This document shows, piece by piece, positions 1 to 47,552 of a DNA stretch of 47,552 nucleotides (position 1 is its first letter; every line of letters begins with the position of its first letter). Made by a program: the position numbers and the translations under genes. Source of the DNA: an uncultured Syntrophomonadaceae bacterium (GTDB lineage Bacteria; Bacillota; Dethiobacteria; PWVN01); the NCBI GenBank assembly GCA_964646795.1, contig CAZYHL010000001.1, positions 1-47,552 on the forward strand, written 5' to 3'. Under the pieces are notes generated by a model, which made no database searches, was not told where the DNA came from, and saw only the letters and a list, made by a program, of their open reading frames with translations.

Positions 1-55
1 AGCGTGATAACCCAGTTGGCCTTCGCATTGCTCAGAATAGCCTTTTCTCCAAACT
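1..55. repeat. terminal overlap, identical to 47498-47552 (circular closure of the contig)
   Basis: Direct comparison: the first 55 nt (agcgtgataacccagttggccttcgcattgctcagaatagccttttctccaaact) recur as the last 55 nt. An ORF stays in frame only if the two copies are merged. Confidence 0.95.
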
Positions 56-194
56 GAGCTACCGCTTCAGCCAGAGCAGCTTTAGGATCTGCGTCGATGT
101 CAGGGAACTTCACTGTGAGAGTTGCCAAGAGATCGGCAGGTCTGTTATCTTTTTCTGACTTCGGAAGTTTCGCATCAATTTTAAGGTCGATCAT
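1..194 (-). CDS. hypothetical protein, N-terminal part of a 127-aa gene crossing the window ends (ATG at 194; continues 47497 down to 47308)
   Basis: Manual translation gives MIDLKIDAKLPKSEKDNRPADLLATLTVKFPDIDADPKAALAEAVAQFGEKAILSNAKANWVITL, then across the junction QGNMRSRLKK...KAFIQELMK-TAA. It has its own promoter (273-302) and terminator (47251-47281). Confidence 0.7.
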   Translation of the reverse strand, partial: MIDLKIDAKLPKSEKDNRPADLLATLTVKFPDIDADPKAALAEAVAQFGEKAILSNAKANWVIT

Positions 195-272
195 TTAATC
201 AGTCCTTTCATTAGTTGTTTCGAAAATACTAATTGGTTGTTAAAGTTTGTCGTCACGATTGACGATTTTTGA

Positions 273-302
273 ATTGTAACATTACTGCGATGGAGTTGTC
301 AA
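273..302 (-). promoter_or_regulatory. sigma70-type promoter with extended -10 (early class with conserved spacer box)
   Basis: The minus strand reads TTGACA-actccatcGCAGTAATGt-TACAAT (18-nt spacer, TGn before the -10). It lies about 80 nt upstream of the ATG at 194 and has the same layout as 3545-3574 and 4753-4782. Confidence 0.6.
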
Positions 303-317
303 TAACAATTTTGCGTA

Positions 318-539
318 CTAGTCAAAATAATTTTCCTCCTCATCTTTTCCAAAGACATCATCCTGACAACTTTGACACATTCCTGAGATCTCGTACTCCT
401 TTCGTGATAAGTCATTTTTAAATTCAGTAATAGGATTCTTACAGAGTGTACATATCTGCCTCTCTGCAGCTTCTTAACGTGAGACACCTGTGATGGATGT
501 TAGGAAGTTATCTATTTCTGGTGATTTGTTAGTAGGCAT
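318..539 (-). pseudogene. small CxxC...CxxC zinc-ribbon gene interrupted by a single in-frame TAA (474-476)
   Basis: ATG at 539 (TAATG overlap with the upstream stop, GGAGG just upstream). One frame reads MPTNKSPEIDNFLTSITGVSR-TAA-EAAERQICTLCKNPITEFKNDLSRKEYEISGMCQSCQDDVFGKDEEENYFD-TAG. The N-terminus resembles that of 2198..2404. Confidence 0.5.
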
Positions 540-850
540 TATTCCTCCTCATTAAAGACAAGATACGAAGTATCTAACTCGCCATAAGTTACATATACTA
601 TACTCCAATGATGAGTTGCTTTTAGTAGTTCCATGAACCATTTCCTTCTTTTATCTCCTTCATCACTTTCGTTCCAGCCTTCTTTACTTCCATCAGGAGG
701 GCAGAGGATAGTACAGTATCCATTAACATTAGCCCTATGGAATAGGAAGTAATCATTAAGTTTCTCTTTCTCTATCTTGCTACATACTTGATTAAATACT
801 TCTTCATCCCAAGTTGTAGCAATTATAGCATGATGCTGAATTAGGCTCAT
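539..850 (-). CDS. hypothetical early protein (103 aa)
   Basis: ORF track. AAAGGA RBS upstream of the ATG at 850, with a PAL25 copy 17 nt upstream. Confidence 0.75.
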   Translation of the reverse strand: MSLIQHHAIIATTWDEEVFNQVCSKIEKEKLNDYFLFHRANVNGYCTILCPPDGSKEGWNESDEGDKRRKWFMELLKATHHWSIVYVTYGELDTSYLVFNEEE

Positions 851-867
851 AGTCGTCCTTTCTTGTT

Positions 868-892
868 AGTTCATACAAAATTTGTAGAGACT
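868..892. repeat. PAL25 copy (intergenic)
   Basis: agttcatacaaaatttgtagagact. The right end overlaps the minus-strand TAG stop (891-893) of 891..1091. It lies 17 nt upstream of the start at 850. Confidence 0.85.
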
Positions 893-1091
893 ATATTTGA
901 ATCGTAGGCCTCTTACTCTTAGCCCATTCTTGAAAGAGTTCTCTAACTTGCTCATAACAACTACGACATAAATCAGATGACTCTGGAACTAGGAAGTTTA
1001 ACTCTCCTGAAAGCTTCACCTTGAAATGGTCTGCAGGGCCAAGGATTTTATCTTGGCAAGCATCACATCGAACTCCATATTCCCTAGTCAT
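891..1091 (-). CDS. small 4-Cys zinc-ribbon protein (66 aa)
   Basis: Start revised to the ATG at 1091, with GAGGAGGAA 5 nt upstream. Sequence MTREYGVRCDACQDK...SDLCRSCYEQV carries CxxC...CxxC. Confidence 0.7.
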   Translation of the reverse strand: MTREYGVRCDACQDKILGPADHFKVKLSGELNFLVPESSDLCRSCYEQVRELFQEWAKSKRPTIQI

Positions 1092-1248
1092 CAGATTCCT
1101 CCTCTTCATTGTCATAGTCATCTAAGTCATAGATTTCTTCATCTGCAAAGCCATACTCTTCTATAGTACAAAGTCTACATAGAGTACGTTCACCTGCTTT
1201 GTAAAGTTTGTTTACAAATCTATCACATTCATCACAGAAACCTGCCAT
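1084..1248 (-). CDS. small zinc-ribbon protein with acidic tail (54 aa; below the ORF-track cutoff)
   Basis: Manual translation: MAGFCDECDRFVNKLYKAGERTLCRLCTIEEYGFADEEIYDLDDYDNEEEESDD. GGAGG from PAL25 copy 1255-1279 lies 7 nt upstream. ATGACTAG overlap with the next gene. Confidence 0.65.
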   Translation of the reverse strand: MAGFCDECDRFVNKLYKAGERTLCRLCTIEEYGFADEEIYDLDDYDNEEEESDD

Positions 1249-1254
1249 GGTTTA

Positions 1255-1279
1255 AGTTCCTCCAAATTTTGGATGGACT
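1255..1279. repeat. PAL25 copy (intergenic, CCTCC variant)
   Basis: agttcctccaaattttggatggact. On the minus strand the arm reads GGAGG and serves as the SD for the ATG at 1248. Confidence 0.85.
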
Positions 1280-1281
1280 AT

Positions 1282-1533
1282 TTAACCTTCTAATTTCTCA
1301 AGAGTTTTAGAATCATACTTTTGGCCATTACCTATGCCAAATATTCCATAAGTTACATTGTCAAAACACTTAGGACAAAATAGTCCCCAATGACCGCTTA
1401 TAGATCTAGCATCTGCAAACCAGTTAGTATTAGCTAAATCTACTTTGCATTCATCACAGGTATGAGGCCAACTACCTTCCCACTTCTTCTTTTCCATAAC
1501 TACCTCCACAATTAGATGAGTGTCTAAGCTCAT
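1282..1533 (-). CDS. small 4-Cys zinc-ribbon protein (83 aa)
   Basis: ORF track: CDECKVDLANTNWF...GLFCPKCF. Confidence 0.7.
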   Translation of the reverse strand: MSLDTHLIVEVVMEKKKWEGSWPHTCDECKVDLANTNWFADARSISGHWGLFCPKCFDNVTYGIFGIGNGQKYDSKTLEKLEG

Positions 1534-1537
1534 GAGA

Positions 1538-1681
1538 TTATCCTTTTAATGCAAGGAGCCACAACACCAAGTTGCCCAAACCTAACAAGGCGATAGTTAT
1601 TTTATATATAACTATCCGCCTATTCTGTTTTTCGTGAAAGTGTACTAGACGTATATAGTCTACGTGGTCGTTGAGTGACAT
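1538..1681 (-). CDS. possible 47-aa protein with hydrophobic C-terminus
   Basis: Manual translation: MSLNDHVDYIRLVHFHEKQNRRIVIYKITIALLGLGNLVLWLLALKG. Preceded by GGAGGATTAGTTATG, the same 15-mer as at 1804-1818. It contains the hairpin 1589-1620, so it may instead be non-coding. Confidence 0.35.
   Translation of the reverse strand: MSLNDHVDYIRLVHFHEKQNRRIVIYKITIALLGLGNLVLWLLALKG
1589..1620 (-). terminator. hairpin, possible attenuator/terminator inside the early operon
   Basis: ggcgatagttat / ataactatccgcc arms (one bulge) around an AT loop. Moderately T-rich flanks on both strands. Confidence 0.3.
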
Positions 1682-1692
1682 AACTAATCCTC

Positions 1693-1806
1693 CTACCAAT
1701 ATTTACTAATGAAATGCCAAACTACATAAGCAATAGTTCCAACTGTTGCTATCCATAAGGCTAGTGCAACTATGACTACTATAAGTGGAACATATATAGT
1801 TCTCAT
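1693..1806 (-). CDS. 37-aa hydrophobic micro-protein
   Basis: Manual translation: MRTIYVPLIVVIVALALWIATVGTIAYVVWHFISKYW. GGAGGATTAGTTATG context. Its stop TAG overlaps the next RBS. Confidence 0.5.
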   Translation of the reverse strand: MRTIYVPLIVVIVALALWIATVGTIAYVVWHFISKYW

Positions 1807-1808
1807 AA

Positions 1809-2195
1809 CTAATCCTCCATCTCAGGAATTTCCTCTACTTCACTCGGTAAAGGTACTTCCTCTACCTCTGGTAATACTATATTCATTTCCTTGAGCATGT
1901 TAGCTAATTCGTTAGCAGTGAGGCCACCTAAGTATTGCTTAGCCTCTTCAGCCTGATCTATCCTAGCCATCTTAGCATTGCGAATGCTTCTGGATGACTT
2001 GGCTTCTTCAATCCTCTGTAGTCTACCATCAACTTCTGCAAGTGCATAGTCTGCACGCTCAAACTCTGCCTTAGCATCTTCGTATTGCTTGAGGAAGGCT
2101 TCATAAGTAATGCGAATCCCTTCGTACATATCCTTTGTACGAACAAGCTCTTTCCAAGCTGCAGTGCGTCTAGTTTGTAATGTAGCTATATCCAT
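1809..2195 (-). CDS. hypothetical coiled-coil protein (128 aa)
   Basis: Start revised to the ATG at 2195 (MDIATLQ...), with GAGGAAGG 7 nt upstream. Confidence 0.7.
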   Translation of the reverse strand: MDIATLQTRRTAAWKELVRTKDMYEGIRITYEAFLKQYEDAKAEFERADYALAEVDGRLQRIEEAKSSRSIRNAKMARIDQAEEAKQYLGGLTANELANMLKEMNIVLPEVEEVPLPSEVEEIPEMED

Positions 2196-2197
2196 AA

Positions 2198-2404
2198 CTA
2201 TTCCTTCCTCTTCTGATTCAACCACAAAGGTTTCATTTCACTAAACTCACGATAACTACGCGATAGACAACAGATAATTGCTTCAGGTAGAGAACCCTTA
2301 AATTCCATCTCACTTGGATAATACTCTTTATGTTCTCTACCTGTATGAAGTAAGTGAGATGTGAGGTATGGATTGAGTGACTTTGAATTTGGATTAGTTG
2401 GCAT
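2198..2404 (-). CDS. hypothetical early protein (68 aa)
   Basis: ORF track. GAGGATGAATAATG context. The N-terminus MPTNPNSKSLNPYLTS is paralogous to the N-terminus of 318..539. Confidence 0.6.
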   Translation of the reverse strand: MPTNPNSKSLNPYLTSHLLHTGREHKEYYPSEMEFKGSLPEAIICCLSRSYREFSEMKPLWLNQKRKE

Positions 2405-2468
2405 TATTCATCCTCATGATACATTTTACCACAAGTCCCAACCAGTTGTCAAGAACTAATGAAGTGAA

Positions 2469-2493
2469 AGTTCATACATAATTTGTACGAACT
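2469..2493. repeat. PAL25 copy (intergenic)
   Basis: agttcatacataatttgtacgaact. The right end overlaps the minus-strand TAG stop (2492-2494) of 2492..3103. Confidence 0.9.
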
Positions 2494-3103
2494 ATTCAAT
2501 AGAACCTTTCTTCATATCCTCTAGTGACATTCCATCTAGAGTATTCATTAACTTCTTATCATTTTCAACAACTTGCTCAATTGTAGATTCTGAAATAAAG
2601 CCTTGTTCTTTATAGGCCTTAGTTCTAGCCAGTTTTTCTCTCTGCCCTTCCTCATACCTCTCTCTCTGTTTCTCAAGCCTAGCCCTATTATAGGCGTCCA
2701 TGTCTAGATCACTGCTAGGTGCTGGAACTACACTATGTTGATTATGTAGTATTGCATACGCCAAAGGATCAACCTGCTTAGGTTCATATCCTTCCTTCCT
2801 CATCATCTCGAATCTAGTAGCTGAAGCTATCTTCTTATACCCTCTTTTATCATTGCTAGCCTGAGTTAATCCATAGTCTATCATAAACTGCCTAGCACTG
2901 ACAAAGTCCAAGTCTTTCTTAATAGCTCCATTCTGCTCTAGAATATCAGATAGTAATTGCATACTCCAGTTAATTACCTGACTCACAGACTTAATCCTAG
3001 CACCTTCCCCTACCCAATATCTAGCTACTTCTGCCAGCGTAGTTAAATCTACTCTAGCTGACACACCTATACTACGTTCCTGTTTAATCTCATCTTCGTA
3101 CAT
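2492..3103 (-). CDS. hypothetical early protein (203 aa)
   Basis: ORF track. No motif recognised. Confidence 0.75.
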   Translation of the reverse strand: MYEDEIKQERSIGVSARVDLTTLAEVARYWVGEGARIKSVSQVINWSMQLLSDILEQNGAIKKDLDFVSARQFMIDYGLTQASNDKRGYKKIASATRFEMMRKEGYEPKQVDPLAYAILHNQHSVVPAPSSDLDMDAYNRARLEKQRERYEEGQREKLARTKAYKEQGFISESTIEQVVENDKKLMNTLDGMSLEDMKKGSIE

Positions 3104-3106
3104 AAT

Positions 3107-3337
3107 CTATTTATTCTCCTGAGTAAGTAAATAATGAGCTGCCATAATATTCCTGTATGTTAGCTCATCTTCAAATTGTTCTGGATAGTCACCTGATGCC
3201 TCAAGTGTATTTATTCTACTAAGCCAACAACTAGCTATCCTTTCCACTTCAGATAACCTAAGTGGAATAAACACAGTTTCATCATCAAACAACTGTACCT
3301 TAGCTATATGTCCTTTAGCCTCAACTCGCCACGCCAT
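3107..3337 (-). CDS. hypothetical early protein (76 aa)
   Basis: ORF track. First gene downstream of promoter 3545-3574. Confidence 0.7.
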   Translation of the reverse strand: MAWRVEAKGHIAKVQLFDDETVFIPLRLSEVERIASCWLSRINTLEASGDYPEQFEDELTYRNIMAAHYLLTQENK

Positions 3338-3544
3338 AGTTTCTCCATTATATTGTCATTCCATTATCATGTTATCCGTCACTCTATCCCGGTAGGCATA
3401 TTGCGATAATGGTATAATTGAGTAATGTTATAGCGTATAGTGTTATATCATTATCCCATTATACGTTATATATTTTTTTTATTACTCAATTATCTTGCTA
3501 CCCCCCTTTGGATAGCATAACACATAACACCATAATCAAATAAC

Positions 3545-3574
3545 ATCATAACATTACTACATACCAAATGTCAA
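3545..3574 (-). promoter_or_regulatory. sigma70-type promoter with extended -10 (early class)
   Basis: The minus strand reads TTGACA-tttggtatGTAGTAATGt-TATGAT (18-nt spacer). Confidence 0.6.
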
Positions 3575-3595
3575 TAACTACCTAACTACTCAAGA

Positions 3596-3618
3596 AAGAG
3601 GTAATCACACTACCTCTT
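3596..3618 (-). terminator. weak intrinsic terminator after 3645..4001
   Basis: 8-bp stem aagaggta/tacctctt with a 7-nt loop. The minus strand continues ttcttg. Confidence 0.4.
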
Positions 3619-3644
3619 GTCTTGAATAGTCGGTGCAAGACCTA

Positions 3645-4001
3645 TTACTTCTTAGGTCTGTCAAATCCAGTTAGAGCCTTAAACTCTTCATCAGAACAGG
3701 TTGCTAAATAGTTCTTAGCATTCTGTTTTTGGTCAACTGGAGTGCGTCCTCCCCTATAGTCCACAACTGTTACTCCAGACTGGATAGAGTTAAAGTTCTT
3801 ACGGGCACTAGCCTGCCAGTTGATGCGCTTATCCTTAAGGCTGGACTGGATGATATCAGAGAGTGGTATGCTGTCCAACTTGAAGCGTAACGTCCCTGTT
3901 TTCTTCTCTCTAGAGTCTTCATCACTCTTGATCGAAAACTCGATGTTAAACTCACCTGTTACACAATACTCACTCACTTTATCCTTAGCTATGTTATTCA
4001 T
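3645..4001 (-). CDS. hypothetical early protein (118 aa)
   Basis: Start revised to the ATG at 4001 (MNNIAKDK...), with AGGAG 5 nt upstream. The longer track ORF would run into PAL25 copy 4018-4042. Confidence 0.7.
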   Translation of the reverse strand: MNNIAKDKVSEYCVTGEFNIEFSIKSDEDSREKKTGTLRFKLDSIPLSDIIQSSLKDKRINWQASARKNFNSIQSGVTVVDYRGGRTPVDQKQNAKNYLATCSDEEFKALTGFDRPKK

Positions 4002-4017
4002 ACTCTCTCCTTTAAAT

Positions 4018-4042
4018 AGTCCATACATTTATTGTATGGACT
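4018..4042. repeat. PAL25 copy (intergenic, perfect 10-bp arms)
   Basis: agtccatacatttattgtatggact. Lies 16 nt upstream of the ATG at 4001. Confidence 0.9.
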
Positions 4043-4270
4043 GGTTATTGTTATCCACTCAATCCATCATATAGCCTCTCAACTCGTTTGTCAAGAGGCT
4101 AAATCATGAATCATTCAACGACTACTTCACAAACTACATACCAGTCACCTTGAATAGACTGGATTAGCTTACCAGGATATATTCTCTCTGGAAAGGATGT
4201 ATAGATCCTATGTACACTCTTTATTCCTGCTAGATGACCTTGCAGGTACATGATAGAATACTCTACATGC

Positions 4271-4372
4271 TTAAGCACGTTCCCACCTCCTATTCCTCCA
4301 ACTCCACTTCCATCCTTGAGACTTCATCCACTCGATGTACTTCCCGGTGTTCTTAATCAGGTTGTATCTCAT
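4271..4372 (-). CDS. possible 33-aa Trp/Arg-rich peptide, first ORF after the leftward promoter
   Basis: Manual translation: MRYNLIKNTGKYIEWMKSQGWKWSWRNRRWERA. Weak AAGGA RBS. Confidence 0.3.
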   Translation of the reverse strand: MRYNLIKNTGKYIEWMKSQGWKWSWRNRRWERA

Positions 4373-4412
4373 ATCCTATGTCCTTTCGTTCCAATTTGCT
4401 CGAACCATTACA

Positions 4413-4440
4413 ATCATACCACGCTGGCCATGTATGTCAA
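4413..4440 (-). promoter_or_regulatory. leftward sigma70-type promoter with extended -10
   Basis: The minus strand reads TTGACA-tacatggccagcgTGg-TATGAT (16-nt spacer). Confidence 0.65.
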
Positions 4441-4589
4441 GCTAATCGTGTAAATCATTTGTTTCCAACAATTTACGGCCAGATGGGGAAAATAGGCGCG
4501 GGAATGGGCTGGTTATGAGTCTCACATTTTGTCCCAACTATTAAACTTCGTACCAAATTGCACCATTAGTAACACTAACGAATGTGACG

Positions 4590-4614
4590 AGATTGTACAT
4601 TTTATGTATGAACT
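4590..4614. repeat. PAL25 copy in the divergent control region
   Basis: agattgtacattttatgtatgaact. Lies between the leftward (4413-4440) and rightward (4699-4782) promoters. Confidence 0.85.
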
Positions 4615-4698
4615 ATTTACGCTCATGCAGGGCAGCCTCCAGTGTGAAAGATAAGCTCTGCTTATCCTGCCAAATCCACCCAGATTAAAACGTTAAAG

Positions 4699-4727
4699 TT
4701 AGCAACTGTAGTAATGAGTACTATAGT
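4699..4727 (+). promoter_or_regulatory. rightward sigma70-like promoter (weaker -35)
   Basis: TTAGCA-actGTAGTAATGagtac-TATAGT (17-nt spacer). Contains the same GTAGTAATG box as the other early promoters. Confidence 0.45.
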
Positions 4728-4752
4728 ATGTCACTACGTACCAACTATTACA

Positions 4753-4782
4753 TTGACACATTAATTGCAGTAATGTTATCAT
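4753..4782 (+). promoter_or_regulatory. rightward sigma70-type promoter with extended -10 (early class)
   Basis: TTGACA-cattaattGCAGTAATGt-TATCAT (18-nt spacer). Lies about 80 nt upstream of the ATG at 4862. Confidence 0.6.
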
Positions 4783-4810
4783 ACAAATGATGGCAGTTAC
4801 TCCTTTGTAT

Positions 4811-4851
4811 ATGAGTGCTTAGGTTCCTTTGGAGGGTTCCTAGGCACTCAT
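4811..4851 (+). promoter_or_regulatory. 13-bp stem-loop / inverted repeat in the leader of the first rightward gene
   Basis: atgagtgcttagg (4811-4823) pairs with cctaggcactcat (4839-4851), including one G-U. The real RBS GAGGA starts 2 nt after the stem. Confidence 0.55.
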
Positions 4852-4861
4852 TGAGGATCAG

Positions 4862-5452
4862 ATGGCAACCGAACTTAATGACAAAGCAGATAGACAAAAC
4901 TTAATGTACGGTCAACTCATACGTGACTTCGATCAGCGTAGAGTTCCCAGGGAGGAACGTGGAACTTACGACATTAAACAGTTCTGGCAACGCCATCATG
5001 AAATCTGCAACCTAGCTGCCCAAGGTTACAAGCAAACAGATATTGCATACATCCTTGGGATCACTCCGCAGACAGTTTCCAACACCTTGAATTCGACATT
5101 AGGTGAAGAGAAACTTTCAGTAATCAGGGAAGAACGTGACCAAGATGCCAAGCGTACTGTGGAACGCATCCGAGTCCTTCGTGACAAAGCTCTTAAAGTC
5201 TATCAAGAGTTATTTGATGGCCAGGATGAAGATGGTAATCCTGTAGACTGTTCCATGGCTCAGCGTATCCACGCAGCTGACGTAGTCACTCTCGAACTCG
5301 CAGCTATGAAAGCCCCTACCAAGATCCAGGCCACATCCACCCACACTGTTCTCACAGGCGAAGAACTCCTTGCCATCAAGCAACGTGCCATTGATGAGGG
5401 CAAGAAGTGTGGGATGATAGTAGAAACTACCGCAGAGGAGGTCAAAGAGTGA
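4862..5452 (+). CDS. HTH DNA-binding protein (LuxR/GerE-like helix-turn-helix); regulator or small terminase candidate
   Basis: GYKQTDIAYILGITPQTVSNTL motif at about aa 55-76, followed by a charged coiled-coil region. First gene of the rightward arm. Confidence 0.5.
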   Translation: MATELNDKADRQNLMYGQLIRDFDQRRVPREERGTYDIKQFWQRHHEICNLAAQGYKQTDIAYILGITPQTVSNTLNSTLGEEKLSVIREERDQDAKRTVERIRVLRDKALKVYQELFDGQDEDGNPVDCSMAQRIHAADVVTLELAAMKAPTKIQATSTHTVLTGEELLAIKQRAIDEGKKCGMIVETTAEEVKE

Positions 5453-5892
5453 ACCAACGCACTATCGACCTCATCAAACAAAACGAAGGCTTCTCTGCCA
5501 CAGTCTATCTTTGCCCTGCAGGGTTTCATACAATAGGTTACGGCCACAACTGCGACGCTCACGGTGACCTCAATGCTTACATCAATCGCACTCTTTCTCC
5601 AGCAGAAGCTGATGATCTTCTTCTCTCCGATATAAGTGATGTTGAAAAAGATCTTACAAAATTTGTACGAACTTTTGATTCCCTAGATGAAGTACGCCAG
5701 GGTGTACTCATAGATATGTGCTTCAACTTAGGCATTGGTGGTCTGAAAAATTTCAAAAAATTTCTGAGACATTTGCTAGTTGGTAACTACAGATGGGCTG
5801 CACGTGAGATGTATGACTCTAAGTGGTTTAAGCAAGTCCCTCTTCGTGCCTCCAAGAATATGTTCATGATCCTCACAGGAGAATACTTCTAA
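5449..5892 (+). CDS. endolysin, GH24 (T4-type) lysozyme
   Basis: IDLIKQNEGFSATVYLCPAGFHTIGYGH matches the E..G..Y.D..G..TIGYGH lysozyme signature. GTG start in a GTGA overlap, preceded by GAGGAGG. Confidence 0.85.
   Translation: MNQRTIDLIKQNEGFSATVYLCPAGFHTIGYGHNCDAHGDLNAYINRTLSPAEADDLLLSDISDVEKDLTKFVRTFDSLDEVRQGVLIDMCFNLGIGGLKNFKKFLRHLLVGNYRWAAREMYDSKWFKQVPLRASKNMFMILTGEYF
5649..5673. repeat. PAL25 copy inside the endolysin CDS
   Basis: agatcttacaaaatttgtacgaact, coding KDLTKFVRT. Confidence 0.9.
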
Positions 5893-6377
5893 TGGGTGGC
5901 ATCTTGACAACCATAGGCTCTATCGCTGGAGGAGGGGTTAAAGACCTTGTCCTCGGCGTCTTAGATCGTATCAAGTTAGCCCCTGAAAAGAAGGCCGAAG
6001 TTGAACTTGCCATGGCTAACAATGCCCTCGAGTTGCAAAAGCTAGACTTCGAACTCCAGAAGAAACAACAGGACTATGAGCAATCTGTTACTGAATCTCA
6101 GAAGGCAATCATCGTAGCTGAGATGTCTCAAGGTGATGCCTACACAAAGAGAGCTCGTCCAACAATAGTCTACGCTGGTCTCGTCTTTGTAATCCTCAAT
6201 TACATAGTCCCTACCTACATGGGTTTCTTTGCAAACAAAGCAGTCCCAGAAGTCCCTATTCCTGCTGATTTCTGGTGGGTATGGGGAGGTGTTTGTGGTA
6301 CCTGGATCGTAGGCCGCTCTATGGAGCGTCGCGGTATAGGTATGTCTAAAACTACTAAATCCCTCACAGGAGTTTAA
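5892..6377 (+). CDS. holin candidate (resembles the GTA-type 3-TM holin family)
   Basis: The N-terminal LDRIKLAPEKKAEVELAM segment, coiled coil, then ARPTIVYAGLVFVILNYIV and further TM segments match my recollection of PF11351-like holins. Adjacent to the endolysin. Confidence 0.55.
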   Translation: MGGILTTIGSIAGGGVKDLVLGVLDRIKLAPEKKAEVELAMANNALELQKLDFELQKKQQDYEQSVTESQKAIIVAEMSQGDAYTKRARPTIVYAGLVFVILNYIVPTYMGFFANKAVPEVPIPADFWWVWGGVCGTWIVGRSMERRGIGMSKTTKSLTGV

Positions 6378-6683
6378 ATGTCTCATATCCTCGAAAGGTT
6401 TTTCACCCACTTTGCTGCATCGACTTTCTTAACCCTAGCATTTTTCTACGCACTTAATTATTGGCTTAGAAGAACATCCAAAGTCGGCATCTGGCTATCT
6501 TCTCGCAAAGAGCATTTATTAGTAACTTCAGCATTACTAGTCTTCTCCCTAATGACTCTTCGAGAGCCTTTCGATGTTTACTTTGGTACACAGGTATGGT
6601 ACAAAGCTATCACAGATCAAGTCTCCTGGTTCTTAGGTGCAGCAACTAGCGTATATGGCCTTTACAGATATAGTAAATCCTAA
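6378..6683 (+). CDS. multi-pass membrane protein (lysis accessory?)
   Basis: Three hydrophobic segments. AGGAG RBS. Follows the holin. Confidence 0.6.
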   Translation: MSHILERFFTHFAASTFLTLAFFYALNYWLRRTSKVGIWLSSRKEHLLVTSALLVFSLMTLREPFDVYFGTQVWYKAITDQVSWFLGAATSVYGLYRYSKS

Positions 6684-6734
6684 TGACTTAGCTAGAATTC
6701 TCCGAGTACCACACGACGAACTTTGGAAAGTTAG

Positions 6735-7190
6735 ATGAAGTCACTACTTCTTCTCCCATTCTTAGCAATTAATCTATTCGCAGGTGAAGTATGGCTAGCG
6801 TGGGATCCTTCTGAAACGTCAGAAGTTACTGGGTACAGAGTATATATAGGTACAGCTTCACGTAACTATTCTGGATTCAAAGATGCTGGAAACGCCCTCG
6901 AATACAAGGCCAAAGACCTTCCGAATGGAATAGTCCATTACTTCGCGGCGACCGCCTACGACGCCGACGGCAACGAAAGTGACTATTCCAATGAGGCCTC
7001 AACCAAAGTTATCACCTGCGACCTTAACAACGATAGTTCAGTAAATGTCCTTGATCTCCAGCTCATGATAAACCTTATCCAAACCAACCAGCTCACTCAA
7101 GCTCACGATCTTAACAAGGATAGTGTATTAAACATTCTAGATTTCCAAACTCTCATAAACGTCTTATCAGGAAAACAGTCGTGTCGATAG
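6735..7190 (+). CDS. secreted FN3 domain protein with C-terminal dockerin-like module
   Basis: Signal-peptide-like MKSLLLLPFLAINLFAGE. FN3 signature LAWDPSE..VTGYRVYIG...YFAATAYDADGNESDYSNE. Two dockerin-type repeats, DLNNDSSVNVLDLQLMINLI and DLNKDSVLNILDFQTLINVL. Confidence 0.7.
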   Translation: MKSLLLLPFLAINLFAGEVWLAWDPSETSEVTGYRVYIGTASRNYSGFKDAGNALEYKAKDLPNGIVHYFAATAYDADGNESDYSNEASTKVITCDLNNDSSVNVLDLQLMINLIQTNQLTQAHDLNKDSVLNILDFQTLINVLSGKQSCR

Positions 7191-7201
7191 GAAGTGAAAC
7201 T

Positions 7202-7474
7202 ATGGTCATAGCAAATGTTTCGTGTAGTGCAAACCCAGCTGAAGAAGCCATTACTGGGTATAACTTTTACCTCAACGGTGCAATCCAGGGAAACTCTCCC
7301 ATCCCTTCATTCACCATCGAGAATGTTCCTGCAGGGACTAATTCGTTTGAAGTCTCAGCTTTCAACCTCCTCGGGGAAGGTCCTAAGAGTGATCCATTCA
7401 TTCTGGCCGTCCCAGCAGGTGGGCCGTCCAAAACTGTCAATGTTCAAGTCACAGTGAGTGTAACCGTTTCCTAA
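7202..7474 (+). CDS. FN3/Ig-like domain protein (90 aa)
   Basis: ITGYNFYLNGA...FTIENVPAGTNSFEVSAFNLLGEGPKSDP. Start taken at the ATG at 7202 (the track gives GTG at 7181). Confidence 0.6.
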   Translation: MVIANVSCSANPAEEAITGYNFYLNGAIQGNSPIPSFTIENVPAGTNSFEVSAFNLLGEGPKSDPFILAVPAGGPSKTVNVQVTVSVTVS

Positions 7475-7788
7475 TGAAAACTATCCTGTTTGTCAATAAG
7501 GAAGTTGCTTCACTCCAATGTGACGTACTAACTTCAGGGAGGGTAACTTTGATAGTCGATGCAGCAAAAGAGAAATCAATCCAGGTTTCTCCCCTCCCTG
7601 ATGGTTTCATACGGATTATGGTATTCGGAATGAACCAGAATTTATTCTCTGGAGCTTTTGTTCACGTAGATGACTTCATCTCCTCTATCACCAATGTGGT
7701 GTGTGCAGATGCTAACGCTGGTAATGCTCACGCTGTTATTTCGAAGATATCGTCCCCAGCTAATGTTGTTGCTGAGACCGTTAAATAA
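7474..7788 (+). CDS. hypothetical beta-rich protein, tentatively cohesin-like (104 aa)
   Basis: The pattern LQCDVL..G.V / DGFIRIMVFGMNQNLFSGAFVHV / ITNVVCADANAGNAHAVI is reminiscent of cohesin beta-sandwich segments. This rests on eye-level similarity only. Confidence 0.3.
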   Translation: MKTILFVNKEVASLQCDVLTSGRVTLIVDAAKEKSIQVSPLPDGFIRIMVFGMNQNLFSGAFVHVDDFISSITNVVCADANAGNAHAVISKISSPANVVAETVK

Positions 7789-7799
7789 TTAAACGAACT
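7775..7799. repeat. degenerate PAL25 copy abutting the ATG at 7800
   Basis: agaccgttaaataattaaacgaact. The right arm and following bases (acgaactatgaa, 7793-7804) are repeated at 10683-10694. Confidence 0.5.
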
Positions 7800-8543
7800 A
7801 TGAAAATAGCCATTCACTCCATGATCCGAGATGCTTACAAGCCTTACCTAGACGAATGGCTTGCTCATCATAGGGCTTTAGGCATAGATCATTTCTTCAT
7901 CTATGATCATGATAGTGTAGAACCCTTAGCTAGAATTCTCAAAAATGCCTCAGATGTGACGGTAAAACCTATTCATGGCACACCTAGTGCAAACCTAGGC
8001 GTACATAAAACATCCTATTTAGACTTCCTTGGGCTCCTCAAAGAAGGCTACCTCCCTCATTATGATCGCGTAGCTTTCATAGACGAAGATGAGTTCATCA
8101 TCTGTTCAAATGGCAGCATAAAGGACACCTTAGCAAATTATCAAGACTGCCCTGCAATAGGCGTGAGTTGGCGCATCTTTGGCTCTTCAGGTGTGCAAAC
8201 AAGAACTCCCGAACTCCAAGCAAAGAAGTTCACTAAGCACACAAGTAGATTCTACCACTCCAACATCAATATGAAGAGTATAGTTAATCCTTACCTAGTA
8301 AAGGACTATCTATCCCCTCACTCATTTTCCTATCACTTAGGCAACGCAGTCAATGAGCATCACATAGTAATTCCATCACACTATACCTACCCCTCCTATG
8401 ACTACATCTGGATAAACCACTATTGGACACGTAGTAGGGAGGAATTCATAGTTAAAGCCGACAGAGGATTGGCTGATACAGGTGAGAAACGCGACTACTC
8501 AATGTTTGATGATGTAGAGATTAATTGTACAGAATCTATATGA
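7800..8543 (+). CDS. glycosyltransferase (GT2_4/GT92-like fold)
   Basis: YLDEWLAHHRALGIDHFFIYDHDS and FIDEDEFII (DxD-type) motifs, typical of this family. Confidence 0.65.
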   Translation: MKIAIHSMIRDAYKPYLDEWLAHHRALGIDHFFIYDHDSVEPLARILKNASDVTVKPIHGTPSANLGVHKTSYLDFLGLLKEGYLPHYDRVAFIDEDEFIICSNGSIKDTLANYQDCPAIGVSWRIFGSSGVQTRTPELQAKKFTKHTSRFYHSNINMKSIVNPYLVKDYLSPHSFSYHLGNAVNEHHIVIPSHYTYPSYDYIWINHYWTRSREEFIVKADRGLADTGEKRDYSMFDDVEINCTESI

Positions 8544-10666
8544 AGACACTATTAATAGCCCTCTACCCTTATAACGCGCAAGGCCTTGATGCCTGGCTCG
8601 ATCATTCCTCTGGAATGACCTACACAGCTGCTAAAAACGCTGGATGTGACATAGACTTCCTCGACATGAAGTCCCTCCACAACGATGAACAACTCAAGTC
8701 AGCTATGCAAGGCTACGATCTCATCGCATTCGGCCTAAAAAGCTCATACTACCCATTAGGCATGAAAGTGATTCAATTCGCTAAAGCTCAAGGATCTAAA
8801 ACCATCGTAGGAGGATACCACGCTACTGCAGCTCCCGAGGAGCTTCTCGAAAACCCACTTATCGACTACGTCTTCCACAAAGAAAGTGAACTAACTTTCC
8901 CTCAATTTCTGCTTAACCCTGCCCAATTCCCCAGGGAAATCTTCGGCGAGTCTGTACAAAATTTGGACGAACTACCATTCATGGACCGTTCTATGTTCCG
9001 CAGTCCACTAGAACCAGTCCTTTCCTGGTGGCATGGCGGACAGAGGGCATTCATGACTTCCATCATCACTAGTCGTGGATGCCCTTATCGCTGTGCTTTC
9101 TGCCAGCCAATAGAAGATAATCACTTTGGGAAGAAACTTAGACGTAGGAGTGTAGATTCAGTAATTGAAGAACTTGCACTTCTCAAGTACTTATACAATC
9201 CAGACTGCTTAATGATCCATGATGATACCTTTCTACTCCAACGTAACTGGCTTGAAGAATTCATAGAGAAGTATCCTCAAATAGGTCTCCCTTTCTGGGC
9301 TGCGGGACGTGCAGATGGAATCATCAAGTATGAAGACTTGGTTCGTAAATTAGTAAATGTAGGCTGGGAACTCATCTCTGTCGGCTTCGAAAGTGGCTCT
9401 CAAAAAATCCTCAACAAGATGAAGAAGGATACCACTGTCGAGCAAAACCTCGAAGCTGCTCGCATCATCAAGTCCACTGGAGCAAAGATATATGCCAACT
9501 ATATGCTTGGCCTTCCTTGGGAAACCAAAGCAGATGTTCAAGCTACAATGTCCATGGCTGACGCCATCGATGCAGAGATGCCTTCATGGGCCTACTTCAC
9601 TCCCTACCCTGGCTGCGAACTTGCCAACGAGATCAACGAGAACAACTGGTCCCTCCTCGACCGAAACAACTACTATCGTCTTCCTTCAGGTGAAAAGGTA
9701 ACTAATGTCGACTACTCTTATCTTCTCTCGTGTCTTAGAGGATTCAGGGAATCCAGGCCTGCACTACTTACAGACATTATCATTCCAACCTATGAAAATG
9801 AACAACTCACAGTGGATTGCTTTGAATCTATCAAGGCTTCTACTACTCCAGGAACTTATCGAATCATCTGGGTGGACAACGGATCTAGAAACTTCGAGTT
9901 GGCTAAACGAGCTATTAGAGATATAGAGCATTTATCATACAGGTTTGACACTAATCAAGGTTTCGTAGTTGCAGTAAACAAAGGCCTCACTCTCAGCGAC
10001 GCACCTACAGTAATGCTCCTCAACAACGACACTCGCGTGTACAAAGGGTGGCTAGACAAACTCATTCGTATCCTCTGGTCCGACGAGAAGATTGGCATTG
10101 TAGGCCCACTAACAGGCTATGCACCTCCAAGCAAAGAAGACTCTCCTCATTGCCTTAATCTCCACAAAGATCTTCTCCCTCCTGAGGCTCGAGAGTGGAA
10201 CTTTGAAAAGCTTAATGAAGCATTAGAGAATGGCTACACTGGTCGTACTGCAGAAGCACCATTCGTAGCTTTCCTCGCAGCACTCATTCGTCGAGAAGTA
10301 ATCAACGTCATAGGCCCTCTTGACACCAACTTCAAACACGGAATGTGGGATGATGTTGACTATAATCGTAATGTAAGGAACATAGGCTACAAGTGCCTCT
10401 ATGCCCTTGACACAGTAATCTACCATCGTGGGCGCAGCACTTTTAACATGATAGAAAAAGAGGAAGGCTTCAATGTAGGCAAGCTCCTTGCCACAAACAA
10501 AGAGTACCTTGATCGCAAGTGGAATGATAACGTAGTGCTTGGTGTACCTAAGAAATCCATAACAGCTTCTCCAACTCTGAGCATACTAACTCGTCGTAAC
10601 TCCTGGCGAAGTCGTATAGAAAAGCCTAAATTCGTAACTGATTACGATAAGCCTAAAGACCTATAG
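8540..10666 (+). CDS. fusion protein: B12-binding-like domain + radical SAM core + GT2 glycosyltransferase (708 aa)
   Basis: ATGA overlap start. N-terminal Rossmann-like segment (DLIAFGLKSS...TIVGGYHATAAPEELL). CxxxCxxC cluster GCPYRCAFC (nt 9080-9103). C-terminal IIIPTYENE...IIWVDNGS...LLNNDT...WDDVDY GT2 motifs. Confidence 0.8.
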   Translation: MKTLLIALYPYNAQGLDAWLDHSSGMTYTAAKNAGCDIDFLDMKSLHNDEQLKSAMQGYDLIAFGLKSSYYPLGMKVIQFAKAQGSKTIVGGYHATAAPEELLENPLIDYVFHKESELTFPQFLLNPAQFPREIFGESVQNLDELPFMDRSMFRSPLEPVLSWWHGGQRAFMTSIITSRGCPYRCAFCQPIEDNHFGKKLRRRSVDSVIEELALLKYLYNPDCLMIHDDTFLLQRNWLEEFIEKYPQIGLPFWAAGRADGIIKYEDLVRKLVNVGWELISVGFESGSQKILNKMKKDTTVEQNLEAARIIKSTGAKIYANYMLGLPWETKADVQATMSMADAIDAEMPSWAYFTPYPGCELANEINENNWSLLDRNNYYRLPSGEKVTNVDYSYLLSCLRGFRESRPALLTDIIIPTYENEQLTVDCFESIKASTTPGTYRIIWVDNGSRNFELAKRAIRDIEHLSYRFDTNQGFVVAVNKGLTLSDAPTVMLLNNDTRVYKGWLDKLIRILWSDEKIGIVGPLTGYAPPSKEDSPHCLNLHKDLLPPEAREWNFEKLNEALENGYTGRTAEAPFVAFLAALIRREVINVIGPLDTNFKHGMWDDVDYNRNVRNIGYKCLYALDTVIYHRGRSTFNMIEKEEGFNVGKLLATNKEYLDRKWNDNVVLGVPKKSITASPTLSILTRRNSWRSRIEKPKFVTDYDKPKDL
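8949..8973. repeat. PAL25 copy inside the radical-SAM/GT2 CDS
   Basis: agtctgtacaaaatttggacgaact, coding ESVQNLDEL. Confidence 0.85.
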
Positions 10667-10689
10667 ATCCTCCAAAAATTGTACGAACT
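10665..10689. repeat. PAL25 copy (intergenic, CCTCC variant)
   Basis: agatcctccaaaaattgtacgaact. Its first two bases are the AG of the TAG stop at 10664-10666. The ATG at 10690 abuts the right end. Confidence 0.9.
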
Positions 10690-10827
10690 ATGAATAGATT
10701 CCTAGACACATTCAACAAGTTTCCAACCGACAAGCCTCAATATGCGGACTTCTACAATAGGATTTTCACAGGGATAAATCCAAAGATCATTCTTGAACAA
10801 AATATAGTAATGTTGAGGAAGAGATAG
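10690..10827 (+). CDS. 45-aa ORF, possibly the N-terminal remnant of a SAM-dependent methyltransferase
   Basis: MNRFLDTFNKFPTDKPQYADFYNRIFTGINPKIILEQNIVMLRKR resembles the GTDK..H.Y...Y...F......ILE start of LPS-cluster methyltransferases. The stop overlaps the terminase GTG (TAGTG). Confidence 0.35.
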   Translation: MNRFLDTFNKFPTDKPQYADFYNRIFTGINPKIILEQNIVMLRKR

Positions 10828-12386
10828 TGGAAGATAATCAACTTCAGGAAATCTTATACCAATGCAGTATATCCACCAGGATGACTGCTAAGACTTTCTT
10901 TCCTGAGCGGTTTAGTCTTCCATTTGCTCCAGCAATTCACGACAAGATCTTCTCTATGATCGACGATCCTACCCATCAAATGATAGCTATTGCCGCACCT
11001 CGTGGTTATGGGAAGACTTCTATTGATGCACTTGCGTTGCCTGCTAGATACATTATGTTCAGACTAGCCAACTTCATAGTCTACATCAACAAGTCTGAAA
11101 CTGCTGCAATTATGCAGACTGAGAACCTTCGTCGTGAATTAGTAACCAACAGAGACATCAAAGGCATCTTTGGTAATGTGCGAGTCAGGGCAACTTCCAA
11201 TGATGAGATGGAAGAGCAGTTTAGTAAAAAATCCTGGGTTGCATATGACACTATGGTACTCCCTCGAGGGGCAGGCCAGCAAGTTCGCGGAATCCTCTAC
11301 AAGAATTCTCGACCTTTACTATTCATCATTGACGACTTGGAAGATCCAGAACTTATAGAAAACAAGGATTATCGTGACAAGTTGTACCAGTGGCTCTATG
11401 CAGATGTTATCAAAGCAGTCCCACGTATAGGTCCTGATGCTAAACGGTGGAAAGTAATCTACATCGACACTCTCAAACACGAAGACTCTGTCCTCCAAAG
11501 GTTAATGGACTCACCTGACTGGCACTCCATTCGTCTCGAGGCTTGTGATGATAACTTCAAATCAACCGCTCCGGAATTCCTCAGCGATGAAGACATTGCT
11601 CTTGAATGGGACAAGCATGTCAACTCAGGACAAACAGATGTATTCTTTAGAGAGTTGCGCAATCTGCCGATTAGCACGAAGGACTCTGCATTCCAGCAAC
11701 AGTATTTTAAATACTACAATACACCACCTGAACGTACACTTAGAGCAGATATAGACCTTAAAGTTACTGATGCAGAACTTCAATACAACAAAGAAGTTGA
11801 AACAATAGTCATTGTTGACCCTGCCAAAACAGTCAAGATGAACTCTGCTGAATCAGCTGTCATAGGCATAGGCATCGACATAGCCAATGCTCGCCTTTAC
11901 ATCCGTGATGCTATATCGAAGAAAGTAATGCCTGATGAGCTTTACGACGAAGCCTTTGGAATGGCAATCCGCTTAGGGGCTAAAGTCATAGGCGTTGAAA
12001 CTACTGGCCTCGAAGAGTTCATCAAACAACCTTTCAAAAATGAGATGTTTCGCAGAGGGAAGTTCTTTGAGCTAGTGTGGCTCAAGGCGCGTGGTGGTAG
12101 CAAGAATGAAAAAGGCAAGATACTCCGCATTAGGGAGATGGTTCCTTATTATCGTCTAGGTTACATCTACCATAATGCCTCCTGTCCTGATGTGAAGAAG
12201 TTAGAACAGCAATTGCTTAAGTTTCCTCGTTCCAAACTACTGGATCTTATGGATGCTGAGGCTTACATCATAGAGATGCTCGAATTAGGCGAACGTTACT
12301 TTGCAACAACCAATACTGATGACCCCGAATCAGAGTTTAAAGAACTAGATTATGAAGATCCTGTGGAACGTTGGAGAATTGCATGA
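10827..12386 (+). CDS. terL: terminase large subunit
   Basis: Walker A AAPRGYGKTS and Walker B LLFIIDDLED, with a C-terminal nuclease-like half. GTG start. Confidence 0.9.
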   Translation: MEDNQLQEILYQCSISTRMTAKTFFPERFSLPFAPAIHDKIFSMIDDPTHQMIAIAAPRGYGKTSIDALALPARYIMFRLANFIVYINKSETAAIMQTENLRRELVTNRDIKGIFGNVRVRATSNDEMEEQFSKKSWVAYDTMVLPRGAGQQVRGILYKNSRPLLFIIDDLEDPELIENKDYRDKLYQWLYADVIKAVPRIGPDAKRWKVIYIDTLKHEDSVLQRLMDSPDWHSIRLEACDDNFKSTAPEFLSDEDIALEWDKHVNSGQTDVFFRELRNLPISTKDSAFQQQYFKYYNTPPERTLRADIDLKVTDAELQYNKEVETIVIVDPAKTVKMNSAESAVIGIGIDIANARLYIRDAISKKVMPDELYDEAFGMAIRLGAKVIGVETTGLEEFIKQPFKNEMFRRGKFFELVWLKARGGSKNEKGKILRIREMVPYYRLGYIYHNASCPDVKKLEQQLLKFPRSKLLDLMDAEAYIIEMLELGERYFATTNTDDPESEFKELDYEDPVERWRIA

Positions 12387-12604
12387 CAGAAGGCATAATC
12401 ATAGGAGTCACTGTGGCATTATTTACTGGAATGTTAGGCATTATTCTTGGAAGTAAGAAAAAAGTATCTGAAGAAGACTTTGGCAGGCACAAGTCAGATC
12501 CCTTCCCTCATCAGAATTGCGCAGTACATAAAAGCAAGATTGATGATATAAAGTCTCAATTAACTCACATGGATGGGAAACTTGATAAGTTGCTTGAACG
12601 ATAG
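12383..12604 (+). CDS. small N-terminally membrane-anchored protein (73 aa)
   Basis: Start revised to the ATG at 12383 (ATGA overlap). TEGIIIGVTVALFTGMLGIILG TM segment, then a coiled coil. Confidence 0.6.
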   Translation: MTEGIIIGVTVALFTGMLGIILGSKKKVSEEDFGRHKSDPFPHQNCAVHKSKIDDIKSQLTHMDGKLDKLLER

Positions 12605-12627
12605 TTCCTACAAAATTTGTACAAACT
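12603..12627. repeat. PAL25 copy (intergenic), at the left edge of the GC-rich island
   Basis: agttcctacaaaatttgtacaaact. Embeds the AG of the TAG stop at 12602-12604. Confidence 0.9.
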
Positions 12628-12723
12628 TATAAATTTATTAGTTATTGTTGTAAGCGACCCATGCAGGTAAATATTCATGAGCGCACTAATTGAGTCGGAA
12701 GAAGGAATGAGTCGGAGATAAAC

Positions 12724-13773
12724 ATGGCACTATTACACGTTGACGGCATCCCATACGATAGTCCAACGGCGGCAGCGCCGCGCAAATGGACCACCGTGTC
12801 CATATCAGGGTATGGATCTAATCTCACGGTACAGACATCTTCTGGCCGTTTTGGCGGTAGATGGTTGAATTTCAGCTGCTCTACATCCCAAACGGGCTCA
12901 TATGTTACGGCAGCAAAGACATTCGGCGGGACGTCATCGACTATAATAGCTCAGTTTGGCTATTTGCCGATTGTTAATAATGCAGGCACTATAAAATTGA
13001 TGCAGCTCAGAGATGGTACGGCCCCGCAAATAACACTGAATGACAACGCTGGGATATTGGAAGTGCGCAGAGGGGATTACAATGGGACTTTATTGGGCGC
13101 GGCGTCGTTGGCAATTTCAACAAATGTGTGGCACCAGATTGAAGTCAAGGCGGTCATAAACAACAGCGCTGGAAGCGTACTCATCAAGGTAGACGGGGTA
13201 ACGCTAATTGACATCAGCGGTGCCGATACCCAGGCAACGGCAAATGCATACGCTAATGGTATATCTTTCGAAGCATATGGGATGCATAGAAGATTCGGTC
13301 TGTCTGATTTAGTGGTAATGGATACGTCTGGAAGCTACTGCAACGACCTGCTTGGCTCGATAATAGTGGAGCTAAAATCACCTACTGGAGATGGGTATTA
13401 CCATGACTTTGTTCCCTTAACTGGCAGTGATAACTATGCCATGGTTGATGATTTGCCCCCGGATGATGACACTAGTTATAATACCGGGAGCGTAGGTGAT
13501 CGGGACACGTTCACCTTCGACGATATAGCTAATGTCTCCGCAACGATACATGGAGTGGCGTGTACAATGTTTGCAAAACTCAATGATGGAGGGTCTGCCT
13601 CCGTTAAGGGCATGGTGCGATCAAATGGAGTTGACGCGGAAGGCGCTGCTGTTGCGGTCCCGTCGTCTTATGATTTCCTGCAAGACTTCATTTATGTAGA
13701 CCCCAATACATCCCAGCCGTTCACGGTATCATCCCTGAATAGCGCTGAATTCGGATATAAGAGGGAATCATAA
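12724..13773 (+). CDS. hypothetical virion/fibre-associated protein (349 aa), GC-rich module
   Basis: ORF track. Beta-rich sequence (possibly a lectin/LamG-like jelly roll, unverified). Composition is clearly GC-richer than the genome. Confidence 0.6.
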   Translation: MALLHVDGIPYDSPTAAAPRKWTTVSISGYGSNLTVQTSSGRFGGRWLNFSCSTSQTGSYVTAAKTFGGTSSTIIAQFGYLPIVNNAGTIKLMQLRDGTAPQITLNDNAGILEVRRGDYNGTLLGAASLAISTNVWHQIEVKAVINNSAGSVLIKVDGVTLIDISGADTQATANAYANGISFEAYGMHRRFGLSDLVVMDTSGSYCNDLLGSIIVELKSPTGDGYYHDFVPLTGSDNYAMVDDLPPDDDTSYNTGSVGDRDTFTFDDIANVSATIHGVACTMFAKLNDGGSASVKGMVRSNGVDAEGAAVAVPSSYDFLQDFIYVDPNTSQPFTVSSLNSAEFGYKRES

Positions 13774-14015
13774 TGGCCGATGCCGATAAAGTGGTAATTA
13801 GCCAGGCGGTTGCTGAAGTGGTCCACGGAGGAGCGTCCTCTGATGCCAGGGTGTCTCAGTTTGTCATAGAGTTATTACAGCAGGTAGTGGATCTCAATGT
13901 TTCTATATCTACCCTTGCAATCGAAGTAATCCGCGACACCCCAACGACATCATTCAATCCATCGTGGCTCAGTTGCCATTCGCGAATAATCGGAGGAGGT
14001 TTAAATGTATCCTAG
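13773..14015 (+). CDS. hypothetical protein (80 aa), GC-rich module
   Basis: TAATG overlap start. Same composition as its neighbours. Confidence 0.6.
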   Translation: MADADKVVISQAVAEVVHGGASSDARVSQFVIELLQQVVDLNVSISTLAIEVIRDTPTTSFNPSWLSCHSRIIGGGLNVS

Positions 14016-15996
14016 GGATGCGGCATCTCCGCCAGAGATAGCAGTTGGTGCGGTTGTGCAAATCAGTGATGGCGCAGTGCAAACTTCGGACACAACCACT
14101 AAGGTCAAGCCCAAAGGTGGAGCGTGGACAGCCGCAGGCGGAACCACGTCATTCGGTGACGGCGGCACCGCCACATACATTCCGATTCAGGCCGAGACTA
14201 ACTATGAGTCGTTCATGGTTGAAGTTTATAAGAGTGGGTGTATTCCAGCTTCTGCAACTGTTGTTACCTCCGCTTCTGCAACAGCAGGTCAGACTGTCGT
14301 GGCGACCAATAACGACAAGACCGGGTACGGCCTCGCTGACGACGCCATCACCAGCGCCAAGTTTGATGAGTCCACCGCGTTCCCTCTCAAGAGTGCAGAT
14401 ACTGGCGCTACCGCAGTCGCCCGTACTGGGTCCGGTAGTGACACGCTGGAGACATTGAGTGATCAGATGGATGCACTGCCAGCTGGAGTTCGAGACGTGA
14501 GCAACGCCGCTCCTGCCGCCGGGTCACTGGGAGAGAAGGTCAATAGTGCGGCGTCTGCTGGAGACCCGTTGGCGTCGAGCGTCCCCGGAGCATATGAAGC
14601 CGGAACCGCTGGATATATTCTCGGCACAAACCTTGATGCAAAGGTAAGTGAAGCTGGAGGCGGGGCAGCTCTGACAGTGGAGGAGATCCGCGCCGAAATC
14701 GATTCCAACTCAACGAGGCTTGCTTCTATTGATGGGAAGACAACGAATTTACCTTCCGATCCTGCCGACCAGTCGCTTGTTATCGCTGCTACCGATGCCA
14801 TCCTGACCAGGCTGGGCGCGCCAGCTGGAGCCTCTATGTCGGATGATATTGCGAATATAGTCGCAGACCTCGGGACTATCGTCCCGACGACAGATGCCCC
14901 TGATGCAGAGGTTGTCGCCAAGGGGACCGTCATTGCGGGCAGCTACGTAAACTGCCAGACAGACGACAATAATCAATACACAATTGCCCCAGTAAACCCA
15001 GGTGGAATTGACGTAGAACTCGACTTCACGATCGTGGGATCTAGAGCTCCTGTGAGTCTGAGTATCAACGGTTACTTTAAAGGTTCTGGCCGGGCGGTAG
15101 ATGTTTATGTTCTCGACTCGGAAATCGATTATTGGGACAAGCTCACCAACACTTCCACCCGGATGGCCAGTCGCAATTCCGAGACTAATTACAGTTTCCT
15201 TTTGAACCGAGAGCACATCAATCCATCGACAGGGGTAGTCAAGGTTCGATTTGTCTCAACCTCAACTACTACCTCCCATCGTCTTTACCTTGACCGTGTT
15301 CTTGTAGGCACTGTCGATATCAGTACGGGGCAAACCCCGGGTATCACTGCCCAAGATATCTGGACATATCCGGATCGCACCACGACCAACAGTGATACTG
15401 GCGATCCAGTTAACCCTCCGTCTGTTGACGAGATAGCTGCTGGCATTTTAGTTACCCCGGCACAGAAGGTTGTTACTGACGCGAGCGGATTTGTGACGGC
15501 AAATGTGAATGGCTCCATCAGTGTTTCCGGGGATGTCACCCTGGCTGCGAATCAGCCGAACTATGCTCCAGCTAAGGTGAGCGATATCCCAACGGCCGAT
15601 ATTGCGGAGATTAAGGCTAAGACTGATAATCTCCCAGTAGCTCCATCATCTCTTACAGCGCAGCAAGTATGGGAATATGCAACTCGTACTTTGAGTGCAT
15701 TTGGATTTAGTGTAACTGTAGGAACTAATAATGATAAAACTGGATATACTTTGACAGCAACGCCGCCAACATCAGAAGAAATAGCTGATAAGTTATTGGG
15801 TAGAAATCTTGCTGGCGGGTCTGATGGTGGGCGTACAGTACAAGATGCTTTAAGATTTAGTAGGAATAAGGTAGTAGTTAATCTAGTAGCAAAAACTATT
15901 ACTGTCTATGAAGAGGATGATACTACCATTGCTTGGGAAGGGGTACTTACAACTTCAGCAGCTGCTCAACATATAACAGGATTAGATCCATCATGA
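14005..15996 (+). CDS. tail fibre / host-recognition protein (663 aa), chimeric in composition
   Basis: GGAGGAGG RBS. Ala/Thr/Gly-rich fibre-like sequence with recurring NNDKTGY.L and KT.NLP motifs. The first ~1.6 kb is GC-rich and the last ~0.35 kb has genome-typical GC. Confidence 0.65.
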   Translation: MYPRDAASPPEIAVGAVVQISDGAVQTSDTTTKVKPKGGAWTAAGGTTSFGDGGTATYIPIQAETNYESFMVEVYKSGCIPASATVVTSASATAGQTVVATNNDKTGYGLADDAITSAKFDESTAFPLKSADTGATAVARTGSGSDTLETLSDQMDALPAGVRDVSNAAPAAGSLGEKVNSAASAGDPLASSVPGAYEAGTAGYILGTNLDAKVSEAGGGAALTVEEIRAEIDSNSTRLASIDGKTTNLPSDPADQSLVIAATDAILTRLGAPAGASMSDDIANIVADLGTIVPTTDAPDAEVVAKGTVIAGSYVNCQTDDNNQYTIAPVNPGGIDVELDFTIVGSRAPVSLSINGYFKGSGRAVDVYVLDSEIDYWDKLTNTSTRMASRNSETNYSFLLNREHINPSTGVVKVRFVSTSTTTSHRLYLDRVLVGTVDISTGQTPGITAQDIWTYPDRTTTNSDTGDPVNPPSVDEIAAGILVTPAQKVVTDASGFVTANVNGSISVSGDVTLAANQPNYAPAKVSDIPTADIAEIKAKTDNLPVAPSSLTAQQVWEYATRTLSAFGFSVTVGTNNDKTGYTLTATPPTSEEIADKLLGRNLAGGSDGGRTVQDALRFSRNKVVVNLVAKTITVYEEDDTTIAWEGVLTTSAAAQHITGLDPS

Positions 15997-16178
15997 TACA
16001 GTGGTTTTATTGGCTTTGGGGAGCAGTAGGTATTTACACTGGAGAAGTATGTGCAGTGCCTAAAATCTCTGCTATATCAACAATATTAGTTGGAGAATCT
16101 GAAATATCTACAGAAATTCCAATAGTATCTAAAATTACTTCTGAGGTACAATATAGTGAGAGAGACATTTGTAGGTAA
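15993..16178 (+). CDS. hypothetical small protein (61 aa)
   Basis: ATGA overlap with the fibre stop (MIQWFYWLWGAVGIY...). Confidence 0.45.
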   Translation: MIQWFYWLWGAVGIYTGEVCAVPKISAISTILVGESEISTEIPIVSKITSEVQYSERDICR

Positions 16179-16452
16179 TACTCCAAAACTTATACTAAAG
16201 ACATCTATAGATCTTAGCGACTTCGATGCTCTTTATATAAAGTATAAAACTCCTAGTGGACTAACTGGATATTTTGCCGCTAATAAGAGTAGTGATAATA
16301 ACCAGTGGATGGAAGCTCAACTTGGACCGACTGATTTACCTGAAGCAGGTGAATGGACTCTTCAAGCATTAGTTTCTGATATAGGAGGTGATCCTATATT
16401 TGATGGGGACTTCGTTAACTTGAAAGTGAAAACTCCTATAGCTTTACCATAG
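16156..16452 (+). CDS. hypothetical beta-sandwich-like structural protein (98 aa)
   Basis: ORF track, GTG start. Lies between the fibre and portal genes. Confidence 0.55.
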   Translation: MRETFVGNTPKLILKTSIDLSDFDALYIKYKTPSGLTGYFAANKSSDNNQWMEAQLGPTDLPEAGEWTLQALVSDIGGDPIFDGDFVNLKVKTPIALP

Positions 16453-16475
16453 TCTCTACATAAATTGTACGAACT
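16451..16475. repeat. PAL25 copy (intergenic, upstream of portal)
   Basis: agtctctacataaattgtacgaact. Embeds the AG of the TAG stop at 16450-16452. The portal ATG is 9 nt downstream. Confidence 0.9.
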
Positions 16476-16484
16476 GGAGATAAA

Positions 16485-18443
16485 ATGCCTTACATTGTAA
16501 CATCAGATCCTGCATCTTGGAAAGGGATGGATTATAGTAGGAAGAACTATGACTATAATTATCCAGAAGGACTTGATCTCAAACCAGGATCTAAGCTTCA
16601 TGACTCTATACGTGATAAAGTCTGGCAACGTGCCAGGGCATCACGTAATGAGATACAGAAGAGATTTAGTTCTTGGAAGGAAATAGATAGGACGTTGACA
16701 TCTTATATTCCACTTAAGGAAGTAGAGCAGATTTCTAAAGACGCTGATTCCACAAAGCCTGTTTCCATAGTATTTCCTTACTCGTATGCATCCCTTGAGG
16801 CAATGCTCACTTACTTAATGCAAGCTTTCATTCAAGACCCTATTTGGAAATACGAAGGTGTAGAGAGTGATGATACAGTAGGGGCTGCATTACTTGAATT
16901 GTTAATCAGGCTCCACTGCATCGAATCCAAAGTAGCACTCAACCTGCATACACTCTTCAGGGACGGTATGGCCTATGGCATTGGAGCTGCAATTCCAGAG
17001 TGGAATCGCAAGTTTGGGAAGAAAGCAGTACGTTCATCTGTAACTACTACTTCTCCAATAGGTACCATGTCTGACGAGTCCATACAATTTTTGGATGATC
17101 TATTATTTGAAGGGAATGCGCTAAGTAATATAGATCCCTACATGCTTCTCTTAGATCCTTCTGTTTCCAGTGTAGATATTCAAAAGGGAGAATACTTCGG
17201 CTGGGTTGAACGAGACAACTATATGAACTTGCTTTCCGAAGAAGGTCAGCAAGATTCAGGTATGTTCAATGTCAAGTATCTACGCGACAAGCAGAATAAA
17301 CGATCTGTGTTTGCATTAGATCAGAGTGATAGGGAGGTCAAGTTCGGCTCAGCTACTAACCTATATGGCATGGCTGATGTGACAAATCCAGTGGATCGTA
17401 TTAAGATGTACATCACCTTAATACCTTCCGAGTGGGATTTGTCTGACTCTGATTATCCTGAGAAGTGGTTATTCGAACTTGATTCTGACGACATAGTAAC
17501 GCGTTGTGAACCTGCCAATCACAATCACGGGATGTATCCTGCAGCTGTGATCTCACCAGAGTATGACGGCTACTCTATGACCCCCATAGGTAGATTGGAG
17601 ATAGCTTATGGATTACAGAACACACTGGACTTCCTCTTCAACTCCCATATCAGTAATGTACGTAAAGCCATCAACGACATGCTCGTTGTGGATCCCTACT
17701 TGGTCAACATCGAAGACCTCAAAGATCCTCAGCCTGGAAAGCTTATACGTTTGCGTAGGCCTGCCTGGGGACGTGGAGTAGATAAGGTAGTCCAGCAACT
17801 AGGAATTCAAGACATAACTCGCCTCAATGTCCAAGATGCAGGGATTGTTCAGAGCATGATGGATAGGATATTGGGCACTGATTCTTCATTGCAGGGTGTT
17901 CAACGCCAAGGTGGACCTGAGCGTCTTACACTCGGAGAGTTCCAAGGTACTCGTGCTTCATCTGTAAGCCGATTGCAGAGAGTAGCCCAAATAATCAGCC
18001 TCCAAGGCATGTCTGACATTGGTAAGATGTTTGCAGTTCACACTCAACAATATACCACTAAGGATACCTATGTTAAAGCAACTGGCAGGTATGCTGAGAA
18101 ACTTATCAAAACTTTTGGCAACGATAGGATCAAAGTATCTCCTAGGGATTTAGCTATTAGTTATGATGTCATACCTCATGATGGTTCAGTTCCAGGTGCA
18201 GGTTTCTCACCTGCCTGGTTGGAGATGTTTAAGACTATTGGGACGTCAGAGTTGTTGGCACCTCAGTTTGATGTGGTTAGACTATTCGAATATATAGCTT
18301 ATCAACTAGGCGCTAAGAACATAGATGATTTCAAAGCTAAATCAAATCAAATCAATCCAACTATGATGCCTGACCAACAGGTAATGTCTGAGGTACAAAA
18401 AGGTAACATGATACCTACTTCACAAATGGAGTCTGCTGCATGA
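16485..18443 (+). CDS. portal protein
   Basis: 652 aa, positioned after terL and before the scaffold/capsid genes. GGAG RBS. Confidence 0.75.
   Translation: MPYIVTSDPASWKGMDYSRKNYDYNYPEGLDLKPGSKLHDSIRDKVWQRARASRNEIQKRFSSWKEIDRTLTSYIPLKEVEQISKDADSTKPVSIVFPYSYASLEAMLTYLMQAFIQDPIWKYEGVESDDTVGAALLELLIRLHCIESKVALNLHTLFRDGMAYGIGAAIPEWNRKFGKKAVRSSVTTTSPIGTMSDESIQFLDDLLFEGNALSNIDPYMLLLDPSVSSVDIQKGEYFGWVERDNYMNLLSEEGQQDSGMFNVKYLRDKQNKRSVFALDQSDREVKFGSATNLYGMADVTNPVDRIKMYITLIPSEWDLSDSDYPEKWLFELDSDDIVTRCEPANHNHGMYPAAVISPEYDGYSMTPIGRLEIAYGLQNTLDFLFNSHISNVRKAINDMLVVDPYLVNIEDLKDPQPGKLIRLRRPAWGRGVDKVVQQLGIQDITRLNVQDAGIVQSMMDRILGTDSSLQGVQRQGGPERLTLGEFQGTRASSVSRLQRVAQIISLQGMSDIGKMFAVHTQQYTTKDTYVKATGRYAEKLIKTFGNDRIKVSPRDLAISYDVIPHDGSVPGAGFSPAWLEMFKTIGTSELLAPQFDVVRLFEYIAYQLGAKNIDDFKAKSNQINPTMMPDQQVMSEVQKGNMIPTSQMESAA
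17077..17101. repeat. PAL25 copy inside the portal CDS
   Basis: agtccatacaatttttggatgatct, coding ESIQFLDDL. Confidence 0.8.
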
Positions 18444-18700
18444 TACGAGCTACTAAAGTACAAATAGAAGAATTCAAAGACTCTTTGCTTTGGCAAGATA
18501 TTCTTGAGGAAGTTGCCAAGTGGAAAGCTCAGGCAGCTGATGAGTATGATGCAATAGTTGCCGAAGCTGAACATACAAATCCTACCACCGCAAAGGTACT
18601 CCTTCACTTGGGTCACATAGCTGGGCGACGCTCAACTGTGGACTTCTTTGAAGGGATACTAGATATGTTACTTAGTTTCAAAGAAGCTGAACAAAAATAG
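18440..18700 (+). CDS. hypothetical head-assembly protein (86 aa)
   Basis: ATGA overlap with the portal stop. Confidence 0.65.
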   Translation: MIRATKVQIEEFKDSLLWQDILEEVAKWKAQAADEYDAIVAEAEHTNPTTAKVLLHLGHIAGRRSTVDFFEGILDMLLSFKEAEQK

Positions 18701-18723
18701 ATCATACAATTATTGTACGAACT
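18699..18723. repeat. PAL25 copy (intergenic, upstream of scaffold)
   Basis: agatcatacaattattgtacgaact. Embeds the AG of the TAG stop at 18698-18700. Confidence 0.9.
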
Positions 18724-18738
18724 TAGAAAGGACTAGAA

Positions 18739-19557
18739 ATGGAGCCGACTGGAGAAGAAATCAATCAACTATTAAATGCCCTTGAAGGCAGTGTTGAGGA
18801 GGTTAAGGAAGATGGCAAGGATGAAGTGCAAGAAGAAAAAGAAGTAGTTGAAGAATCTGATGACTCTAAGGAGGAGGAAACTTCAGAAGAGCAACCTGCT
18901 GAAGAAGAGGTTGAAGAGGCTGAAGAGCCGAAGGAAGATAATCCTCCTCCTGCAGACGACAAGGATGCTACGATAGCTACTCTTCGAGCACAGATTGAAG
19001 AACTATCTAAACCTAAACCTGAGGAGAAGAAAGAGGAGGTTACTGAACCTGAACCTGAAATCCAGGAACAGGACTTTGTATCTGACATAGATATTGATGA
19101 AGTATCTAGAGACCCAAAGTTATTCAACTCCTTACTCAACAAAGTATATGCTAAGGCAACTAAAGATGTAATGAAGGTAGTAGCTGAGGCTAATGCGAAA
19201 ACTGTACCAGATGCAGTAGTTAAACGGCTTGAAGAAATTAGCAAGCTCAAAGCTATGCATGACCAGTTCTACGCAGAAAATCCTCAACTCGCCAACTTCA
19301 AGAAAGTCGTGGCTGCGGTATTCAACGAGCTTCAGGCAGAAGGTAAAGGCAAGTCTTACGATGAGCTTCTAACCAAAACTGCTGAAGATACTTATAAACG
19401 TCTAGGTCTTAAGAAGGAACCTGTAAAAAAGGCTCCTTTGAAAGAAGTCCCTAAACTCCCTTCGAAATCAAAAGGGGGTGCTAGACCTGGCCCTGCTCAA
19501 GAGACGAAGGGATTACAATCTGAAATAGATGACTTACTAAAGTCAGAAGGAGCTTAA
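18739..19557 (+). CDS. scaffolding protein
   Basis: Highly acidic, Glu/Lys-rich, helical 272-aa protein between the portal and capsid genes. Confidence 0.6.
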   Translation: MEPTGEEINQLLNALEGSVEEVKEDGKDEVQEEKEVVEESDDSKEEETSEEQPAEEEVEEAEEPKEDNPPPADDKDATIATLRAQIEELSKPKPEEKKEEVTEPEPEIQEQDFVSDIDIDEVSRDPKLFNSLLNKVYAKATKDVMKVVAEANAKTVPDAVVKRLEEISKLKAMHDQFYAENPQLANFKKVVAAVFNELQAEGKGKSYDELLTKTAEDTYKRLGLKKEPVKKAPLKEVPKLPSKSKGGARPGPAQETKGLQSEIDDLLKSEGA

Positions 19558-19561
19558 ACTT

Positions 19562-19912
19562 ATGGGTCTTGAACAGAACAACGAACAGCAGTATAGGGAG
19601 GTAGTGGATAAGTTTATCACTCCTCTTGTTGACACTCAGATGACTACAAGGGATTATGTAGTTAGGCCTGATGCTACTGCTGGAGCAATCACTATCACCC
19701 TCCCTCCTGTTGCGGAAGCAAAAGGGAGGTTCTATTCCATAGTCTCGCGCTTTGCAAGTGCGCAGAACACTATCACCATTGCTGACAAGGATGATTCCGA
19801 GTGCTGGATTGGTGATATAGTCTTCAATGGCAAATGTGATCGAGTTGTACTCTATAGCGATGGCCTTTGCTGGATACCTGTATCTGTTATTGACGAGGCT
19901 GTTAGATACTAA
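19562..19912 (+). CDS. hypothetical head protein (116 aa)
   Basis: ORF track. Lies between the scaffold and capsid genes. Confidence 0.6.
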   Translation: MGLEQNNEQQYREVVDKFITPLVDTQMTTRDYVVRPDATAGAITITLPPVAEAKGRFYSIVSRFASAQNTITIADKDDSECWIGDIVFNGKCDRVVLYSDGLCWIPVSVIDEAVRY

Positions 19913-19931
19913 CTAAAGGAGAATACTTAAT

Positions 19932-21239
19932 ATGTTTCGAGGTATGCGTGGAACTGGCGATTGGGTAACAGATCAGAGGCCTAAGAGTTGGAGAGAGGCT
20001 ATTATGTACCTCTACCCCAACGGTATGGCTCCGTTGACTGCTATCCTTTCTATGATGAAGTCTTCCCGTGTAGATGATCCTGAATTCTACTGGTGGACGC
20101 AGACGCAAGGATCAGTGCAGGGTGCAGTGAGTGGTGTGTACACTTTGCCTGATTTGAGTGTGGCTTATGTAAAGGGTGGAGTTGCAGGTACGGTACTTTA
20201 TGTTGTTGTGTCTACAACTCTTGGAAAGAGCATTCGCGAAGGCCATCAGATCCTTCTGAGAGATGCTTCTGATTATTCCGTAGATGTCAATGGGAAGGTG
20301 ACCAATGTCACTATTGGTGGAGCTAACACAGTTCTAGCAGTTAAGCTGCTGGAAGGTGATGATAACTCCCTTACTCACGACCTTAGTGATTGTGATACCT
20401 TCAAAATCATCGGTAACATCAACCCTGAAGGTGGCGAGATGCCTGATGCTATTGCGCAGGACGTTACCAAAGTCTACAACAAAACCCAGATCTTCCGTAC
20501 TCCTTTGTCTCTCACTCGCACTGCGATGAAGACTAAGCTTCGCACTCCTGATGCGTATCAGAAGGCGAAGAAAGAAGCTCTGGAGATGCACTCTTTCGAA
20601 ATGGAACTTGCTTTCATCTTCGGAATTATGACTGAGAACACAGGTGATAATGGTAAGCCTGAGCGTACGACTCGGGGACTTATAGATTTCATTAAAACCT
20701 ATGCTTCGGCCAACTGTGATGATTTTCAAGCTAATGCCACTTACGCTGGTAAGGATTGGACTGACACCTTCAACGGTACTACTGCAGGCCAAGATTGGCT
20801 TGATACTTATTTCGAACAGATCTTCCGTTATGGGGCAGGTGAGAAACTAATGTTGTGTGGGTCTGGTGCGTTGTTAGGTATTCAACGCCTCGCTGCTGCT
20901 GGCGGTACTGTGCAGCTCCAGCCTGGTGCCAAAACCTACGGAATGCAGATCATGGAATGGCTGACGCCGTTTGGTAAGATCAACCTGAAGACTCATCCAC
21001 TCTTCAGCCATGATGCAACTACTCGCAACATGGGAATTATCATCGAGCCTTCGGAACTTGAGTACTGCTACATTGATGATACTCAGTTCTACGGTGAGAG
21101 TAATTCCAAGTCTCATGCTGAGGGCTATGGCAATCGACGCCTTGACGGTCTCAACGAGGAGTTCCTCACTGAATGTGGGCTTCGATTTGGTCTTGCTGAA
21201 AAGTGCGGAATTCTTAACGGAATTGGCCTGAACGCATAG
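19932..21239 (+). CDS. major capsid protein
   Basis: 435 aa. AAGGAG RBS. Follows the scaffold gene and is followed by GC-rich hairpins. Confidence 0.75.
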   Translation: MFRGMRGTGDWVTDQRPKSWREAIMYLYPNGMAPLTAILSMMKSSRVDDPEFYWWTQTQGSVQGAVSGVYTLPDLSVAYVKGGVAGTVLYVVVSTTLGKSIREGHQILLRDASDYSVDVNGKVTNVTIGGANTVLAVKLLEGDDNSLTHDLSDCDTFKIIGNINPEGGEMPDAIAQDVTKVYNKTQIFRTPLSLTRTAMKTKLRTPDAYQKAKKEALEMHSFEMELAFIFGIMTENTGDNGKPERTTRGLIDFIKTYASANCDDFQANATYAGKDWTDTFNGTTAGQDWLDTYFEQIFRYGAGEKLMLCGSGALLGIQRLAAAGGTVQLQPGAKTYGMQIMEWLTPFGKINLKTHPLFSHDATTRNMGIIIEPSELEYCYIDDTQFYGESNSKSHAEGYGNRRLDGLNEEFLTECGLRFGLAEKCGILNGIGLNA

Positions 21240-21291
21240 CCGTAGTTAATGGCCAATTGGCTACGGGTCAGTGTCGCGGACTGGCCCGTAG
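21240..21291 (+). promoter_or_regulatory. two mutually exclusive GC-rich hairpins downstream of the capsid gene
   Basis: ccgtag (21240-45) can pair with ctacgg (21261-66). Alternatively ctacgggtcagt (21261-72) pairs with actggcccgtag (21280-91), 11 of 12 bp. No T tract follows. The last 2 nt are the first 2 nt of PAL25 copy 21290-21314. Confidence 0.5.
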
Positions 21292-21314
21292 TTCATACAT
21301 TTTTTGGATGGACT
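21290..21314. repeat. PAL25 copy (intergenic)
   Basis: agttcatacattttttggatggact. The ATG at 21316 follows after 1 nt, with no separate SD. Confidence 0.9.
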
Positions 21315-21315
21315 T

Positions 21316-22056
21316 ATGAACTTGTTAGGGATTAGAAAACAGTTTCGAGACATCTCTGGAAGGTATGATCTAGTCAACGATGACTTCAGTGATAACGGCT
21401 GTGATGTGTATATTAATGAAGGTAGTAGATGGCTAGATCGGAATGTGAATGTAGGGAAACGTAAAGCTAGTCACATGACCTTAATGGCTGCAGGGGATTG
21501 GTATACTGAGATAAGCACAACGAGGTCAGTGAAGGAAGTCTGGTTGACTACCACGGAAGGTAAGTGGTTGCCTACTAAGATTCATTTGAAGGAATTGATC
21601 AATAGTTTCTTCACAGCTATACCAGCTAATTGGACTAATGGTACACCTATTGCGTATGCTTTGGGATTGTCGAGGTACCTGCCTGCAGACATAGATGCTG
21701 GAGACTTAGCCATCATGCAGGCTTTAACAGGTATGGTTAATAGCTCAGGTGATGACTATGACGCAATCATCTTCTCGTGTCCAGTAGATGTGCAAACTTT
21801 GGTGGAAGTTATAGGTGACTTCTACTCACCTTCACTTGTTGAGGATGATGATACTAACTTTTGGTCCTCAGTGCATCCGCTGTTACTTGTCAACGCTTCA
21901 ATTCGTCAGACGTTTGTAGCTAGTGGGAATACTCCAATGTTGAAAACCTTCAACGATGCCATAGCTCAGGATCTCAAAACTCTTGAAATGGACACAGTGG
22001 AAAGTGAAATAGCTGGAGTAAATCAGATGAACGACACAGATTATTTGGTGGACTAA
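21316..22056 (+). CDS. head-tail adaptor/connector candidate (246 aa)
   Basis: Start revised to the ATG at 21316 (the track start TTG at 21304 lies inside PAL25). Position is just after the capsid gene. Confidence 0.45.
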   Translation: MNLLGIRKQFRDISGRYDLVNDDFSDNGCDVYINEGSRWLDRNVNVGKRKASHMTLMAAGDWYTEISTTRSVKEVWLTTTEGKWLPTKIHLKELINSFFTAIPANWTNGTPIAYALGLSRYLPADIDAGDLAIMQALTGMVNSSGDDYDAIIFSCPVDVQTLVEVIGDFYSPSLVEDDDTNFWSSVHPLLLVNASIRQTFVASGNTPMLKTFNDAIAQDLKTLEMDTVESEIAGVNQMNDTDYLVD

Positions 22057-22401
22057 ATGATCACAGATGAAGAACGTGAGTCTATAATTAATGAAGCAGT
22101 TGAACGTACCTTGTTGGCTATCCCTGAAGTGATAGGGAACTTAATAACCAACAGGGCTACAATGATGAAGCTGCAACGTGAGTTGTTTGCAGCTAATCCT
22201 GAGTTTCAAGGTAATAGGGATGTAGTGTCTACAGTAATCCAGTCTATCGAATCAGGCAATCCTGGGATGAAGTATGAGGAAGTGATTAAGAAAGCTGTGC
22301 CTATTATCAAGGAGCATTTGAAAACAGCTAAAGATCTCAACACTTCAGAAGTCAAAAGGCCTTCACGTAATCTCGAGAATATTGACTTAGGAGAACTCTA
22401 A
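22057..22401 (+). CDS. hypothetical structural protein (114 aa)
   Basis: ORF track. Preceded by the PAL25 half-site ttggtggacta (22045-22055). Confidence 0.6.
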   Translation: MITDEERESIINEAVERTLLAIPEVIGNLITNRATMMKLQRELFAANPEFQGNRDVVSTVIQSIESGNPGMKYEEVIKKAVPIIKEHLKTAKDLNTSEVKRPSRNLENIDLGEL

Positions 22402-22402
22402 G

Positions 22403-22912
22403 ATGCCTTGGTCACCTAATGGAGAATTCACCTTTATAATTAAACCTGCTGAACTTGCCAAAGGTTTAAGATGGACTCGTAGGAATTCTCGTAATGAGAA
22501 GTTTTTGACAGAGTGTTATGGAGCAGTAGGCTATGACAATGTGCTACAGGCACTTGAAGATATAACAGGTGATTGGATAGATACTTCGGCATTGGTAGAA
22601 GCAGCATTTCCATTTCCTCAGTTGTTTGTGTTTACTAATTTGATTGTCCTAGCTACGCAGACTAAGATATATGAAGTAGATCCAGTTGCTAAGACTTTGA
22701 CTGAGAAACTCACTATAGCTGAAGGCGTGTTATGGTCAGCTGTGGATTTTGGCGAGTTTGTGTATATGAGTAACGGAGTAGTTGCTGTGACGAGAAGTGC
22801 CACTAGTATGGTGTGGGCAACTACTACTGACGTTCCCCTTTGTGGTGCGATGTGTAACTTTAATGGGCAAGTAATTATTGGCTCTGCTGATGTTGAACAG
22901 GTTCCTCTATGA
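22403..22912 (+). CDS. hypothetical tail protein (169 aa)
   Basis: ORF track. GGAG RBS. Confidence 0.6.
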   Translation: MPWSPNGEFTFIIKPAELAKGLRWTRRNSRNEKFLTECYGAVGYDNVLQALEDITGDWIDTSALVEAAFPFPQLFVFTNLIVLATQTKIYEVDPVAKTLTEKLTIAEGVLWSAVDFGEFVYMSNGVVAVTRSATSMVWATTTDVPLCGAMCNFNGQVIIGSADVEQVPL

Positions 22913-24882
22913 CAGATTGGAAAGCTAACAAAGGATTAGGTCCTTGGCCCTTTGCAAAGCAGCCTAATAAATGGGGCTACTTGAATAATCCTAACTGGGT
23001 TAATGATGGAGTAGCACCTATTAGTTATGACGGCAACGAGTCTGCCGAGCCTATTGTATGGTCAATAGATCCTACAAATAATGTACGAACTAGAGGGACG
23101 CAAGATAAGCATAATCCCTGTGGGCATTGGCATAGACCGGTTGATGTAGCCCCTCCTGAACCTCTCTATCCACAAGATGTCTACTTTGCTGAGAACTGCC
23201 AAGCAAAAGTATTTTCACTTGATGACGAATTAGCTGATAAAATAGCTCCAGTAAGTAGTGGGATTAATTGGGGATGCTGTACTGATGGATTACACTTTTA
23301 TGTATGTAACTACTCTCAAAATAGGTTGGAGAAGAGGTCATTAACTGATCTATCTGTAATATCTTATATATCAGGTAGACCTTATGGAAATTGTACAGAC
23401 GGCAGCGATATACTTTGGGGAAACGGATATGGATATATATCTAGGGGAATCTCTAAATATACAAAGTCTACGTTAGCTCACTTACATTACTACAATGAGA
23501 CTGAGTTAGGTCATCTATGTCCACAATACGCTTTGGATATGACAGTTGATGATCAATACTTATATGTAGCAGATGCTTGGGGATATAGAATACAAAGATA
23601 TAATAAAAGTTCTATGGTGTTATCTCAATCTTATGGGATGCCTAGATCATATAATTTTGCTTCTAATGGTATATGGGTTAGTGGAGACTATGCTTATATA
23701 GTAAGCTCTGGCTCTTTATTAAAGGTAGATAAAGTTACTTGGGAAATAGTAGATATCTTAGGAGATGATTACTCATATGACTTTACTGGATATAAGCATG
23801 ATGGGAATTTGGCTGCTTATGATGTAATAGTTGTAGGTAGTTACTTATATACTATAGGATATGCAGGGGTAAATAGATTTGACATAAGTAACTTTGATAT
23901 AGATGGAGTTAATATAATTCCTAATACAGATAGTGGATATGGTACATTAGGAGATAGCTCATATCAAGCTTGTTATGATGGGACTTATATTTACATATGT
24001 AGTCTGGATGCTTATATAACTAAATGGAATTTAGCTACTGGAGCATTTGTAGCTGAAAATGGTGATAGGTCATATGAGACTGAGGATGGCGAGAATGCTT
24101 ATAACTATCCTTGTGGTATAGCTTGTGATGATACTTATCTGTATATAATAGATCAGAATGACACATTTAGAGTTATTAAAAGGTTAAAGTCAGATTTATC
24201 ATATGTATCTGAATATAGAAGTACTGAATATTGGGAAGACCCTATTACATCTTATGAGTGGGCCAATCCTCAGGGCCTGATATGTGATGATACCTACTTA
24301 TATATTTCTTCTCCTCAATATCCTGCAGGTTTTGTAAGGATGGATAAAGCTACTTTAACATTTGTAGACTTTATAAATATAGATGATGGAGATCATAGCG
24401 GTAACGGTGTGCATGAAGCTATGGATATGTTTATTGATGGAAGTTATTTATATGTAAGTGATTATGATAGTGGGGCGGCTAGATTTAATTTAGCAGACTT
24501 TTCATTTGTGAGTAGAAGTCCTGAAGATACTACCTTCTATGATGAAGAAGATATATTTGATGATTTAACTGGAATTACGGTAGATGAAGACTATGTATAT
24601 GTAGTAAGTAGTAGCGTAGTGAAGATATATAATAAATTAACTTTTACATTTGTAGACTCATTTACTCCTGCACTTGGGAATATGATGTACCCGGCAGTCG
24701 ATAGTAAATATTTATACATCTGTCATCATTTTTCTACGTTGCAGAATCAATTTTTAACAGACTACGTAAAGAAGTACTTGAAGGTGCCACCTTATACAGA
24801 AATAGGATCTAATAGCACTCATCATCCAATAAGTTGTGATAAGGCTTGGTTGTATCAACTTGGACATTATACAGAGGATTAA
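22909..24882 (+). CDS. receptor-binding tail protein with beta-propeller-type repeats (657 aa)
   Basis: ATGA overlap start. About ten repeats, 45-55 aa apart, end in Y.Y[IV] (DQYLYVAD, GDYAYIVS, GSYLYTIG, GTYIYICS, DTYLYIID, DTYLYISS, GSYLYVSD, EDYVYVVS, SKYLYICH). Very AT-rich from about 23,200 onward. Confidence 0.6.
   Translation: MTDWKANKGLGPWPFAKQPNKWGYLNNPNWVNDGVAPISYDGNESAEPIVWSIDPTNNVRTRGTQDKHNPCGHWHRPVDVAPPEPLYPQDVYFAENCQAKVFSLDDELADKIAPVSSGINWGCCTDGLHFYVCNYSQNRLEKRSLTDLSVISYISGRPYGNCTDGSDILWGNGYGYISRGISKYTKSTLAHLHYYNETELGHLCPQYALDMTVDDQYLYVADAWGYRIQRYNKSSMVLSQSYGMPRSYNFASNGIWVSGDYAYIVSSGSLLKVDKVTWEIVDILGDDYSYDFTGYKHDGNLAAYDVIVVGSYLYTIGYAGVNRFDISNFDIDGVNIIPNTDSGYGTLGDSSYQACYDGTYIYICSLDAYITKWNLATGAFVAENGDRSYETEDGENAYNYPCGIACDDTYLYIIDQNDTFRVIKRLKSDLSYVSEYRSTEYWEDPITSYEWANPQGLICDDTYLYISSPQYPAGFVRMDKATLTFVDFINIDDGDHSGNGVHEAMDMFIDGSYLYVSDYDSGAARFNLADFSFVSRSPEDTTFYDEEDIFDDLTGITVDEDYVYVVSSSVVKIYNKLTFTFVDSFTPALGNMMYPAVDSKYLYICHHFSTLQNQFLTDYVKKYLKVPPYTEIGSNSTHHPISCDKAWLYQLGHYTED
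23067..23091. repeat. PAL25 copy inside the receptor-binding protein CDS
   Basis: agatcctacaaataatgtacgaact, coding IDPTNNVRT. Lies about 130 nt before the drop in GC. Confidence 0.9.
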
Positions 24883-24899
24883 CATCTAGGAGAATACGA

Positions 24900-25325
24900 A
24901 TGGCTAATGTAACATCAAACTATATGCGTTACTTCCTTTTACGTAAAGGAATGGATTTTTCATCTGACACGTTTAAGATTGCTTTGATGGCTAGTGGATT
25001 TGCCTATAATCCTGCTACTCATCAACAATATGCAGATGTGTCAGCGAGTGAGTTGGCTAACGGAAGTGGGTATTCGACAGGAGGAGCAACGTTAGGTGCT
25101 GCTACAATCACTGAAGATGATGTTAATAGGAATGTGACTGTATCTTGGCCTAACCCTTCCTGGACTGCAAGTGTTGGAGCTATTGGCCCGACACCAGGGG
25201 CGATTATCTATAATGATACAACTGCTGGAAAAGATATAGTTGGATATATCGACTTCGGCTCCAATTACACCCAAGCAGACGGTGGTACTGCAGCACTCAC
25301 TGGAGTTTCTTTAGTTCTTGACTAG
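24900..25325 (+). CDS. hypothetical tail/virion protein (141 aa)
   Basis: Start revised to the ATG at 24900 (MANVTSNYMRYF...), with AGGAG 7 nt upstream. Confidence 0.6.
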   Translation: MANVTSNYMRYFLLRKGMDFSSDTFKIALMASGFAYNPATHQQYADVSASELANGSGYSTGGATLGAATITEDDVNRNVTVSWPNPSWTASVGAIGPTPGAIIYNDTTAGKDIVGYIDFGSNYTQADGGTAALTGVSLVLD

Positions 25326-25333
25326 AGGAAATT

Positions 25334-26434
25334 ATGAGTACTAACTTTCTTTCAGTAAGTCCTTTATATATCCACTCCGAAATTGGAGGTGAGGTATTTA
25401 ATCTATCTATTGCTGTAGATCCTTTAGAGTTGACTTTGGCTCAGGAAGGATCTTCATTAGTAGCTGGATTTGTAGTGGACTGCTTACCTCTTGAACTTAC
25501 GCTATCACTCCTATCTGATTACACTACTCTTGAGAATGTCAAGGATAATTGGATTAAGTGGTCGAAGATAGGTAGTTTAGACTTCACCATCGACCAGTCT
25601 AATATTGCAGGTGAACGTAACTTAGATTGGAAGGGCCTAGTCTATGACATTAAGAAGCTAGGCAACAAGTCCTTTGTAGTCTACGGGGCTAATGGAGTTA
25701 CAGTATTCCAACCTTCCACGTTGAAGAACTATAATGTCTCTACCAGGTTGTCAGGGCAAGATAGTTACCAAATCACACCTACTTTTGCTATAGATACTTT
25801 GTCAAGAGTAGGTGTGTTGTGGAAAGGTGCAGTAGCTGGTAATGAGTCACAGCACTTCTGGATTGATAAGAAGGATAGGTTGTGTACTATGACTGGTGAA
25901 GGGCCTAAGATACTTGATTATTCTGAGTATCTGGAAACCCTCACTAATCCAGTAATGAGCTTTGATGAAGAGACAGGGTTAGTATATATTAGTGATGGAA
26001 CTTATGGTTTCATATATAGTTCTAAAACTAATTCATTTGGCTCAGGAATTGAGTTTATTACTGGAATTGGGAAGCAGAGTGGGACTAGTTATCTTGCAGC
26101 ATCTGAAGAATTTGAGATGCCTAAGTTTGAGATCTGTACAGATACATATGACTTTGGTACACGTAAGCCTAAGACAATTCAGCAGATTGAACTTGGAGTG
26201 AATCTTAGTTATAAGTTAGAAGTGCAGGTTGAGACTAGACTTAACAACTTTGATCCATTCAAGAAGAGCGCGTGGAAACTTGTTAATCCATCAGGTATAG
26301 CGCATATACCTTGCTTTGGTGTTGAGTTTCGTTTCCGTGTAAGGTCTCAAATCTACGAGTGGTTCACATTAGATTATATAAAAATTGTAGGAACTGGTCA
26401 TGGCATCAGGCCTGGATTGGAGTTGAGTGAGTAA
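25334..26434 (+). CDS. hypothetical tail protein (366 aa)
   Basis: ORF track. GAGGAA RBS. Confidence 0.65.
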   Translation: MSTNFLSVSPLYIHSEIGGEVFNLSIAVDPLELTLAQEGSSLVAGFVVDCLPLELTLSLLSDYTTLENVKDNWIKWSKIGSLDFTIDQSNIAGERNLDWKGLVYDIKKLGNKSFVVYGANGVTVFQPSTLKNYNVSTRLSGQDSYQITPTFAIDTLSRVGVLWKGAVAGNESQHFWIDKKDRLCTMTGEGPKILDYSEYLETLTNPVMSFDEETGLVYISDGTYGFIYSSKTNSFGSGIEFITGIGKQSGTSYLAASEEFEMPKFEICTDTYDFGTRKPKTIQQIELGVNLSYKLEVQVETRLNNFDPFKKSAWKLVNPSGIAHIPCFGVEFRFRVRSQIYEWFTLDYIKIVGTGHGIRPGLELSE

Positions 26435-26865
26435 TGGTTATTAGGGCAATGCCTACACAGATACCAAAGCTATGGGATGCAATTAAGTTTGCTGCTAAGG
26501 CTGCGACACAGATGGAAGGTAAAGAGTTTGAAGCTTACCTTGTTAAATTGTTAGCTGCTCTTCTTAGTGATTCTGCACAGTGCTTTGTGCGCACTGATGA
26601 TGCTAAACAGTTACTCGCTCTAATGATTACTAGGCTTATTGGAGATGAAGTTACAGGGAAGAGGACTTTGTTCATTGAATGTCTGTATTCATTCCAAAGG
26701 GTTTTAGATAAAGAGTGGGATGAGGATATAGTAGTGATTAAGGAATTTGCTAAGACTAACAAATGTAACTATATCTCAACCTACTCTCAAATCCCTAGAG
26801 TTTATGAAATAGTAGAAAAGCTAGGCTTCAAAGAACGCTTCAGGTGTTTCTACACGGAGGTATAG
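26434..26865 (+). CDS. hypothetical virion protein (143 aa)
   Basis: TAATG overlap start. Confidence 0.6.
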   Translation: MVIRAMPTQIPKLWDAIKFAAKAATQMEGKEFEAYLVKLLAALLSDSAQCFVRTDDAKQLLALMITRLIGDEVTGKRTLFIECLYSFQRVLDKEWDEDIVVIKEFAKTNKCNYISTYSQIPRVYEIVEKLGFKERFRCFYTEV

Positions 26866-27714
26866 ATGAGTATGGGTGGAAAAGGTAATCCTCAGTATAC
26901 TGAGTCGAAGATAAGGTATGCCCCTTACGTTGAGGATCATCATCAGACTTTGCTGGATTCAGTGCAAGCATTAGTGCAGAGTACTGCAGCTGATAATCCT
27001 TATGAAGGATACACAGATGTAGAAATCGAGAGTGCCTTCTTTGGGACAGGGTATCTGCTAAGTTCATTCCCGTCACTGTATGATATGTATGGGAAGTTCA
27101 TGGCAGGACTAGATCTTGAAGTGTTGTTTGATGAGATATTGGAAGACTCTATTAATGGCCCTGTACTTGATGACAATATAGCAGCTCAAGGAGTAGCTCT
27201 TCAAGATGATATAGAAACTGTTCAGCTTCCAGAGTTTGAAGCAGGGATGAGGGATATTAATGCAGTGAATTCTAGTTCGTTTGTTATAGGGAAGGCACTC
27301 ATTGCTGCTTCAAGAACGAAGTCACTTGCTTCGTATAGCGCTAATCTTCGTACTAAGATGCTCCCAGTAGCAGAAGATAGATTTGCACGACACCTTGAGT
27401 GGAATAGAAGTGTTATTGATGCATACTCGCAGATATTGAAACTATACATTTCCGCCAAGATGGATGTGGATAGTCATAACTTGGAGATTGATTCCAGGAG
27501 GTCTGTGTGGGCACTTTCGATGTGGAAGTATGATATGGATGCTTTGGGTGTACTACAACATGCTATTAATGAACGTACAGATCAACACAAGAATAAAGTT
27601 GCTGGCGCACTTGGTGGGGCATTGAGTGGGGCTGCTGCAGGAAGTATGATAGCTCCTGGAATAGGTACAGGGATTGGGGCAGCTGTAGGTTTAATAGGTG
27701 GATTATTTTCCTAG
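26866..27714 (+). CDS. internal virion protein candidate with C-terminal glycine-zipper membrane segment
   Basis: C-terminus GALGGALSGAAAGSMIAPGIGTGIGAAVGLIGGLFS. Confidence 0.5.
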   Translation: MSMGGKGNPQYTESKIRYAPYVEDHHQTLLDSVQALVQSTAADNPYEGYTDVEIESAFFGTGYLLSSFPSLYDMYGKFMAGLDLEVLFDEILEDSINGPVLDDNIAAQGVALQDDIETVQLPEFEAGMRDINAVNSSSFVIGKALIAASRTKSLASYSANLRTKMLPVAEDRFARHLEWNRSVIDAYSQILKLYISAKMDVDSHNLEIDSRRSVWALSMWKYDMDALGVLQHAINERTDQHKNKVAGALGGALSGAAAGSMIAPGIGTGIGAAVGLIGGLFS

Positions 27715-27722
27715 GAGGAATT

Positions 27723-28859
27723 ATGGCTTATAATGACTTTGGTATAGCAGGGCCGTTTACAGGTGGAGGTGGAGGTGGGTTCCTTGAAGGATTAGGGAAC
27801 TTGTTTAAGGATAAACAGTTTCTATCTTACTTGTCTGCGTTAGGTGCAGGGATAGCAGGGCCTAATAGTACTGCTAGTGCATTAGATACTAGAACTCAAC
27901 AGAATATACAGACACAGAACTATTCCTCATTGTTAGGTAAAATTCTAGGTGGAGAGATGCCTGGATATAGTTTATCAGTTGATGACAAAGGACTTACTAT
28001 GAAAGCTCAGAGGTCCACTCCTATTGGAGAATTAGGACCTAATCCAGGACAGACTGGGATTGAGCCTTTGCAAATGGATAGTCCTCAGCCAAAGATGGAT
28101 AAATACACAGGAGACCCTGCAAGCCCTTTCGCACTTGGCCAGCTTAATTTAACTGCATCTGATCTAGCTGGCCTTACTCCTGAATTGATTAGTAATTTGA
28201 TGCAGTTGAAGATGGCTAAAGATGAGCAAGTTGCGAATAGAGAATCTGCCGCAACTGAAAGAGACTACAAATCCAAGTTGATGCAGAAGATTGATGCTGA
28301 GATTGCAGCGGAAGCTGAGAATAGAAAGCTGCGTGGGGCTGAGGCTGATAATGATGCAGAGAAAAATCGCATAGCTTGGTATAAAGCTCAAAATCCTGAT
28401 AAGCCTGCTGATCAGTTGATGTATGAGTATGACGTTAAGTTTAATGGATTCAAAGGATCTATTAAAGACTGGAAGGATAAGGAGCCTAATGAACCTGCTG
28501 AGATGAGAATGTTGAATAGGGCTATGACTGATCCTGCATTTAAGAAGATCATGATAGAGATGAGGAGGGCAGGAGCGACGAATGTTAATATTAGCCCAGG
28601 TGAGAAGGTAATGCAGGAGGGGCTGGCGAAGGATAAGTTAACTGTGCTTGATCCGGACTTTGCTGACAATGTGAGGAAGCAAGTTGACAGTGGAGTTATA
28701 GCTATGCCTGAAGCAGAGTTGAAGCCTAAAGTAGTTAATGCTATGGGAGCTAAGATCAGGTCAGTTTTTGGAGATAAGAATGTAACTCCAGTGCAGGGCG
28801 GATGGATAGTTAAAGATCCTGATTCTAAAAGAGAGTACTTCATTAGAGGGCCTCAGTAA
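27723..28859 (+). CDS. internal virion protein candidate (378 aa)
   Basis: AGGAGG RBS. Gly-rich N-terminus, charged coiled-coil middle. Precedes the giant protein. Confidence 0.5.
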   Translation: MAYNDFGIAGPFTGGGGGGFLEGLGNLFKDKQFLSYLSALGAGIAGPNSTASALDTRTQQNIQTQNYSSLLGKILGGEMPGYSLSVDDKGLTMKAQRSTPIGELGPNPGQTGIEPLQMDSPQPKMDKYTGDPASPFALGQLNLTASDLAGLTPELISNLMQLKMAKDEQVANRESAATERDYKSKLMQKIDAEIAAEAENRKLRGAEADNDAEKNRIAWYKAQNPDKPADQLMYEYDVKFNGFKGSIKDWKDKEPNEPAEMRMLNRAMTDPAFKKIMIEMRRAGATNVNISPGEKVMQEGLAKDKLTVLDPDFADNVRKQVDSGVIAMPEAELKPKVVNAMGAKIRSVFGDKNVTPVQGGWIVKDPDSKREYFIRGPQ

Positions 28860-31800
28860 TGGATGATGCTGAAATTGTCTTAGGAAAGAAGACTGCTTCT
28901 CAACAAAGTGATGCTGATATAGTCCTAGGTAAACAACCTGCCCCTATTCAACCTACCCCTCCAAAGGAAGAACCTGGCTTTTTCTCTAAGCTGGGTTCTT
29001 CTATTATGGATGTAGCAGGGAAGTTAGGTGCAGATAGGATTGAGGCTCAGAATAGAGAGGCTGAAATATTGAGAGCTAATCCTCCAAAGCTTCCATCATT
29101 TACTGGTTCACCTATTACATCCAAAGACTATGGCCCTCTTGAGAAGAATGTACTTCTAAATATCTTTGGAGTTCTTCCTTATGAAAGAGAAGGAGCTTAT
29201 ATAGCTCAGACTACGAAGAGTAACTTTTCAATGAGTGCATTGAAACCTGCACAAGCAAAGGAGATATTGTCTAAACCTTTACCTCCTCCAGAGTATACAG
29301 GGAGCAAAGGCGAACAACTACTTGCTACATTCGCAGGGAACGCTGCTGAAGGATTGATTAGAACTGCTACATTTGGTATGTTAGGCGGAGTGGCTCCTAC
29401 TCCTCAGGGAATTACTGGTGAGGTTCCAGTAGGTATAGCAGGACAGATTACTGGAGCTTTTCCTAGCTTACTGTTAATAGGCCAAGGGTTTCATTTAGTA
29501 ACTAATGCCATTGTCAAAGGGTTACCTACAGGAATAAAGAATATAACTGAGGCGGCTATTAAGTTGGGATTCACAACTGATATGCTTAATAACGCGTTGA
29601 ACAACTCAGTTAACTTCGCTAATTCTGTAAAGGCTGGAGATACTAGAGGGATGATAGATAGTGGATCTGGAGTATTGATAGATTCACTATTCTCATTCTT
29701 GATTGCCAAAGGTTTGCCAGAGGATGCTAGGAAGATTGCAGACTTTAGGAAGAATAGATCTGCAGGGGGATCTTTCTTTGATGCTTCTAGCACACTTAAA
29801 GCTGCGGCTGAAAAGAAGTCTGTAGAACCTGAAGTAAAGAAGGAGATGGCAACTACGAATCAGAAAATAGTTCGTACAAAAAATGTACGGACTAAAGAGG
29901 AACCACAGCTAGAGCCTGATGAGTTTGATGAACTCCTTGCTCCGATGAAGGAAGACCTCAACAAGTTAAAAGACTGGTCTGATTATCCCAAGGATGAGGA
30001 AGTTGCTAAGGCGGTAGGAAAGCCAGTTGAGGAAGTAACTATTGAGGATACTAAGAGTGTTGTAGAGGAGGATCTGAATGAGATTGATTTTGAGCTAGGG
30101 AAGCCTGAGCCGGTAGAGATGAGGAATGAGAGTAGCCCTTTCAGGCAAGAAAAGGATGTTACCAAGGCACAGTTGAATAATTATAGAAGGAATCCAGTAG
30201 TTGCTAACACATATGAGGAGTTGACGAGTACAGATCCTGAGAATTATAAGAGTGCTGCGATTACTGCACGTAAGCTAGTTGCTGACTTCAACGCTTATTT
30301 GGATGGGGAGAAGGTTGATGTAACTAAGACACAAGAGATGGCTAGTAGGATGGCTGCCCAGCCTAATGACTTCGAGTGGCAGTTTATAGATGAGAAGGGA
30401 AGAGTTGATGAGGAAGGATTTAAAGAGTTTAGTACATATGTAAGTGACGCTGCTAAGTGGATGAGACAGGCACAGAAGCCTGGATTGGGGACATCACTAC
30501 ATTTTGGCTTGCCTATTGATGAAGCTTATCAGATGATGAAGCCTTGGTTTAGTTCACTTAGGAAATATGCTGAGGAGAAGTTACCTAAGATTGCTAGTGC
30601 AGAGCAGATACTTGCGACGTTGAGGAAAGGGAGTACTAAGGACGAATGGGAGAATGTAGGGCTTGAAGGAGTGTTGGAGAAAGGGAGGAAGTATAGTAGA
30701 GAGGAAATAGGGAAGATCATTGATGAAGGTAGTGTGGAGTTGAAGGATGTAGAACTTTCATATAGAAAAGATCAAGATCCATCTGATCCATACGATGAAG
30801 ATTCCTTTACTCCCAAATTCTCCTCCTACGTCGAACCTGGAGGGAGTAATTATAAAGAGTTGTTTGTGACGGCTCCTGAGAGGACTACTAGTGTAGATAT
30901 AACTAGAGAATCATTTGATTCTGTTAGATCGTATTTAAGCCAGTCTACTAGAGATGAGTTATGGAATAAGTATCAGAGTGGTGAGCTTACCCCTAATGAA
31001 TTAGTTCCTAATGGGCCTTCATGGCAAGACGGCCACGCTGACTACTCAGACATAGAAAATCCTGTTGTTAGATTAAGGATGAATGACAGAGTTGATAGTG
31101 AAGGAAAGAAAGTACTATTCCTAGAAGAAGTTCAACCACCTAATCCATCTGAACAAGAGAAGATGCCAGCCTATCTACAGAAGAGGTGGAGAGAGATAGG
31201 GATGAAGCGCGCCTTGAAGTATGCCATAGATAATGGCTATGACAAGGTGGCGTGGACTACTGGGGAGATGCAAGCGAAGAGGTATTCGTTAGATCAAACT
31301 ATCTCTGATATAGTCTATCATGATGCTACCAGTGGTGGTGTAGGATTACCTAATTTAGACGCTGAAGAGACGGGGGGAGTTCTTAAAATTAGATCTACTG
31401 ATGGAAGAATAATATATGATAGATATACAAACGTAGAAGAATTATCTAATATTATAGGAGAAGAAGCCACTGATAGATTATTATCCGCTAAGCCTAGGTC
31501 AGTTAGAACAGGTTCTGGATTAAATTCTAGAGAGAGGGCACTAACTGGACAAAATCTAGTAATGGAAAACAAAGGCCTCCGCAAACTCTACGACCAAGAC
31601 ATCCCTAATGTGGTGAAGAAGTTGGGAGGGGAGGTAGGAGAGTCTAATGTAAGATTTAAAGACTATCTTAAAGAGAGAAAGTATGTAGGTCCTGAACATG
31701 ATATAGAGTCTCTTCAGCACTTTATAAAAAATAATAGATTAGATGCTAGTGATGAGATGACTATAAAGGGTATTATAGAGGCTCTAAAACAAGATAGAAA

Positions 31801-34800
31801 TTTTGATAGAGTAATGTATGACTATGGAAGTGATAGTGTAGCTAGATTATTAGGAGGTAAATTTGTAGATAACCCTTCTTCAACTAAGGTCCAATCAGTC
31901 TCCCTCCAACCTCTCAAATCCAAAGCTTCAGGTGGGTTTAGTTTATATAGTGGAGTGCCTGTTGATAGACTAGAATCCTTAGGCAAAGACCTCACTAATT
32001 ACTACAAACGTCTCAGTGAAGCAAAGAGTAAGTCTATTGCTGAGATGTTTAGAGAGGCTAAGAAGATAGGTATAGCACACTGGTTAAATCAAAGTGGGAA
32101 TGCACGAGCACTTATAGAAGCAGAAGGTGATAAAGCTAAGGAGGTATTACAAGCTACAGCATTAGCAAGAGGTGGGCATTCCCTAGCAATTGCAAGATAT
32201 AAGCAAGCAGATAAGGAAGTCAATAGTGGACTGTCTAAAGCAGAGCAAGAGGCTAAAGATAGACTTATTATGGCCGAGCGTGTGCTGGCAGTTAATAAGA
32301 CTTCGCCTAAGACAATTAAGAATGTTCCGAAGGCATTCTCAGTAGAGAATAGTACTGATATTATAAATGCTATTGGCTCAAAGAAGATCAATGGTTCAGA
32401 AGATCTTACTCCTCAAGCAGAGTTGTTAGTTCGCAAAGCTAAGGATACTTACTTTGATGCAAATAGACAAGCTACTAAGGATCTTGCAGATGAGGGGATT
32501 ATAGGTCGTCAAGAGGAGAGGGATTTAGTAGCTAATAATTATGCAAAGTTTAGTCCAGTTACTAAACAGACAATAGACAAGATAACTGGGAATAGTGGAG
32601 TAGGCAGAACAAGCCAAGGGGCGTTTGATCCACTTAAGAGAATTAAAAAGGGTGGAAATGATGAGGTATTGTTGGAGACTAACTCAAGACTAACAATGCT
32701 TGAGTATTTTGATCAGGTATACACAGCTATTGCGATTAATAGAGCTAAGAGAACAATGGCTGACTTTGCTAAGAGTACTCCGGAGAATAAGTTTTCGTGG
32801 GTGGATACTTCGAAAGTGAAAGTGCTTGATGCTCAACCTAGTGATGTTACAGGATTGAAGAGAAGTATTAAGATCAAGAGATATGAGCAAGGAGTTAGTG
32901 ACTATGAGTTTAGGCAACTATTAAAAGCTAATGGGATAAAAGAGAAGTTTAGTGCTACTAAGAATATTACAGCATTGAGAGCTGTAGATAAGGCACTTGG
33001 GGATGTATCCAAGGGATATGAGAAAGTACTTACGCATCCTAAAGGTTGGGTTAGAGACTATTATCTTGAAGATGGAATTAAGAAAGAGATGTGGTTGGAA
33101 CCTTCGTTTGCTAAAGAATGGATGGCTGAGACGAAGGAGACTTCAGGGGCGTTTGCGAAGTTTGTGAGAGTGTTTAGTGGATCGCAGATAGTTAAGTTAT
33201 TCGCTACTGGCATTAATCCTGCATTTGCAATAGCTAATTTACCAAGGGATGCCGTGCATGCTTGGTTTGCTTCCAGAGTTATGGAAGGTGATAAGTGGAA
33301 GAGTTTGTATAGTATGAGGGCTCCTAGAGCTGTAGGACAGATGGCTAGAGATTATAAGGACGTATTTGTAGATGTAATGAAGGAGAAGGGAGTTATTGAC
33401 GACTTCATTGAAGATGGAGGAGGAAGTAACTATCTTTATACGCAGGGTAGGCTAACAGATGTTAATGCTAAGAATAGAGTTAGACTTGAAGGCCCATTTG
33501 ATGCCCTATATGACTTCATGAGTGGAATCAACAGACGCTCTGAAATGCTCACGAGGATGGCTATAAGAAATAGAGTTATCCGAATGAGGGCTAAGGAACA
33601 AGGCTTGACAGTGGAGCAGGCTAAGAAGGATCCTAAGATTCGTAGAGAGGCTTCGTTTGCAGCTATTGATCAGATGAACTTTGGTGAAGGTGGGTCTATA
33701 GCTAAAGCACTTGATAATGCCATACCTTATTTAAAGGCAAGGATTGTAGGTACTAGATCGTTGTGGAGAGTATTTGAACCTGGGAGTGGGACAGCTAAAG
33801 CATCAGCAGTAAAGTTAGGGCAATTTGCTGCTTTAGTTACTGGACTGTATCTATTGAATAGGCAGAGAAATCCTCAAGCTATAGATGATCTCAGGGATGA
33901 TCCTAGATCTAAGAACTCTTTTACACTTGTGATGGGAAAAGATGCAGGTGTTACAGTTGATGGTCAAAAGAGGCATGTATTCTTTAGAGCACCTTTGGAT
34001 TCTGGACAGGCGTTCTTCAAAGTACTATTCGAATCCATAGCAGGTAAAATGCTTGGGGATGAAATAGATCCTACAAAAATTGTACGGTCTTTGAAAGATG
34101 CACTTCCGGCAGATATTAGTAATTTGCCTCCCACAGCGCAGGGGCTGATAGGGTATTATACAAATACTAACATATGGTCAGGTAATGAAATATGGAAGGG
34201 GTATGAAGGGCCTATTCCTTACAAGCCTCCTCAATGGATGACTGGGGATAAGGTGGGAGGGAGTAATCTGGAGTACACAAAAAGGACACCTGAGATATAT
34301 AAAGACCTTGGTGATCTGACTGGCCTTAGTCCTGAGAGGTTAGGTTATGTGATACAGAGTTATTTAACTAATGATAATCTCTATTCTCAGTTGACTTTTA
34401 GTATGTATGACAAGATCTTTCATGGATTAGATGATGATCAGAAGAAACAGTTGTTAGCTGAGTCTATATCAAGATACCCAGGAACGAAGAGGTTCTTTGG
34501 GTTAACTAATCCAGCCTCCCAGGATATAAAGAAAGCTGAAGAGATTAACTGGAGGAGAATAGGGATTAAGGCAGAGCAGAATCAAGAGCTTGATAGGCTG
34601 TTAGATAGTTACCTTGCAGGTGGGAAGGTTACAGGAAAAGAGATAAATGAGTTCATTAGTAAACAACCTGACAAAGCAGACCAGGAGAGGTTAGCAGAGG
34701 ATGTGAAGAAGACTATGTCCTTGAAAGACTTACCTAGTGCAGGTTGGTGGAGAAAGCTGATGAAGATGGACTCACAGGGAAGAGCAGAGGCATTTGTTGA

Positions 34801-34963
34801 GAGGTATAATAAAGCTAAGAAGATGGATGAGCGTGCTGGTAATACTGAGGCTGTGGATCAGTTGTTGAGTGAAGCGAGTAGGTTTGGTGATGAAGGGAAG
34901 AAGATTAGAGGTGTGATTACTGATGACTTCAAGCAGAGGGTGAGAATCTTGATGAGTAAATAG
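28859..34963 (+). CDS. giant virion-associated (internal/ejected, polyvalent-type) protein, 2034 aa
   Basis: Single uninterrupted ORF, last gene of the structural arm, TAATG overlap start. A conserved-looking block (PGGSNYKELF...GHADYSDIENPVVRLRMNDRVDSEGKKVLFLEEVQ...YDKVAWTTGEMQAKRY...GLRKLYDQDIPNVVKKLGG) resembles modules I recall from very large phage/plasmid proteins. No polymerase motifs seen. Confidence 0.55.
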   Translation: MDDAEIVLGKKTASQQSDADIVLGKQPAPIQPTPPKEEPGFFSKLGSSIMDVAGKLGADRIEAQNREAEILRANPPKLPSFTGSPITSKDYGPLEKNVLLNIFGVLPYEREGAYIAQTTKSNFSMSALKPAQAKEILSKPLPPPEYTGSKGEQLLATFAGNAAEGLIRTATFGMLGGVAPTPQGITGEVPVGIAGQITGAFPSLLLIGQGFHLVTNAIVKGLPTGIKNITEAAIKLGFTTDMLNNALNNSVNFANSVKAGDTRGMIDSGSGVLIDSLFSFLIAKGLPEDARKIADFRKNRSAGGSFFDASSTLKAAAEKKSVEPEVKKEMATTNQKIVRTKNVRTKEEPQLEPDEFDELLAPMKEDLNKLKDWSDYPKDEEVAKAVGKPVEEVTIEDTKSVVEEDLNEIDFELGKPEPVEMRNESSPFRQEKDVTKAQLNNYRRNPVVANTYEELTSTDPENYKSAAITARKLVADFNAYLDGEKVDVTKTQEMASRMAAQPNDFEWQFIDEKGRVDEEGFKEFSTYVSDAAKWMRQAQKPGLGTSLHFGLPIDEAYQMMKPWFSSLRKYAEEKLPKIASAEQILATLRKGSTKDEWENVGLEGVLEKGRKYSREEIGKIIDEGSVELKDVELSYRKDQDPSDPYDEDSFTPKFSSYVEPGGSNYKELFVTAPERTTSVDITRESFDSVRSYLSQSTRDELWNKYQSGELTPNELVPNGPSWQDGHADYSDIENPVVRLRMNDRVDSEGKKVLFLEEVQPPNPSEQEKMPAYLQKRWREIGMKRALKYAIDNGYDKVAWTTGEMQAKRYSLDQTISDIVYHDATSGGVGLPNLDAEETGGVLKIRSTDGRIIYDRYTNVEELSNIIGEEATDRLLSAKPRSVRTGSGLNSRERALTGQNLVMENKGLRKLYDQDIPNVVKKLGGEVGESNVRFKDYLKERKYVGPEHDIESLQHFIKNNRLDASDEMTIKGIIEALKQDRNFDRVMYDYGSDSVARLLGGKFVDNPSSTKVQSVSLQPLKSKASGGFSLYSGVPVDRLESLGKDLTNYYKRLSEAKSKSIAEMFREAKKIGIAHWLNQSGNARALIEAEGDKAKEVLQATALARGGHSLAIARYKQADKEVNSGLSKAEQEAKDRLIMAERVLAVNKTSPKTIKNVPKAFSVENSTDIINAIGSKKINGSEDLTPQAELLVRKAKDTYFDANRQATKDLADEGIIGRQEERDLVANNYAKFSPVTKQTIDKITGNSGVGRTSQGAFDPLKRIKKGGNDEVLLETNSRLTMLEYFDQVYTAIAINRAKRTMADFAKSTPENKFSWVDTSKVKVLDAQPSDVTGLKRSIKIKRYEQGVSDYEFRQLLKANGIKEKFSATKNITALRAVDKALGDVSKGYEKVLTHPKGWVRDYYLEDGIKKEMWLEPSFAKEWMAETKETSGAFAKFVRVFSGSQIVKLFATGINPAFAIANLPRDAVHAWFASRVMEGDKWKSLYSMRAPRAVGQMARDYKDVFVDVMKEKGVIDDFIEDGGGSNYLYTQGRLTDVNAKNRVRLEGPFDALYDFMSGINRRSEMLTRMAIRNRVIRMRAKEQGLTVEQAKKDPKIRREASFAAIDQMNFGEGGSIAKALDNAIPYLKARIVGTRSLWRVFEPGSGTAKASAVKLGQFAALVTGLYLLNRQRNPQAIDDLRDDPRSKNSFTLVMGKDAGVTVDGQKRHVFFRAPLDSGQAFFKVLFESIAGKMLGDEIDPTKIVRSLKDALPADISNLPPTAQGLIGYYTNTNIWSGNEIWKGYEGPIPYKPPQWMTGDKVGGSNLEYTKRTPEIYKDLGDLTGLSPERLGYVIQSYLTNDNLYSQLTFSMYDKIFHGLDDDQKKQLLAESISRYPGTKRFFGLTNPASQDIKKAEEINWRRIGIKAEQNQELDRLLDSYLAGGKVTGKEINEFISKQPDKADQERLAEDVKKTMSLKDLPSAGWWRKLMKMDSQGRAEAFVERYNKAKKMDERAGNTEAVDQLLSEASRFGDEGKKIRGVITDDFKQRVRILMSK
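29869..29893. repeat. PAL25 copy inside the giant ORF
   Basis: agttcgtacaaaaaatgtacggact, coding IVRTKNVRT. Confidence 0.9.
34066..34090. repeat. PAL25 copy inside the giant ORF
   Basis: agatcctacaaaaattgtacggtct, coding IDPTKIVRS. Confidence 0.85.
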
Positions 34964-34986
34964 ATCATACAAATTTTGTATGGACT
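34962..34986. repeat. PAL25 copy at the end of the rightward arm
   Basis: agatcatacaaattttgtatggact. Embeds the AG of the TAG stop at 34961-34963 and is followed directly by the terminator. Confidence 0.9.
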
Positions 34987-34988
34987 TA

Positions 34989-35030
34989 AGAGGGACTAGT
35001 GAGTGATTGCTAGTCCCTCTTTTTGTTTGT
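34989..35030 (+). terminator. rho-independent terminator of the rightward (late) arm
   Basis: 11-bp stem agagggactag/ctagtccctct with a 10-nt loop, followed by ttttgtttgtg. Confidence 0.85.
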
Positions 35031-35119
35031 GCGTGTTTTTTTAGTGGATGCGCAGCCCCCACTATATCACAAAAGGTCCGATCGCCACGTTCGGATCGTT
35101 CACTCCACATCACCTCCTT

Positions 35120-35338
35120 TCATGCACACCCTGTGCTTTCACCACAGAGAGGACAGGATCTACAATAACCGGTAGGAATTGTAGGATGCCCGCATACTCT
35201 ACACAAATGCTTCACGTTTATTTCTTCAGGCCTTAGCTCCATAAAGTAAGGGCAATCCTTACGAAGGAACTTTTCATAGTAACAAGTTGGCTCTTTTCTA
35301 CACCATGTACAGATTGAGTTTCTATTAATCACAGCCAT
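35120..35338 (-). CDS. Cys-rich zinc-finger protein (72 aa), last gene of the leftward arm
   Basis: CTWC...C...C...CRVC...CRSCPLC pattern. Confidence 0.6.
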   Translation of the reverse strand: MAVINRNSICTWCRKEPTCYYEKFLRKDCPYFMELRPEEINVKHLCRVCGHPTIPTGYCRSCPLCGESTGCA

Positions 35339-36530
35339 TCGTTTTCTCCCTAATTATCTTCATCATAGTGTCTAATCCAGGACGACGGACTACTTCTATG
35401 TAACCTGATTGTTCAAGTGTATTGAGTAAGCGATCCATCAACATCTTATCCACATCACCTTCGAATCTACGATAGAAGAGGAAGATAGGAACTTCGTCTG
35501 CTACTGAGGATTCAAGGAAAGCGATAGCGTCACCAAGGAGATTAGATATATCACTGCGTCCAATCCCTCTAAAGACTGTAGACATTCTAACTTCTACTTC
35601 CTCAAGGAATTCCACTGCTCGTCGCATATCCTGTTCTTCAATGATGAGTTTGTTGCTTCGAGATGCAGCACAGATCATTGCTACTGATAACAAGTGAACT
35701 CTTCGTCGCCCAATGTAGGCTTCAAACTTTTTGTCTTGGAAAGGTGGATTATTGATAGATTTCATACACCAGTCGTAGTAAACGCTGATGGCATTTTCAG
35801 TGGTTTTATAAACTCCACTTAACAATGAGATTTGCTCCAAGTCACGGATCAAATACTGTTGTAATTGGAGTTGGTTGTCTGTGATATTTGGTAAGATAAC
35901 ATCCTTACCTTTCTTATATTCGTTGACGAAGATGATTCGAGAACTTAAGCCACCACCTATTGCTTCCATAGGGAAGGAAGCCTGGAGGGATTCATGAGTT
36001 GTGCCGGCAAGGATGTTAACCCACACTCCGCGGATCTCCTCTCTCCCACGCTTAATGGTATCATAGACCCATTTCTCCTTGCAGTCAAACCAGTCGCAAA
36101 GTGTAGCGATTAGTTCAGAGTTATGATATCCTAGGAAGACAGTAAACTCATTGGAGAATACTGTGAGGGAAGAGTGGAAGATCATCTGGCCTGTGTCTTT
36201 GTTAAGGTCGGTGAGGTTAGTCTCCTTGAGGTTTTTGATTAAGGCTTGAAGGGATGTAGCTTGGGCACTTATTTTGATGGAGGGAACTTTGTTGATGATG
36301 TCCTCAGCGAAACCCATAGCTGTTCCTTTGCCAGTTGCAGGTGGACCTACGAGGACCACGTAGAGATTTGGGTAGATAGTGATGGATAGGCCTAGTTCGA
36401 ACTTGATCTTTCTCTGTAATGCCGAAGCCACTGTTGATATGGCTACCCATTTCCTAAACAGCGTCGGAGGTTCTGAATCATCTGTGAGTGTCATGAAGCC
36501 ATTGATCCAGTCACTAAGATGCCTAGACAT
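35325..36530 (-). CDS. P-loop NTPase, DUF3987/D5-like replicative helicase candidate
   Basis: Walker A LVGPPATGKGT after an N-terminal region resembling DUF3987 proteins. Lies in the replication module. Confidence 0.55.
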   Translation of the reverse strand: MSRHLSDWINGFMTLTDDSEPPTLFRKWVAISTVASALQRKIKFELGLSITIYPNLYVVLVGPPATGKGTAMGFAEDIINKVPSIKISAQATSLQALIKNLKETNLTDLNKDTGQMIFHSSLTVFSNEFTVFLGYHNSELIATLCDWFDCKEKWVYDTIKRGREEIRGVWVNILAGTTHESLQASFPMEAIGGGLSSRIIFVNEYKKGKDVILPNITDNQLQLQQYLIRDLEQISLLSGVYKTTENAISVYYDWCMKSINNPPFQDKKFEAYIGRRRVHLLSVAMICAASRSNKLIIEEQDMRRAVEFLEEVEVRMSTVFRGIGRSDISNLLGDAIAFLESSVADEVPIFLFYRRFEGDVDKMLMDRLLNTLEQSGYIEVVRRPGLDTMMKIIREKTNGCD

Positions 36531-36831
36531 TAGAATCCTTTACGAAAATACCATCTACCATTTTGCCTTTTCTATCCTTGATTTGAAGATAGGCTGCAGT
36601 ATAGCAAGTGAACATATCAGTAAGTGCCTTATGTGCAAGGATAGTTAACACAACCTGCATATCACCAATAGCGTCTTGGAATTTTTCAAAGTCTCCTTGT
36701 TCAATAGCTTCACCTAACTCATCATACTCCTCCTTGAGTTTCTTATACTGAGCTTCAAAAGTTGTACCCTCAAGTATCCCACGATCATTAGCCCACTGAA
36801 TTACTCTCTTCTCTACTTCTTCGAAGTACAT
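36523..36831 (-). CDS. mazG: MazG-like all-alpha nucleoside triphosphate pyrophosphohydrolase
   Basis: KLKEEYDELGEAIEQGD...AIGDMQVVL carries the E..E...E/D motifs typical of phage MazG. AAGGAG RBS. Confidence 0.7.
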   Translation of the reverse strand: MYFEEVEKRVIQWANDRGILEGTTFEAQYKKLKEEYDELGEAIEQGDFEKFQDAIGDMQVVLTILAHKALTDMFTCYTAAYLQIKDRKGKMVDGIFVKDSNV

Positions 36832-36994
36832 TTTGTTTTCTCCTTATGTTGTGTTTCTGAGCGATTGAGTTTCTGCAACTTAAACAAAATAATCCTGATG
36901 CATGTTTAGAAGGTTTGCATAATGATAAGCCGCCGCACCTATCGCAGCTATATAGTTGATTCTTTAGCACTTTGGGTGGCTCTGAGCGTCCCAT
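36788..36994 (-). CDS. possible overlapping 68-aa zinc-ribbon ORF bridging the PolA-MazG gap
   Basis: ATG at 36994 with GGAGGAA 5 nt upstream. The CDRC...CLSC motif is encoded exactly in the 116-nt gap. It overlaps the PolA 3' end by 47 nt and the MazG 5' end by 44 nt. Confidence 0.4.
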   Translation of the reverse strand: MGRSEPPKVLKNQLYSCDRCGGLSLCKPSKHASGLFCLSCRNSIAQKHNIRRKQNVLRRSREESNSVG

Positions 36995-39476
36995 AAGTTT
37001 CCTCCAATTTCTCTGCAAGAAGTTCAGGAGTTGCAGGAAGTGATTTTGATTTGAACTCTTTCATTTGTTTCTTGTACATGTTAAGGCCTATGGATAGGTC
37101 AACAGGAGTTTTGATCTCTCTCTCATGCCATATTAAAGGACGTTCGAGAGAGTACTTGATGTGGAGAAGCATACGTGCATGCTCGATCCATGGGACTGAG
37201 ACAGGTATCTGGAATACTATAGAGTCATGTATCTGAGTTAGGATCTCTATAGGTTTGAACCACTGCTGGTTGTAGTAGATGTATTCAATACCTTGTTCGT
37301 TCATCTTATCTGCCGTAGTGCTCTGAGGCAACTGTGCATAAGCCTCACGAAAGGTAGTATCACAAGCGCTGGCAGGAGTAAAACGGTCAGGAAAAACAGG
37401 ACCAAGAAATAAACGGTTGCGACCAAATAGGTTAGTAACCATCCTATTGTTGCGTAGCATTTCTTTAATAACCTGGTGGTAACCGCCTCGTATTTGTGGA
37501 TAGCCTCGATGAATAGATTCGAGAGTTTGCTTTGCATCAGTTTCAGGCATCTCATTAACCAGTGCGAAGGTTTTATAGGAGACATCATAGTTGGTTGCAT
37601 GATTCCCTTTCTTCCCCCAGTAACGCTCAGATTGGCGGCCATCACCTAAGGATGATGAGCCATCTTCATCACTTATTTGGTTGTAGGGTTTGTTGAAGAT
37701 GATGGAGGCTGTGAGTCTGTGGAGGTCAACTCCGGTTTCAAAAGCCTCGATTTGCGATATAACTCCTCCAACATACGCGACAATACGGTTCTCAATTTGC
37801 GATAAGTCAAATGAGTAGAGGATATATCCTTCGTCGCAGAGGAAGAAACGAAGTAGATCATGCGGCCAGTTTTGCTGGTTCCCTCCAGTACCAAAGATAG
37901 TTTGACCTGACGACAGCCGTCCAGTTTCGGCACCAACTGGTTTATAGCTCGACCTATAGCGTCCATCTGGATCTACCTTTCCAATGTTGAGATAAGTTGA
38001 GATGCGTTTTGAGAGACCACGAATGTCAAGCATTAATCTTGCAACTGCTGAACCTTTTCCACCAAGTCTGAATATGCGCTTGAGAGCATCAACATCAGTT
38101 GAATCCCCATGTGTTGTTCTGGACTTATAAGGCTTAAGTCCACACTCTTGGTAGAAATAATTTTTGAGTTGCAGTGGAGAGTTAGGGTTAATATCGTGTC
38201 CGACCTCGGACTTAAGGTTGACAATCAGGGCATCGAGTTCCTTTTGTTGCTCTTCTTGGTAGGCAAGCATTCCTTGGACATCTACTCTAATCCCCCTTTC
38301 TCCCATATAGATGAGAGGTTCGATGAGTTTACGTTGACGATCATACGTGACTATATTCTTCTGCATCTCAAGATGTTTGAGTTGCTTAGGATGAGCTTCG
38401 ATAGGTACTATGGAGTCCATCCCGTTGTAATTCCACCAGGTTTCCCAAGTCCCACTCTGCATCTTCATCCATTTTTTACCATCTTGTTTATAATAAGGAA
38501 TATCAGTATGCATAGTGGTAACGAAGTCGAGGCCAGCAGGAAAGTCAGGATAGCTGATCTTCTGCGCGATCTGTGTGCAATGTAGATTGCCCCTAGGACG
38601 AATGCCGAACTTACGATATAAGAACTCAAGATCAAAAATAAAGTTTGCACCAATTTTAGATATTCGTTCATCTTCGATTATCCTCGCGAGGAGTTTAATT
38701 ATTTGCACTTCTTCATCTGGAGTGAAGTAGTCTCCTTGGGAGGAACGTAAGGGAATGGAGCAAGCCTTTTCTCTATCCCATCCGACAGAAAAGCAATCCA
38801 CTTCTTCGTTAACGACTTCGATGTCGATAGCAATTTCCTGTCCTTGGAGTCCAGCCTGGAAGCAGTGATTAAGGATAGCGACACTTTCATCAAATGTAGG
38901 TCTGATGATAACCGTTCGAGATCGTCGAGTGATACCTGCATAGTGGGATTCTTCTTCTGCACGGAGTAAGTCCTCAATGATTAAAGGTTTGTTGATGTAG
39001 TTACATTTAGGAGGGAGGATCGTGGCAGGGTGGTATGTAGGGATTACCTTAAGCCCTGGGACTAATGTAGATTCCAACACAGATCCTCTCCATTTACCTA
39101 TTCCAATACGATCGCATAGGGCGATTAGGGGTACGTTGCCGAATGCGAGGACAGCGTTTAGCTTCAGAGATTTAAGTTCTTGCCCAAGTTCTTGGATATA
39201 ACGATAGCCATTTGGGCTAATAGTAAACTTGCCTTTCTTGAAGTCTATGTCAATGTACTTGGCAAGAGGCTCGTCGAGATCTTTAATGACATTCGTTATA
39301 TACAAACTAGAACGAATAATCTTAGACATCATCAAGATGTCATCAAGCATCCTGCCAGCTTGGCCTATGAATGGTCTAGGTGGAGAACCCCTTATTTCGT
39401 CAATTCCAGGTTGTTCACCGATAAGGCCAAATGTTGCGCAGGTGTCGCCAGAAGGAGGTACATACGTCCGCTTCAT
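36948..39476 (-). CDS. DNA polymerase A with 3'-5' exonuclease and an N-terminal family-4-UDG-like domain (842 aa)
   Basis: UDG-like GEQPG..E...G.PFIGQAGRMLD and TYHPATIL. Exo I AIDIEV. Pol motif A FDLSQIENRI, motif B K..N..TNY, motif C QIHDSIVF. Start revised to the ATG at 39476 (GGAG RBS), because the track start TTG at 39497 lies inside PAL25. Confidence 0.9.
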   Translation of the reverse strand: MKRTYVPPSGDTCATFGLIGEQPGIDEIRGSPPRPFIGQAGRMLDDILMMSKIIRSSLYITNVIKDLDEPLAKYIDIDFKKGKFTISPNGYRYIQELGQELKSLKLNAVLAFGNVPLIALCDRIGIGKWRGSVLESTLVPGLKVIPTYHPATILPPKCNYINKPLIIEDLLRAEEESHYAGITRRSRTVIIRPTFDESVAILNHCFQAGLQGQEIAIDIEVVNEEVDCFSVGWDREKACSIPLRSSQGDYFTPDEEVQIIKLLARIIEDERISKIGANFIFDLEFLYRKFGIRPRGNLHCTQIAQKISYPDFPAGLDFVTTMHTDIPYYKQDGKKWMKMQSGTWETWWNYNGMDSIVPIEAHPKQLKHLEMQKNIVTYDRQRKLIEPLIYMGERGIRVDVQGMLAYQEEQQKELDALIVNLKSEVGHDINPNSPLQLKNYFYQECGLKPYKSRTTHGDSTDVDALKRIFRLGGKGSAVARLMLDIRGLSKRISTYLNIGKVDPDGRYRSSYKPVGAETGRLSSGQTIFGTGGNQQNWPHDLLRFFLCDEGYILYSFDLSQIENRIVAYVGGVISQIEAFETGVDLHRLTASIIFNKPYNQISDEDGSSSLGDGRQSERYWGKKGNHATNYDVSYKTFALVNEMPETDAKQTLESIHRGYPQIRGGYHQVIKEMLRNNRMVTNLFGRNRLFLGPVFPDRFTPASACDTTFREAYAQLPQSTTADKMNEQGIEYIYYNQQWFKPIEILTQIHDSIVFQIPVSVPWIEHARMLLHIKYSLERPLIWHEREIKTPVDLSIGLNMYKKQMKEFKSKSLPATPELLAEKLEETYGTLRATQSAKESTI

Positions 39477-39486
39477 TTTCTTCTCC

Positions 39487-39511
39487 AGTTTATACAAAAT
39501 TTGTAGGAACT
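39487..39511. repeat. PAL25 copy (intergenic)
   Basis: agtttatacaaaatttgtaggaact. The right end overlaps the minus-strand TAG stop at 39510-39512. Lies 10 nt upstream of the PolA ATG. Confidence 0.9.
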
Positions 39512-40835
39512 ATTTATGCAACAAGTTATGTGCTTTAACTAGAAAAGCATCCTTGTACTCACGACTCTTTTCAAATCCGAGTGCGCTGATGTTAAGTTCT
39601 GCTGCAGCAAGAAGTCCATTGCCACTTCCTAGGAATGGGATTAGTAAACGTGAACCTGGCATAGCAAAGGTCTCGTAGACTTCCCTCATTAATGCAAGTG
39701 GGCGTTCAGTAGGGTGGGTCTTCTGTGAAGGTGGAGTAGGTGCATAGTGGAAGACATTGGAACGCCCAGCCATGTTGATTACTGGGCGGCCTTTGTATGC
39801 GTAGAAGAACATTTCGTAGGAGTTGGCTAGGTGGATGTTAGGATTGTTAGTCTGACCTGGGCTAGTCTTAGCCCATATACCAGGAATGCGACGACAGTTG
39901 AAGCCTGCTCTATGGATCATCTTGAAGACTATGTTAAACCAAGGGTCTGGACCGAACCAGCATATGAGCCAAGAGTTATCAGTCATTACTCTGTAGCATC
40001 CCTTAAAGAGTTGTTCTAGGAATTCAGGATAAGCATCAGAGTCTATCTCGTTGTAGGATTCAGTGGTGTATTGGGAGACTGATTCCTTCTGCTTGATGTC
40101 CATTAGTTTGATGCCATAGGGAGGGTCGATTTCTACAGTGTGAAATAGCCCATCAGGGAGTTCTTTGACCCCTTGGAAGAAGTCCCTAATGATGTACGCA
40201 TCGTTGAGTTTTTGCAGGGTGACGGACATTCCTTTTTGTTCCATCTCTGAGACGACTTGTTGCTTTGCAATAGCCTCAGACATTTTGTTGATTACTTTGG
40301 ATGCATCTGAAGCGGTTTTGCACTCGGTGAAAAGTTCAGGGTGCTCGTCAAAAAGTTGGGCACGTTTAAGTGCTTCACTTACTTCAGTACGTGACTTTGC
40401 TCCAATAGCCTCAGCTGTTTCCTTAGTTCCCCATCCTTCAGATGAAGGGCCAGGAGCTTTGACACCATAGAGTTCTTGGTTGAGCCTGTGGATCTTGGAA
40501 GTTAGTTTATCCTTCTCAATCCAAGTCATCTCTTTACGATAGAGGTTTTCAGACTCCTCAATGATTGCCATCTCGAGTTCGTTTAGTTCTCGTTCATAAA
40601 TACGAGCAGGGATGTGAGTACAGCCTGGTTCGGTGGAGAGGACTGAGAATCGACGACCTCCAGCAAGGAGACGATAAGTACCGTCGTGCATGAGACGCAG
40701 TGCAAGTGGAGCGATTAGGCCACTCTTCTGCATGTTTGCTCTGAGGTCTTCAATATCTCCCATATCCTCACGAGTGCGATCTTCTACTATAATTTTTGAG
40801 ATTTCTACCATTCCTACTTTGCCAACATCTATCAT
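39510..40835 (-). CDS. ParB-like nuclease domain fused to an N6/N4 DNA methyltransferase
   Basis: N-terminal ParB/Srx-like LIAPLALRL..DGTYRLLAGGRRF. Motif IV DPPY (VEIDPPYG) precedes motif I FLGSGNG (beta-class order). Confidence 0.85.
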   Translation of the reverse strand: MIDVGKVGMVEISKIIVEDRTREDMGDIEDLRANMQKSGLIAPLALRLMHDGTYRLLAGGRRFSVLSTEPGCTHIPARIYERELNELEMAIIEESENLYRKEMTWIEKDKLTSKIHRLNQELYGVKAPGPSSEGWGTKETAEAIGAKSRTEVSEALKRAQLFDEHPELFTECKTASDASKVINKMSEAIAKQQVVSEMEQKGMSVTLQKLNDAYIIRDFFQGVKELPDGLFHTVEIDPPYGIKLMDIKQKESVSQYTTESYNEIDSDAYPEFLEQLFKGCYRVMTDNSWLICWFGPDPWFNIVFKMIHRAGFNCRRIPGIWAKTSPGQTNNPNIHLANSYEMFFYAYKGRPVINMAGRSNVFHYAPTPPSQKTHPTERPLALMREVYETFAMPGSRLLIPFLGSGNGLLAAAELNISALGFEKSREYKDAFLVKAHNLLHK

Positions 40836-41050
40836 TCATCTTCTCCTATCAATTCTAACAACTCTTGTTTCATTTCATCTGTTAATTGTGTAAAGTCGAA
40901 AGTCTTAGCAGGCTTCGACTTGGATGGTGCTTTAGATGTGGATTTCTTAGTTTCTCTACGACGTAGGCGAGTTTGCCTTATGAGTTCTAAGGCCTCATCA
41001 TTGTCCATAGAGAGGATTGATTTGTAGGGTAGATCGTCAAGGTTGGACAT
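40832..41050 (-). CDS. hypothetical basic/acidic small protein (72 aa)
   Basis: ORF track. ATGA overlap with the methyltransferase start. Confidence 0.6.
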   Translation of the reverse strand: MSNLDDLPYKSILSMDNDEALELIRQTRLRRRETKKSTSKAPSKSKPAKTFDFTQLTDEMKQELLELIGEDE

Positions 41051-41306
41051 TTTTGTCCTCCATATCTTTAATTAACTCATCTGCATGTTTCATAGATTGA
41101 ATCAAGTCAGATGGTTTAACTAACTGTGCTGTCATAGCAACGATGAACTTGTCACCATGAAGTTCGATTTTATCTAGGACGTCATCTAGGATGATGCCGA
41201 ACAAGGCTTTCTTAACTCCGTGAGCATCCAAGAGACGTTCGACACGAAACTTTTGCTCTTCAGAGATTTCGAAACTAAAGCGGGGTTTGTAGTCTTCATT
41301 TGACAT
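41037..41306 (-). CDS. putative ribbon-helix-helix DNA-binding protein (89 aa)
   Basis: N-terminal PRFSFEISEEQKFRVERLLDAHGVKKALFGIILDDVL fits a beta-strand/helix/helix (Arc/CopG-like) pattern. Confidence 0.4.
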   Translation of the reverse strand: MSNEDYKPRFSFEISEEQKFRVERLLDAHGVKKALFGIILDDVLDKIELHGDKFIVAMTAQLVKPSDLIQSMKHADELIKDMEDKNVQP

Positions 41307-41814
41307 TGAAAGTCCTTATCTTTACAGAGGAGTATTCTATAATAAATTTTGAGTATTTATCATAGTTAGACTTCTCAAGGCATACTATTTCAACTATCCC
41401 TGCATTGATAATAGTACTAAAACAATTCTGACAAGGTATTACGGTGTTGAGGTAGAGAGTTGCATTGTTGGTATATACTCCAACTTTAGCAGCATTAGTT
41501 ATAGCATTCTCCTCAGCATGTTGAGCAGTGCAGAGTTCCATGGAGGTTCCAGATGGGAAGCCCAGGACTTTGCGTGGACAGCTTTGGGTGAAATCTTTAG
41601 GGGGTATTTGCCTAGCGGTAATTATGTATTGTAACTCTTGGTCTTTCACAAGTCTGTCGATTCCACAGTGAGGGATACCACGAGCAGGGCCGTTATAACC
41701 AGTGGATAACACAGAGTTATCTCTAACTATAATAGCCCCTATCTTACGAGATAAACAAGGGCTTTTGTGTGCAACAGCATTGCAGATGTCTAGGAAGTAA
41801 TTGTCCCAGTTCAT
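41296..41814 (-). CDS. dCMP deaminase
   Basis: HAEENAI zinc-binding motif and PCQNC motif with the correct spacing. Confidence 0.9.
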   Translation of the reverse strand: MNWDNYFLDICNAVAHKSPCLSRKIGAIIVRDNSVLSTGYNGPARGIPHCGIDRLVKDQELQYIITARQIPPKDFTQSCPRKVLGFPSGTSMELCTAQHAEENAITNAAKVGVYTNNATLYLNTVIPCQNCFSTIINAGIVEIVCLEKSNYDKYSKFIIEYSSVKIRTFNVK

Positions 41815-42125
41815 TACTTTATCCCTTCATCAATGAGACAGCCTTTGCATAGATAAGTGTAATTGCGGATGTCTCGAAGTTTCTCATCCCATTTAGCTGG
41901 AGTATAGCTCCATGGGTTTCTAGACATTTTAACTATAGACACCATATGCTTGACCATGAACCAGATGCAGGCTGTAGAAGAAGGTTCCATAGTCATGCCT
42001 GCTGCCTGTTTGAAATTCTCTAGACGTTCGTCATTAGTAGCATACTCCTCAGCTTTACCTATAAGCATTTCATGTGAGGCTTCGTTCTCTTCTAAGAAGA
42101 GGTTATTGAATTGTTCTGATGTCAT
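41814..42125 (-). CDS. DUF1599-like (nucleotide-modification-associated) protein
   Basis: The pattern Y..ND.L.NF......G......I...M.KH..S resembles DUF1599. GGAGG is supplied by PAL25 copy 42129-42153. Confidence 0.45.
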   Translation of the reverse strand: MTSEQFNNLFLEENEASHEMLIGKAEEYATNDERLENFKQAAGMTMEPSSTACIWFMVKHMVSIVKMSRNPWSYTPAKWDEKLRDIRNYTYLCKGCLIDEGIK

Positions 42126-42128
42126 TTA

Positions 42129-42153
42129 AGTTCCTCCAAAAATTGTATGAACT
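42129..42153. repeat. PAL25 copy (intergenic, CCTCC variant)
   Basis: agttcctccaaaaattgtatgaact. On the minus strand it reads GGAGGAACT, followed by TAA and then the ATG of 41814..42125. Confidence 0.9.
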
Positions 42154-42218
42154 TCCCGGCTAACTTGACCACACTGAAACAAGTTACTTACGTCTTGGAG
42201 TTACCCAAGAACCGGGAA
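42152..42218 (-). other. structured intergenic element (closing stem plus two internal hairpins)
   Basis: cttcccgg (42152-59) pairs with ccgggaag (42211-18). Internal stems are taacttg/caagtta and cttgg/ccaag. It is not tRNA-shaped. Confidence 0.4.
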
Positions 42219-42226
42219 GAGGTTAG

Positions 42227-42670
42227 TTAGTAACTATCCGCCTTAGCAGCCGATCCACTCTGCGGAACCACGTATTTGGAAATAAAGTTCTTATCCCCAA
42301 ACTCTTCGTCCTTCTGCACACCAAGAATAGCCCAGCCTTTCTTACCTGGGAGGTCGTCGAAGTTGAATTTCTTCAGATCGAGACCAAAGCAGGCAACGAA
42401 CTGCTGGAAGTTATAATTGTTCTTCTGCCGCTGTTTCTCGTCCAACTTGGCATTGTCCAGAGGGTTCCAAAAGAAGGCATTGAATTCCTTAGCCATTGGA
42501 TCACTGGGGACATCGAAGGAAGGCATAAACCAGCGGCAGTTATTCCTGTCACTGACACCTTCACGGATATTAGTGATGCGGATCTGCACTTCACTTCCCT
42601 TGTCAAGAATATGAGGTGCCGGTGCATCGAGGATTTCTTTTTCTACATTTGAAAAGTCCATAAAGCTCAT
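42227..42670 (-). CDS. putative ssDNA-binding protein (DUF669-like), partner of the Sak4-like ATPase
   Basis: 147 aa, immediately downstream of the AAA_24-type ATPase module as in many phages. Weak eye-level similarity only. Confidence 0.4.
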   Translation of the reverse strand: MSFMDFSNVEKEILDAPAPHILDKGSEVQIRITNIREGVSDRNNCRWFMPSFDVPSDPMAKEFNAFFWNPLDNAKLDEKQRQKNNYNFQQFVACFGLDLKKFNFDDLPGKKGWAILGVQKDEEFGDKNFISKYVVPQSGSAAKADSY

Positions 42671-42696
42671 ACTAGGTGTTCTCCTTGTTGGTTGTT

Positions 42697-42721
42697 AGTT
42701 TGTACAAATTTTGGATGAACT
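42697..42721. repeat. PAL25 copy (intergenic)
   Basis: agtttgtacaaattttggatgaact. The right end overlaps the minus-strand TAG stop at 42720-42722. Confidence 0.9.
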
Positions 42722-43094
42722 ATTCATCCTGTTCGTTTAAAAGCTTCTTAGCATTGAAGACTTCTTTGTCTTTAGTTAGCTTAGTTAGGCAAGCATCACA
42801 GATAAAACCTTCTTTATCTGTATATTCTTTTTCCCAACTATGCTTATGCGGATAGGTTCTATTGGTGCAGGACTGGATGTCAAATACTCCTTGGCACTGG
42901 CAACAGTTTACAATAGTCTCTTTAGTGTCTCTATCATAGACTGAGAATGATCCTTTGCCGTCAGTAAACCTAACTCCAGAATCAGATATTTTAACATCTG
43001 ACCCTTTAGCAAAGTCCATTAGAGCTTTGTCTCTGGACTGTACATCAGAAAACTCTATTCCAATATCTCCAATACGTAAGCCAAATTTTTTCAT
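42720..43094 (-). CDS. Cys/His-rich metal-binding protein (124 aa)
   Basis: CCQCQ....C......H.H ... CDAC cluster. Confidence 0.6.
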   Translation of the reverse strand: MKKFGLRIGDIGIEFSDVQSRDKALMDFAKGSDVKISDSGVRFTDGKGSFSVYDRDTKETIVNCCQCQGVFDIQSCTNRTYPHKHSWEKEYTDKEGFICDACLTKLTKDKEVFNAKKLLNEQDE

Positions 43095-43096
43095 AC

Positions 43097-43951
43097 TTAT
43101 TCTCCCTTGATAGTATCCAACCTAGGTTTATCCTCGTCAGGCATACCTACCTTACGAAGTAAAGACTTAATGTCTGCAGGTTCTTTGACGTTGAGCATGT
43201 TACTTCCCTTAAGACGAGAACGAGCTTGATACTCACCTTGAGCTTCTGTGAGTAAGTATCGTTCAAGTCCTCCAGGATGGTCTTCTGTTTGAAGTACATA
43301 GACTTCATCAAATAGAAGAGGGATGGTTATTACAGCTTTGCCAATTGTTAAGAAGCGATAGTTATCCTCAGTACGTCTGACCCCGGTTTTAGTATCCACT
43401 GCAAGAACCTTTTCTTTCTTATCAAGATGTCCAATAAGGAAGAAGTCACAAGGAATGGACATGAGTTTTTTGATATAGATCTGCATGTCATTCTTGACAG
43501 GGACGTAGTCTTTAGACCACTGAGGAACGCCACCATTTGTTTGGCCATACATAGCGGAAGCAGACCAGGAGGTTGCACTGTCAATAGCGTAGGTGCCGAA
43601 GTACTTGAAGTATCCAGTTTGGATACGATAGTCTACAGCTTTCTTCCATTTGGCAAAGCGGTCAGGGGAGAGAGGATCTTCATCTTCCCACTGGGTGTCA
43701 ACTATGATGTCGCCAGAATCTATCCACTTCTTAAGGCACTTTGTTCCGCCAGGATCGAAGCTGTCGATGTGAATAGGACGACGACAGCTACGGAGTAGGT
43801 AAGTCTTACCAGAACCAGATTCTCCAATAACTAATGCGCTAAATCGTTTTTGGAGGAAGTCCTGTTCGTAGTAAGTGCGAACTTTGTTGAGTTCGTTTAG
43901 GATGTTTGAGTTAGACAACTGATGCTTCCTTTCTAGGTTGAATAGCCTCAC
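43097..43951 (-). CDS. sak4: Sak4-like (AAA_24) RecA-fold recombination ATPase
   Basis: Walker A VIGESGSGKTYLL and Walker B-like FFLIGHLD. The start is uncertain: GTG at 43951, or TTG near 43918, because the upstream 52-aa ORF overlaps. Confidence 0.65.
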   Translation of the reverse strand: MRLFNLERKHQLSNSNILNELNKVRTYYEQDFLQKRFSALVIGESGSGKTYLLRSCRRPIHIDSFDPGGTKCLKKWIDSGDIIVDTQWEDEDPLSPDRFAKWKKAVDYRIQTGYFKYFGTYAIDSATSWSASAMYGQTNGGVPQWSKDYVPVKNDMQIYIKKLMSIPCDFFLIGHLDKKEKVLAVDTKTGVRRTEDNYRFLTIGKAVITIPLLFDEVYVLQTEDHPGGLERYLLTEAQGEYQARSRLKGSNMLNVKEPADIKSLLRKVGMPDEDKPRLDTIKGE

Positions 43952-44069
43952 TTAAACGCTTGTATAGAGCATGCTCAGCTACTCCATAAAGATGTACTGG
44001 AAGTATTTCAAGGACTTCAAATACTGTAACTATCTCTTCCCAAGAAAGTGTGAATGGTTCTTCTCCCAT
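43911..44069 (-). CDS. hypothetical 52-aa protein (below the track cutoff)
   Basis: Manual translation: MGEEPFTLSWEEIVTVFEVLEILPVHLYGVAEHALYKRLSEAIQPRKEASVV. AGGAG 6 nt upstream. Confidence 0.5.
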   Translation of the reverse strand: MGEEPFTLSWEEIVTVFEVLEILPVHLYGVAEHALYKRLSEAIQPRKEASVV

Positions 44070-44078
44070 TGTGGTCTC

Positions 44079-45080
44079 CTATTGTGGAAATGAAAGTTCA
44101 AGTTTAACTTTAGTTTCAGCCTCCTCAGGGTTCCAAAACTCTTCGCGGTATCCCAGTGGAGGATTACCACATCTTTGAAGTGGATTAGTCCATGATAAAC
44201 AGAAGTCATGGAAGGTACAGCCTCGATAGTCACCACAGGATTTAGGATTCTGCCTGAAGGCAAAGAGCAAGTTATCCTCTATGTTGCAGTGGTGAAGCCT
44301 ATCCATGTCTATCTCTAATTCATTAACTATCTCATTCACGTTCCAGAGCCAAGTGTTCATTTGGCTAGGATTCTTAAACGCTGGTACTCGCCTAAGAGTT
44401 GCATGATACCCTGCCGAACGAGCAGAACTGCCTCTAGAGAGGTACTCAAAGCCTGTTCCACAGAACTCTATGCCGAGTACATCTTCGATTGGATATAGAC
44501 AGTACAGGCAATGGGTGTAAGTTCCATTCTGGATTGAGAGATAGAATTGGTTTGCCCACTGGTCGTTATTGATATACTTGCCAGAAGTACTCTTATGATC
44601 CCAGGAGAAAATCTTCCTATCTTTCAATCTACGAATATGTGAGTCCATTTTGTAATGGAGTTTACGTTTCTCACTGATAGGAACAGTACCTGAGATTTCA
44701 GTGAGTTTTACACCGTCTTTTTCGACAACCTCGTAGTCAATTAGGTCATTGCTCCTTTCTTGGGCGAACTTGATGAGTGCCTTGAGAACGCCCATAGGTG
44801 TCTTCGGCTGATACATTTCATCAGTGGCTTCATCGAACTGGAGGCGGTAGTATTGGAGGAACTTGGTGAAGGCACCATCTACGTCGTTGTAGCCATATAA
44901 CAACTGGTGTTCACGAGCTATATGCCAAGCTTGGCCAAAATACAAGTCATGAGCTGGCAAGTCACGACGCCAGCCTAGAATGTGCTCGTAGAAGTACTTA
45001 CGAGGACAGGAGATATAGGTATCTAACTTAGATGAGTCATAGATATTCCACTCAGGTTTTGAGGTAAGAGGAAAAGTCAT
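44079..45080 (-). CDS. PD-(D/E)XK exonuclease, Cas4/RecB-like with C-terminal Cys cluster
   Basis: N-terminal ISCPRKYFYEHILGW motif. C-terminal C..YRGC.F.DFC cysteines typical of Cas4-like Fe-S nucleases. Confidence 0.75.
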   Translation of the reverse strand: MTFPLTSKPEWNIYDSSKLDTYISCPRKYFYEHILGWRRDLPAHDLYFGQAWHIAREHQLLYGYNDVDGAFTKFLQYYRLQFDEATDEMYQPKTPMGVLKALIKFAQERSNDLIDYEVVEKDGVKLTEISGTVPISEKRKLHYKMDSHIRRLKDRKIFSWDHKSTSGKYINNDQWANQFYLSIQNGTYTHCLYCLYPIEDVLGIEFCGTGFEYLSRGSSARSAGYHATLRRVPAFKNPSQMNTWLWNVNEIVNELEIDMDRLHHCNIEDNLLFAFRQNPKSCGDYRGCTFHDFCLSWTNPLQRCGNPPLGYREEFWNPEEAETKVKLELSFPQ

Positions 45081-45232
45081 TTTACCTCCACTATAACTAG
45101 TGGTCCTCTAGACTCATAGTAGATATCATCTACTAAGAATTCCTGACCTCCACTATCTTGAATCTCAACTGGTAAATCAAGGTCATCTTGACACTGGACT
45201 TTTAGCCTTCTAATGAGTTCAGCTATAGTCAT
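45077..45232 (-). CDS. hypothetical 51-aa protein (below the track cutoff)
   Basis: Manual translation: MTIAELIRRLKVQCQDDLDLPVEIQDSGGQEFLVDDIYYESRGPLVIVEVK. ATGA overlap with the nuclease start. Confidence 0.55.
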   Translation of the reverse strand: MTIAELIRRLKVQCQDDLDLPVEIQDSGGQEFLVDDIYYESRGPLVIVEVK

Positions 45233-45234
45233 AA

Positions 45235-45414
45235 CTATCCTTTCTTCATAAGTTGAATGTCTAGCAATTCTTGAGTGAGGCGGAGGATTCTTTGGTGTAA
45301 TTCTTCTATATAAAGAATAGAAGTATTCAACGATTCAGGAGGCAAGTTATCTTTCATTAGCTTACCTTTAAGTGCATCCCTCCTCCACTGGCGAAGAGTT
45401 CGTTCAGTTATCAT
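45235..45414 (-). CDS. hypothetical 59-aa protein (below the track cutoff)
   Basis: Manual translation: MITERTLRQWRRDALKGKLMKDNLPPESLNTSILYIEELHQRILRLTQELLDIQLMKKG. ATGA overlap with the upstream stop. Confidence 0.55.
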   Translation of the reverse strand: MITERTLRQWRRDALKGKLMKDNLPPESLNTSILYIEELHQRILRLTQELLDIQLMKKG

Positions 45415-45731
45415 TTCCCTAATCCTTTCTGTTTAACCAAGTTAGCCAAACCTTGAGGCATTTCGGTAGTTTTGACGGCATCACTAGAACGTCTATCTCC
45501 AGGATCGAAAGTAGGTGTTGGGTTTAGATCGTTCAATTTTTGTACGAACTTGCCGAATACAGGTGCAGGGACAGGATCTGGAGTGATACCAAGGGATTCC
45601 AAATCCTTAAATTCCTGACAGTTATGTGGAGAGACTAACATGATAACCTTCTCGGAAAGCTGAGCAGTGGCTTTGGTGGTTATCTTGAGTTCTACTCCAC
45701 ACTCGGAACATCGTAGTTTACGATCAGCCAT
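45411..45731 (-). CDS. hypothetical protein with N-terminal CxxC (106 aa)
   Basis: Start revised to the ATG at 45731 (MADRKLRCSECGVELK...), with AGGAG 7 nt upstream. The longer track ORF overlaps the HIRAN gene. Confidence 0.6.
   Translation of the reverse strand: MADRKLRCSECGVELKITTKATAQLSEKVIMLVSPHNCQEFKDLESLGITPDPVPAPVFGKFVQKLNDLNPTPTFDPGDRRSSDAVKTTEMPQGLANLVKQKGLGK
45526..45550. repeat. PAL25 copy inside a minus-strand CDS
   Basis: agatcgttcaatttttgtacgaact. On the minus strand it codes KFVQKLNDL. Confidence 0.8.
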
Positions 45732-45741
45732 TTTTGAACTC

Positions 45742-46188
45742 CTATTCATCATCTCTTTCGAGTAAGTTGTCTTTAGCAAAGTCTTCATTTTCAGTAAGTT
45801 CGTCAGGATCATCTGGCTCTTCATAGCCATCGTCGTCGAGATCATCAATCTCTTCTTCAGATAGAAGGTCCTCTTCCTCATTAAAGGTTTTAACTACTAC
45901 CTCACACTGATAAGACTTCTCTCCATTGGCAACTACGATGCAAATCAAAGGTTCGAGTTCCATAGCTACGGAGATTTCAGATGAGATTACTTTGGGAACG
46001 TAGCCTATGTGATGAGTATCTCCGAAGTCATCTTCGTAGATAATCTTGATGGCGTTAGGATCGTAGACATTAGTAGGCTCAGCCTCAAGTGAGAGAATCT
46101 GACCCTCCTCAAGACCTTTGACTAACTCTACTATATCACGACCTCGGTATTGAACACCAGCGATAAAGAACTTACGATTGACAGTCAT
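45742..46188 (-). CDS. HIRAN-domain protein with long acidic tail
   Basis: FFIAGVQYRG....L..G..L.LE.EPTN.YDPNAIKI......IGYVP is the HIRAN pattern. The C-terminal ~45 aa are Asp/Glu-rich. Confidence 0.65.
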   Translation of the reverse strand: MTVNRKFFIAGVQYRGRDIVELVKGLEEGQILSLEAEPTNVYDPNAIKIIYEDDFGDTHHIGYVPKVISSEISVAMELEPLICIVVANGEKSYQCEVVVKTFNEEEDLLSEEEIDDLDDDGYEEPDDPDELTENEDFAKDNLLERDDE

Positions 46189-46340
46189 TAGTTTTTCTCC
46201 TTTAGTTTAGTGTAAAAATCACCTTTGTACTCGATGGATTTTAGGTACTGTATAACACTGTAGGATTTACACTCGATAACTCCTCCAGCAGGGATGATGC
46301 CTGTTAAGTGGCATAGGAAATCTTTAAGCCAGTTACGCAT
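46188..46340 (-). CDS. hypothetical 50-aa protein (below the track cutoff)
   Basis: Manual translation: MRNWLKDFLCHLTGIIPAGGVIECKSYSVIQYLKSIEYKGDFYTKLKEKN. ATGCGTAA overlap with the ligase stop and TAATG overlap with the HIRAN start. Confidence 0.5.
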   Translation of the reverse strand: MRNWLKDFLCHLTGIIPAGGVIECKSYSVIQYLKSIEYKGDFYTKLKEKN

Positions 46341-47181
46341 TTACCTTAACCTCCACGAAGACAGGAAATCTAGGCACTTTCTTTCCTGAAGTTATATGCT
46401 GATACTTCACGGTGGCACGTTGTCCGATGATGAGGTCTCTTCCTTCCCAGAGTTGTTTTCTTCTATCATCTGTGAATCCTGTCCCAACATTGAAGACGTT
46501 ACCATCACCACTGCGACAGATAATAGCGCCGAGAGTATCTTTCGGCGTCCCATACTGGTCAACTTCTTCTTGGAATCCAATGATGTCATAGTCGTCCCGT
46601 TGTTTAGGTTTGAACTTCATTACTAAAGTTGAACGCTTACGTTCGTAGTAGTTTTCAATGTTACGGACTATGATACCTTCGTAGCCTTGGTTGATTAATG
46701 AGTCGTATACTCGAGTTATTTCGTCGAGATTATTGCATAAGAAGTAAGGAGACTTGACTAATGGTTCCTTGATGGCTAACTCTTTTAATTGAATAAGGCG
46801 CCGTGCCTGTATATCTTCATTGACTATGTCAAATACGTGATATTGCATAGATTGAAACTGAGGATGGAGGTTGACAGTGCGTGAGACTATTCCATGGACA
46901 AGTTCATGATTCATTCCGTGACAATACAACTCTCCATCAAGTTCAGATGGTAAATTTATACTGTTGTCATCTAAGTACTGATTAATGTGTGGACATGAAG
47001 ATATGATGTTTTCCTCAGATGACAACAGAATGAAGTTACCACTTGCGAGCTTGACAGCTCTACATCTATCACCGTCGTACTTCGGCTGTACTATATATGG
47101 TGGAGACCATTTAGCTAAACGCTTCTCCTCGAATGGATAACACTTCATGATGTTCTTCCATCGTTGCCACTGTTCGCCCAC
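46333..47181 (-). CDS. ATP-dependent DNA ligase
   Basis: Motif I KYDGDR, motif III LDGELY, motif IV EGIIVR, motif V MKFKPK. The start is probably GTG at 47181, 5 nt after the GGAGG supplied by PAL25 (the track start at 47193 lies inside the element). Confidence 0.9.
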   Translation of the reverse strand: MGEQWQRWKNIMKCYPFEEKRLAKWSPPYIVQPKYDGDRCRAVKLASGNFILLSSEENIISSCPHINQYLDDNSINLPSELDGELYCHGMNHELVHGIVSRTVNLHPQFQSMQYHVFDIVNEDIQARRLIQLKELAIKEPLVKSPYFLCNNLDEITRVYDSLINQGYEGIIVRNIENYYERKRSTLVMKFKPKQRDDYDIIGFQEEVDQYGTPKDTLGAIICRSGDGNVFNVGTGFTDDRRKQLWEGRDLIIGQRATVKYQHITSGKKVPRFPVFVEVKVNA

Positions 47182-47182
47182 C

Positions 47183-47207
47183 AGTCCCTCCAAATTATGT
47201 ATGAACT
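47183..47207. repeat. PAL25 copy (intergenic, CCTCC variant)
   Basis: agtccctccaaattatgtatgaact. Supplies the GGAGG for the ligase gene on the minus strand. Confidence 0.85.
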
Positions 47208-47250
47208 GTTCCTAATTGTAAAATTTGGTGCCTCATTACACATTTTAAAA

Positions 47251-47281
47251 GGGCCTACTGAGAACCACTCTCAGTAGACCC
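47251..47281 (-). terminator. rho-independent terminator after the junction-spanning gene
   Basis: 13-bp stem gggcctactgaga/tctcagtagaccc (one mismatch) with a 5-nt loop. The minus strand continues tttt (plus-strand aaaa at 47247-47250). Confidence 0.7.
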
Positions 47282-47307
47282 TTAGCACATTCTAGTTGTT
47301 GGAAAAG

Positions 47308-47552
47308 TTACTTCATCAATTCCTGGATGAACGCCTTCCGCTGTTCAGGAGTCAAGGTCTTCATGAAAGCGATAGCATTGGCCTTAGGATCAGCCGCAAT
47401 CTTAGCAGAAGCGACGCCCATTTTGGAAGCGCCAAGATCAGCCTGGATTTGATCCTGCGATTGGCCCTTCTTAAGTCGAGAGCGCATATTGCCCTGCAGC
47501 GTGATAACCCAGTTGGCCTTCGCATTGCTCAGAATAGCCTTTTCTCCAAACT
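47308..47552 (-). CDS. C-terminal part of the junction-spanning 127-aa gene (see 1..194)
   Basis: TAA stop at 47308-47310. Bases 47498-47552 duplicate 1-55. Confidence 0.7.
   Translation of the reverse strand, partial: FGEKAILSNAKANWVITLQGNMRSRLKKGQSQDQIQADLGASKMGVASAKIAADPKANAIAFMKTLTPEQRKAFIQELMK

Follow-up and report, generated by a model that had tools for sequence, protein, structure and literature searches.

An accessory cassette with a putative in-frame mosaic fibre gene between the terminase and portal genes of an uncultured SU10-portal-type phage

Mosaic tail fibre genes are classically known from the phages P2, Mu and lambda. Compositional genomic islands and the amelioration of transferred DNA are described by the model of Lawrence and Ochman. 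A fibre system with short motifs between exchangeable segments was described by Trojet et al. (2011; PMC3157838), and host-recognition modules are common to distantly related phage families, like in the Alteromonas schitovirus A5 (PMC10579305). Here, we analyzed a stretch of 47,552 nt (the window), which represents the whole genome, assembled as a circle, of an uncultured phage of the SU10-portal type. Between its terminase and portal genes it carries a GC-rich island that ends inside a fibre gene. The best explanation, to which we assign a probability of roughly 70%, is an accessory host-recognition cassette with an in-frame mosaic fibre, in which a GC-rich front is joined to an AT-rich end.

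Gene content of the terminase-portal slot

The contig closes on itself via a 55-nt overlap. It stems from a metagenome assembly and was binned into a heterogeneous MAG of 270 contigs. The terminase is 61-68% identical in 14 relatives and has a composition-adjusted GC3 near background, and the portal protein is 58-79% identical in 16 viral contigs. On the portal tree, the window groups with contig L002 (support 91/93), whose MCP carries PF17236 SU10_MCP. Judged by these protein families, portal and MCP are of the SU10 type, an assignment which does not extend to the genus Kuravirus; the SU10/Kuravirus-like context is distant, with a best GenBank match of the MCP at 52.7% (Desulfofustis phage LS06-2018-MD01).

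In 7 relatives (L006, L007, L009, L010, L014, L016 and L020) terminase and portal are only 0.24-1.2 kb apart and the slot between them is empty, while it carries other cargo in L011 and L013. In 4 complete relatives the N-terminal domain of the fibre is absent anywhere in the genome, as determined by a search with a positive control. The whole cassette, its AT-rich end included, is accessory in the phage lineage. The C-terminal domain of the fibre, which the preliminary description had called resident, is therefore resident only in the sense of being older in the lineage and does not belong to a core.

The small ORF overlapping the 3' end of the fibre gene has a conserved counterpart in L002, a gene of 60 aa in the equivalent place, and the true start of the ORF is probably located later than position 15933. 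The gene p98, which adjoins the portal gene, has a GC3 of 0.214 (expected: 0.369) and is also present in relatives without the cassette. The palindrome PAL25 occurs 19 times in the window with at most six mismatches and not once in shuffled sequences. It does not mark a consistent cassette boundary, since L002 has no copy at the left cassette edge. Profile searches with all ORFs between 10827 and 18443 revealed no integrase, transposase or homing endonuclease domain.

Table 1. Features of the slot and its flanks in the window. GC3: G + C content at third codon positions.
Feature	Position	Strand	Remark
Terminase large subunit, backbone, left slot flank	10827..12386	+	phrog_38, E=9e-66
PAL25 palindrome copy AGTTCCTACAAAATTTGTACAAACT	12603..12627	.	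96 nt ahead of island
p349, virion protein, predicted ConA-like (LamG-type) jelly roll and second beta domain	12724..13773	+	first island gene
p80, small, chimeric protein	13773..14015	+	body and C-terminal tail of different affinities
p80 conserved C-terminal tail FNPSWLSCHSRIIGGGLNVS	13953..14012	+	left joint of fibre module
Modular fibre (663 aa), putative receptor-binding, mosaic composition	14005..15996	+	666 homologues, modules shuffled
Conserved N-terminal beta domain (residues 1-95), presumed virion anchor	14005..14289	+	26 invariant columns, 11 homologues
First motif, NNDKTGYGL	14308..14334	+	GC-rich codons, aat aac gac aag acc ggg tac ggc ctc
Predicted beta-sandwich (residues 325-440), CBM-like or galactose-binding-like	14977..15324	+	pLDDT 75-89, Foldseek
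Junction motif IKAKTDNLP	15610..15636	+	ATT AAG GCT AAG, change-point, ACT GAT AAT CTC CCA
AT-rich C-terminal module (residues 540-663) including small C-terminal beta domain	15622..15996	+	GC3 0.161
Second motif, NNDKTGYTL	15727..15753	+	AT-rich codons, aat aat gat aaa act gga tat act ttg
Small ORF overlapping fibre 3' end	15933..16178	+	tblastn 37% identity, E=3e-8 to L002/L003/L004
p98, backbone gene adjoining portal, AT-rich codons	16156..16452	+	homologues in 8 relatives
PAL25 copy, right slot end	16451..16475	.	L002 has equivalent copy (12033)
Portal protein (SU10-type), backbone, right slot flank	16485..18443	+	PF23899, E=4.8e-11

Base composition and the codon step inside the fibre gene

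The GC content is 51.2% over positions 12640-15640 and 41.7% on either side (1-12639 and 15641-47552). Windows of 500 nt have a mean GC of 0.417 outside the island (SD 0.031, maximum 0.486) and reach 0.574 inside it; 200-nt windows inside reach 0.62. The island is heterogeneous, with 48.4% GC in 12724-14004 and 54.0% in 14005-15621. These values confirm the 3-kb island that had been proposed from hand counts of 60-nt lines, which proved to be exact (0.567 for 12721-12780, 0.633 for 14521-14580 and 0.450 for 7801-7860). Its described extent over p349, p80 and the first 1.6 kb of the fibre gene, and its start just past a PAL25 copy, were found as well. The long spurious ORFs mentioned for this interval are four overlapping frames of 84-156 aa within 14045-15539, where the six-frame stop density is 0.035 compared to 0.060 genome-wide.

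Part of the GC excess is caused by protein composition. The fibre shows a GC2 of 0.52 against a background of about 0.36, and around 40% of its raw GC excess is due to amino-acid composition (Ala/Gly/Thr/Ser/Pro), the remainder to codon choice: for the fibre front, +0.047 of an excess of +0.115 is predicted by the amino acids and +0.068 by codon choice, and for p349 the amino acids predict +0.022 of +0.061. A fibrous protein rich in these residues could thus raise the GC content without any transfer. This is extremely unlikely as the whole explanation, because four-fold sites have a GC3 of 0.50-0.51 in p349 (Fisher p = 4e-10) and in the fibre front (p = 1e-14), compared to 0.286 in the background, and because the AT-rich fibre end shows the same amino-acid effect (+0.041) together with an opposite codon effect (-0.069). 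Moreover, one motif of nine residues is written in both ways: eight of nine codons of its first copy (14308) end in G or C, but only one of nine in the second (15727). Both copies were found where the preliminary description had placed them, at about 14,300 in GC-rich and 15,727 in AT-rich codons. Composition as the sole cause was rejected on the basis of the synonymous-site tests. The 40-aa module around the second copy is 91% identical at the protein level to a module in a phage of another type with 65.6% GC, and the two show no DNA similarity.

Adjusted for composition, the fibre front has a GC3 of 0.523 (expected: 0.329; z=10; +2.9 between-ORF SD), which is the largest positive deviation of the genome, and p349 reaches 0.484 (expected: 0.358; z=5.2). 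The AT-rich fibre end (15622-15996) is the genome minimum with 0.161 (expected: 0.341). Since this end deviates from the genome mean as strongly (-0.18) as the GC-rich part (+0.19), the polarity of the exchange is something we infer. Codon use of the backbone is itself uneven (per-ORF adjusted GC3 SD of 0.066; 100-codon windows from 0.16 to 0.57), and no backbone stretch in the genome holds a GC3 of at least 0.5 over 3 kb. The atypical synonymous-site composition expected of a horizontally acquired island is hence seen at the four-fold sites as well as in the adjusted GC3.

The right end of the island had been placed at about 15,600-15,650 without a break of the reading frame, and sliding-window GC and codon-usage plots had been suggested as a check. 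These show a marked shift: the maximum-likelihood GC3 change-point follows fibre codon 539 (nt 15622; 2-log-likelihood support interval 15610-15640), with 0.523 on its left and 0.161 on its right, a value reached in 0 of 1000 permutations. Expression-linked codon bias cannot account for this step, as it lies within one gene and one mRNA. The change-point falls into the IKAKTDNLP motif, the codons of which are hybrid. Codons of its 5' half end in G, as in the GC-rich copies, and those of its 3' half end in A or T, as in the AT-rich copy of L002. In its general form, K[TS][DTN]NLP, the motif is present in 89 copies in 53 of 120 listed homologues with highly varied neighbours; it is a family-wide module joint at the protein level. 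The fibre of L002 has a GC3 step from 0.51 to 0.12 at the same motif, flanked by modules that are not homologous to those of the window. Both change-points are located within the motif, for which the chance can be roughly estimated as 0.002.

A GC3 near 0.5 is kept in the same gene part of both sister phages despite saturated synonymous divergence (pS of 0.86-0.90 in the fibre front). This could also result from local selection for GC-ending codons in the gene front, acting on the structure of the mRNA or the kinetics of translation, with no recent transfer involved. Such selection is very improbable. In 79 other viral loci, the GC3 of the N-terminal domain follows the genome around it (r=0.84, mean difference -0.02), and a high value is thus not an inherent property of this domain. 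Other low-GC phages write the same domain in AT-ending codons, including L112 of the same subclade (47% GC, GC3 0.30-0.36). In addition, the step is abrupt and located at a module seam, and as the modules upstream of it differ between the window and L002, there is no common sequence feature which selection could have preserved.

Affinities of p349, p80 and the fibre modules

The p349 protein matches PHROG 2448 (phrog_2448), a group of phage proteins of unknown function, over its full length (E=2.6e-29; residues 3-346 aligned to positions 2-332 of a profile of 335). Its 170 homologues have a uniform length of about 340 aa. The AlphaFold model (pLDDT 94, pTM 0.91) resembles uncharacterised phage proteins in BFVD (TM 0.77-0.88), among them a "virion structural protein" of an Achromobacter phage. 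Foldseek against the PDB returned generic ConA-like folds (E 1e-7 to 1e-5) with one domain aligned, and ConA/LamG-annotated viral proteins were found by structure search as well. The model therefore predicts a ConA-like jelly-roll beta-sandwich in p349. The Pfam Laminin_G_3 profile does not match p349, but it does match its positional counterparts in L002 and L105.

The body of p80 is 42% identical to a 63-aa gene following the p349 homologue in L101, and pairs with p349-type genes. Its C-terminal tail, in contrast, matches the ends of proteins upstream of type-A fibres in L112 (SFKSYWIPKKLRIIGGGLNVS), L001 (FKAYWIPRQSQIIGGGIN) and L002 (FKPYWVPKRSVIQGGGLR), which are otherwise unrelated. Fibres of the other N-domain type are preceded by a different tail, LLNPDLHGGFRSMRGGF. 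By these similarities, the island comprises two or more modules, and another in-frame joint lies within the last 20 or so codons of the 80-aa ORF. The Shine-Dalgarno sequence of the fibre gene, GGAGGAGG (13992-13999), is part of the tail region.

For the fibre protein, no match was obtained in Pfam, PHROGs, NCBIfam or the PDB sequences, nor by tblastn in 50,697 GenBank phage records, and no family match in Pfam, PHROGs or NCBIfam assigns it to T-even gp37/gp38 or Phage_fiber_2. In other phages, its homologues are situated in the tail-gene region. Residues 1-95, modelled with a pLDDT of 91-97, are the most widely shared part and common to most of the 120 listed homologues, while the middle and the end are variable. 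The sandwich matched the carbohydrate-binding domain of BcsB, the furin/Kex2 P-domain, CBM4 and a mannanase CBM in Foldseek (E of about 4e-4 over about 120-130 columns), with a target-normalised TM-score of at most 0.43 (CBM4) among the carbohydrate-binding matches. These weak matches suggest residues 325-440 as a candidate receptor-binding domain. The label of a host-range module given before fits, as this predicted CBM-like sandwich is located in the GC-rich part. A receptor-binding function of the whole fibre is putative and suggested by architecture, gene neighbourhood and a model of medium confidence (mean pLDDT 62).

Homology search for a donor lineage, as had been proposed, led to podoviruses of 51-58% GC with a different portal type, the fibres of which are collinear with the front 548 residues (63-67% identity). 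P0002, encoded on a 40.5-kb contig with a PF12236 portal and GP7/Bbp16 genes, shows 67% identity to residues 1-161 and 63% to residues 210-548; a second contig with the same protein (L001) has 51.5% GC. Another match, P0005, comes from a phage of the same type with 58% GC and shows 64% identity to residues 219-548. Residues 548-663 are 46% identical to the C-terminus of the L002 fibre (63% over the last 78 residues), and the same C-terminal domain terminates many members of the fibre family. By sequence comparison, different parts of the fibre thus have different nearest relatives, P0002 and P0005 for 1-548 and L002 for 548-663. The same modules were found in SU10-type phages, GP7/Bbp16-type podoviruses and one Mu-F/HK97-type phage.

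This exact fibre protein was found on the contig of the window only, and the contig comes from a heterogeneous metagenome bin, as would be expected if two co-occurring phages had been joined by the assembler at a shared motif sequence. Such a chimera is hardly credible. It would require two in-frame chimeric joints, and reading frame, Shine-Dalgarno sequence and synteny with L002 are all intact. The closing overlap is longer than the sequence shared at the joint, which is at most the 27-nt motif (GC-rich and AT-rich copies share less). Furthermore, the like step in L002 belongs to a fibre protein called identically on contigs from three samples.

Proposed origin of the cassette and comparison with known systems

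The preliminary description had interpreted the locus as an in-frame joint between a foreign GC-rich part and a resident AT-rich C-terminus. The codon step and the relatives support this reading, with an AT-rich end that is typical of the lineage; as the whole cassette is accessory, "resident" has to be taken as older in the lineage. The polarity might also be reversed. The AT-rich 3' end (together with the small ORF and p98) would then have come in more recently, its source being a phage very rich in AT, or neither half would be native, and the older resident of the cassette would be the GC-rich part. This would agree with the AT-rich end as the most negative GC3 outlier of the genome and with the N-terminal domains of window and L002, which are better conserved (75-77%) than the backbone genes (60-65%). 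The receptor-binding gene at 22909-24882 also has an AT-rich swapped body after a conserved 80-aa N-terminus. We regard the reversed order as unlikely, since p98, which shares the AT-rich codon use of the fibre end, is a backbone gene even in relatives without the cassette. Several late backbone genes of L002 have a GC3 of 0.17-0.20, so that low values are within the range of the lineage itself, whereas the backbone has no long stretch as GC-rich in codons as the island. Finally, the C-terminal domain is as similar to L002 as the backbone.

In the preferred reading, a foreign GC-rich front joined to an older AT-rich end, a variable slot holds a three-gene cassette of p349, the connector-like p80 and the modular fibre, which is built of the presumed N-terminal anchor, helical and linker modules, the predicted CBM-like sandwich and the conserved C-terminal domain. 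In its synonymous sites, the island (12724-15621) would still bear the mark of GC-richer genomes (about 50-58% GC). As a source, podoviruses that have a T7-type portal and GP7/Bbp16 head genes are the best candidates; their own tail-fibre locus contains the closest relatives. The GC-rich part would have been fused in frame to the older, AT-adapted C-terminal module at IKAKTDNLP, the seam between swappable modules across the fibre family. The likely route would be homologous or short-homology recombination at this conserved site, either in a co-infected cell or with a prophage, by which the portion from anchor to sandwich was swapped out and the C-terminal end retained. According to a simple two-rate mutation model, a GC3 excess would have decayed if this saturated divergence had taken place in the low-GC genomes of the two phages. 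It can therefore be assumed that the GC-rich parts of window and L002 probably arrived or were replaced separately and later, as recurrent replacements after the split of the sister phages. The high identity of their N-terminal domains could alternatively be read as vertical descent. With no more than 63-67% identity in even the closest donor-type relatives, a recent donor did not emerge, and the direction of transfer is deduced from composition.

A more far-reaching idea is tentative and rather doubtful at present: IKAKTDNLP and the matched pair of upstream-protein tail and fibre N-terminal domain might form a universal adapter set for the repeated exchange of fronts across virion types and GC contents. 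If so, the lineage of window and L002 would repeatedly receive fronts from a GC-richer phage pool, and phage groups with supposedly different hosts would be in regular physical contact, through co-infection or by meeting as prophages. The conserved tail peptide could then also be a docking element for the N-terminal domain of the fibre, in addition to its overlap with the ribosome-binding site.

Like the fibre system of Trojet et al. (PMC3157838), the window fibre combines a conserved attachment part with hyperplastic distal parts, and short, strongly conserved motifs lie between swappable segments, here with the joint inside IKAKTDNLP. In contrast to that system, it has no sequence relationship to those fibres and no Pfam or PHROG match, and its motif, KAKTDNLP, is neither a glycine-rich motif nor a His box. 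The virus belongs to the podovirus type with an SU10-like portal, the cassette is located between terminase and portal and not in the tail module, and the exchange partners differ by about 10-15 GC points and also in virion type. As in A5 (PMC10579305) and P2/Mu/lambda, fibre modules travel with their partner genes among virion types that are unrelated; in the window this partner is a ConA/LamG-like protein with a short tail peptide instead of a known chaperone, and the role in host recognition is putative. The island resembles those of Lawrence and Ochman in its atypical synonymous-site GC, patchy presence in relatives and sharp boundaries. It differs in that one boundary lies within an ORF at a protein linker motif and in that integrase and transposase are missing, the exchange presumably being homologous recombination between phages. 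With its conserved, presumed N-terminal anchor and variable distal modules, motifs at the exchange points and different relatives for different parts, the fibre is a member of an already known class of mosaic fibre genes, and reshuffling of this sort is nothing unusual among phage genes.

A GC-rich island in a complete phage genome

The ends of the window overlap exactly (bases 1-55 are the same as 47498-47552, 55 nt). Together with the encoded gene set, this identifies the window as the complete, circularly closed genome of an uncultured phage, with a GC content of 42.3%. In addition to the packaging and head genes listed in the table, the genome encodes tail genes and a replication arm transcribed divergently. 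The nearest GenBank relative is Desulfofustis phage LS06-2018-MD01 with 52.7% identity of the major capsid protein (MCP). The sister phage L002 (47.7-kb contig, 39% GC) is syntenic, with identities of 61% for TerL, 58% for the portal and 65% for the MCP. Directly upstream of the terminase lies a fusion of a B12-binding radical-SAM and a GT2 glycosyltransferase. Its L002 counterpart (5035-7083) is 59% identical, and the fusion belongs to the backbone common to both phages.

Between terminase and portal, a slot holds a cassette of three genes, p349, p80 and a 663-aa modular fibre. A GC-rich island in this region had been proposed in the preliminary description. The island is real, with 51.2% GC in 12640-15640 vs 41.7% on each flank, and the three 60-nt hand counts behind the proposal were exact. 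The 500-nt windows outside the island have a mean GC of 0.417 (SD 0.031, maximum 0.486), and values of up to 0.574 are reached inside. The motif NNDKTGY.L was likewise found to be written twice, with 8 of 9 codons GC-ending in one copy and 1 of 9 in the other. Overlapping ORFs are present in the island, where the density of stop codons is about half the genome value.

Pure amino-acid composition, without any transfer, might also produce such an island, and the fibre has a high content of Ala, Gly, Thr, Ser and Pro (GC2 0.52 vs about 0.36). The GC excess was partitioned into the two shares using the phage's own codon usage. Codon choice accounts for +0.068 and amino-acid composition for +0.047 in the fibre front (the GC-rich part, 14005-15654), and for +0.040 and +0.022 in p349. 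At four-fold-degenerate sites, GC3 is 0.495-0.511 in the island vs 0.286 in 12,307 background codons (Fisher p = 1e-14 and 4e-10). The view that amino-acid composition explains most of the island was dropped after the four-fold-site and composition-adjusted tests, and the pure form of this explanation is contradicted by specific tests. The segments with the highest and the lowest GC3 of the genome are both located within the single fibre ORF.

Features of the phage genome, with GC3 and the value expected after adjustment for amino-acid composition
Feature	Position (nt)	Family	GC3	Expected GC3	Remark
Radical-SAM/GT2 fusion	8525-10666				
Terminase large subunit	10827-12386	phrog_38			
p349	12724-13773		0.484	0.358	
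p80	13773-14015		0.468	0.355	
Fibre front	14005-15654		0.523	0.329	z = 10; +2.9 between-ORF SD; genome maximum
Last 124 fibre codons	within 14005-15996		0.161	0.341	genome minimum
p98	16156-16452		0.214	0.369	next to genome minimum
SU10-type portal	16485-18443	PF23899			
Major head protein	19932-21239				
Second receptor-binding gene candidate	22909-24882		0.236	0.376	next to genome minimum
PAL25, example sites	2469, 5649, 10665, 12603, 16451, 18699, 29869, 34962, 39487, 42697				

In composition, the likely second receptor-binding gene is the reverse of the island. Over its first 80 residues it shares 56% identity with the syntenic L002 protein, and the remainder is unrelated. The 25-nt palindrome PAL25, AGTTCGTACAAAATTTGTACGAACT, occurs in 19 copies at up to 6 mismatches in the window vs 0 in shuffles. 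The copies are mostly located exactly at gene starts or ends, and several overlap a stop codon. Copies are also present in the relatives L002 and L005, and L009 has two weak matches. PAL25 probably acts as a regulatory element or terminator specific to the phage. A role as recombination boundary of the cassette is not supported, since L002 has no copy at the left cassette edge.

The joint within the fibre gene

A likelihood change-point analysis of third codon positions located the GC3 break after fibre codon 539 at nt 15622 (support 15610-15640), and the observed value was reached in 0 of 1000 permutations. The break sits within ATT AAG GCT AAG / ACT GAT AAT CTC CCA, encoding IKAK/TDNLP, a conserved linker of 27 nt (the slash marks the break). 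The codons at the joint are hybrid. Their 5' half resembles the copies of GC-rich phages (ATC AAG GCC AAG) and their 3' half the all-A/T-ending copy of L002 (ACA GAT AAT CTT CCA). The in-frame joint inside the fibre ORF postulated earlier is thus supported by a GC3 step located in a linker motif.

In the fibre of L002, GC3 falls from 0.51 to 0.12, and the change-point is likewise located after the IKAK of IKAK/TDNLP. The modules flanking this joint are non-homologous to those of the window on both sides. The identical L002 fibre protein was called on contigs of three samples; therefore, the L002 step is biology and not an assembler artefact. That the island is an assembly chimera is contradicted by specific tests. 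Among the 120 listed fibre homologues, 53 contain the motif K[TS][DTN]NLP, in 89 copies, with at least five kinds of modules before it and at least five after it, in many combinations. About six further family members show significant intragenic GC3 steps (LLR 11-27; L089, L050, L093, L039, L087, L086), and in L039 the step coincides with the end of the conserved N-domain (fibre residues 1-95, the presumed virion anchor). When the 16 fibres with the most pronounced GC3 steps (LLR above 10 in six) were searched with a regular expression for the linker motif, 0 matches were obtained.

Altogether, 666 fibre homologues were found, a family without an entry in Pfam, PHROG, NCBIfam or PDB. Sequence searches of Pfam, NCBIfam and PDB revealed no match for the fibre, p80 or p77, and 50,697 GenBank phage records contain no match to 12000-17000 (megablast) or to the fibre (tblastn). 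In 79 analysed of 80 fetched viral loci, the GC3 of the N-domain tracks that of the flanking genes (r = 0.84, mean difference -0.02). Its carriers mostly have 50-60% GC, and low-GC carriers show a GC3 of 0.28-0.37. High GC3 is not intrinsic to the N-domain. Local codon selection, which would keep GC-ending codons in the front without recent transfer, is contradicted by specific tests. In the N-domain tree, window and L002 belong to a starred five-member clade, members of which are also found in L110, a GP7/Bbp16 podovirus with 54% GC (first 100 codons at a GC3 of 0.70-0.76), and in L112, a phage with 47% GC (GC3 0.30-0.36).

The fibre is collinear with the homologue P0002 across residues 1-161 (67% identity) and 210-548 (63%). 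The 40.5-kb contig of P0002 encodes GP7, Bbp16 and a portal of the T7 type (PF12236); a second contig encoding this protein has 51.5% GC. P0005 matches residues 219-548 at 64% identity and is encoded by a phage of the P0002 type with 58% GC, in which a LamG_3 gene precedes the fibre. No donor of the front closer than 63-67% identity was found. Residues 548-663 are nearest to L002, with 46% identity overall and 63% across the last 78 residues, which is the level of the backbone. Shortly after the joint, the fibre shares a 40-aa module with a Mu-F/HK97-type phage of 65.6% GC; the two copies are 91% identical as proteins and show no similarity of the DNA. Therefore, protein identity is of little use as a clock here, and the residence of a segment is reported by GC3. 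The main live rival to an imported front is a transfer of reverse polarity.

History of the cassette

For comparison of the slot, relatives were identified via the portal. The gap between terminase and portal measures only 0.24-1.2 kb in L006, L007, L009, L010, L014, L016 and L020, and the slots of L011 and L013 hold other cargo, which is not GC-rich. In L002 the slot contains a LamG_3 protein and a 523-aa fibre. The fibre N-domain is absent anywhere in four complete relatives, by a profile that matches the window copy at E=6e-76. In the portal tree, window and L002 are sisters (91/93) within a clade in which the slot is empty in all other members. This disfavours two separate insertions of the complete cassette, one into each phage. 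One insertion in their common ancestor with later turnover of the front is the simplest history. In the MCP region of L011 (about 9572-10861, tblastn bounds), GC3 is 0.68 vs 0.43-0.48 in portal and terminase, possibly an anomaly of composition that affects a core gene.

Synonymous sites between window and L002 are saturated, with a pS of 0.86-0.90 in the fibre front. In a decay model with an equilibrium GC3 near 0.3, GC3 excess falls roughly as exp(-dS/0.42) per lineage, so the excess could not outlast such divergence inside low-GC genomes. We infer that the two fronts diverged largely in GC-richer genomes and were imported or replaced separately after the cassette existed. This agrees with the differing middle modules and first genes of the two cassettes.

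The left side of the island is composite as well. Proteins upstream of fibres with this N-domain end in ...(Y/S)W(I/V/L)P..S.II.GGG(I/L), a tail which contains the Shine-Dalgarno sequence of the fibre, GGAGGAGG. It is carried by p80 and by the 282-aa, 100-aa and 271-aa proteins of L112, L001 and L002, respectively. Fibres with an alternative N-domain (MDLRKRG...) are preceded by another tail, LLNPDLHGGFRSM.GGF (L101, L105). Over its body, p80 shares 42% identity with a small protein of L101 which has this other tail and comes after a p349 homologue, yet the tail of p80 is of the type of the fibre N-domain; p80 itself is therefore chimeric. Consequently, at least two modules make up the island, p349 with the p80 body and the p80 tail with the fibre front. 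The recombination proposed in the preliminary description is thus supported in a refined form, in which the island is not a single module and not all of the excess is codon usage.

In 100 fetched loci, no tblastn match to p349 or p80 was found, and their conservation became visible only in the protein database and in a single genomic context, that of L101. In this phage (46.6% GC), the p349 homologue and its small partner (7001-8226) have a GC3 of 0.23-0.25 vs about 0.45-0.50 in the neighbours. The p349-type module pair there forms an AT-rich island, with the polarity reversed relative to the window. L102, a phage with 58% GC, contains three consecutive p349-family paralogues of 356, 352 and 329 aa (3975-7548), with a 140-aa gene between the first two and a Laminin_G_3 protein about 0.5 kb downstream. 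The p349 family can be multi-copy.

The contig, C1, is the biggest of the MAG bin G000 (1.94 Mb, 270 contigs), whose contigs are heterogeneous (28% to 70% GC; long-ORF GC3 0.49). The remaining contigs contain no cassette homologue and no short exact spacer-like match. The placement of the phage in this bin may be spurious, and G000 is no reliable guide to the host.

Predicted functions and relation to known fibre evolution

The predicted fold of p349 is a ConA-like jelly roll with a second beta domain (pLDDT 94). Its full-length matches are uncharacterised phage proteins (TM 0.77-0.88), among them one with the annotation 'virion structural protein'. Confident regions of the fibre model are the N-domain (residues 1-90), the helices 225-290 and a sandwich at 325-440. 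In the predicted structure, this sandwich weakly resembles carbohydrate-binding modules. We infer a receptor-binding role for the fibre.

The case shows base by base how host-recognition genes of phages are rebuilt, since the two sides of the joint keep different codon dialects, and the sister phage provides a second joint at the same linker with other modules. The module grammar of the fibre family comprises an N-terminal anchor, the DKTGY and KAKTDNLP motifs and a conserved C-terminal domain. It could aid the annotation of receptor-binding genes in metagenomic phages and could guide the design of chimeric fibres in laboratory phage-host pairs. Recombination of tail-fibre genes at conserved motifs has been known since the 1990s and is no surprise to the specialist. 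The window is a well-documented example of this known evolutionary mechanism, in a large and so far unnamed fibre family.
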